A DNA stretch of 20,101 nucleotides, taken from UHGV virus genome UHGV-1687506, one strand, 5' to 3'. Positions 1 to 20,101 of the stretch are shown one piece after another (positions within the stretch are counted from its first letter, which is position 1; each line of letters begins with the position of its first letter). The position numbers were made by a program, and so were the translations under genes. The notes beneath the pieces are model-generated. The model was not told where the DNA came from, searched no databases, and saw only the letters and a program-made list of their open reading frames with translations. The DNA is from a virus.

Positions 1-440
1 CTGACTATCGGAAGTTACAGGCACTGTTTTCCCGTATAGCGGCAGAGAAGTTTCAGGAACAACAACTGGAACAACCACACCACCAGCTGGTGGCATCTTA
101 TGATTCACTGAATCGCAAATATTCTGAATTGCTGGATGAGTTTAAATCTCTCCGGCGCTATTTCTCCGTATCAGTCTCCGTGCCTTATACCGATGTCTGG
201 ACGCATAAGCCCGTTCAGTTCTACCCGGGTAAACATCCGTGCGAGAAACCGGCGGATATGCTCCGGCAAATAATCAATGCCAGTAGTCGACCTGGTGATC
301 TGGTTGCTGATTTCTTTATGGGATCCGGTTCCACAATAAAAGCAGCAATGGCGCTGGGGCGTCGGGCGTTAGGTGTTGAACTTGAGTCAGAGCGGTTTAA
401 TCAGACGGTGAAAGAGGTAAGTGAACTGGTGGGGAAATAA
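1..440 (+). CDS. DNA N6-adenine/N4-cytosine methyltransferase, C-terminal part (5' end lies outside the window)
   Basis: The reading frame is open from base 3 with no stop until 438-440, so the track ORF at 90 (GTG) is only the tail of a longer gene. The protein carries HPCEKP (like the HPxxKP motif of beta-class amino-methyltransferases) and DFFMGSGST (FxGxG SAM-binding motif). Family assignment is from memory of YhdJ-like phage methylases. Confidence 0.75.
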   Translation, partial: DYRKLQALFSRIAAEKFQEQQLEQPHHQLVASYDSLNRKYSELLDEFKSLRRYFSVSVSVPYTDVWTHKPVQFYPGKHPCEKPADMLRQIINASSRPGDLVADFFMGSGSTIKAAMALGRRALGVELESERFNQTVKEVSELVGK

Positions 441-447
441 TTCTGGT

Positions 448-473
448 GGCCACGTTGCGTGGCCTTTTTATTT
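448..473 (+). terminator. Rho-independent terminator-like hairpin between the methylase and holin genes
   Basis: GGCCACG (448-454) and CGTGGCC (458-464) form a 7-bp GC-rich stem with a 3-nt loop, followed directly by TTTTTATTT. Confidence 0.6.
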
Positions 474-516
474 CCAACACAGCACCCGCAAATATCGCGA
501 GGTGAGAGATGACGAA

Positions 517-843
517 ATGCCTCATAACCCAAATACCTGGCTGGAGTTGGTACAGAGCTGGTGGCGTGGAGACACACCACTGGGCGCAGTAATTATGTCG
601 ATCGTTATGGCTGGTTTACGTATTGCCTATTTTGGTGGCGGTGGCGGCTGGAAGCGAAAAACGCTCGAGATTTTGCTCTGTGGCGCTCTGACACTGACCT
701 TTGCATCCGCGCTTGAGTATGTCGGATGGCCTAAATCACTTTCTGTTGCTATTGGTGGTGGGGTGGGGCTGATCGGGGTCGATGCTATTCGTGGTGCGGC
801 AATGAGAGTAATCGGTAACAAGTTTGGTAGCTCGAAGGAGTAA
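517..843 (+). CDS. Class I holin, lambda S-like family (3 predicted TM segments)
   Basis: Track ORF 421..843 overlaps the methylase gene, so I trimmed the start to the in-frame ATG at 517. The product is about 108 aa with hydrophobic segments and a charged C-terminus, and its pattern resembles lambda S. It sits immediately upstream of the endolysin. GAGG lies about 15 nt upstream, so the exact start is uncertain. Confidence 0.75.
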   Translation: MPHNPNTWLELVQSWWRGDTPLGAVIMSIVMAGLRIAYFGGGGGWKRKTLEILLCGALTLTFASALEYVGWPKSLSVAIGGGVGLIGVDAIRGAAMRVIGNKFGSSKE

Positions 844-846
844 TTT

Positions 847-1323
847 ATGCAGGAACTAAATCCTCAGCGTAAAGCTTTCCTTGATATGGTGGCCTGGTCA
901 GAAGGAACGGATAACGGGCGACAACCGACACGTAACCACGGTTATGATGTTATTGTTGGTGGTGAACTGTTCACTGATTACTCCGATCACCCTCGCAAAC
1001 TTGTCACGCTAAACCCCAAACTCAAATCAACAGCCGCCGGACGTTACCAGCTTCTTTCACGCTGGTGGGATGCTTACCGTAAACAGCTTGGCCTGAAAGA
1101 TTTTTCTCCAGAAAGCCAGGACGCTGTAGCTCTGCAGCAGATTAAAGAGCGTGGCGCTTTACCGATGATTGACCGCGGCAATATTCGTCAGGCAATCGAC
1201 CGTTGCAGCAATATCTGGGCTTCACTGCCGGGCGCTGGTTATGGTCAGTTCGAGCATAAGGCTGACAGCCTGATTGCAAAATTCAAAGAAGCGGGCGGAA
1301 CGGTCAGAGAGATTGAGGTATGA
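847..1323 (+). CDS. R: Endolysin, lambda R-type lytic transglycosylase
   Basis: The 158-aa product is near-identical over its length to lambda R as I recall it ([19 protein letters not shown]...[20 protein letters not shown]). An AAGGAG ribosome-binding site lies 8 nt upstream. Confidence 0.95.
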
Positions 1324-1778
1324 ACAGATTAACCGCGATTATCTCCGCTCTGGTTATCTGCATCATCGTCTGTCTGTCATGGGCGGTTAATCATTACCGT
1401 GATAACGCCATTACCTACAAAGCCCAGCGCGACAAAAATGCCAGAGAACTGAAGCTGGCGAACTCGACAATTACTGACATGCAGGTGCGCCAACGTGATG
1501 TTGCTGCGCTCGATGCAAAATACACGAAGGAGTTAGCTGATGCGAAAGCTGAAAATGATGCTCTGCGTGATGATGTCCCCGCTGGTCGTCGTCGGTTGCA
1601 CATCAAAGCAGTCTGTCAGTCAGTGCGTGAAGCCACCACCGCCTCCGGCATGGATAATGCAGCCTCCCCCCGACTGGCAGACACCGCTGAACGGGATTAT
1701 TTCACCCTCCGGGAACGACTGGTAATGATGCAGGCCCAACTTGAAGGTGCTCAGCAATACATAACAGAGAGAGGCTGA
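1320..1778 (+). CDS. Rz: Rz i-spanin (inner-membrane spanin subunit)
   Basis: The start overlaps the R stop (ATGA). The N-terminal TM segment and coiled-coil region are near-identical to lambda Rz; the last ~17 residues diverge from lambda. Confidence 0.93.
1540..1725 (+). CDS. Rz1: Rz1 o-spanin (outer-membrane lipoprotein), embedded in the +1 frame of Rz
   Basis: The 61-aa product has a signal peptide and LVVVGC lipobox followed by a proline-rich mature part, near-identical to lambda Rz1. The gene lies wholly inside Rz in a different frame. Confidence 0.9.
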
Positions 1779-1783
1779 TCACT

Positions 1784-1836
1784 ATGCAAAAACAACTGGA
1801 AGGAACCCAGAAGTATATTAATGAGCAGTGCAGATA
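1784..1836 (+). pseudogene. Orphan duplicate of a lambda-type Rz 3' end (17 codons)
   Basis: ATG at about 1784 to TAG at about 1836 encodes MQKQLEGTQKYINEQCR, which matches the C-terminus of lambda Rz as I recall it. It follows the intact Rz, whose own end is the diverged version [16 protein letters not shown]. Confidence 0.65.
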
Positions 1837-1868
1837 GAGCTGCCCATATCGATGGGCAACTCATGCAA

Positions 1869-2162
1869 TTATTGTGAGCAATACACCCGCGCTTCCAGCG
1901 GAGTATAAATGCCTAAGGTAATAAAACCGAGCAATCCATTTACGAATGTTTGCTGGGTTTCTGTTTTAACAACATTTTCTGCGCCGCCACAAATTTTGGC
2001 TGCATCAACAGTTTTCTCCTGTCCAATTCCCGAAACGAAGAAATGATGGGTGATGGTTTCCTTTGGTGTTACTGCTGTCGGTTTGTTTCCAACAGTAAAC
2101 GTCTGTTGAGCACATCCTGTAATAAGCATTGCCAGAGCGGCAGAAAACAACATTTTTTTCAT
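1869..2162 (-). CDS. bor: Bor outer-membrane lipoprotein (serum-resistance moron)
   Basis: Track ORF 1869..2210 trimmed to the MKKM start. The 97-aa product has a LITGC lipobox and is near-identical to lambda Bor. It is convergent with Rz, as in lambda, and AGGA precedes the ATG. Confidence 0.9.
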   Translation of the reverse strand: MKKMLFSAALAMLITGCAQQTFTVGNKPTAVTPKETITHHFFVSGIGQEKTVDAAKICGGAENVVKTETQQTFVNGLLGFITLGIYTPLEARVYCSQ

Positions 2163-2280
2163 CTTATTATCCTGCATTGTTAAAAACGGCAGAATCCTAT
2201 GTGACAACAATTAAACGATAGTTAAATGGATTGATGAAAATTAAAACTATATAGGTGGATGCTCAGCCTATTGGAGGTAG

Positions 2281-2529
2281 TCAGGATTTGAATGTCAGTC
2301 TGTTGTCGGCATTCTGGCAATGCAATTTGGATAAAGTGGGGATTAAAAAGATAGAGGCGAGCCGGTCAGGTAGAAATGAATCAGGCTCAAAGTGAAGCGG
2401 AAAAGGTCTGTGGCACAAACTGATGCTGCCATAATTACAGCCTGATGACTTGTGGAATGAAACATGTTGAACCTCCTTAATTGATGTGATTCGAGTGAGG
2501 AAGGCATTCTGTCCCTCTATAGTGTCCAT
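2281..2529 (-). CDS. Hypothetical 82-aa ORF in the AT-rich spacer (doubtful)
   Basis: It is the only ORF of 60 aa or more in the bor-HNH spacer. Its composition (F/L/S/H/C-rich) looks like AT-rich non-coding translation and I recognise no family. Confidence 0.2.
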   Translation of the reverse strand: MDTIEGQNAFLTRITSIKEVQHVSFHKSSGCNYGSISLCHRPFPLHFEPDSFLPDRLASIFLIPTLSKLHCQNADNRLTFKS

Positions 2530-2546
2530 TAAATCAAACGGGAAAT

Positions 2547-2566
2547 TTGTCTCATGCGTGAGACAA
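2547..2566. repeat. Perfect palindrome TTGTCTCA-TGCG-TGAGACAA
   Basis: Two 8-bp arms are exact reverse complements around a 4-bp centre. No U-tract follows on either strand, so it looks more like a protein-binding site than an intrinsic terminator. Confidence 0.45.
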
Positions 2567-2686
2567 GTCTCTCCATTAGTGAGTTGTATTGATTGCGACT
2601 CTTCAAAGAATCCATTACTGCGTTGATGAAAAAGGTTTACTACGAATGAAGGCTGCTATTTCGCTGGTTTCTTCATTGGAGTACAT

Positions 2687-3037
2687 ATGCCCCCACGAAC
2701 CCCAAAAGCCTGCCGTGTTCGCGGCTGCCGCTCTACAACCACGGACCCTTCAGGCTACTGCGAAAGCCACAAAAGCGAAGGCTGGAAGCAATACAAACCT
2801 GGACAATCCCGTCATCAGCGCGGCTACGGTTCGAAGTGGGACAGTATCCGCGCGCGTGTCCTGAAGCGTGACAAAGGCCTGTGCCAGTTGTGCCTGCGTG
2901 CCGGTGTGGTGCGTGAGGCGAAAACCGTTGACCACATTATCCCTAAAGCGCATGGCGGCACTGATGCTGACTGCAATCTGCAGAGTTTGTGCTGGCCGTG
3001 TCATAAGGCGAAGACGGCCCGTGAACGGCTTAAGTGA
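2687..3037 (+). CDS. HNH endonuclease (terminase-associated type)
   Basis: The 116-aa product has two Cys pairs (CxxC...CxxC) flanking DHIIPKAHGG and ...N...CWPCH, the HNH/zinc-finger signature. It sits immediately upstream of the small terminase gene, as in HK97. Confidence 0.85.
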   Translation: MPPRTPKACRVRGCRSTTTDPSGYCESHKSEGWKQYKPGQSRHQRGYGSKWDSIRARVLKRDKGLCQLCLRAGVVREAKTVDHIIPKAHGGTDADCNLQSLCWPCHKAKTARERLK

Positions 3038-3063
3038 TAATAATTCTCAACTGTTTGAGGGTA

Positions 3064-3123
3064 GGGGCGGGTCCAATCCCTGTGACCTGACGTCTTCCGG
3101 ACTGCCCGCCCCATCGTTTTTTT
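3064..3123. other. Candidate cos region: GC-rich inverted repeats plus a T7 tract between the HNH and small terminase genes
   Basis: GGGGCGGG (3064-3071) and CCCGCCCC (3105-3112) are perfect inverted repeats 33 bp apart, with TCC/GGA extending the arms, an internal GACGTC palindrome and then TTTTTTT (3117-3123). The position matches where cos lies in HK97-like genomes. The cut site cannot be determined from sequence. Confidence 0.35.
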
Positions 3124-3162
3124 ATACCCGCGAAAAATGAAATTTAACCAGGAGTGCCGCAT

Positions 3163-3657
3163 ATGGCTGGAACGGCGGGGCGTTCCGGGCGTCGCCCCAA
3201 GCCAACGGCGCGCAAGGCGCTGGCCGGAAACCCCGGCAAGCGAGCCCTGAATAAAGATGAACCTGTTTTTACGCCCATCAAAGGTGTTGAGCCACCTGAG
3301 TGGTTCGCAGAAGAAAATCTCCCTCTCGCCACGATCATGTGGCAACTGACAACCAAAGAACTCTGCGGTCAGGGCCTGTTGTGCGTGACTGACCTCGCGG
3401 TGCTTGAGCGGTGGTGCGTGGCCTATGAGTTCTGGCGACGTGCCGTGAAAAATATTGCCATACAGGGCAACACCATCACCGGTGCAATGGGCGGCAGGGT
3501 CAAAAATCCGGAGCTGACCGCCAAAAAAGAACAGGAGTCCGAGATGAGCAGCACGGGGGCAATGCTCGGACTCGACCCCAGCAGCCGCCAGCGTCTGATT
3601 GGCCTGGCGGGGCAGAAGAAAGCCACTAACCCGTTTCTGAAAATCATCGAGTCATGA
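3163..3657 (+). CDS. Terminase small subunit (P27 / HK97 gp1-like)
   Basis: Track ORF 3154..3657 trimmed to the ATG at 3163, which has AGGAG 8 nt upstream. The basic N-terminus (GRSGRRPKP...GNPGKR) is typical of P27-family small terminases. The stop overlaps the large terminase start. Confidence 0.85.
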
Positions 3658-5387
3658 GCCGGAAATCTCACCCCAACGTAAATGCTGCCAATCAGTATGC
3701 CCGTGATGTTGTGCGCGGAAAGATTGTGGCCTGCCAGTTTGTGATTCAGGCCTGCCAGCGCCATCTTGATGACCTGATGGCGGAAAAAAGTAAGTCGTTT
3801 CGTTACCGCTTCGACAAGGACCTGGCTGAACGGGCCGCCAAATTTATTCAGCTGTTGCCGCATACCAAGGGTGAGTGGGCATTCAAACGGATGCCCATCA
3901 CGCTGGAGCCGTGGCAGCTCTTTGTGATCTGCTGTGCGTTTGGCTGGGTCAATAAAGGTACCCGGCTGCGCCGCTTCCGGGAGGTGTATACCGAAATCCC
4001 CCGTAAGAACGGCAAATCGGCAATCTCTGCCGGTGTCGCCCTGTATTGTTTTGCCTGTGATAACGAGTTTGGCGCGGAAGTGTATTCCGGTGCCACGACA
4101 GAGAAACAGGCGTGGGAAGTCTTTCGCCCGGCGCGACTGATGTGTAAACGCACACCCATGCTGACGGAAGCGTTCGGGATTGAGGTTAACGCCTCAAACA
4201 TGAACCGTCCGGAGGATGGTGCGCGGTTTGAACCGCTGATCGGTAACCCCGGTGATGGTTCATCACCCCACTGTGCCGTGGTGGATGAATATCACGAGCA
4301 CGCCACAGATGCGCTTTACACCACGATGCTTACCGGGATGGGGGCGCGACGTCAGCCACTGATGTGGGCTATCACTACCGCCGGGTACAACATTGAGGGG
4401 CCGTGCTACGACAAACGGCGGGAAGTCATCGAGATGCTCAACGGCTCGGTGCCTAACGATGAACTGTTCGGGATCATCTATACCGTTGATGAAGGTGACG
4501 ACTGGACCGACCCGCAGGTGTTGGAAAAAGCCAATCCAAATATTGGCGTGTCGGTTTATCGCGAATTTTTGTTAAGTCAGCAGCAGCGTGCGAAAAATAA
4601 CGCCCGTCTGGCAAACGTCTTTAAAACAAAACACCTCAATATCTGGGTGTCGGCGCGTTCGGCGTATTTCAACCTGGTGAGCTGGCAGAGCTGCGAGGAT
4701 AAATCACTGACCCTTGAGCAGTTCGAGGGGCAGCCGTGCATTCTGGCCTTTGACCTGGCGCGTAAGCTGGATATGAACAGCATGGCGCGACTTTATACCC
4801 GCGAGATTGACGGTAAAACGCATTACTACAGTGTGGCCCCGCGTTTCTGGGTACCGTATGACACGGTGTACAGCGTCGAGAAAAATGAAGATCGACGGAC
4901 AGCCGAACGCTTTCAGAAATGGGTGGAAATGGGCGTTCTGACCGTTACCGATGGTGCGGAGGTGGATTATCGCTACATCCTCGAGGAGGCCAAAGCGGCG
5001 AACAAAATCAGCCCGGTCAGTGAGTCACCCATCGACCCCTTCGGGGCGACCGGGTTGTCACATGATCTTGCTGATGAAGACCTGAACCCCATCACTATCA
5101 TTCAGAACTACACCAACATGTCCGACCCGATGAAAGAGCTGGAAGCGGCAATTGAATCGGGGCGCTTTCATCATGATGGCAATCCCATCATGACCTGGTG
5201 TATCGGCAACGTGGTCGGCAAAACCATTCCGGGTAACGATGATGTGGTGAAGCCCGTCAAAGAGCAGGCGGAAAACAAAATCGATGGTGCAGTTGCGCTG
5301 ATTATGGCGGTTGGCAGAGCCATGCTGTACGAGAAAGAAGACACGCTGTCTGACCACATTGAGTCCTATGGGATCCGCTCGCTTTAA
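3654..5387 (+). CDS. Terminase large subunit (HK97 gp2-like ATPase/nuclease)
   Basis: The 577-aa product has a Walker A-like P-loop (PRKNGKS), a Walker B-like acidic hydrophobic stretch (AVVDEYHE) and a C-terminal nuclease-like region. The ATGA overlap with the small terminase gene indicates translational coupling. Confidence 0.93.
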
Positions 5388-5398
5388 CTGAGGTAATT

Positions 5399-5581
5399 AT
5401 GATCATGCTGATTCTCGCGCCTCTGGTGGGCGTGCTGGGGGCGCTTTTGCTGGCGTATGGTGCCTGGCTGATTTATCCCCCGGCGGGGTTTGTTGTTGCC
5501 GGGGCGTTGTGCCTGTTCTGGTCGTGGCTGGTGGCGCGATATCTCGACCGTACACAGTCGTCTGTCGGCGGAGGTAAATAG
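5399..5581 (+). CDS. Small hydrophobic protein (60 aa, about two predicted TM helices), function unknown
   Basis: [49 protein letters not shown] is strongly hydrophobic. The ORF fills the gap between the large terminase and portal genes on the same strand, and its stop overlaps the portal GTG. Confidence 0.5.
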
Positions 5582-6822
5582 TGTTCTTTTCGGGATTATT
5601 TCAAAGAAAAAGTGACGCACCGGTGACCACGCCAGCAGAGCTGGCGGATGCTATCGGGTTGTCCTACGACACCTATACCGGAAAGCAGATCAGCAGCCAG
5701 CGGGCCATGCGACTGACGGCGGTTTTTTCCTGTGTCAGGGTGCTGGCGGAGTCGGTCGGGATGTTGCCCTGCAACCTGTATCACCTGAACGGCAGCCTGA
5801 AGCAGAGAGCCACTGGCGAACGTCTGCATAAGCTGATCTCCACGCATCCCAATGGCTATATGACGCCGCAGGAGTTCTGGGAGCTGGTGGTCACCTGTCT
5901 GTGCCTGCGGGGAAACTTTTACGCCTACAAAGTGAAAGCATTTGGCGAAGTGGCTGAACTGCTGCCCGTCGATCCCGGCTGTGTGGTACCGAAGCTTAAC
6001 AGTAGCTGGGAGCCGGTCTATCAGGTCACATTCCCGGATGGCTCCACGGATGTACTGAGCCAGGAGGATATCTGGCATGTGCGCACGCTGACGCTGGACG
6101 GACTGGTGGGGCTGAATCCCATCGCCTATGCCCGCGAGGCAATATCGCTGGCGGCAGCGACCGAAGAGCACGGGGCCAGACTGTTCAGCAATGGCGCGGT
6201 GACGTCGGGTGTGTTGCGTACAGAGCAGACGCTGTCAGATCAGGCTTATGAGCGCCTGAAGAAAGATTTTGAGGAGCGTCACACCGGGCTTGGCAATGCT
6301 CACCGCCCGATGATCCTTGAGATGGGGCTGGACTGGAAGTCGATGGCGCTGAACGCCGAGGACAGCCAGTTCCTGGAAACCCGCAAGTTTCAGCTTGAAG
6401 AAATCTGTCGTCTGTTCCGGGTGCCGTTGCACATGGTGCAGAACACCGATCGCGCCACCTTCAACAATATCGAAGAGCTGGGGCTGGGATTTATCAACTA
6501 TTCACTGGTGCCGTATCTGACCCGCATCGAACAGCGGATCAACACCGGACTGGTACGAAAAAGTAAGCAGGGCGTTTATTACGCCAAATTTAACGCCGGG
6601 GCGTTACTGCGCGGGGATATGAAGTCCCGTTTTGAAGCCTACGCCACCGGGATCAACTGGGGAATTTACTCTCCCAATGACTGCCGCGACCTGGAAGATA
6701 TGAATCCGCGTCCCGGTGGTGATGTCTATCTCACACCGATGAACATGACCACGAAACCCTCCGATGGCAGTAAAGCCGGTAAGCAGAAGGATAACGCCAA
6801 TGCAGACGAAACAACGTCTTGA
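5581..6822 (+). CDS. Portal protein (HK97 family)
   Basis: The 413-aa product sits between terminase and prohead protease and resembles HK97-family portals. GGAGG lies 6 nt upstream of the GTG at 5581; the start is not certain. Confidence 0.88.
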   Translation: MFFSGLFQRKSDAPVTTPAELADAIGLSYDTYTGKQISSQRAMRLTAVFSCVRVLAESVGMLPCNLYHLNGSLKQRATGERLHKLISTHPNGYMTPQEFWELVVTCLCLRGNFYAYKVKAFGEVAELLPVDPGCVVPKLNSSWEPVYQVTFPDGSTDVLSQEDIWHVRTLTLDGLVGLNPIAYAREAISLAAATEEHGARLFSNGAVTSGVLRTEQTLSDQAYERLKKDFEERHTGLGNAHRPMILEMGLDWKSMALNAEDSQFLETRKFQLEEICRLFRVPLHMVQNTDRATFNNIEELGLGFINYSLVPYLTRIEQRINTGLVRKSKQGVYYAKFNAGALLRGDMKSRFEAYATGINWGIYSPNDCRDLEDMNPRPGGDVYLTPMNMTTKPSDGSKAGKQKDNANADETTS

Positions 6823-7450
6823 TGTACCGCTGAGTCTGAAATCTGTCAGTGACTCCGGTGAGTTTGAAGGGTATGGCTCCGTCTTTGGTGTAAAGGACAG
6901 CCACGATGATGTGGTGATGTCCGGGGCATTTGCTGCTTCCCTGCGGGCGTGGAGTGACAGAAAAGCGTTACCTGCGCTGCTCTGGCAGCACCGCATGGAT
7001 GAACCCATCGGTGTTTACACCGAAATGAAGGAAGACGATGTCGGGCTTTACGTCAGGGGACGGTTGCTTATTGATGATGATCCCCTCGCAAAACGCGCAC
7101 ATGCACACATGAAGGCCGGTTCGTTAACCGGCCTTTCTATTGGGTACGTCCTGAAAGACTGGGAATACGACCGGAGCAAAGAAGCCTTTCTGCTGAAAGA
7201 AATCGACCTCTGGGAAGTCAGCCTGGTGACGTTCCCGTCTAACGACGAGGCGCGGATCAGCGACGTCAAGAACGCACTGGCCCGCGGGGAAATCCCCGAA
7301 CAGAAAAAAATCGAAAGAGTCCTGCGAGATGTCGGACTCTCCCGTACCCAGGCCAAAGCATTCATGGCCGGGGGCTATGGCGCACTGTCCCTGCGCGACG
7401 CTGAGGATGTGGGCTCTGCACTGAATGCACTGAAAAATCTGAACTTCTAA
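6800..7450 (+). CDS. Prohead maturation protease (HK97 gp4-like, S78/U35 family)
   Basis: Track ORF 6764..7450; I prefer the ATG at 6800, which has AAGGA 9 nt upstream, whereas 6764 has no ribosome-binding site. Position between portal and major capsid gene and HK97-protease-like sequence support the call. Confidence 0.82.
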   Translation: MQTKQRLDVPLSLKSVSDSGEFEGYGSVFGVKDSHDDVVMSGAFAASLRAWSDRKALPALLWQHRMDEPIGVYTEMKEDDVGLYVRGRLLIDDDPLAKRAHAHMKAGSLTGLSIGYVLKDWEYDRSKEAFLLKEIDLWEVSLVTFPSNDEARISDVKNALARGEIPEQKKIERVLRDVGLSRTQAKAFMAGGYGALSLRDAEDVGSALNALKNLNF

Positions 7451-7464
7451 TCAGGAGAAATACG

Positions 7465-8670
7465 ATGGCGGTTGATATTAAAGATGTCGAACAGGTCGCG
7501 CAGGAGCTGCAGCAGAAGTTTGACGACTTCAAAGCAAAGAACGACAAGCGCGTGGATGCGATTGAGCAGGAAAAAGGCAAACTTGCCGGGCAGGTGGAAA
7601 CCCTGAACGGGAAACTCAGCGAGCTGGAAAACCTCAAAAGCGATCTTGAAAAAGAGCTGCTTGAGCTGAAACGTCCGGCAGGTGGTGCGCAAAATAAACT
7701 GGCCACCGAGCATAAAGAAGCGTTTGTGGGCTTCCTGCGTAAAGGCCGTGAAGATGGTCTGCGCGATCTGGAGCGCAAGGCATTACAGGTGGGCACCGAT
7801 GAAGACGGCGGCTATGCCGTGCCGGAAGCACTGGATCGCAACATTCTCACCCTGCTGAAAGATGAAGTGGTGATGCGCCAGGAAGCCACGGTGATCACCG
7901 TTGGTGGTTCCGACTACAAAAAACTGGTGAATCTGGGCGGCACGGCTTCCGGATGGGTTGGCGAGACTGACGCGCGCTCCCAGACTGCCACCTCAAAACT
8001 GGGCCTGATTGAACCTTTCATGGGGGAAATCTACGGTAACCCGCAGGCCACCCAGAAAATGCTGGATGATGCCTTTTTCAACGTGGAAGCATGGATCAAC
8101 AGCGAGCTGGCAACCGAATTTGCCGAACAGGAAGAAATTGCCTTTACCACCGGCGATGGTACCAAGAAGCCGAAAGGGTTCCTGGCGTATGAATCCACTG
8201 ATGAAACCGATAAGGTCCGGGCGTTCGGCAAACTTCAGCATATTGTATCCGGCGAAGCGACTGCGGTGACCGCAGACGCCATTATCAAACTGATTTACAC
8301 GCTGCGTAAGGCACACCGCACTGGCGCGAAGTTCATGATGAACAACAACAGCCTGTTTGCCATCCGTCTGCTTAAAGACAGCGAGGGTAACTATCTGTGG
8401 CGTCCGGGGCTGGAACTGGGGCAGCCGTCCTCTCTGGCGGGTTACGGTATCGCTGAAAACGAACAGATGCCGGATATCGCCGCTGATGCGAAAGCCATTG
8501 CATTTGGTAACTTCAAACGGGGTTACACCATCGTTGACCGTATCGGCACCCGCATTCTGCGTGACCCGTACACCAATAAACCGTTTGTCGGTTTTTATAC
8601 CACCAAGCGCACCGGCGGGATGCTGGTCGATTCGCAGGCCATCAAACTGCTGAAGATTGCAGCGGCGTAA
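7465..8670 (+). CDS. Major capsid protein, HK97 fold, with N-terminal delta (scaffolding) domain
   Basis: The 401-aa product has a ~100-aa heptad-like N-terminus rich in E/K/L, then a capsid domain. AGGAGA precedes the ATG. No separate scaffold gene is present, consistent with HK97-type assembly. Confidence 0.92.
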   Translation: MAVDIKDVEQVAQELQQKFDDFKAKNDKRVDAIEQEKGKLAGQVETLNGKLSELENLKSDLEKELLELKRPAGGAQNKLATEHKEAFVGFLRKGREDGLRDLERKALQVGTDEDGGYAVPEALDRNILTLLKDEVVMRQEATVITVGGSDYKKLVNLGGTASGWVGETDARSQTATSKLGLIEPFMGEIYGNPQATQKMLDDAFFNVEAWINSELATEFAEQEEIAFTTGDGTKKPKGFLAYESTDETDKVRAFGKLQHIVSGEATAVTADAIIKLIYTLRKAHRTGAKFMMNNNSLFAIRLLKDSEGNYLWRPGLELGQPSSLAGYGIAENEQMPDIAADAKAIAFGNFKRGYTIVDRIGTRILRDPYTNKPFVGFYTTKRTGGMLVDSQAIKLLKIAAA

Positions 8671-8675
8671 TCACT

Positions 8676-8699
8676 CAGGGGCGCGGAACCGCGCCCCCT
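8676..8699 (+). terminator. GC-rich hairpin immediately after the major capsid gene
   Basis: CAGGGGCGCGG and CCGCGCCCCTG are exact reverse complements (about 10 bp of stem) placed 6 nt after the capsid stop. The U-tract is weak (TGTTCTG), so at most a partial terminator or stability element. Confidence 0.45.
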
Positions 8700-8719
8700 G
8701 TTCTGACGGGTGAAGAATC

Positions 8720-8920
8720 ATGATCCTGAAACAAGATCTGAAATGGTCACCGGACGGTATGCGTGTTGAGGTCATTCGGGCCGGTGAGTATGACGACGGG
8801 GCGCTTCCTGCCCGGGTGCAGGAGATTGCACTTCAGGCCGGGTTAGCAGAGCGCGGAACCAGTGCAAAAAGCAGTAAAGCGACAAAAGAGAAAAAAGCCA
8901 CGACCAGTAAAGAGGGCTGA
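8720..8920 (+). CDS. Hypothetical 66-aa protein with a Lys/Ser/Thr-rich C-terminal tail
   Basis: Track ORF in the gap between the capsid and connector genes on the same strand; its stop is 2 nt before the next start. My manual indexing disagreed with the track by 1 nt here; I follow the track. Confidence 0.5.
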   Translation: MILKQDLKWSPDGMRVEVIRAGEYDDGALPARVQEIALQAGLAERGTSAKSSKATKEKKATTSKEG

Positions 8921-8922
8921 GT

Positions 8923-9246
8923 ATGCTTCTGACAATGGAAGAGATTAAAGCCCAACTCCGGCTGGATGAGGATTTCGATGCTGATGACCGCCATCTGCAA
9001 CTGCTGGCCTGTGCGGCGCAAAAGCGGACGGAAACGTATCTGAACCGGAAGCTCTATGCACCGGATGAATCCATTCCGGACAGCGATCCGGACGGGCTGC
9101 ACCTGCCGGATGATATTCGTCTGGGGATGCTGATGCTTATCAGCCATTTTTACGAAAACCGCTCGTCGGTTACGGAAGTGGAAAAACTCGACATGCCGCA
9201 GAGTTTTGGCTGGCTTGTCGGCCCGTACAGGTACTTTCCGCAATGA
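8923..9246 (+). CDS. Head-tail connector protein (gp6-like)
   Basis: The 107-aa product is at the conserved position after the capsid gene and resembles gp6-like connector proteins. Confidence 0.78.
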   Translation: MLLTMEEIKAQLRLDEDFDADDRHLQLLACAAQKRTETYLNRKLYAPDESIPDSDPDGLHLPDDIRLGMLMLISHFYENRSSVTEVEKLDMPQSFGWLVGPYRYFPQ

Positions 9247-9653
9247 AAATTCGTCAGGCGCAGACCAGCGCAACCTACATTCTGCCGGACCCCGGTGAAC
9301 TGAATAAACGCGTCCTGATCCGCCTGCGGGTGGATGTGCCTGCGGATAACTTTGGCGTGGAGCCTCAATACCCGGTTACGTTCCGGACATGGGCGAAGGT
9401 TATCCAGACCAGTGCCACCACCTGGCAGGAAACCGCGCAGACCGGGGACGCCATCACCCATTACATCACCATTCGTTATCGCCGGGGGATCACCGCTGAT
9501 TATGAGGTGGTCTGCGGTGACAGTGTGTACCGGGTGAAACGTCAGCGCGATCTGAACGGGGCGCGGCGCTTTCTGCTGCTGGAGTGTACGGAGCTGGGCG
9601 AATGTAGGCAGAGTCACGGAGGCAACAATGACGACTTCCTTTTTGCACGTTGA
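9243..9653 (+). CDS. Head closure / head-tail adaptor protein
   Basis: 136 aa, ATGA-coupled to the preceding gene, in the conserved position of the head-closure family. Confidence 0.72.
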   Translation: MKIRQAQTSATYILPDPGELNKRVLIRLRVDVPADNFGVEPQYPVTFRTWAKVIQTSATTWQETAQTGDAITHYITIRYRRGITADYEVVCGDSVYRVKRQRDLNGARRFLLLECTELGECRQSHGGNNDDFLFAR

Positions 9654-10134
9654 TTTTCAGCAGCCCGCGGAGATGCGCTTTAACCGCGCCCGTGTCCGGC
9701 GGGCGTTTGTCACGATTGGTCAGCGTCATATGCGTGATGCCCGTCGGCTGGTGATGCGCCGTGCGCGGTCGGCACCGGGTGAAAACCCCGGTTATCAGAC
9801 CGGACGCCTGGCTCGTTCGATTGGTTACATGGTACCCAGAGCCAGTAAACATCGCCCTGGTTTTATAGCACGTATAGCCCCTAACCAGCGTAATGGAGAG
9901 GGAAACCGCCGTATCACCGGTGATTTTTATCCGGCTTTTTTGTTCTATGGCGTGAGGCGAGGGGCAAAGCGTCGTCGCAGCCATCATCGTGGTGCATCCG
10001 GTGGCAGCGGCTGGCGGCTGGCTCCACGTAATAACTTTATGGTGGAAACTCTTGAAAAGAACCGCAGCTGGACACGCTATTTTCTGGCGCGGGAATTACG
10101 TAAATCACTGAAGCCGGAGCGACGACACAGATGA
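9628..10134 (+). CDS. HK97 gp10-family neck/tail component
   Basis: 168-aa arginine-rich protein in the conserved position. GGAGG precedes the ATG by 5 nt, and the gene overlaps its upstream neighbour by 26 nt. Confidence 0.72.
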   Translation: MTTSFLHVDFQQPAEMRFNRARVRRAFVTIGQRHMRDARRLVMRRARSAPGENPGYQTGRLARSIGYMVPRASKHRPGFIARIAPNQRNGEGNRRITGDFYPAFLFYGVRRGAKRRRSHHRGASGGSGWRLAPRNNFMVETLEKNRSWTRYFLARELRKSLKPERRHR

Positions 10135-10691
10135 AACTGACGCCTGTTATTGCTGCGCTGCGTGCCCGCTGCCCGTATTTTGAAAACCGGGTGGCAGGCG
10201 CGGCACAGTTCAAAAATCTGCCGGAGGTCGGAAAGCTGAGACTCCCGGCGGCGTATGTGGTACCGGGTGATGATTCTCCGGGAGAAAACAAAAGCCAGAC
10301 CGACTACTGGCAGGAGCTGAAAGAGGGCTTCTCCGTGGTTGTCATACTGAGTAACGGGCGTGATGAGCGCGGTCAGTTTGCTTCGTATGATGTGGTGGAC
10401 GATGTCCGGCAGATGCTCTTTAAGGCCCTGCTGGGCTGGAACCCGGAAGCGTGCGGTAACCCGATTACCTATGACGGCGGCACGCTGCTGGATCTGAATC
10501 GTCATGAGCTGATTTATCAGTTCGATTTTTCGGTCATCAGCGAGCTGACCGAAGACGATACCCGCCAGCAGGATGACCTGAACAGTCTGGATGAACTGCG
10601 AACGCTGGCGATTGATGTTGATTATCTCGATCCCGGTAACGGGCCTGACGGCGATATCGAACATCACACCGAAATACCCCTTCCTTCCTGA
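10131..10691 (+). CDS. Putative tail completion/terminator protein (Mu-type module; family uncertain)
   Basis: 186 aa, ATGA-coupled to the upstream gene, located just before the sheath gene. The acidic C-terminal half is plausible for a real protein, but the family assignment is tentative. Confidence 0.6.
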   Translation: MKLTPVIAALRARCPYFENRVAGAAQFKNLPEVGKLRLPAAYVVPGDDSPGENKSQTDYWQELKEGFSVVVILSNGRDERGQFASYDVVDDVRQMLFKALLGWNPEACGNPITYDGGTLLDLNRHELIYQFDFSVISELTEDDTRQQDDLNSLDELRTLAIDVDYLDPGNGPDGDIEHHTEIPLPS

Positions 10692-10699
10692 GGATCATC

Positions 10700-10870
10700 A
10701 TGTTTGTGAAACCTGTTAAAGGGCGGTCAGTGCCTGACCCTGCCCGCGGCGACCTTTTGCCCGCCGAAGGGCGAAATGTTGATGAGAACAACTACTGGCT
10801 GCGCCGTGAAGCAGCGGGTGATATCCGGCGCGTGAATAAAAAGGTGAACACCGATGACGATAAGCTTTAA
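10700..10870 (+). CDS. Small 56-aa basic protein, function unknown
   Basis: Found by hand (below the track's length cutoff): ATG about 10700 to TAA about 10868-10870, MFVKPVKGRSVPDPARGDLLPAEGRNVDENNYWLRREAAGDIRRVNKKVNTDDDKL. It fills the gap between neighbours and overlaps the sheath start by about 17 nt. Confidence 0.45.
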   Translation: MFVKPVKGRSVPDPARGDLLPAEGRNVDENNYWLRREAAGDIRRVNKKVNTDDDKL

Positions 10871-12350
10871 CACCATTCCGTCGAATACGCTGGTTCCGCT
10901 GTTTTATGCGGAAATGGATAACCAGGCTGCGAATACTGCACAGGACAGCGGAGCATCGCTGCTGATTGGTCATGCCAATAACGGTGCAGAGATTGTTGCC
11001 AACAGTCTGGTGCTGATGCCGTCGGCAGACTATGCACGCCAGATTTGTGGTGCGGGAAGTCAGCTGGCGCGTATGGTCGAGGCTTATCGCCAGACCGACC
11101 CGTTTGGTGAGCTGTATGTGATTGCCGTTCCGGAAGCCACAGGCGCGGCGGCAACGGTTACGCTGACGGTGACCGGGGAAGCAACCGAAAGCGGCACGGT
11201 GAATGTCTATGTGGGACGTACCCGCGTGCAGGCTCCGGTGACCAACGGCGATAACGTCACGACGATTGCCAGCAGTATCAAAGATGCCATCAATGCCGTT
11301 CCGACTCTGCCGTTTACAGCTTCATCTTCGGCTGGCGTGGTCACACTGACCGCGCGTCATAAGGGGCTTTGCGGGAATGAAATTCCTGTCAGCCTCAATT
11401 ACTACGGCTTTGGTGGGGGCGAAGTGCTGCCTGCGGGCGTACAGATTGCTGTGGCGACGGGGACCGCCGGAACGGGCTCTCCTGTTCTCACCGGCGCGGT
11501 GGCTGCAATGGCGGATGAGCCGTTTGATTATATCGGCCTGCCGTTCAACGACACGGCCTCCGTTAACACGCTGGTGACCGAGATGAACGATACCAGCGGT
11601 CGCTGGAGCTATGCGCGTCAGCTGTATGGTCATGTGTATACGGCAAAGATCGGCACGCTGTCAGAACTGGTGACCGCAGGTGACCAGTTTAACCAGCAGC
11701 ACATTACCCTGGCGGGGTACGAAAAAGAGACCCAGACGCCTGCTGACGAGCTGGCGGCAAGCCGTACTGCCCGCGCAGCGGTGTTTATTCGCAACGATCC
11801 GGCACGTCCCACGCAGACCGGTGAGCTGGTGGGTATGCTGCCTGCGCCGAAGGGGAAACGGTTCACGATGACCGAACAACAGACCCTGCTGTCTCATGGC
11901 GTGGCAACGGCGTATGTCGAAAGCGGGGTGCTGCGCATTCAGCGTGATGTCACCACGTACAGGAAAAACGCTTACGGGGTTGCGGATAACAGCTACCTCG
12001 ACAGTGAGACACTGCATACCAGCGCGTATGTACTGCGCAAACTGAAATCCGTCATTACCAGTAAGTACGGGCGTCACAAGCTTGCCAGTGACGGTACCCG
12101 CTTTGGTCCCGGTCAGGCGATTGTCACCCCGGCGGTGATCAAAGGGGAACTGCTGGCAACCTACCGTCAGCTTGAGCGTGCGGGGATCGTGGAAAACTAC
12201 GAACTGTTTAAGCAGTACCTGGTTGTGGAGCGTGATGCCAGCGATCCGAACCGCCTGAACACGCTGTTCCCGCCTGACTATGTTAACCAGTTGCGTGTCT
12301 TTGCCGTGGTTAACCAGTTCCGTCTTCAGTATTCAGAGGAGTCTGCATAA
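10854..12350 (+). CDS. Contractile tail sheath protein (Mu gpL-like)
   Basis: 498 aa, followed by a tube gene, chaperone pair and tape measure gene, which is the canonical myovirus order. AAGGTG precedes the ATG. Confidence 0.85.
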   Translation: MTISFNTIPSNTLVPLFYAEMDNQAANTAQDSGASLLIGHANNGAEIVANSLVLMPSADYARQICGAGSQLARMVEAYRQTDPFGELYVIAVPEATGAAATVTLTVTGEATESGTVNVYVGRTRVQAPVTNGDNVTTIASSIKDAINAVPTLPFTASSSAGVVTLTARHKGLCGNEIPVSLNYYGFGGGEVLPAGVQIAVATGTAGTGSPVLTGAVAAMADEPFDYIGLPFNDTASVNTLVTEMNDTSGRWSYARQLYGHVYTAKIGTLSELVTAGDQFNQQHITLAGYEKETQTPADELAASRTARAAVFIRNDPARPTQTGELVGMLPAPKGKRFTMTEQQTLLSHGVATAYVESGVLRIQRDVTTYRKNAYGVADNSYLDSETLHTSAYVLRKLKSVITSKYGRHKLASDGTRFGPGQAIVTPAVIKGELLATYRQLERAGIVENYELFKQYLVVERDASDPNRLNTLFPPDYVNQLRVFAVVNQFRLQYSEESA

Positions 12351-12706
12351 TGGCACGTATCGGGGGAACCTGTTATTTCAAAATTGACGGTCAGCAGCTA
12401 TCGCTGACCGGCGGCATTGAGGTGCCCATGAACAGGACGGTCAATGATGACATCATCGGCCTGGACGGTTCAGTGGACCGCAAGGAAACTCACCGTGCGC
12501 CCTATGTCAAAGGGACCTTCAAGGTGCCGAAGAATTTTCCGGTGAGCAAAATCACCTCGTCTGATGAGATGACCATCACTGCCGAGCTGGCGAACGGTCA
12601 GGTCTATGTACTGTCGTCTGCCTGGCTGCACGGCGAAGCGAACCATAATGCCGAAGAAGGCACGGTCGATCTTGAGTTCCACGGTGAAGAAGGGGATTAC
12701 CAGTAA
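12350..12706 (+). CDS. Tail tube protein (Mu gpM-like)
   Basis: 118 aa, TAATG overlap with the sheath stop, GAGGAG ribosome-binding site, conserved position after the sheath gene. Confidence 0.8.
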   Translation: MARIGGTCYFKIDGQQLSLTGGIEVPMNRTVNDDIIGLDGSVDRKETHRAPYVKGTFKVPKNFPVSKITSSDEMTITAELANGQVYVLSSAWLHGEANHNAEEGTVDLEFHGEEGDYQ

Positions 12707-12975
12707 TGAAAGAGCTTGAGTTAAAGAAACCGATTACCGCTCATGGCGAGACACTCTCCGTACTGGAGTTTGATGAGCCCACCGGGAAAGATGTCCGCGA
12801 GCTGGGGTATCCCTACCAGATGAATCAGGATGAGTCCGTCAGACTTCTGGCGCATGTGGTATCGAAATACATCGTGCGGCTGGCGAAAGTGCCGCAAAGC
12901 TCTGTCGACCAGATGTCTCCGGCAGACCTGAATGCAGCGGCGTGGCTTGTGGCCGGTTTTTTCCTCCAGGCCTGA
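12706..12975 (+). CDS. Tail assembly chaperone, short form (lambda G analogue)
   Basis: 89 aa, TAATG-coupled to the tube gene and located directly upstream of the tape measure gene. It ends 10 nt after a T-rich slippery site. Confidence 0.7.
   Translation: MKELELKKPITAHGETLSVLEFDEPTGKDVRELGYPYQMNQDESVRLLAHVVSKYIVRLAKVPQSSVDQMSPADLNAAAWLVAGFFLQA
12957..12963 (+). promoter_or_regulatory. Candidate -1 ribosomal slippery heptamer T_TTT_TTC
   Basis: The sequence fits X_XXY_YYZ in the zero frame of the chaperone (codons TTT TTC at 12958-12963). Slipping back one base gives FFPPGLTAEY... in the overlapping frame. Confidence 0.55.
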
Positions 12976-13124
12976 CGGCTGAATACCTCACTGATCGCTT
13001 CTTTGACTGCGCCAGTTACTGGCGCATTAATCCTTTCGAATTGCTGAATATGCCGATCAGTGAAATTCCCTTACTGGTCAGTCAGGCAAACAGGATAGAG
13101 CAGGAGAAACGCACACATGGCTGA
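12957..13124 (+). CDS. -1 frame extension of the tail chaperone (lambda GT analogue), predicted to be made by programmed frameshifting
   Basis: The -1 frame is open from 12942 to 13124 and overlaps the end of the chaperone ORF across the heptamer T TTT TTC (12957-12963). Its stop overlaps the tape measure start. Confidence 0.55.
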   Translation, partial: FFPPGLTAEYLTDRFFDCASYWRINPFELLNMPISEIPLLVSQANRIEQEKRTHG

Positions 13125-14952
13125 ATTTGAGCTTAAGGCGTTGATCACCGGTGTCGACAGGCTTTCTCCCGCGCTGTCGAAAATGCAAAAGAAAATCCGG
13201 GGATTTAAACGCCAGGCGGAAGAAGCGTCACAGGGTGGGCTGGCGCTTGGTGGCGGACTGGCAGCGGGTCTGACGCTTTCCCTGAAATCTTATGCCGATC
13301 AGGAAAACGCCGCCACCGGGCTGAAAGTCGCCATGATGGATGCGAACGGCGAGGTTGGAAAGAGCTTTCAGGACATCAATAAACTGGCTATTGGCCTGGG
13401 TAACCAGCTACCCGGTACAACGGCTGATTTCCAGAACATGATGCAGATGCTGGTGCGTCAGGGGATCCCGGCAGAAAACATTCTGGGTGGTGTGGGTAAA
13501 GCGACAGCTTATCTTGCGGTACAACTGAAAAAAACACCGGAAGCGGCTGCTGAGTTTGCTGCAAAGATGCAGGATGCTACCGGAACGGCGTCAGAAGACA
13601 TGATGGGGCTGTTCGACACTATCCAGAAGGCGTTTTATCTGGGCGTTGACGATACCAACATGTTGTCCTTCTTCACTAAAACCAGTTCTGTTCTGAAGAT
13701 GGTGAACAAGGACGGTCTTCAGGCTGCACAGAGCCTTGCCCCCATCAGCGTCATGATGGATCAGATGGGGATGAACGGGGAGTCGGCAGGTAATGCCCTG
13801 CGAAAAGTTATCCAGTCCGGATTAAGCGTTAAGAAAATCAGGGACGTCAATAAAGTCATGGCCCGCCAGAGACTCGGGGTACAGCTCGATTTTACTGACG
13901 GCAAAGGAAGTTTTGGCGGTCTTGATAACATGTTCAGGCAACTGGCAAAGCTGCGAAAACTGACCGACGTTAAGCGAACAGGTGTACTTAAGGCAATATT
14001 TGGTGATGATGCCGAAACCCTTCAGGTGGTCAATGCACTAATCGATAAAGGAAAGGATGGCTACGATCAGATCCAGCAGAAGATGAATAAACAGGCCAGC
14101 CTGAATAAACGTGTTCAGGCCCAGCTTGGTACGCTGTCCAACCTGTGGGAGGCAATGACGGGGACCGCAACTAACGGCCTTGCGGCTATTGGCGGCGCAT
14201 TTTCTGGTGACGCCAAAAATATCACGCAATGGCTGGGGGAGTTGGGGGAGAAATTCACGAAGTTTGCGGATGAAAATCCCCGGGTTATTCGCGGCGTCGT
14301 CGGGCTTGCTGCCGGTCTTGCGATTCTGAAACTGGGATTGATGGGCGTGGGCAGTGCCATCAGTATTGTCAGCAGGATCATGTCGATGACGCCGATTGGC
14401 ATGATTGCGACGGCGATAGCCCTGGCTGCGGGATTAATTATCACTAACTGGGATGTTGTTGGACCTTATTTTAAGAAACTCTGGGAAACCATTGGTCCTT
14501 ATTTTGAGGCTGGCTGGGAACTCCTTAAGAAAGTTTTTGCCTGGTCGCCGCTGGGGATGGTGATCAATAACTGGGGGCCGGTTGTTAAGTGGTTTCAGGA
14601 TATGTGGGACAAGCTGAAGCCAATTATTGAGTGGTTTACCGACAGTTCCGGTGACACGGTCGATGCCATTAACTCTGCGCAGTGGGGCGCGGGTGCTTAT
14701 GATGCTTATGGGACGGGAATATCGGCGCGGGGATACATACCTTATCCGGTGGTGGATCTGGCTCAGTCAAACAACGCCTCCGGTGCCACAGGCCCGAATC
14801 CCTTCATGATTAACAAAGCTTCTGCGCCAAAAGTTGATGGTGAGATCAAGGTCTCTTTTGTGAATTCGCCTCCGGGTATGCGGGTTATGGAAACGCGATC
14901 CAGCGGTTTTGATGTCAGCCATGATGTTGGCTATACGCGCTTTGGCAGGTAA
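13117..14952 (+). CDS. Tail tape measure protein
   Basis: 611 aa with Ala/Gly/Leu-rich repeats, a hydrophobic segment (VIRGVVGLAAGLAILKLGLMGVGSAISIV) and Trp-rich periodic motifs. It lies after the chaperone pair. Confidence 0.9.
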   Translation: MAEFELKALITGVDRLSPALSKMQKKIRGFKRQAEEASQGGLALGGGLAAGLTLSLKSYADQENAATGLKVAMMDANGEVGKSFQDINKLAIGLGNQLPGTTADFQNMMQMLVRQGIPAENILGGVGKATAYLAVQLKKTPEAAAEFAAKMQDATGTASEDMMGLFDTIQKAFYLGVDDTNMLSFFTKTSSVLKMVNKDGLQAAQSLAPISVMMDQMGMNGESAGNALRKVIQSGLSVKKIRDVNKVMARQRLGVQLDFTDGKGSFGGLDNMFRQLAKLRKLTDVKRTGVLKAIFGDDAETLQVVNALIDKGKDGYDQIQQKMNKQASLNKRVQAQLGTLSNLWEAMTGTATNGLAAIGGAFSGDAKNITQWLGELGEKFTKFADENPRVIRGVVGLAAGLAILKLGLMGVGSAISIVSRIMSMTPIGMIATAIALAAGLIITNWDVVGPYFKKLWETIGPYFEAGWELLKKVFAWSPLGMVINNWGPVVKWFQDMWDKLKPIIEWFTDSSGDTVDAINSAQWGAGAYDAYGTGISARGYIPYPVVDLAQSNNASGATGPNPFMINKASAPKVDGEIKVSFVNSPPGMRVMETRSSGFDVSHDVGYTRFGR

Positions 14953-14975
14953 TGAAAAATTAATCTGTTAATGAG

Positions 14976-14997
14976 TCCCACTCCGGTGGGATTTTTT
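14976..14997 (+). terminator. Intrinsic terminator-like hairpin after the tape measure gene
   Basis: TCCCAC-TCCG-GTGGGA (6-bp stem, 4-nt loop) is followed directly by TTTTTT. It sits in the 60-nt gap between the tape measure stop and the ATG at 15013. Confidence 0.5.
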
Positions 14998-15012
14998 ATG
15001 TACGGAGTTTAT

Positions 15013-16319
15013 ATGACGTGGAAAGACAGATTTCAGGACGCGTCATTTCGCGGTGTGCCGTTTAAGGTTGAAGAAGAAAGTACGGGAACCGGTCGTCGTG
15101 TGGAAACGCACGAATACCCGAACCGCGACAAACCCTATACCGAAGACCTAGGGAAAATCACTTTCCGCCCGTCCATCACGGCTTATGTGGTGGGAGATGA
15201 CTGCTTTGACCAGCGCGATCGCCTGATTAACGCGCTGAATAAACCCGGTCCCGGCACGCTTGTCCATCCGACTTACGGTGAGCTGAAAGTCTGTGTTGAC
15301 GGAGAGGTTCGGGTCAGCACATCGAAGAGTGAAGGGCGTATTGTCCGCTTTGACCTGAAGTTTGTCGAAGCGGGAGAACTCTCTTACCCCACATCAGGTG
15401 CGGCGACGGCGCAGACGCTGATGTCATCCTGTTCTGCACTGGATGACTGCATCAGTGACAGTTTCAGTAGTTTCAGTATCGATGGCGTGGCAGATTTTGT
15501 GCAGAACGACGTCGTCGGTAATGCCAGCACAATGCTTGGGTATGTTTCTGATGCGATGAAAGTGGTGGATTCTGCCGTATCGGATGCCGCCAGGCTGTTG
15601 CAGGGGGATATCTCGGTACTTCTGCCGCCGCCATCGTCAGGCAAAAATTTCGTTGAGCAGGTGCAGAAAATGTGGCGTACCGGGAAGCGCCTTTATGGTA
15701 ACGCCAGCGACCTGGTCACCATGATCAAAACGCTTTCCTGCAACCGCGCGGCGTCTGGAAAACGGACAGTAAAACCACCGCCACGGCTACGCAGCAGCGT
15801 AACGTGGTTGCCAGCACCCTTCGTACGACCGCAATCAGCGAAGCGGCGTATGCCGTCACCCGATTGCTTGCGCCAACAACTTCCGCGGTGATGCAGAATG
15901 CCGCAGTGGGGCAGGCAACAACACCTGCGCAGAGCACTGGCTGGCCTTCCGTCACGAATCCGGCACTGAACAATGCACCGGCGGTGAAAAACACAGTTGA
16001 CCTGCCGACGTGGGAAGAACTGACTGACATTCGCGACACACTGAATACGGCAATTGATAAGGAGTTGTCCCGTACAACCAGTGATGCGCTGTTTCTGGCG
16101 CTGCGCCGGGTGAAAGCAGATCTGAATGCGGATATCAACACGCGCCTTGAACAGTCTGCACGGATCATTCAGCGCACGCCGGATGAGGTTTTACCCGCGC
16201 TGGTGCTGGCGGCGACCTGGTTTGATAACGCGGCGCGTGACGCGGACATTATCCGGCGTAATGCCATTACGCATCCCGGCTTTGTGCCGGTGATCCCTCT
16301 GAAGGTGCCAGTGCAATGA
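15013..16319 (+). pseudogene. DNA circulation protein (Mu gpN-like) interrupted by a frameshift near 15735-15755
   Basis: The N-terminal part (track ORF 14971..15891, real start MTWKDRFQDASFRGVPF at 15013 with GGAG upstream) and the C-terminal part (frame of track ORF 15804..16319, open from 15702) are in different frames. Plausible protein sequence switches from one frame to the other inside CAACCGCGCGGCG, and each frame turns to R/P/S-rich nonsense beyond the switch. Confidence 0.7.
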
Positions 16320-17395
16320 ACGACAATGTCACGCTACGGGTAAATGGCCGGGAGTGGAATGGCTGGACATCGGTGCGCATCGGTGCCGGTATTGAACGGC
16401 TGGCGCGGGATTTCAGTGTGGAGATCACTCGCCAGTGGCCGGGAGATGAGGGTATCACCACGCTTCAGCCGCGCATTAAAAACGGTTCAAAAGTGGAAGT
16501 GCTGATTGGTGATGAGCTGGTGATCACCGGCTGGGTGGAGGCGACTCCCGTTCGTTACGATGCCCGTTCGGTCAGCACCGGTATTGCCGGACGTAGTCTG
16601 ACGGCTGACCTGATTGACTGTGCAGCCGAACCGACACAGTTTAACGGACGCTCGCTGGTGCAGATTGCGCAGGCGCTTGCTGCGCCTTTCGGCATTGAGG
16701 TGGTGAACAGCGGTGCGCCGTCGGGTGTTATTCCTGATGTTCAGCCTGATCACGGTGAAACGGTGATTGAGGTAATCAACAAAATACTCGGTCAGCAGCA
16801 GGCACTGGCTTACGACGACCCGCACGGCAGGCTGGTGATTGGCGGTATTGGCTCAACGCGGGCACATACTGCGCTGGTACTTGGGGAAAACATCCTTTCC
16901 TGCGATACGGAGAAGAGTATCCGGGAGCGATTTTCTGTTTACCAGGTGGCGGGGCAGCGTGCCGGAAACGACGATGATTTCGGTGAGGCCACCACCACCG
17001 CGCTGCGGGCCCGCACAGAGGACGCATTTATTGCCCGTTACCGTCCGATGTATATCAGGCAGACAGGGCAGGCTACGGGGGCAGGCTGTATTGCCCGTGC
17101 GGACTTTGAAGCCCGACAACGGGCGGCGCGGACGGATGAAACCACCTATGTGGTGCAGGGCTGGCGACAGGGTAACGGTACGCTGTGGCAGCCCAACCAG
17201 CGGGTGATTGTCTTTGATCCGGTCTGTGGTTTCGACAATACCGAACTGCTTGTTTCGGAAGTCACGTTTACTCAGGACCAGAACGGCACCCTGACGGAAA
17301 TCCGTGTCGGCCCACCTGATGCTTATCTGCCTGAACCCGAAGATCCCGGTGCGCGGAAAAAGAAAAAAGCCAGAGTACAGGAGGACCCGTTCTGA
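16316..17395 (+). CDS. Baseplate hub protein (Mu gpP / gp44-like)
   Basis: 359 aa, ATGA-coupled to the upstream gene, in the conserved position after the N-like gene. Confidence 0.8.
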   Translation: MNDNVTLRVNGREWNGWTSVRIGAGIERLARDFSVEITRQWPGDEGITTLQPRIKNGSKVEVLIGDELVITGWVEATPVRYDARSVSTGIAGRSLTADLIDCAAEPTQFNGRSLVQIAQALAAPFGIEVVNSGAPSGVIPDVQPDHGETVIEVINKILGQQQALAYDDPHGRLVIGGIGSTRAHTALVLGENILSCDTEKSIRERFSVYQVAGQRAGNDDDFGEATTTALRARTEDAFIARYRPMYIRQTGQATGAGCIARADFEARQRAARTDETTYVVQGWRQGNGTLWQPNQRVIVFDPVCGFDNTELLVSEVTFTQDQNGTLTEIRVGPPDAYLPEPEDPGARKKKKARVQEDPF

Positions 17396-17943
17396 TGAGG
17401 ACGATTGAAGCCATGCAGCGACAACTTCTCGGCCTGATTGGGCGGGCAGTGGTGAAAAGCATCAGTGCCGCCACGAAATGTCAGACCGTGGATGTGTCCC
17501 TGATTGCCGGTGAACCCAAAGCCGGGGTTGAACATCTTGAACCCTACGGTTTTACCGCAAGGGCAAACAGCGGTGCGGAAGCGGTGGTGTTGTTTCCGGA
17601 TGGCGACCGTTCTCATGCGGTGGTTGTTACGGTGTCGGACCGGCGCTACCGCCTGAAAGGGCTGCAGACGGGTGAGGTGGCTGTCTATGACGATCAGGGG
17701 CAGTCTGTGACGCTGACCCGGGAGGGGATCGTGGTGGACGGTGCAGGTAAAACGATCACGTTTCGCAATGCGCCCAGAGCACGTTTTGAAATGGACCTGG
17801 AAGTGACCGGACAGGTGAAAGACCTGTGCGACTCCGGCGGTACCACCATGTCAGCGATGCGGCTTGCCTATAACGGGCATCGTCACAGAGAGAACGGTCA
17901 GGGCAGTAACACCGACAAACCTGATAAAGCGATGGAGGCATGA
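17395..17943 (+). CDS. Baseplate spike / assembly protein V (Mu gp45-like)
   Basis: 182 aa, TGATG overlap with the upstream stop, conserved order. Confidence 0.8.
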   Translation: MRTIEAMQRQLLGLIGRAVVKSISAATKCQTVDVSLIAGEPKAGVEHLEPYGFTARANSGAEAVVLFPDGDRSHAVVVTVSDRRYRLKGLQTGEVAVYDDQGQSVTLTREGIVVDGAGKTITFRNAPRARFEMDLEVTGQVKDLCDSGGTTMSAMRLAYNGHRHRENGQGSNTDKPDKAMEA

Positions 17944-18342
17944 TGGAACTGTGGCTGACGGTGAACGGTAAACGCACCTGCGCCAGCGCAGAACTGGATC
18001 CGCTGACCCGCGCCGTGGTGATTTCCCTGTTTACCTGGCGGCGGGCGGAGCCTGATGACAACGCCGACGTCCCGATGGGATGGTGGGGGGATACCTGGCT
18101 CCCGACTGTGGCTGCTTCAGCGCAGCAAACTGACCAATCAGATGGTGCAGACGGTAAGGGGGTATATCCGCGAATGCCTGCAATGGATGATTGATGACGG
18201 CGTGGTGTCCCGTATTGATCTGGATATCCGCCGCACCGGGATTAATGAACTGGGTAACAGTATCACTCTCTGGCGTCGTGACGGACCGGTAACGATTTCT
18301 TTTGATGATCTGTGGAGTGCGATAACGCATGGCGGACAGTGA
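17940..18342 (+). pseudogene. Mu gp46-like baseplate protein interrupted by a frameshift at a G6 run (about 18085-18090)
   Basis: Track ORFs 17940..18194 and 18055..18342 are in different frames. The N-terminal half is plausible in the first (...PMGWWG) and the C-terminal half in the second (...[15 protein letters not shown]...[11 protein letters not shown]). The switch maps to TGGTGGGGGGAT. Confidence 0.7.
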
Positions 18343-19387
18343 ATTTCAGCGCCCGACGCTGGCAGAAAATATCAGTATGCTCCGAAACGATTTATTCGCC
18401 AGGCTGGACGTCAGCGACACGCTCCGGCGCATGGATGAAGACGTGCGGGCAAAGGTGTATGCGGCGGCGCTGCATACGGTTTACGGTTACATCGATTATC
18501 TGGCAATGAACATGCTGCCTGACCTGTGCGATGAGTCCTGGCTGGCGCGACATGCTGCGATGAAACGGTGTCCGCGCAAGGGGGCCACGGCTGCCAGCGG
18601 GTATATGCGCTGGGAAGGTGTCAGCGATGGCCTGAAGGTGACCGCCGGGAGTGTTATTCAGCGCGATGACCTGGTTCAGTACACGGCAACTGCCGATGCA
18701 ACCAGCTCCGGTGGTGTCCTGCGCGTGCCGATCGCCTGCTCAAGTGCAGGTGCGGTCGGTAACGCTGACGACGGTACGGCATTAATCCTGGTCACGCCGG
18801 TGAATGGTCTGCCGTCTTCCGGTGTGGCTGACACCCTTACAGGCGGATTTGATACTGAAGAGCTGGAAACGTGGCGCGCCCGCGTCATTGAGCGGTATTA
18901 CTGGACGCCTCAGGGCGGGGCTGACGGGGACTATGTCGTCTGGGCTAAAGAAGTGCCCGGCATTACCCGCGCATGGACATACCGTCACTGGATGGGAACG
19001 GGAACTGTCGGTGTGATGATTGCCAGCAGTGACCTGATTAATCCCATTCCGGAAGAATCAACGGAAACGGCAGCAAGACAACATATCGTGCCACTGGCCC
19101 CGGTGGCAGGCTCTGATTTGTATGTATTCAGGCCGGTGGCGCACAAAGTGGATTTTCATATCCGCGTGACGCCGGACACACCAGAAATACGAGCCGCCAT
19201 CACCGCGGAGTTGCGTTCGTTTCTTCTGCGTGATGGTTATCCGCAGGGAGAACTGAAGGTATCGCGTATCAGTGAGGCGATTTCCGGTGCGAACGGGGAA
19301 TACAGCCATCAGTTGCTTGCACCGGCAGACAATATCTCCATTGCGAAAAATGAACTGGCGGTTCTGGGAACGATTTCATGGACGTGA
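18329..19387 (+). CDS. Baseplate J-like wedge protein (Mu gp47-like)
   Basis: 352 aa in the conserved position; recognised as the Baseplate_J family. Confidence 0.85.
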
Positions 19388-19962
19388 CAAACGATGATTA
19401 CATCCGTCTGTTGTCGGCACTGTTGCCACCCGGTCCGGCGTGGTCAGCCAGAGATCCGGCGATTGCCGGTGCGGCACAGTCATTAACCCGCGTTCATCAG
19501 CGTGCGGATGCCCTGATGCGGGAGCTGGATCCGCGCACCACCACTGAACTGATAAACCGCTGGGAGCGTCTGTGCGGTCTGCCGGATGAATGTATTCCAG
19601 CGGGAACGCAGACCCTTCGCCAGCGTCAGCAACGGCTGGATGCGAAGGTTAACCTGGCGGGCGGCATCAATGAGGATTTTTACCTTGCGCAGCTTGCTGC
19701 CCTGGGCAGACCAGATGCCACCATCACGCGATACGACAAAAGCACGTTCACCTGCTCATCGGCCTGTACTGACGCGGTGAATGCGCCGGAATGGCGGTAT
19801 TACTGGCAGGTCAATATGCCAGCTGCCACCAACACCACCTGGATGACATGTGGCGATCCCTGCGATTCCGCACTGCGTATCTGGGGGGACACCGTTATCG
19901 AGTGCGTGCTTAACAAACTCTGCCCGTCGCATACCTACGTAATTTTTAAATATCCGGAGTAA
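19378..19962 (+). CDS. Mu gp48-like tail protein (DUF2313 / YmfQ-like)
   Basis: 194 aa with a Cys-rich C-terminus, overlapping the end of the baseplate J gene; conserved order before the tail fibre. Confidence 0.8.
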
Positions 19963-19965
19963 TCC

Positions 19966-20101
19966 ATGCATCGTATAGACACGAAAACCGCGCAAAAGGA
20001 TAAGTTCGGCGCGGGTAAGAACGGTTTTACCCGTGGTAACCCCCAGACAGGCACGCCTGCCACCGATCTGGATGATGACTACTTTGACATGTTGCAGGAA
20101 G
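19966..20101 (+). CDS. Tail fibre protein, conserved N-terminal domain (3' end lies outside the window)
   Basis: The ATG at 19966 follows CCGGAG. The product MHRIDTKTAQKDKFGAGKNGFTRGNPQTGTPATDLDDDYFDMLQE is the conserved N-terminus of enterobacterial side tail fibre proteins. It is absent from the track because there is no stop in the window. Confidence 0.8.
   Translation, partial: MHRIDTKTAQKDKFGAGKNGFTRGNPQTGTPATDLDDDYFDMLQE

Follow-up and report, generated by a model that had tools for sequence, protein, structure and literature searches.

The 3′ end of the lysis gene Rz in the DNA analysed here (20,101 nt; its whole length is called the window) contains two diverged gene ends in direct tandem. 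We propose that this arrangement probably arose in one step, by templated insertion of a short patch from a Rac-type Rz allele into the lambda-type Rz/Rz1-bor region of a PCN061/W21-like prophage. Consistent with this proposal, sequence comparison assigns both flanks of the patch to one prophage lineage and confines the foreign DNA to 59-115 nt (at least 1706-1764, at most 1651-1765), with a net insertion of 56 nt. The features of the region are collected in Table 1.

Table 1. Features of the lysis region and its surroundings, in window coordinates
Feature	Position	Strand	Remark
DNA methyltransferase gene, 3′ end	1-440		lambdoid late region, left end of window
Holin, lambda family	517-843		upstream of R
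R endolysin, lambda R-like, 158 aa	847-1323	+	same as in relatives
Hybrid Rz (i-spanin), 152 aa	1320-1778	+	PF03245, E = 4e-50
Hybrid Rz1 (o-spanin), 61 aa, in Rz +1 frame	1540-1725	+	PF06085, E = 1.8e-19
Private SNP G>C	1578	+	Rz A87P, synonymous in Rz1
Left homologous switch interval, recipient to Rac-type donor	1651-1708	+	
56-nt insertion, copy 1 of divergent tandem	1709-1764	+	equally placed at 1710-1765
Displaced complete lambda-type Rz 3′ end	1765-1837	+	24 codons plus TAG, out of Rz frame
Copy 2 of divergent tandem	1765-1820	+	
TGA, parental Rz1 stop, now Rz stop	1776-1778	+	W21 rzoD ends here
Orphan ATG frame	1784-1837	+	
bor/iss lipoprotein gene, convergent	1869-2162	-	PF06291, E = 6e-31
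HNH endonuclease, P27-type terminase, HK97-type head and contractile-tail genes	beyond bor/iss		

Both spanin genes are recognizable by profile. Membership of PF03245 (Phage_lysis) was taken as a profile score above the curated cut-off together with an N-terminal transmembrane segment and a periplasmic coiled-coil domain. Rz scored 169.7 bits over residues 29-150 (cut-off 25.4), which places it in the family, and the 18 residues of its N terminus align with those of lambda Rz without a difference. Rz1, which lies within 1320-1778, scored 69.6 bits against PF06085 (cut-off 27.9) and belongs with the o-spanins; it has a lipobox with Cys20 (LVVVGC), a PPPPP stretch and C29. The convergent gene, annotated as iss in relatives, is a member of PF06291 (106.7 bits). 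A promoter and terminator scan of 1600-2400 returned no element bearing on the scar. Further downstream, bor/iss is separated from the HNH endonuclease gene by roughly 520 nt (2163-2686) with short open reading frames only; if HK97/P27-type packaging modules are a guide, the cos site may be here.

A three-way alignment reveals how the tandem is built. With slashes marking the segment boundaries, the lambda type reads ...TTCACCCTC/AGAGAGAGGCTGATCACTATGCAA...GAGCAGTGCAGATAG, the K-12 Rac type reads ...TTCACCCTC/CGGGAACGACTGGTAATGATGCAGGCC...CAATACATAAC/CGAGCAGTGTTTAAAGTAA, and the window reads ...TTCACCCTC/CGGGAACGAC...CAATACATAAC/AGAGAGAGGCTGATCACTATGCAA...CAGATAG; that is, in the window the Rac-specific segment runs for its first 56 nt and then gives way to the whole lambda-specific segment. 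The two copies agree in register at 35 of 56 positions (62.5% identity), the window-wide maximum for a 56-nt period (mean 14.0, sd 3.5; binomial P about 3e-9 to 5e-7). Because of this maximum, and because copy 1 is identical to an independent natural Rac-type Rz allele, the repeat is not due to chance. Tandem Repeats Finder reported no repeat in 1500-2000, because 62.5% identity is beneath its reach, and the repeat was demonstrated by the direct in-register count in its place. The initial annotation had described tandem, diverged copies of the Rz 3′ end of about 50 bp each; the diverged copies stand, as diverged alleles, and the period is 56 nt.

The downstream copy had been attributed to a lambda-type end, and bases 1765-1837 are indeed identical to the lambda Rz 3′ end. 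As had been described, the Rz stop is followed by a 5-nt spacer (tcact, 1779-1783) and then by an ATG at 1784 that opens a frame of 17 codons (MQKQLEGTQKYINEQCR), closed by TAG at 1835-1837, 1 nt beyond the end first given. Both the peptide and its DNA are identical to residues 137-153 of lambda Rz (J02459), bearing out the earlier recognition of a lambda Rz C terminus. We rejected this orphan frame as a gene in its own right: its ATG is the codon for lambda Rz Met137, and the homology runs 18 nt further upstream without a start codon. The lambda-type remnant begins at 1765 (AGA GAG AGG CTG ATC ACT, encoding RERLIT), 19 nt before the ATG and not at it, and thus the complete divergent lambda-type 3′ end has been kept. 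These 24 codons are no longer translated as part of Rz, and it is their internal Met137 codon that resembles an orphan start. From the TAG of the remnant to the stop of bor/iss at 1869 there are 31 nt, equal to the gap in relatives and close to the 32 bp or so previously claimed.

The insert matches the Rz/Rz1 3′ end of Rac-type prophages (rzpR/rzoR type) without a single difference. Over 1700-1769, Rac-type alleles in more than 1,500 E. coli records, K-12 Rac included, match the window at 69 of 70 positions, and the single mismatch is the first lambda-type base past the junction. Rac-type ends are tied to trkG, which follows them both in K-12 Rac and in Rac-like prophages still bearing S, R and Rz, and lambda-type ends are tied to bor/iss; the general boundary between the two classes lies at TTCACCCTC. 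Over 1000-1769 the best full-length Rac-type alleles reach at most 96% identity (among the records with full-length matches), indicating that the upstream part of the window is not donor-derived. The donor would probably have been a co-resident prophage or an infecting phage. In PCN061, no Rac prophage or trkG was found within 1.295-1.345 Mb and 1.400-1.450 Mb.

On the recipient side, the whole window aligns at 99.7% BLAST identity, with gaps counted, to prophages of three E. coli strains (W21, PCN061 and 4012), and it differs from its nearest relatives, PCN061 and W21, by 5-6 substitutions and three indels across 20 kb. The flanks, 1-1708 and 1765-20101, are both near-identical to a single lineage, PCN061/W21/123636. 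Compared base by base with PCN061, positions 1-3300 differ only by the SNPs at 1578 and 1706 and by the 56-nt insertion, and the remainder of the window differs from PCN061/W21 by two deletions (22 nt and 26 nt) and a few SNPs. Seven of the eight sites that make up the Rz haplotype of the PCN061/W21/123636 clade are kept (T1373, G1385, G1485, C1490, A1493, C1577 and A1650). The eighth, 1706, lies 3 nt from the insert and is C in the window versus T in the clade; Rac-type alleles, like the other Rz alleles in the comparison, have C there, which marks this base, on sequence grounds, as donor-derived and co-converted with the insert. The SNP at 1578 was considered as part of the donor tract and rejected, because the donor has G at this position and the neighbouring recipient-specific C1577 is kept.

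These comparisons bear directly on the model put forward in the initial annotation, in which a single illegitimate crossover joined a phage with a Rac-type Rz, upstream, to a lambda-type phage, downstream. On that model the lysis cassette would have come from another lambdoid phage, and the site would be a module boundary. The linkage of Rac-type ends to trkG and of lambda-type ends to bor/iss does make TTCACCCTC a natural mosaic boundary. However, 1-1708 is identical to the lambda-type PCN061/W21 prophage except at 1578 and 1706, the private haplotype of the clade continues to 1650, and the Rac-type alleles with full-length matches stay at or below the 96% given above. We therefore consider a single crossover extremely unlikely. 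The cassette is not from another phage, and the nearest relatives to the left and to the right of the scar are the same PCN061/W21 prophage, which leaves no module boundary there.

The two junctions of the patch are of different kinds. On the left, the recipient state is found at 1650 and the donor state at 1706, with donor and recipient identical across 1651-1705, so that this junction lies in homology. On the right, the joint ATAAC/AGAGAG at 1764/1765 (junction sequence CAATACATAACAGAGAGAGGCTGATCAC) slides by exactly 1 nt, equivalent to 1 nt of microhomology; an extra A that would extend the microhomology to CAGAG is present in no Rac-type allele among 5,426 complete E. coli genomes. The recipient kept all of its bases at the insertion, and for this reason the Rac-type and lambda-type ends stand in tandem. 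The earlier attribution of the arrangement to illegitimate recombination is upheld by the right joint, which is non-homologous apart from the single nucleotide, but the illegitimate junction is not in the gap between the stop and the ATG, where it had been put; it falls within the new Rz reading frame, at 1764/1765.

The hallmark of homology-facilitated illegitimate recombination is a homologous end paired with a non-homologous one, and both occur at this scar: one junction is homologous and the other has 1 nt of microhomology. Sequence comparison shows which alleles acted as recipient and donor and where the junctions lie, and the mechanism that we infer from the junctions is homology-facilitated illegitimate recombination. 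This process has been described in Acinetobacter, S. pneumoniae and P. stutzeri, and it usually deletes some recipient DNA. In E. coli it takes place at about 3.5e-10; of four joints that were sequenced, three lacked homology (PMC3240628).

In the templated-patch model, the donor tract (59-115 nt) would enter through the common part of Rz, which is about 95% identical between the alleles, within 1651-1708, bringing the donor base at 1706. It would then continue for 56 nt into the Rac-specific segment and rejoin the recipient precisely where the recipient's own divergent segment begins. Such a path may reflect one-ended strand invasion or annealing: the donor strand would pair with the shared portion of Rz, its heterologous tail of 56 nt would escape trimming, and synthesis or ligation would resume at the flap base, which is the first lambda-specific base and the start of an (AG)4 run. 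More speculatively, rejoining at the flap base would place the insert exactly at the boundary of heterology. Against the templated patch stand the zero loss of recipient DNA, a rejoining exact to the boundary that is accounted for only by this speculative flap-base model, and the absence of the junction from every other sequence searched.

Tandem geometry without loss of recipient bases would also be expected if the scar had formed in two steps, with slippage first producing a perfect 56-nt tandem duplication of the lambda-type end and copy 1 then being converted to the Rac type. Yet no relative has an intermediate with identical copies, the conversion of copy 1 alone would again require a non-homologous right end at the same base, and two rare events would be needed in place of one; we regard this sequence of events as highly improbable. 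Slippage on its own was rejected as an explanation, because copies made in this way are identical at birth, whereas the copies here are alike at 35 of 56 positions and the first is identical to an independent allele.

The allele combines features of systems that are already described. With lambda Rz/Rz1 and its convergent bor (J02459; DLP12 rzpD/rzoD), the window shares the order S-R-Rz(Rz1)-bor, the position of Rz1 in the +1 frame and the matches to the Pfam families Phage_lysis, Rz1 and Lambda_Bor. It differs from lambda in that the 56-nt insert shifts both frames, giving an Rz of 152 aa that ends in ITERG and an Rz1 of 61 aa that ends in GNDW, and in that the lambda-type end lies outside the translated Rz. 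With the Rac-type rzpR/rzoR pair of K-12 Rac and intact Rac-like prophages, the window shares 1709-1764, the GNDW end of Rz1 and Rz residues 131-149; by contrast, the Rac-type Rz ends in YITEQCLK (154 aa), the last residues in the window are ERG, and neither the upstream Rz, R and S nor the downstream bor/iss are of the Rac type.

The event, too, has known counterparts. Like the window, homology-facilitated illegitimate recombination combines a homologous junction with an illegitimate one that has 0-1 nt of homology, and adds a short heterologous segment beside a homologous anchor (PMC3240628); in the window, however, there is no deletion of the recipient, and the donor is a paralogous prophage allele and not demonstrably linear incoming DNA. 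Exchange between phages and defective prophages, DLP12 included, has been reported in the R/Rz region (De Paepe et al. 2014, PMC3945230). This relaxed exchange likewise sets a lambdoid lysis region against a resident prophage allele, but those events are homologous on both sides and replace cleanly, whereas the right side in the window is non-homologous and a tandem scar remains. The genes and the kind of event are thus already known, and this allele alone is new; it leaves our knowledge of spanins and of phage mosaicism unchanged. Its interest is as a clean natural case, a homology-anchored illegitimate insertion between two paralogous prophage genes for which recipient, donor and the two junctions are all identifiable at base resolution. 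It is also a caution that a diverged tandem of gene ends at the edge of a lysis cassette need not mean a module swap.

Because Rz1 is embedded in Rz, one 56-nt event gave both proteins a new tail. The insertion is a +2 frameshift, and Rz now borrows the stop codon of Rz1: its tail, GAG AGA GGC TGA, consists of the former last three codons and the stop of the lambda-type Rz1. Residues 1-130 of the hybrid Rz are of the recipient type (with the private A87P), residues 131-149 are of the Rac type and residues 150-152 are ERG. The protein therefore ends in E150-R151-G152, without the terminal cysteine (C152 in lambda; EQCLK in the Rac type). Rz1 has not kept its lambda C terminus either, a point raised in the initial annotation: it changes from the parental ...ISPSERG-stop (60 aa) to the full Rac-type ...ISPSGNDW-stop (61 aa), since the insert encodes its last codons.

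Lambda genetics provides a guide to what these tails might do (Cahill et al. 2017, PMC5295617). In lambda Rz, nonsense mutations at 151 and 152 (Q151X and C152X) are lysis-defective and R153X is tolerated; the missense changes Q151R and Q151K are lysis-defective, and C152S is tolerated when Rz1 C29 is present (PMC5295617). E150 of Rz pairs with R59 of Rz1, and Rz1 remains functional when truncated to residue 55 (PMC5295617). Prolines at Rz residues 64-93 are mostly defective, A88P and R91P among them, as is V86G, which adjoins residue 87 (PMC5295617). Set against the C-terminal requirements that these lambda-context data define (a length of at least 152, E150, and neither R nor K at 151), the window Rz has 152 aa and E150 but R151 and G152. 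By analogy, the spanin is probably impaired, given R151 and A87P. The hybrid could still work, given the pairing of its Rac-type C-terminal helix with a full Rac-type Rz1 and the retention of E150 and Rz1 C29. At 152 aa this Rz would pass for intact in annotation pipelines, a pitfall if it is impaired as lambda genetics suggests it probably is.

It is conceivable that the change was adaptive, with the co-evolving distal coiled coil of Rz and tail of Rz1 exchanged together to give a functional Rac-type spanin and the stranded lambda end left as a harmless by-product. The patch spans exactly the segment that differs between the allele classes in both proteins, E150 and the length of 152 in Rz are kept along with C29 in Rz1, and lambda Rz tolerates R153X, as well as C152S with Rz1 C29. 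On the other side, Rz ends in ERG and not in the Rac-type EQCLK, Q151R is lysis-defective in lambda, the private A87P falls within the proline-sensitive coiled coil, and two private frameshifts in tail genes of the same prophage argue against purifying selection on its lytic functions. We consider such an interface swap quite unlikely.

The allele is attested in one assembly only, within the collections searched. Its junction does not occur in 5,426 complete E. coli genomes or 50,697 phage records, nor in the GTDB species representatives, JGI metagenomes and IMG/VR. The exact junction 28-mer had zero matches in genome and metagenome contigs, and the exact 20-mer had zero matches in viral and metagenome contigs. 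Two 20-mer matches in genome contigs, from Oxalobacteraceae and Ruminococcus MAGs, were rejected as chance, because their flanks are 25-29% identical to the window. In an exact-protein look-up, there was no record of the hybrid Rz, the hybrid Rz1 or the two truncated tail proteins.

Such uniqueness would be expected of an assembly or sequencing artefact, for example a chimeric consensus of reads from a Rac-type and a lambda-type locus in one genome, and the absence of exact records for the four proteins points the same way, as do three private medium-sized indels in the window, each with a private SNP nearby. However, a joint with an overlap of 1 nt cannot arise from k-mer or overlap assembly. 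There are zero single-base indels in 20 kb, and so the base-level quality looks high; co-conversion of the SNP at 1706 and clean outcomes for the reading frames also look biological. We therefore judge an artefact to be very unlikely.

The other two private indels lie in tail genes. A deletion of 22 nt at 15737/15738 (CGGTGTCAGCCTCGGCAGCGAT in relatives), with 1 nt of microhomology, frameshifts the DNA circularization protein gene (about 15013-16319) and splits it into open reading frames at 14971-15891 and 15804-16319. A deletion of 26 nt at 18096/18097, with 3 nt of microhomology (GGC), frameshifts gp46, a baseplate gene of the phage GP46 family (about 17943-18342), and splits it into 17940-18194 and 18055-18342. 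Neither deletion is present in the 30 records listed of the 1,112 that carry the region. The two deletions predict a defective prophage; the prophage looks like one in decay, and the Rz scar looks most simply like one more of several recent disruptive lesions.

All three private indels (+56, -22 and -26 nt) have 1-3 nt of microhomology. The only private point mutations in the 20 kb, at 1578, 15957 and 18293, are each absent from the 5,426 complete E. coli genomes, and each lies 131-220 nt from one of the indels (P about 3e-4, a rough, post hoc value). This pairing could come from error-prone break repair or from local assembly trouble. We also entertained, as a doubtful possibility, that mutagenic repair of double-strand breaks in a natural E. 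coli isolate left three footprints, the Rz patch being one of them. If this were true, the scar would represent a bacterial 'templated insertion' form of end joining, with a paralogous prophage gene as the template, and the window would hold a natural, nucleotide-resolved case of break-associated clustered mutagenesis.

Lysis cassettes of two other E. coli strains were also noted. In EC96 (L007 3321-3775), a Rac-type Rz within an otherwise intact S-R-Rz-trkG cassette has a 10-nt deletion, equivalent to window positions 1348-1357, and is annotated as frameshifted; it is another, independently decaying Rz. In H7 (L003 17385-21291), a methylase-holin-R-Rz-iss block has Rz-iss flanks identical to those of the window. 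The block is stranded between an ompC-type porin gene and IS1 copies, with a duplicated prophage tail region downstream, and its lysis cassette is an isolated surviving remnant.

Follow-up and report, generated by a model that had tools for sequence, protein, structure and literature searches.

A very probable cos site of the SfV/SfI/phiP27 group between the HNH endonuclease and small terminase genes of a temperate myovirus prophage

The window is a stretch of 20,101 nucleotides of UHGV virus genome UHGV-1687506, and all coordinates refer to it unless stated otherwise. According to Pfam and PHROGs matches, the genes at the locus lie in the order HNH endonuclease, Terminase_4 small terminase (TerS), large terminase with ATPase and nuclease domains (TerL), and portal. 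The following features were delimited.

2687..3037, plus strand: HNH endonuclease gene, 116 aa (Pfam HNH, E=5e-15; phrog_144 HNH endonuclease, E=5e-45)
3035..3049, unstranded: palindrome TGATAAT-A-ATTCTCA of the 7-1-7 form, overlapping the HNH stop codon
3038-3162: gap between the HNH gene and terS, 125 bp
3059..3078, unstranded: G-block GGGTAGGGGCGGGTCCAATC, which holds the left arm (3064-3071) of an inverted repeat (from the cut-anchored alignment of 73 regions)
3079..3098, unstranded: variable spacer including GACGTC at 3089-3094; its sequence differs between lineages
3099..3102, unstranded: GGAC, conserved left flank of the cut (boundary from the SfI gap, the phiP27 cos-site and the HK97 record end)
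3103..3112, plus strand: cohesive end TGCCCGCCCC, 10 nt, probably a 3' overhang (equal to the 10-mer of the SfI run-off gap)
3117..3145, unstranded: block TTTTTTTATACCCGCGAAAAATGAAATTT including a T7 run, putatively TerS-binding and cosB-like (from conservation and co-segregation)
3163..3657, plus strand: small terminase gene (terS), 164 aa, P27/Terminase_4 family (Pfam Terminase_4, E=4e-20; phrog_83, E=1e-58)
3654..5387, plus strand: large terminase gene (terL), 577 aa, HK97-type (Pfam TerL_ATPase and TerL_nuclease)
5581-6822: portal gene, downstream of terL

The core of the HNH protein was aligned with HK97 gp74 at 45% over 42 aa (E=2e-10), and the homologue of 2687-3037 is labelled "HNH endonuclease" in RefSeq E. 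coli genomes. It is a packaging accessory nuclease and the final gene of the virion right arm; a bor gene and an 82-aa ORF sit between Rz and HNH. The start of terS was placed at the ATG at 3163, which matches the start of SfV orf1 and is preceded by a ribosome-binding site (AGGAG, 3150-3154). TerL was matched to HK97 gp2 by BLASTP with 26% identity over 522 aligned positions (E=7e-30), and homology of TerS to HK97 gp1, itself without a Pfam match, was not detected by BLASTP (E=6.9). Homology of TerS to gp1 does not define the class of the site, because the TerS type varies among the cos sites found. ORF sizes suggest a contractile-tail gene set. Annotations of E. coli genomes routinely name the three genes HNH endonuclease, P27-family small terminase and large terminase, and the prophage carried by E. 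coli PCN061 is 99.9% identical.

An earlier note, made from the letters of the window, had proposed that the HNH-to-terS gap is a cos site and had pointed to two perfect 8-bp arms, a GACGTC palindrome and a T7 tract lying within it. All of these features, together with the flanking HNH and terS genes and the 125-bp length of the gap, were found where it had placed them: the arms are GGGGCGGG (3064-3071) and CCCGCCCC (3105-3112) with 33 nt between them, and the T7 run occupies 3117-3123. As shown below, the significance of the site comes from identity to an experimentally mapped cos and from deep conservation, not from this symmetry.

By megablast against phage records, identity of the window to the Shigella phages SfV, SfI, SfII and SfIV was about 97% on the terS side, and several E. 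coli and Salmonella phages matched it at 95-97%. The virion DNA termini of SfI have been sequenced by run-off, which revealed a 10-nt gap, 5'-TGCCCGCCCC-3', relative to the prophage; the 10-mer was taken by the authors to be the cohesive end, at nearly the same site as that of SfV (PMC3636060), and cos has been described as identical in SfI, SfII, SfIV and SfV (PMC3851460). The mapping of the SfV cos is known here through the SfI and SfIV papers. The mapped SfI 10-mer corresponds exactly to 3103-3112, so that the gap does hold the cos of these phages of about 97% identity. In the SfI record, the first base corresponds to window position 3113 and the last bases read ...GGACTGCCCGCCCC (in longer form ...CCGGACTGCCCGCCCC), ending in the 10-mer, which bears out the further proposal that the window spans both the right and the left end of the virion DNA. 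Two other records place the end homologously. In that of phiP27, a misc_feature 'cos-site' consists of CGCCCGCCCC and lies between the HNH and terS genes; that of HK97 ends in ...TGAC CGCCGCCAAA and starts with GTTTGAATTT, so that the register is the same and the cut falls after GAC (GAC|CGCCGCCAAA, where the bar marks the cut). The comparison with the mapped cos of HK97 and of the SfV group, which had been suggested as a check, thus gave GAC followed by a 10-nt end in each case.

From these data we conclude, with a probability of about 0.9, that an SfV/SfI/phiP27-type temperate myovirus prophage has its cos site at 3035-3145, and the site belongs to the HNH-dependent, HK97-type class of cos and, within it, to the mapped SfV/SfI/phiP27 group. 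What has been demonstrated is where the cohesive end lies and how it reads in near-identical phages, together with the pattern of conservation; 3' polarity in the SfV group, the protein that reads each block and continued activity of the prophage are deduced. The proposal that cos lies in the HNH-terS gap is therefore correct but already known by experiment in the same phage group.

The alternative with most to be said for it is that the site is a relic, the prophage being defective and the site never cut in this host. Many prophages are cryptic, and regions matching this one are present in 1539 of 5426 complete E. coli genomes. Against this, the ORFs of the packaging, head and tail modules in the window are all intact and of normal length, and the cos region is identical to that of functional phages of the SfI/SfV group over the cohesive end and the flanking blocks on both sides; we therefore hold a relic to be improbable. 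The question concerns activity rather than identity, and a defective prophage would be compatible with the cos explanation.

The right virion end would consist of ...GGAC plus the 10-nt overhang (3103-3112), and the left end would begin at 3113. The overhang in the SfV group is probably 3', as in HK97, because the SfI run-off reads both stop short of the 10-mer, and a gap rather than an overlap implies recessed 5' ends. With this polarity, the top-strand nick would fall between 3112 and 3113, and that of the bottom strand between 3102 and 3103 (bottom strand, 5'-CA^GTCC). In HK97, a 10-nt 3' overhang is formed and cleavage of cos by terminase is stimulated by the HNH protein gp74 (PMC9410871, PMC11331095, PMC13595911), whose gene adjoins the terminase genes in the circularized prophage; the role of the HNH protein given in the earlier note agrees with this literature.

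For comparative analysis, one genome per species was scanned with an HNH alignment, which yielded 80 diverse loci from Enterobacterales, Aeromonadales, Alteromonadales and Burkholderiales. Seventy-three cos regions, drawn from the diverse loci together with SfV, phiP27, HK97, Klebsiella phage ST101-KPC2phi6.3, Salmonella phage F1055 and the window, were then anchored at the cut. Their consensus was ggGG.gGGGcGGGtcaAAtctcta...ccct.gccc...aGGAC | cGCCgcCt.a ..t.ttTTtttAt.ccCGCgaaatA.aAAa.TTtttt, and the G-block, a spacer, GGAC|YGCC and a T-run were common to the 73 regions from Enterobacterales to Burkholderiales. The set rests on a regular expression that includes AC[CT]G, which was part of the search pattern for most loci, so that the invariance of AC|YG is partly circular and is independent only for the subset found with a G-block HMM. 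This profile of 28 nt recovered 49 of 87 loci with nhmmer, a figure to be read in the light of so short a model; in the 49 G-block-only matches as printed, AC(C/T)G stood within about 1 nt of the expected offset (judged by eye, uncounted).

Information content in the 73 regions was high at -41 to -26 from the cut. The alignment was ungapped and anchored only at the cut, and the G-block therefore keeps a constant register relative to it, with about 41 bp between its centre and that of the cohesive end. HK97 carries the block as GGGGGGGGGATCAAATC. All three types of TerS distinguished below are accompanied by the G-block and GGAC|YG, and these two parts are therefore probably read by TerL and/or the HNH protein; by analogy of position with the cosQ of lambda, the G-block is a candidate docking or termination element for one of these two. 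Prophages of Betaproteobacteria also carry the G-block. Among 80 near-identical loci from IMG/VR, a set distinct from the diverse loci, variable sites were confined to 3038-3056 (just past the HNH stop), 3062, and spacer positions 3074, 3079 and 3083-3085, and both arms of the inverted repeat were invariant. The window differs from most relatives at two single bases of the G-block region, with T instead of G at 3062 and C instead of A at 3074. Conservation across related prophages, the in silico check that had been proposed for this region, was thus found both among close relatives (the arms) and across the 73 regions (the G-block and cut context).

The resemblance of GGGTCCAATCCC to GGTTCGAATCC was considered as a tRNA T-arm and rejected, as Rfam gave nothing and variation of the block (TCGAAAGTTCA) breaks the stem. 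A scan of 2400-3800 against Rfam with E up to 10 returned noise only (sR10, sR32 and IRES_Bip, far below gathering scores).

The inverted repeat itself was evaluated as a structural unit. Of 2000 mononucleotide shuffles of the gap, 5.8% contained a perfect inverted repeat with arms of 8 bp or more and a loop of 3-60 nt (P about 0.06), and 20 such repeats are present across the 20-kb window. When folded as RNA, the gap gave a minimum free energy of -36.2 kcal/mol, which is not unusual (z = -1.83), with 3064-3072 paired to 3104-3112 and a U-run after the stem. In the 73 loci, the G-block and the cut block had a longest complementary run of 5.07 nt on average within loci versus 5.15 nt between loci, and the corresponding duplex energies were -17.8 and -18.2 kcal/mol, respectively. 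The 8-bp match was found only with cohesive ends of the form (T/C)GCCCGCCCC; where the ends are of the CGCCGCCTAA type, the left block is still GGGGCGGG-like and complementarity is at most 5 nt (3 nt in HK97). Covariation of the two arms was not found in the 73 cos regions, and no consensus structure was predicted for these sequences by RNAalifold.

These results bear on two further alternatives. The first is that the inverted repeat and the T7 run form a Rho-independent terminator that ends HNH and late-gene transcription before terS, as would fit the pairing of the arms and the U-run in the predicted fold. The loop is 33 nt, however, the T-run begins 4 nt past the stem, a consensus terminator scan gave no call at the site, and the fold z-score is only -1.83. 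In the 73 relatives, complementarity is usually only 5 nt and within a locus no better than between loci, RNAalifold found no consensus structure, and the T-run is kept as part of a TerS-type block rather than as the tail of a stem. Read-through would also be needed to reach terS, terL and the head genes, which follow in the same orientation. A terminator is thus very unlikely, and the possibility raised beforehand that the element acts as a terminator alone has the terminator scan, the covariation test and RNAalifold all against it. The second is that the symmetry of the arms is itself functional, as a hairpin, a cruciform or a two-fold protein site recognized by terminase. The arms are perfect in the window and invariant in the 80 close relatives from IMG/VR, but the restriction of the 8-bp match to (T/C)GCCCGCCCC ends, the limit of 5 nt with CGCCGCCTAA-type ends, the equality of complementarity within and across loci, and the chance probability of about 0.06 in the gap leave functional symmetry equally hard to credit. 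The inverted repeat arises incidentally, a G-rich block on one side facing a C-rich cohesive end on the other. As an element of cos, the repeat proposed in the earlier note stands insofar as its right arm (3105-3112) lies inside the cohesive end itself; it does not stand as a structural unit, the arms being without covariation.

The GACGTC palindrome of the spacer is lineage-specific and was present in only 5 SfV-like sequences. A hairpin or dyad in the spacer, GACGTC included, was rejected (mean folding z = -0.06 over 73 loci), with a small GC hairpin in some lineages.

On the other side of the cut, 3117-3145 was the most conserved stretch downstream in the 73 regions, and the sequences there sorted into classes that track the TerS encoded next. 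Type A, TTTTTA(T/C)ACCCGCGAAA(A/T)AT..AAATTT, occurs with TerS of the SfV/phiP27 type, type B, ..CATCGCCGCAGGTTAGAAAACTTTTTT, with TerS beginning M(S/P)GPPKTPTHL..., and type C, TTTTTACGCGCCCAAAATAAGAAACTTTTTT, with a third type of TerS. In HK97, the minimal TerS site has been located at +15 to +29 from the cut (CTAACCCGATTTTTT), where one G and the adjacent A-tract are recognized (PMC11331095); the equivalent offsets in the window are 3127-3141 (CCCGCGAAAAATGAA). The block at 3117-3145 is likely to be the TerS binding site (cosB-like), an assignment made because of two observations, the match of its position with the HK97 site and its co-segregation with the TerS type. The TerS proteins of the window and HK97 are not detectably homologous, and the analogy with HK97 is therefore one of position only. 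The T7 tract highlighted beforehand accordingly belongs to a conserved block right of the cut, but this block is specific to the TerS type and does not serve as the tail of a terminator. The cos site thus appears from sequence comparison to be modular, with a TerS-type-specific part right of the cut and a common G-block and AC|YG left of it.

A further element was found at the left edge of the site. The palindrome at 3035..3049 resembles a Fur box, agreeing with the 7-1-7 motif TGATAATnATTATCA at 13 of 14 positions in the window and at 14 of 14 in some relatives, e.g. L110 and L116. At least 10 of 14 matches to TGATAATnATTATCA were present at -60 to -77 from the cut in 41 of the 73 cos regions, a score that random 50-nt windows taken at these loci reach in about 3% of cases. 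In HK97, the palindrome is TGAGAATGAATCGCA, at -64. Both the palindrome and the G-block are independent of the TerS type and common to phages from HK97 through SfV-like myoviruses.

Packaging at this site might proceed as follows. TerS would bind 3117-3145 and recruit TerL, and TerL and the HNH protein would cut concatemeric DNA with a 10-nt stagger, leaving TGCCCGCCCC (3103-3112) as a 3' overhang. Of the two virion DNA ends, the right one would come from the lysis-bor-HNH side and the left one from the terS-terL-portal side. From 3113, packaging would then run rightward across terS, terL and the genes for head and tail and would stop at the next cos, where the motor would meet first the palindrome, then the G-block and then the cut site.

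It has been proposed that one nick is made by the HNH protein and the other by TerL (PMC11331095, PMC12967558), and CG^GT is the sequence cut by HNH nickases that are linked to packaging in Bacillus and Lactobacillus phages (PMC3592412). The bottom-strand nick deduced here reads CG^GTCC in phiP27 and other GGAC|CG relatives, CG^GTCA in HK97 and CA^GTCC in the window, and the context of the top-strand nick is without conservation. This similarity of sequence suggests that the HNH protein may make the bottom-strand nick; the assignment is speculative because purified gp74 and the lactococcal HNH protein HrdP cut DNA non-specifically in vitro (PMC12967558), and a second caution is that AC[CT]G had been written into the pattern that collected most loci. 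More broadly, and tentatively, the left half of HK97-type cos sites could be an undescribed, deeply conserved composite of the palindrome (about -64) and the G-block GGGGnGGGTCAAATC, serving as a recognition or termination element for TerL and the HNH protein, with AC|YG as the place where the latter nicks the bottom strand at CG^GT; we regard this as doubtful rather than established, and if true it would settle which nuclease makes which nick. The distance from the G-block to the cut (41 bp centre to centre) corresponds to about four helical turns, and the block is cosQ-like by position.

Headful (pac) packaging, with the gap serving solely as an intergenic regulatory region, deserves almost no credence, because the virion DNA ends of SfI are defined and a headful mechanism was excluded by its authors (PMC3636060), TerL is HK97-type, and the HNH-terS-terL arrangement is a reported hallmark of HNH-dependent cos packaging (PMC13595911). 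A lambda-type cos was rejected as well, the window having a P27/Terminase_4 TerS, an HK97-type TerL and a 10-nt cohesive end versus Nu1/gpA and 12-nt 5' overhangs.

Knowledge of the cos ends can help in the annotation of E. coli and Shigella genomes, many of which contain a member of this very common prophage family. To the understanding of packaging nothing new is added by the site as such, because the cos of SfI, SfV, phiP27 and HK97 has already been mapped. Possible small additions are the Fur-box-like palindrome and the modular build of the left half; no description of them was found in literature that did not include the key HK97 and SfV papers. The modular anatomy could guide mutagenesis of HK97-type cos sites, and it bears on whether TerL or the HNH protein cuts a given strand, a question open in the literature (PMC11331095, PMC12967558).

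Among known systems, the cos of lambda is nicked with a stagger, binds TerS on the side of terS and carries a conserved element, cosQ, about 30-45 bp to the other side. This cosQ-cosN-cosB arrangement and that of the window follow the same logic by position only, without sequence similarity. Lambda also has 12-nt 5' overhangs, a Nu1-type TerS and no HNH protein, its helpers being IHF and gpFI (PMC13595911). The cos of HK97 is like that of the window in its right-end HNH gene, the distance of the G-block, a C-rich end of 10 nt whose left edge reads GAC|CG and a homologous TerL, and to the right of the cut, at about 15-30 bp, both have an ACCCG motif and an A/T tract. HK97 differs in its cohesive end (CGCCGCCAAA), in a TerS that is not detectably homologous and in its siphovirus tail, and a span of 178 aa without an annotated feature lies between its HNH gene and cos. 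Closer still is the Stx2e phage phiP27, which shares the register, a P27-family TerS, the G-block (GGGGAGGGGCGGGTCAAATCCC), the palindrome (TGATAATTATTCTCA) and the block right of the cut (TTTTTACACCCGCGAAAT); its cohesive end CGCCCGCCCC begins with C whereas that of the window begins with T, its spacer sequence differs, and nucleotide identity is about 72%. SfV lacks the bor gene and the 82-aa ORF that the window has between Rz and HNH, and the GenBank records of SfV, SfIV and SfII begin arbitrarily in the gap (at the equivalents of window positions 3096, 3096 and 3038, respectively) rather than at the mapped end. The cos of SfI, SfV, SfII and SfIV is like that of the window in the cohesive end TGCCCGCCCC, in its flanks and in the order HNH-cos-terS-terL.

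The cos regions of 73 related phages and prophages, the window included, were compared in an ungapped alignment anchored at the cut, and the features to the left of and around the cut were located as follows (window coordinates).

90-440, C-terminal part of a DNA methyltransferase-like ORF
421-843, holin
847-1323, endolysin
1320-1778, Rz
1869-2210, minus strand, Bor lipoprotein gene (Pfam Lambda_Bor, E=1e-30)
2281-2529, minus strand, 82-aa ORF
3035-3049, palindrome TGATAAT-A-ATTCTCA, overlapping the HNH stop codon
3059-3078, G-rich block GGGGnGGGTCAAATC; counterpart in HK97 (locus L004) at approximately 685-704
3099-3104, GGAC|TG, left edge of the cohesive end, within the conserved G(G/T)AC|(C/T)G

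The G-rich block was held in constant register with the cos cut, with no insertion or deletion over the 73 loci, and was found alike in HK97, in the SfV-like group and in prophages from distant Proteobacteria; its presence was independent of the type of small terminase. By analogy, we take this block to occupy a position equivalent to that of cosQ in lambda. The palindrome at the HNH stop codon is similar to the 7-1-7 form of the Fur box, TGATAATnATTATCA. Of the 73 cos regions, 41, that of HK97 among them, had a similar motif 60-77 nt leftward of the cut, against a background match rate of about 3%, and two Providencia loci (L110 and L116) carried a perfect TGATAATGATTATCA at this place. The strongest terminator-like hairpin detected in the window by a terminator scan lies elsewhere: located between terL and the portal gene, it spans 5417-5444 and consists of 12 pairs followed by TTTT.

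The HK97 overhangs are described as 10-nt 3' extensions in the Figure 1 legend of the HK97 packaging paper (PMC9410871), and the Discussion of the same paper gives 10-nt 5' overhangs for lambda and 12-nt 3' overhangs for HK97. The two numbers in the Discussion look swapped, and the HK97 overhang was taken as 10 nt, in agreement with PMC11331095. The GenBank records of SfV (U82619.2), SfIV (KC814930.1) and SfII (KC736978.1) start at positions corresponding to window 3096, 3096 and 3038, respectively, and differ from the end mapped in SfI (window 3113); record coordinates in the SfV-like group should therefore not be taken as physical termini.

HNH genes were also present on two metagenome-assembled contigs labelled Bacillota (L143) and Candidatus Pacearchaeota (L158). 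Over the 150 nt shown, only five positions distinguished the cos region of the former from that of the window, and the latter had a recognisably related one; these labels are likely to result from contamination or mis-binning.

The match between the window and several E. coli siphophage records runs from the bor side across the HNH gene and the G-rich block and breaks off at about 3082, inside cos; beyond this point these records (e.g. Escherichia phage vB_EcoS-733R4, L007) have another TerS and an end of the CGCCGCC type. Position ~3082 is a mosaic junction within the cos site.

The bor gene and the 82-aa ORF (1869-2529), the latter with no family match in Pfam or PHROGs, lie between Rz and the HNH gene on the opposite strand and are a moron-like insertion. 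SfV lacks both, its Rz/Rz1 being directly upstream of the HNH gene; vB_EcoS-733R4 has a Bor arrangement similar to that of the window.

In some genomes (loci L091, L099, L100, L103, L107, L129 and others), at least one extra ORF separated the HNH gene from cos, and cos followed the HNH stop at a distance of 250-800 nt, its elements still adjoining terS. Direct adjacency of HNH and cos is thus frequent without being obligatory; HK97, too, has a 178-aa span without an annotated feature between the two.

The context of the top-strand nick was not conserved among the related loci compared. The bottom strand of the conserved left edge reads CG^GT (CA^GT in the window), although most loci were gathered with a pattern containing AC[CT]G and the constancy of this motif is partly circular. 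Packaging-linked HNH nickases from Bacillus phages are reported (PMC3592412) to nick at this sequence, CG^GT.

Follow-up and report, generated by a model that had tools for sequence, protein, structure and literature searches.

The DNA under study is a stretch of 20,101 nucleotides from a viral genome (UHGV-1687506), which over its whole length is referred to here as the window. The window is an SfV-like myovirus prophage; positions 10854-14952 share 98% identity with the Shigella phages SfII, SfI and SfV, positions 12350-13400 match a prophage of E. coli PCN061 at 100% identity, and related sequence is present in 1,089 of 5,426 complete E. coli genomes, approximately one fifth. The known SfV design joins an HK97-like head to a Mu-like contractile tail. 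The tail genes were assigned from Pfam and cross-read against the annotations of SfV and PCN061. A tail terminator (10131-10691) is followed by a Mu gp38-like DUF2635 protein (10700-10870) and the sheath (10854-12350). Then come, all on the plus strand, the 118-aa tail tube (12350-12706; PF10618 Tail_tube, E = 2.4e-33), which is annotated as the tail tube in SfV and PCN061 as well, the 89-aa tail assembly chaperone (12706-12975; PF10109, "E or 41 or 14") and the 611-aa tape measure protein (13117-14952; PF10145, E = 9.8e-27), whose Shine-Dalgarno sequence AGGAG lies at 13102-13106. The order of sheath, tube, chaperone and tape measure is the same in the window, SfV and PCN061. Outside the tail module, the PCN061 offset places iss (increased serum survival lipoprotein) at approximately 1869-2162 on the minus strand, immediately following the lysis genes; a DNA methyltransferase is found still further upstream in PCN061, beyond the limits of the window.

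Residues 4-86 of the chaperone match PF10109 (Phage_TAC_7) with 58.8 bits against a cutoff of 25, and the N-terminal part of the protein belongs to this P2 gpE / Mu gp41 family. Its predicted fold is TAC-like and resembles that of the HK97 chaperone and of YqbN. The gene ends in the codons GCC GGT TTT TTC CTC CAG GCC TGA, and its stop falls at 12973-12975, where the first-pass annotation had put it. That annotation had also described a -1 frame ORF overlapping the chaperone by 34 nt and reaching the tape measure start, and the ORF list bears this out: the -1 ORF runs from 12942 to 13124, comprises 60 aa when counted from GTG 12942, overlaps the chaperone gene by 34 nt and ends, with TGA at 13122-13124, in an 8-nt overlap with the tape measure gene (ATG at 13117) within ATGGCTGA. 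The -1 frame is open over 139 nt ahead of the chaperone stop. In the overlap, on the plus strand, the slippery heptamer T_TTT_TTC (U_UUU_UUC as RNA) occupies 12957-12963; its phase, read from the sequence, is exactly X_XXY_YYZ with TTT and TTC as 0-frame codons, and the earlier claim proved accurate to the single base. The chaperone stop follows T_TTT_TTC at a distance of 15 nt (five codons), with three codons between the site and the stop.

If the frame changed after TTC (Phe86), the last 0-frame codon before the slip, translation would pass into a plus-strand extension at 12963-13124 that has 53 codons, the first being CCT at 12963-12965 and the stop the TGA at 13122-13124. The predicted fusion, join(12706..12963, 12963..13124), is 86 + 53 = 139 aa long by joined translation, in agreement with the figure of about 140 aa proposed earlier. 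Its junction would read AGFF|PPGLTAEY (junction region WLVAGFFPPGLTAEYLTDR), and the extension peptide in the window is PPGLTAEYLTDRFFDCASYWRINPFELLNMPISEIPLLVSQANRIEQEKRTHG. Among the 25 plus-strand ORFs of the window (5,784 codons as summed lengths) there are nine in-phase XXXYYYZ heptamers, and T_TTT_TTC occurs once; the chance expectation is approximately 0.02 heptamer per 11-codon overlap. Elsewhere, the 168-aa ORF at 9628-10134 contains a second in-phase run, T_TTT_TTG at 9936-9942. A ribosome shifting to -1 at this point would meet a stop after just 29 further residues, and the run is probably meaningless.

The homologue check proposed with the first-pass annotation was carried out. A first scan of IMG/VR returned only loci whose chaperone protein is 100% identical, which are uninformative on divergence; diversity was therefore drawn from a scan of a genome collection and from tblastn against phages. 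The genome scan gave 16 loci from different species, in Edwardsiella, Buttiauxella, Citrobacter, Atlantibacter, Scandinavium, Kluyvera, Erwinia, Pantoea, Kosakonia and other genera, with chaperone identities from 100% down to 40%. In all 16, the heptamer is T_TTT_TTC (T_TTT_TTT in the most distant pair), keeps its phase and lies 252 nt from the gene start; the 0-frame stop follows 15, 33 or 69 nt past the heptamer, and the predicted fusion is 137-139 aa long. The junction with the tape measure start, where the -1 ORF terminates, reads ATGGCTGA or closely resembles it in 15 of them. When the fusion was compared by tblastn with 50,697 phage records, 30 matched; where query coverage reached 80% or more, as it did in 23 of them, the match consistently fell into two segments that lie in different frames. 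Closer inspection covered six distant phages, namely ST64B, phiP27, SfIV, F1055, Pantoea AH07 and Burkholderia BgVeeders33. In each of them the codon position of the in-phase heptamer is unchanged, its sequence being T_TTT_TTC or T_TTT_TTT, and the chaperone frame closes 15, 36 or 69 nt later. Their -1 extensions are 53-56 aa long; the end coincides with the tape measure start in five and falls just short of it in BgVeeders33. Taken over more than 20 lineages, with identity down to about 40%, the codon position of the heptamer is constant despite the shifting 0-frame stop, and the heptamer and the overlapping -1 frame are kept in all diverged homologues examined.

The conservation also extends to positions at which the 0-frame protein imposes no constraint on the base. 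Across 12 diverged lineages GGTTTTTTCCT is invariant, including the synonymous 0-frame positions 12957 and 12960, whereas the neighbouring 0-frame third positions 12948, 12951, 12954 and 12966 each show three to four different bases. Among near-identical IMG/VR prophages TTTTTTC is intact in 118 of 120, with G at the first position in the other two. It could be supposed that the overlap is a coincidence, or that the gene is decaying or mis-sequenced and yields no functional long product, and the databases do contain singleton "fusion" proteins of 137-139 aa. Since the heptamer and the synonymous sites are conserved, a chance overlap is ruled out; the site, the frame, and the length and sequence of the extension are maintained from E. 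coli to Pantoea and Burkholderia, and the near-identical prophages keep the site intact almost throughout. This explanation is effectively refuted by the comparative data. The database "fusion" chaperones of 107-139 aa (P0001-P0006) were set aside as evidence for a frameshift; they are assembly errors, because they are singletons with several indels.

Two observations concern individual IMG/VR sequences. In three of 80 near-identical prophages (L041, L072 and L078), a sample separate from the 120 above, the site reads GGG TTT TTC or GGG TTT TTT, with G at the equivalent of position 12957; prophages with G at the first heptamer position may be decaying, or the site may tolerate a mismatch in the P site. 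In addition, one contig (L039) ceases to match the window midway through the -1 ORF, at approximately its position 2857 (window 13062), and its -1 frame continues for approximately 510 aa into an unrelated protein; this divergence is an insertion, a rearrangement or a chimeric assembly.

Downstream of the 0-frame stop, the mean pN/pS is 0.40 in the -1 frame, as opposed to 1.17 and 1.23 in the remaining ones. Purifying selection thus acts on the -1 frame, and the extension evolves as a protein. Within the clade its peptides can be aligned with no internal gaps, and they have a common core W-x-x-x-P (YWRINP in the window), of which W and P, together with an R, are invariant in 17 lineages; the motifs are kept down to 31% identity. 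In the -1 frame the amino acids become conserved precisely from the FF of the heptamer onward; the residues ahead of it vary between lineages. The extension corresponds to PHROG 32181, of unknown function. Pfam and NCBIfam hold no model for it, a PDB sequence search gave no match, and a whole-library search with the 60-aa ORF gave only 10 matches. Three long repeat proteins that matched the 60-aa query (P0124-P0126) were rejected as spurious, their weak repeat scores having been added up.

A selected peptide could also be the product of a separate small gene, initiated on its own at GTG 12942 and 60 aa long. The E. coli/Shigella lineage does have this GTG, and the ORF is called in some GenBank and RefSeq records and as PHROG 32181. 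However, ATG, GTG and TTG are all absent before the heptamer in the -1 frame of nine of the 15 distinct genome-locus sequences, and GTG 12942 itself has no Shine-Dalgarno sequence, the preceding 14 nt being CTGAATGCAGCGGC. These two facts make independent initiation unlikely. Moreover, the sole internal Met is not conserved, and conservation of the peptide sets in only at the FF of the heptamer. Translation of the -1 ORF as a gene in its own right is accordingly considered extremely improbable, and a product joined to the chaperone N-terminus is favoured.

The closest parallel is found in phage P2, where a programmed -1 frameshift producing E and E+E' was reportedly described by Christie et al. 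in 2002. It has been published as a -1 frameshift (PMC3091744) and is experimentally established, and the P2 record NC_001895 annotates it with the site GTC GGT TTT TTG. In both P2 and the window, the gene lies just before the tape measure gene, its N-terminal part belongs to PF10109 and the shift is in the -1 direction. The P2 site GGTTTTTTG and the window site GGTTTTTTC occupy codons 84-86 of a gene of approximately 90 codons, and direct comparison with NC_001895 shows the slip site GGTTTTTTN near codon 85 to be common to both. The products are also similar in size (91 aa for E and 142 aa for E+E' in P2; 89 and a predicted 139 aa in the window), the extension stop overlaps the tape measure ATG by 8 nt in each, and an obvious stimulatory hairpin beside the site is missing both in P2 (PMC3091744) and, according to the folds, in the window. 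On the other hand, the last base of the heptamer is C in the window and G in P2, the 0-frame stop follows after three codons in the window and six in P2, the extension of the window is not recognised by the P2 E' model PF06528, and the remaining tail genes resemble those of Mu and not those of P2. To judge from the sequences, the arrangement in the window is a near copy of P2 E/E+E'.

Between the extensions themselves, the profile comparisons show only a weak likeness. HMMER found no match of the extension to PF06528 (Phage_P2_GpE, the E' part) at E <= 10, and P2 E' itself scores 78.6 bits. With hhalign, 17 extensions against 18 E' sequences gave a weak alignment of 42 columns in the same register (E = 7e-4, probability 26%), and comparison with a single E' sequence gave E = 0.011. 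In this weak alignment, the extension and E' share the stretch P-x-E-L-x-x-M-x-[IL]-[ST]-E-[IL]. Homology between the extension and P2 E' is plausible on these grounds.

The gpG/gpGT pair of phage lambda and the conserved tail-chaperone frameshift of long-tailed phages are said to have been established by Levin in 1993 and by Xu, Hendrix and Duda in 2004, 2013 and 2014. As in the window, lambda has two overlapping ORFs between the major tail or tube gene and the tape measure gene and a heptamer near the end of the first ORF, and its minor fusion has an N-terminus shared with the short product, as predicted for the window. Unlike the window, lambda uses G_GGA_AAG, its proteins belong to another sequence family and its tail is non-contractile. 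The tail module of Mu is the closest relative of SfV-type tails; the Pfam name "E, or 41 or 14" covers both, and the neighbouring genes are also the same, those in the window being a gp38-like DUF2635 protein, a gpL-like sheath and a gpM-like tube. Mu has been reported to use a -2 shift (PMC5009743, PMC2628397), whereas only the -1 frame is conserved at the locus in the window, and Mu gp41 has 144 aa. The +1/-2 frame of the window closes 7 nt past the stop, and relatives do not conserve it; the early closure excludes a -2 shift of the Mu type.

Based on the results presented above, the tail assembly chaperone gene of the SfV-like prophage very probably undergoes programmed -1 ribosomal frameshifting. 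The match to G/GT-type frameshifts suggested by the first-pass annotation holds in gene order, PF10109 membership, the conserved site and frame, the selected extension and the near-copy of the P2 site. In the proposed mechanism, most ribosomes would translate 12706-12975 and release the 89-aa chaperone, and a minority would pause on U_UUU_UUC (12957-12963) with tRNA-Phe on UUU in the P site and on UUC in the A site. Both tRNAs would step back one base onto UUU_UUU, and decoding would restart at CCU (12963), so that 53 residues are added up to the TGA overlapping the tape measure ATG. The outcome would be the 139-aa fusion, with an N-terminus common to both products. E. coli decodes UUU and UUC with a single tRNA-Phe (anticodon GAA). 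Once they have slipped by -1, the P-site and the A-site tRNA would thus each face a cognate UUU.

The same fusion could in principle arise without any ribosomal event, if RNA polymerase inserted one U in the T run (T6 in the window, T7 in the ST64B clade). Such transcriptional slippage agrees with the conserved feature being a homopolymer run of T6-T7 in which one extra U gives the same frame, and with the failure to find a classical ribosomal stimulator. The phase of the run is no independent argument against it, because the conserved Gly-Phe-Phe fixes that phase. Nevertheless, efficient slippage by E. coli RNA polymerase typically takes runs of about 9 or more A/T, and the T6 run falls short of this length. 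Furthermore, the homologous P2 site has been described as a translational frameshift (PMC3091744, PMC5009743), and U_UUU_UUC is a measured ribosomal shift motif (PMC4066793). Slippage by the polymerase is therefore regarded as very unlikely, and the shift is probably ribosomal.

With regard to efficiency, U_UUU_UUC is listed among under-represented, shift-prone motifs, and in E. coli reporters it shifted at 0.12% by itself, a figure that rose to 0.89% when IS911 stimulators were present and to 7.6% when the IS3 pseudoknot was (PMC4066793 and its supplement). Since the motif alone reaches only approximately 0.1% in the reporter, some context effect would be needed. The G:GT ratio in lambda is about 30:1, and P2 frameshifts 2-3 times more often (PMC5009743). 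By analogy with these lambda and P2 figures, the fusion may be made at a low ratio, as the first-pass annotation had predicted. The same two phages suggest a division of labour in which the shared N-terminal domain would coat the tape measure protein and the extension would recruit the tube protein; a fixed ratio of short to long product would be needed for tail assembly, and neither protein would be present in the virion.

The window shares the X_XXY_YYZ tandem-slippage logic with dnaX and IS3/IS911, and U_UUU_UUC responds to stimulators of that type in reporters (PMC4066793). The dnaX/IS3 type has a Shine-Dalgarno-like element 6-17 nt upstream, a stable hairpin or pseudoknot 5-9 nt downstream, or both. 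In the window, no Shine-Dalgarno-like element was seen by eye upstream of the site in GCGGCGTGGCTTGTGGCCGG, and no robust hairpin or supported pseudoknot was found in folds 5-9 nt downstream, where the local hairpin has only 4 bp; Rfam gave no match. The only conserved hairpin is that at 13008-13026 on the plus strand (UGCGCCAG-UUA-CUGGCGCA), identified in single-sequence and alignment folds. It has a perfect 8-bp stem and a UUA loop, is unique in the window, has no U-tract and lies inside the -1 ORF. At 44 nt 3' of the heptamer, it is too far away for a classical stimulator. In the -1 frame, five of 52 third positions are invariant, and three of these five fall within the stem (Fisher p = 0.004, or 0.027 without the Trp codon); across diverged lineages the third positions of stem codons are all invariant or close to it, and the third position in the loop varies. 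Covariation is unobservable in this stem, because each synonymous stem site pairs with a non-synonymous one. The hairpin is broken in one lineage (L017) and absent from the ST64B clade.

RNAalifold proposed two long-range helices in addition. The first pairs GCCUGAC (12970-12976), which contains the chaperone stop and starts 6 nt after the heptamer, with GUCAGGC (13081-13087); the second pairs the U-run and CCU (12958-12965) with the tape measure Shine-Dalgarno region AGGAGAAA (13102-13109). Controls on covariation and pair counts gave no support for these long-range helices, 58 of 500 shuffles reaching the observed value. The first helix is present in the minimum free energy folds of four of 18 sequences, and the folds disagree on the long-range partner. 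It is unlikely that the frameshift is embedded in a conserved RNA domain spanning the whole -1 ORF, in which the hairpin and both helices would act as an unusual long-range stimulator and couple translation of the tape measure to that of the chaperone. If it were so, one RNA switch would set the stoichiometry of chaperone, fusion and tape measure. As for a terminator, the only plus-strand match in a scan was a weak 5-bp stem with the T-run as its tail, and it was dismissed.

The site in the window is a previously unannotated case of the well-known tail-chaperone frameshift, closest to P2 E/E+E'. A joined CDS is annotated in none of the records examined, which include SfV, PCN061, the distant phages and others. 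In the literature covered, searches that combined SfV or Shigella serotype-converting phages with the tail frameshift yielded nothing relevant. Five prophage clusters appear among the conserved-heptamer clusters of Sharma et al. 2014, and that of the window is not among them (PMC4066793). The main value of the finding is practical, in that annotating join(12706..12963, 12963..13124) would correct the product of an essential tail gene. A family model of the extension would also make a clean, deeply conserved U_UUU_UUY training case for frameshift-prediction tools. No new biological principle is involved; the locus indicates that a Mu-like tail module can use a P2-type -1 site instead of the -2 shift of Mu. 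The same region occurs in the serotype-converting phages SfV, SfI, SfII and SfIV, in Salmonella ST64B and in the Stx phage phiP27. In the SfV, SfII and PCN061 records, the 140 nt at 12976-13116 are left blank, and other GenBank and RefSeq records carry a stand-alone 60-aa "hypothetical protein" there (WP_001314907.1, URC08943.1).

Follow-up and report, generated by a model that had tools for sequence, protein, structure and literature searches.

The Tail Module and the N-like Gene

The stretch of DNA analyzed here (the window; 20,101 bases) is the late region, with lysis, head, and tail genes, of an E. coli/Shigella prophage of the SfV-like kind, whose head is HK97-type and whose contractile tail is Mu-type. 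The window is 99.7% identical over its whole length to prophages of E. coli PCN061, W21, and 4012, and both the gene order of the tail module and a nucleotide identity of 95.8%–96.5% to SfV, SfI, SfII, and SfIV identify it as an SfV-like myophage. In the PCN061 prophage, genes for terminase, portal, HK97 protease, and capsid are followed by Mu-like tail genes. The synteny of the window is that of the SfV type, running from sheath, tube, chaperone, and tape measure through N and P to gp45, gp46, gp47, and gp48. The SfV-type relatives have a single intact N open reading frame (ORF), whereas the window lacks 22 bp in N and 26 bp in gp46. The features of the window that enter the analysis are listed below.

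1709–1764, + strand: patch at the 3′ end of Rz, 56 extra bases relative to the nearest relative
12706–13116: tail assembly chaperone gene, with a slippery T TTT TTC at 12957–12963, near the gene end
13117–14952, + strand: tape measure gene, immediately upstream of N; intact
15013–15738, + strand: 5′ part of the N-like gene, codons 1–242 in the native frame (ORF listing and three-frame translation)
15737–15738, + strand: deletion junction; 22 bases, corresponding to codons G243–D249 plus 1 nt, are missing, with a C microhomology
15739–15891, + strand: last 50 aa of the truncated product, read out of frame (CNRAASGKRTVKPPPRLRSS...QQLPR) up to TGA 15889–15891
15738–16319, + strand: 3′ part of the N-like gene, codons 250–442 plus stop; intact, but shifted to −1 with respect to the 5′ part
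16316–17395, + strand: P/gp44-like baseplate hub gene; intact, followed by gp45, gp46, gp47, and gp48
17943–18342, + strand: gp46-like baseplate wedge gene, with a private 26-bp frameshifting deletion at 18096/18097 and a GGC microhomology

The disrupted gene is a Mu N-type (gp43 orthologue) DNA circulation/tail-tube initiator gene. Mu gp43 is the baseplate centerpiece and was historically known as a "DNA circularization" protein. The first-pass annotation had named the gene Mu N-like, and this identification was upheld by domain content, by alignment, and by position. The Pfam domain DNA_circ_N (PF07157) was found at residues 7–93 of the 5′ ORF (E = 7e-34; 116.6 bits against a cutoff of 21). 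The solved Mu N (9ki1, six chains) was matched with E = 8e-14, residues 10–433 of the intact orthologue aligning with residues 26–485 of 495. Apart from the 22 bp and one substitution, the orthologue used for this alignment matches the window, and its similarity to Mu N is colinear through the C-terminal helix-rich/LysM region. The gene shares with Mu gp43 a C-terminal ...LPALV...RRN.I..P.FVP motif and a position, in a Mu-type tail module, between the tape measure and the P/gp44 hub genes. The two proteins differ in length (495 aa in Mu versus 442 aa in the SfV type), their central region is poorly conserved, and the ORF is whole in Mu but broken in the window.

Both parts of the broken gene carry recognizable family sequence. 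The 5′ part matches phrog_184 at positions 3–231 and the 3′ part at positions 262–408; the latter also matches phrog_17109 (E = 1e-101) and codes for the helix-rich part, together with a conserved motif at the C terminus, LPALVLAA...RRNAITHPGFVP. The Pfam LysM domain gave no sequence match on the C-terminal piece even at E ≤ 10, and the LysM assignment therefore rests on the Mu structure (PMC11915804). In that structure, gp43/N is the hexameric tail-tube initiator and consists of an N-terminal tube-like β-barrel domain, a flexible loop, and a helix-rich domain in which eight helices are combined with a LysM module (PMC11915804). The helix-rich domain extends downward so that the three-helix bundles of the wedges are embedded in it, and gp46 occupies the corner formed by the two gp43 domains (PMC11915804). 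Assembly as a hexamer at the tail-tube base and the non-covalent circularization of injected DNA are known for Mu alone (PMC11915804).

More distant relatives were found for the N-terminal domain only. The N-terminal ∼150 residues align with the "baseplate centerpiece" gp25 of phage Milano (8fqc) and with 9rku, a "putative tail biosynthetic protein" (E = 2e-7 to 2e-8). The Milano-type architecture is nonetheless alike, with a tube initiator that bears LysM in its C-terminal domain and no separate BH1a protein (PMC11915804).

Loss of 22 bp Breaks the Reading Frame of N

The likely start of the N-like gene is ATG 15013, which is preceded by GGAG 6 nt upstream and is identical to the PGAP start in PCN061; in the ORF listing the same frame is also open from 14971. 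Three-frame translation gave native residues up to ...DLVTMIKTLS, the S codon occupying 15736–15738. Past the junction, the upstream frame yields R/P/S-rich nonsense until TGA 15889–15891, while the −1 frame reads LQPRGVWKTDSKTTATATQQRNVVASTLR... from 15738 and remains open to the stop at 16317–16319. The two Mu N-type domains are thus not contained in a single uninterrupted ORF, the frame shifting at codon 243.

Alignment to PCN061 and SfV located the cause. The window lacks CGGTGTCAGCCTCGGCAGCGAT (22 bp) in one clean gap with otherwise identical flanks, and the missing bases amount to seven codons (GVSLGSD) and one base. The junction lies directly after TTTC(C), at 15737/15738 or, owing to a one-base C ambiguity, at 15738/15739. 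With the 22 bases restored, the ORF encodes 442 aa from the PGAP start and 447 aa from the start of SfV orf15.

These results amend the first-pass annotation at several points. It had correctly described a protein-like frame that degenerates after ...DLVTMIKTLS and resumes one nucleotide out of phase, and the alignment of both halves to intact homologues that it proposed indeed fixed the position of the lesion. It had, however, suggested a 1-nt indel, where the homologues reveal a single 22-bp deletion. It had also put the junction within the GC-rich CAACCGCGCGGCG, a stretch that lies downstream of the break and is unchanged relative to intact homologues, and the ∼435 aa it expected of a restored ORF fall short of the actual length. 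The case it had named as refuting its reading, that intact homologues are naturally split into two genes at this point, was rejected for close relatives, because SfV orf15, SfI_0017, and WP_047928518 of PCN061 are single ORFs.

The intact form of the gene is widespread. Megablast of 14971–16319 retrieved 12 phage records (SfV, SfI, SfII, SfIV, and relatives) and 1,105 E. coli records, in which both halves match one single-ORF gene at >95% nucleotide identity. Over N, identity to SfV orf15 (AAL89424), SfI/SfII/SfIV, and WP_047928518 of PCN061 is 95%–98% with the 22-bp gap counted as mismatch. For 12/12 phage records and for the 40 best of the 1,105 E. coli records, the span in the record was 22 bases longer than the matching part of the window (1,371 versus 1,349 among full-length matches), and in each match listed a single coding sequence, "DNA circularization/tail-DNA circulation," is annotated at the N-like region. 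Flanks with the 22 bases present were found in ∼1,060 complete E. coli genomes and the 12 phage records. When a 60-mer centered on the junction was searched, each of the 1,067 records hit aligned to it as two separate 30-nt halves; both 30-nt flanks were present in 931 records and, in 30/30 of the matches listed, stood 82 rather than 60 bases apart.

The deleted form, in contrast, was not encountered. A junction 46-mer (23 nt per side), which is able to seed on the deleted allele only, had no match in 5,426 complete E. coli genomes, 50,697 phage records, and 72,556 plasmids. The exact 38-mer of the N junction was not found in GTDB species representatives, IMG/VR, or JGI metagenomes, and none of eight exact ORF products of the window (0/8) occurred in a collection of 15 billion proteins. 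The deleted N allele thus appears private to this source, in the sense of being absent from the collections searched.

A protein homology search for N returned only fragments of ≤329 aa and zero full-length proteins, and it is therefore unusable as an unbiased census of intact versus broken genes; the absence of full-length N from this search is odd in view of >1,000 annotated intact copies. The intact state of N was documented from RefSeq and GenBank annotations. The retrieved remnants comprise RusA-N fusions, internal deletions, and N-terminal truncations, with Shigella forms that have many members, and many truncated or fused remnants sit on long E. coli and Shigella contigs. Those on public E. 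coli/Shigella contigs include proteins P0006, P0012, P0013, P0021, P0025, P0008, and P0043. The number of such remnants in E. coli and Shigella indicates that decay of N is common in prophages of this kind. PHROG 17109 and short database proteins were also considered as separate C-terminal genes and were rejected, since the sequences retrieved are remnants or truncated ORFs.

Origin of the Deletion

In the full alignment over 20,101 bases, the window differs from PCN061 at nine places; six are substitutions and the other three are indels, of 56, 22, and 26 bp. No indel length is divisible by three, and each indel lies in a lysis or morphogenesis gene. Indels of 1–2 nt are absent across the 20 kb, which indicates that the assembly is not generally indel-prone.

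The 26-bp deletion breaks the gp46-like gene in much the same manner as N. Its product comprises 51 native and 32 out-of-frame codons and stops at 18192–18194, the 3′ part (18097–18342) being in another frame, so that ORFs 17940–18194 and 18055–18342 are the two halves of one gene. Pfam GP46 (PF07409) was found on aa 21–52 only, and phrog_180 was matched at positions 3–62 and 69–147. The gp46 junction was likewise not found in complete E. coli genomes, GTDB representatives, or metagenome contigs. The third indel, private to this lineage like the gp46 deletion, alters the spanin gene Rz, whose 3′ end is a mosaic (1695–1780): a Rac-type Rz contributes 18 codons of its 3′ end, and these run into the lambda-type 3′ end in a different register. 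The C terminus changes from ...INEQCR* to ...YITERG*, with loss of the terminal ...EQCR and its C-terminal cysteine. Rz also carries a private A→P substitution at 1578.

Neither deletion shows the direct repeats of at least ∼6 nt or the significantly stable hairpin that would mark a repeat- or hairpin-driven hotspot. No direct repeats flank the N-like deletion (microhomology 1 nt only) or the gp46 deletion (microhomology 3 nt only), and the two deleted segments fold no better than shuffled sequence (z = 0.44 and 0.71). Microhomologies of 1–3 nt are typical of spontaneous deletions.

Each of the two frameshifted genes also has a window-specific, derived, nonsynonymous substitution past its deletion: H→N at 15957 in N, 220 nt downstream of the 22-bp deletion, and M→T at 18293 in gp46, 197 nt downstream of the 26-bp deletion. 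PCN061 and SfV have the other allele at both sites, as does SfI at 15957. Such substitutions past each frameshift would be expected from relaxed constraint on a dead gene. The probability that at least two of four substitutions fall inside the two dead genes is 0.04, a weak enrichment in a post hoc test, and clustering of indels and substitutions gave P ∼0.003–0.01 in a test that was chosen post hoc and rests on four substitutions. It is conceivable, though improbable, that each pair of indel and substitution is the scar of one localized mutagenic event and not of independent neutral decay. Such an event would involve repair of a break by microhomology end joining with error-prone resynthesis, possibly after attack on the prophage by a nuclease or by self-targeting. 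Substitutions are also present beside the third indel, in Rz.

The deletion is probably genuine in the DNA. The first-pass annotation had left the choice between an inactivating lesion in an essential tail gene and an assembly error; the frameshift should indeed inactivate the gene, and of the two an assembly error is the less likely. An artefact of assembly or consensus would mean that the real DNA contains the 22 bases and that assembly or polishing removed them. Neither junction occurs in any other record, as expected from an artefact of one assembly, and many E. coli carry two to three related SfV-like prophages, which complicates assembly. However, sequencing errors are typically 1–2-nt homopolymer indels, of which the 20 kb hold none relative to the nearest relative, and graph or overlap assemblers collapse at repeats of at least overlap length. 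Loss of 22 bp with a 1-nt microhomology and no flanking repeat is untypical of such errors; the gp46 deletion is independent of it and similar in kind, both being bounded by identity of 1–3 nt only, with no flanking repeat and no strong hairpin. Two separate, similar deletions, each with a derived nonsynonymous substitution downstream, fit real decay better, and we consider an artefact unlikely. The best reading, to which we assign a probability of roughly 0.8, is a genuine N pseudogene in a decaying, tail-defective SfV-like prophage.

Two further explanations would allow N to function despite the break. The gene might work as two pieces that assemble like the separate tube initiator and BH1a of Pam3- or E217-type baseplates, and in other simple myophages these functions do fall to two proteins, a tube initiator and a small one apart from it (PMC11915804). 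The shifted frame ends at a stop that overlaps a native-frame ATG (TGATG, 15889–15893), at which reinitiation (ATG 15891) could give a C-terminal fragment of 142 aa, and PHROG 17109 consists of C-terminal fragments of 204 aa that are annotated as genes of their own. The TGATG is a chance termination-reinitiation configuration. Yet close relatives with >95% nucleotide identity are all single-ORF, and neither GTG 15804 nor ATG 15891 is preceded by a Shine-Dalgarno motif. At least seven native residues are deleted and ∼48 more (codons 250–297) are in neither product, ∼55 missing in all, while 50 nonsense residues are appended to the N-terminal product. The allele is found nowhere else and hence gives no sign that selection has retained it, the short C-terminal fragments inspected are visible deletion or fusion remnants, and the neighboring gp46 is frameshifted too, all of which makes a working two-piece N very improbable. 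Programmed −1 ribosomal frameshifting, which would restore full-length N, is compatible with the relation of the two frames, the downstream frame being −1 relative to the upstream one, with an open overlap from 15702 to 15888. Inspection of 15702–15888 by eye revealed no X XXY YYZ slippery heptamer, however, and the intact homologues are single-frame and need none. The break coincides exactly with the deletion relative to these homologues, and their alignment effectively refutes frameshifting in N. The window itself demonstrates what a real site looks like, at T TTT TTC (12957–12963) in the chaperone gene, where the heptamer is the conserved G/GT-type programmed frameshift. The −1 frame ORF of the chaperone (FFPPGLTAEYLTDRFF...EKRTHG*) ends just short of 13117, where the tape measure gene starts.

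Predicted Consequences for the Prophage

The N locus is a pseudogene of the Mu N/gp43 family and not a functional member of it. For annotation, ORFs 14971–15891 and 15804–16319 should be merged as one N/tail-tube-initiator pseudogene. Translation from ATG 15013 would give 242 native and 50 nonsense residues. The truncated protein would keep the tube-like β-barrel domain and ∼100 further residues and would lose the C-terminal 193. Since the C-terminal helix-rich/LysM domain of Mu clamps the wedges, assembly of the baseplate and tail should fail without this part. Without a stable connection between hub and wedge, no functional baseplate or tail would be formed, and we infer from this comparison with Mu that N has lost its function.

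An effect on the gene downstream is possible as well. The ATG of the hub gene overlaps the native stop of N (ATGA), a position that would normally place it for translational coupling to N, so that the break may be polar on the hub gene. The hub gene does have an AAGGTG motif of its own, however, 8 nt upstream.

Because gp46 is also broken, the prophage should be tail-defective. Taken together, the deletions in N and gp46 and the mosaic Rz point to a prophage that is decaying under relaxed selection and would form no infective tailed particles. The N defect might be complemented if the genome also contained a second SfV-like prophage that is intact; among the E. coli records, up to three copies of such prophages per genome were found.

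The lineage may have been fiber-defective already before the deletions in the window occurred. In PCN061 (L003), just past the point where the window ends, the fiber gene after gp48/YmfQ (21958–22260) is annotated as an incomplete stfP pseudogene and is followed by mosaic fiber fragments. Within the window, a gene for an iss/bor-like "increased serum survival" lipoprotein (∼1869–2162, minus strand) adjoins the lysis cassette. The PCN061 copy is identical, and the gene represents intact cargo amid decaying structural genes.

Small frameshifting deletions in structural genes, with cargo left intact, are also seen in other defective or cryptic E. coli and Shigella prophages (e14, SfV-like remnants). 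Unlike in those prophages, decay is early here: besides the three indels, the 20 kb are collinear with an apparently intact relative.

With N and gp46 frameshifted and the 3′ end of Rz altered, the prophage is best scored as probably tail-defective. Plaques, or spread of the iss/bor-like cargo by virions, are unlikely unless a related prophage helps. The Mu N family, its structure and role, and the decay of prophages by small deletions are already known, and only this allele is new. The finding adds nothing to the understanding of Mu-type baseplates; it is one more case of early prophage decay via small out-of-frame deletions.

Follow-up and report, generated by a model that had tools for sequence, protein, structure and literature searches.

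The gp46-like gene at positions 17943-18342 of the window, by which we mean the whole 20,101-nt stretch of UHGV virus genome UHGV-1687506, lies on the plus strand and reads in two frames that are one nucleotide apart. The question raised by this locus is what brought the two frames about, and whether the change belongs to the organism's DNA. A preliminary description, made from the sequence alone, placed the frame switch at a run of six G residues (G6) and left the choice between a decaying, tail-defective prophage and systematic sequencing errors in homopolymers and GC-rich DNA. Comparison with intact alleles leads to a different lesion, a 26-bp deletion in an E. coli prophage of the SfI/SfII/SfV type, and the gene, that of baseplate wedge protein 1, is probably a null allele of recent origin.

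Two halves of one gene

The two frames are represented by two overlapping ORFs on the plus strand. ORF A (17940-18194, 84 aa) extends from the native N-terminus to WWGDTW and continues for 32 out-of-frame residues to a stop codon at 18192-18194. ORF B (18055-18342, 95 aa), whose frame is +1 relative to that of ORF A, starts with 14 out-of-frame residues and then follows the native sequence from GSRLW to the natural C-terminus. In terms of the intact gene, the 5' part (17943-18096, plus strand) comprises native codons 1-51 and the first base of codon 52, in frame A, and the 3' part (18097-18342, plus strand) comprises native codons 61-141 and the stop codon, now in frame B and thus +1 relative to the 5' part. 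The 5' part is exactly that of the intact gene of E. coli PCN061, and the gene of phage SfI differs from it only in a 3-nt patch in codons 17-18.

Both ORFs match the Pfam family GP46 (PF07409), ORF A at profile positions 1-36 (E = 1.3e-8, 35.1 bits) and ORF B at positions 39-100 (E = 4.8e-19, 68.6 bits). Since both scores exceed the gathering score of the family (28.6 bits) and the matches cover adjacent parts of the profile, the ORFs are two halves of one gene and no chance arrangement, in agreement with the preliminary description. The length of the gene (400 nt) is not a multiple of three, and its native-frame reading meets nine internal stop codons. The single uninterrupted ORF of about 140 codons that characterizes a functional GP46 member is not found in it. 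The gene is a pseudogene of the GP46/Mu gp46 family. Translation from the native start gives 52 native-identical residues (51 from native codons plus W52, recreated by TGG at the junction), followed by a 32-residue nonsense tail that ends at 18194. A GGAG lies 4 nt upstream of the ATG of ORF B, and weak independent translation of this ORF is conceivable.

The lesion is a 26-nt deletion downstream of the G6 run

In alignments with the intact genes of PCN061, E. coli W21 and SfI, the window matches its homologues through TGGTGGGGGGATACCT; the relatives then have 26 further nucleotides, and the alignment resumes at GGCTCCCGACTG. The missing block, GGCCTGCGGTACAGAATGACCGTTAC, is carried by all three of these relatives and is absent between 18096 and 18097. 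It begins with GGC, and a GGC also follows directly after it, so that the junction (18096-18099, plus strand) includes a 3-nt microhomology at 18097-18099. Because of this microhomology the breakpoint can be placed only to within 3 nt. In frame, the loss of 26 nt is equal to +1, and the deletion thus fully accounts for the frame shift.

The G6 run is indeed present at 18085-18090 on the plus strand, as described earlier, and the deletion starts 6 nt downstream of it. The run lies inside the codons of the conserved WWGD motif (TGG TGG GGG GAT), and the intact PCN061, W21 and SfI genes have a run of the same length. The proposal that the frame switches at the run does not survive this comparison: homologues with an identical G6, including those of related functional phages, read as a single ORF. 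The intact protein has 141 aa (a single 426-nt ORF), somewhat longer than the 135 aa or so that had been estimated.

What is lost is a conserved part of the protein. The 26 nt hold the codons for WPAVQNDRY, immediately after the WWGD motif. Across 19 homologues that are 75-87% identical and come from Escherichia, Citrobacter, Enterobacter, Kosakonia and others, the deleted residues P53, N57, D58 and R59 are invariant, as is D50, and the deleted V55 and Y60 are nearly so. Trimming the G6 run to G5 in silico does give one ORF, of 132 aa. However, this product is without the nine residues of the conserved loop, and without the conserved D50 and residues 51-60; such a form was seen in no natural allele or homologue among the 19 compared. 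A G5 or G7 at the run, on which the preliminary description had relied for restoring the gene, would therefore not recreate the natural one.

The remainder of the gene is nearly unchanged. Over its 400 nt there is one SNP relative to PCN061, a T>C change at 18293 (plus strand), 197 nt downstream of the deletion, that is private to the window in the three-way alignment described below and in the native frame replaces Met by Thr. Thr is the consensus at this position in the Citrobacter and Enterobacter homologues. Among the matches listed, the best full-length identity in complete E. coli genomes is at most 94.9%, the value expected for a 26-nt gap plus one mismatch, and this is indirect evidence that no complete E. 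coli genome would carry C at 18293.

Intact alleles predominate

Matches to a 501-nt query that includes the gene came from 1,106 records of 1,098 among 5,426 complete E. coli genomes; in 1,093 of the genomes the match extends over at least 80% of the query. The E. coli matches listed each cover 527 nt of the record and each bear the annotation of a single 'phage GP46 family protein', and the span is the same in phages SfI, SfII, SfIV and SfV. The uniform span and single-protein annotation throughout the listed matches indicate that the intact form is the norm. PCN061 has all 501 query bases in common with the window except for the deletion and one SNP, and the identity to the four phages is 92-94% when the 26-nt gap is included. 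In PCN061, W21 and the four phages, the neighbouring genes and their overlaps are the same as in the window, whereas their gp46-like genes are single 426-nt ORFs for 141 aa, in contrast to the 400 nt and two frames of the window copy.

The family relationship to phage Mu is seen both in the gene and in its surroundings. Mu gp46 (PDB 9ki1; PF07409) belongs to the same family as the window gene and has the WWGD...GSRLWLL motif in common with it. The intact PCN061 allele matches chain 9ki1_A over residues 19-123 in sequence (E = 1e-14), and 9ki1_A is also the top Foldseek match of a model of an intact homologue, P0014 (probability 1.00, TM 0.51), although the model is only of moderate quality (mean pLDDT 70). 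The gene sits between those for a gp45-like spike and a gp47-like baseplate J protein, as expected in a Mu-type baseplate cluster. The Pfam order in the cluster is DNA_circ_N (gp43), GpP/Gp44 domains, Phage_Mu_Gp45, GP46, Baseplate_J (gp47) and Phage_Mu_Gp48, and the Mu order (gp43, gp44, gp45, gp46, gp47, gp48) is that of the window. There are also differences. In the intact SfI-type protein the loop from WWGD to GSRLW is three residues longer than in Mu, and the window copy, unlike Mu gp46, is interrupted by the 26-nt deletion and the frameshift. In the P0014 model, pLDDT is below 50 for residues 40-61, the loop around the deletion, and the role of this loop is judged from conservation only.

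A second deletion in gp43 and the state of the rest of the window

A second baseplate gene is also broken, within the 2.5 kb stated in the preliminary description. The gp43-like tube-initiator/DNA-circularisation gene (15013-16319, plus strand) has lost 22 nt, CGGTGTCAGCCTCGGCAGCGAT, after 15737, and it carries a private C>A change at 15957, 220 nt downstream of the deletion. The lesion is about 2.4 kb upstream of that in gp46, and the microhomology at its ends is a single C. Of the gp43 homologue, the N-terminal tube-like domain remains, and everything from codon 242 onward is lost.

How exceptional the two lesions are can be judged from a three-way alignment in which the full 20,101 nt are set against the PCN061 and W21 prophages (99.7% identical). 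In full, the differences are seven SNP columns, the 26-nt deletion in gp46, the 22-nt deletion in gp43 and 56 extra nucleotides in the lysis gene Rz. There are no single-base indels in the 20.1 kb aligned, and all 80 homopolymer runs of at least 5 nt, 16 of them of at least 6 nt, keep the length found in the relatives. When the PCN061 annotation is transferred, the mapped genes other than gp43, gp46 and Rz are free of internal stops. These include the holin, endolysin, iss, HNH, both terminase subunits, portal, protease, capsid and connectors, as well as the sheath, tube, chaperone, tape measure, gp44, gp45, gp47 and gp48. Excluding Rz, 23 of the 24 other mapped genes are the same as in PCN061 in protein, and TerL differs by one residue. 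The head, packaging, sheath, tube, tape-measure, hub, spike and other wedge genes are intact. That only gp43 and gp46 are broken (Rz differs) and the rest is stop-free argues for two discrete events, and against systematic homopolymer or GC-rich error. Of the two possibilities left by the preliminary description, a tail-defective prophage fits the sequence, whereas homopolymer error does not, the lesions being deletions of 22 and 26 nt.

The changes at 15957 and 18293 are the only point changes private to the window outside the Rz tract. With 828 nt of gene remnant downstream of the deletions, both would lie there by chance with a probability of about 0.0017. Relaxed selection on dead remnants, or break-associated error-prone repair, would explain this clustering.

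The Rz difference is of another kind. In the Rz/Rz1 lysis genes (1578-1778), the 56 extra nucleotides occupy 1709-1764, and the end of Rz is an out-of-register mosaic. The 56-nt stretch is identical to that of another natural Rz allele, which occurs at an identity of at least 99% in about 1,467 E. coli genome records, among them the K-12 remnant adjoining trkG. The version of this stretch that belongs to the resident allele comes after it, and Rz ends in ...QQYITERG*. The exact hybrid Rz product, when looked up by sequence, was not on record. The embedded Rz1 ORF (1540-1725) ends in SGNDW, where the annotation of K-12 rzoD also ends in the alignment. The mosaic looks like the product of homeologous recombination between two prophage lysis cassettes.

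A different type of frame change is found in the tail-assembly-chaperone pair (12706-13124), where an ORF at 12706-12975 is overlapped by a -1 frame ORF at 12942-13124. A T_TTT_TTC heptamer lies at 12957-12963, just before the stop of the first ORF, and PCN061 and W21 are the same as the window throughout the region in the three-way alignment. The heptamer is likely to be a programmed frameshift site, unlike the gp46 lesion.

Origin of the deletions and alternative explanations

For gp46, the proposed course of events is that 26 bp were lost between two GGC triplets, right after the WWGD motif, the likely route being slipped-strand mispairing or microhomology-mediated end joining between the triplets. 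The gp43-like tube initiator is broken by a separate 22-bp deletion. The near identity of the window to its intact relatives suggests that the deletions are recent. A hairpin as the cause of the deletion was considered and rejected: in folding, the intact sequence on either side of and including the 26 nt has no advantage over shuffled DNA (z = 0.79). In the region 15500-18500, the only repeats are short pairs at chance level, and none of them flank either lesion.

The lesions were also sought elsewhere. Exact 33-mers spanning the gp46 and gp43 junctions are absent from collections of species-representative genome contigs and of metagenome contigs. Megablast of 44-mers centred on the two junctions, a placement from which intact alleles cannot seed a match, found none in the 5,426 complete E. 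coli genomes. The exact split products have no record in an exact-protein index, and in a homology search the closest match to the 83-aa frame-A product has 87% identity. The window lesion is private, in that both junctions are unique to this sequence among the collections searched.

This uniqueness bears on whether the gaps of 26 and 22 nt exist in the organism's DNA at all, or were introduced by mis-assembly, poorly supported reads or polishing. That neither the junctions nor the split products recur in very large collections is what such an artefact would predict, but it fits a recent private mutation equally. The private point changes 197 and 220 nt downstream of the gaps could likewise mark locally poor sequence. 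However, sequencing errors are typically of 1-2 nt in homopolymers, the kind that the alignment lacks entirely, and an assembler would not usually leave out 22-26 nt from coding sequence that is unique and non-repetitive. Moreover, the third private indel joins two natural alleles of Rz in a clean mosaic, a pattern that points to a biological event. On balance an artefact appears unlikely, if still the most credible of the alternatives. A one-base indel in the G6 run, be it from sequencing error, slippage or phase variation, has in its favour the 132-aa ORF that is restored by removing one G, and the existence of true G5 forms elsewhere. It is nonetheless refuted by the alignments with the intact PCN061, W21 and SfI genes, which have G6 exactly like the window, and the 26 nt missing just downstream are sufficient for the +1 shift; together with the absence of the G5 'repair' product from the homologues compared, this leaves hardly any room for such an indel.

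The arrangement might instead be functional, either through programmed frameshifting (+1) at the run of G or as a split protein that still supports tail assembly. The G-rich run 6 nt upstream of the junction, the GGAG in front of ORF B and the presence in the same window of one likely programmed-frameshift site, that of the chaperone, are in line with it. Against it, every relative examined, in E. coli and among phages, has a single ORF with the 26 nt present (among the matches listed), any product would be without the invariant residues, and gp43 is broken independently. There is also no known stimulatory element, and no Rfam family match in the whole window. A functional role for the two frames thus has next to no likelihood. 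A more elaborate possibility is that the two deletions and the point changes some 200 nt downstream of them are scars of targeted double-strand breaks, made by a self-targeting CRISPR system or another nuclease, so that an otherwise pristine prophage was actively disarmed. The breaks would have been repaired by microhomology end-joining with error-prone synthesis. The 22- and 26-nt deletions do hit two baseplate proteins that contact each other, and NGG sites (Cas9-type PAM) were seen by eye near both, but at this composition they are too frequent to be meaningful. Targeted breakage is accordingly rated as very improbable, and ordinary decay of the prophage, through loss of 26 bp between the GGC triplets, is preferred.

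Other broken forms of the gene

Independently broken forms of gp46 are found in other public E. coli assemblies (P0001-P0004, P0021, P0029 and P0031). They resemble the window copy in that the same gene is broken in the same 60-nt neighbourhood, with truncated products that have out-of-frame tails. The lesions, however, each differ, and none is the 26-nt deletion of the window. True G6-to-G5 forms are P0031, with 21 member sequences, and P0029; the former was confirmed at the DNA level in GCA_025847755.1. P0001 has a +1 change in the CCC run after GS, P0004 and P0021 are -1 forms, and P0003 has a larger deletion. Disrupted copies of gp46 are thus encountered often, and in other assemblies, although not here, indels do occur at the G run.

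The G5 gp46 of GCA_025847755.1 belongs to a related E. coli prophage (JAOZFA010000001.1: 3364882-3371097), in which gp43, gp44/45 and gp47 are likewise annotated as fragmented genes, the result of either heavy decay or an error-rich assembly.

Consequences for the prophage

In the cryo-EM structure of Mu, gp46 is baseplate wedge protein 1 (BW1), present in six copies and seated at the corner between two domains of gp43, the hexameric tube initiator, and it supplies a two-stranded beta-sheet that initiates sheath assembly (PMC11915804). By homology, the deletion would cause loss of gp46 function. The long helix and beta-sheet predicted by the model (residues 74-129) are not made in frame in the window. 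With both gp46 and gp43 affected, no baseplates and therefore no contractile tails should form, but the prophage would still be able to make heads, sheath and tube subunits.

Effects on neighbouring genes may follow. The gp47-like baseplate J gene (18329-19387, plus strand) is intact, and its start overlaps the native stop of gp46. The frame A stop now lies 135 nt upstream of this start. Since the starts of gp47 and gp44 overlap the native stops of gp46 and gp43, respectively, translational coupling of both downstream genes may be lost.

For annotation, the gene is best described as a gp46-family pseudogene that arose via a 26-bp deletion, and not via a homopolymer frameshift. The element as a whole is best classed as a tail-defective prophage: it could lyse cells and might package DNA, but would not make infectious virions unaided. 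In method, the locus illustrates that a nearby homopolymer is a tempting but unreliable cause to assign to a frame change: once intact alleles were aligned, the lesion shifted by only a few bases but proved to be of another nature. Inactivation of prophages through small deletions is commonplace, and a GP46 pseudogene in the well-known enterobacterial group of SfI, SfII, SfIV and SfV is nothing new in kind; it is ordinary prophage decay.

The window also carries an iss gene (increased serum survival; a bor-like lipoprotein) at 1869-2162 on the minus strand, between the lysis cassette and the HNH/terminase genes. Its protein is the same as that of the gene annotated iss in PCN061. As host-benefit cargo, iss could favour the retention of a defective prophage.
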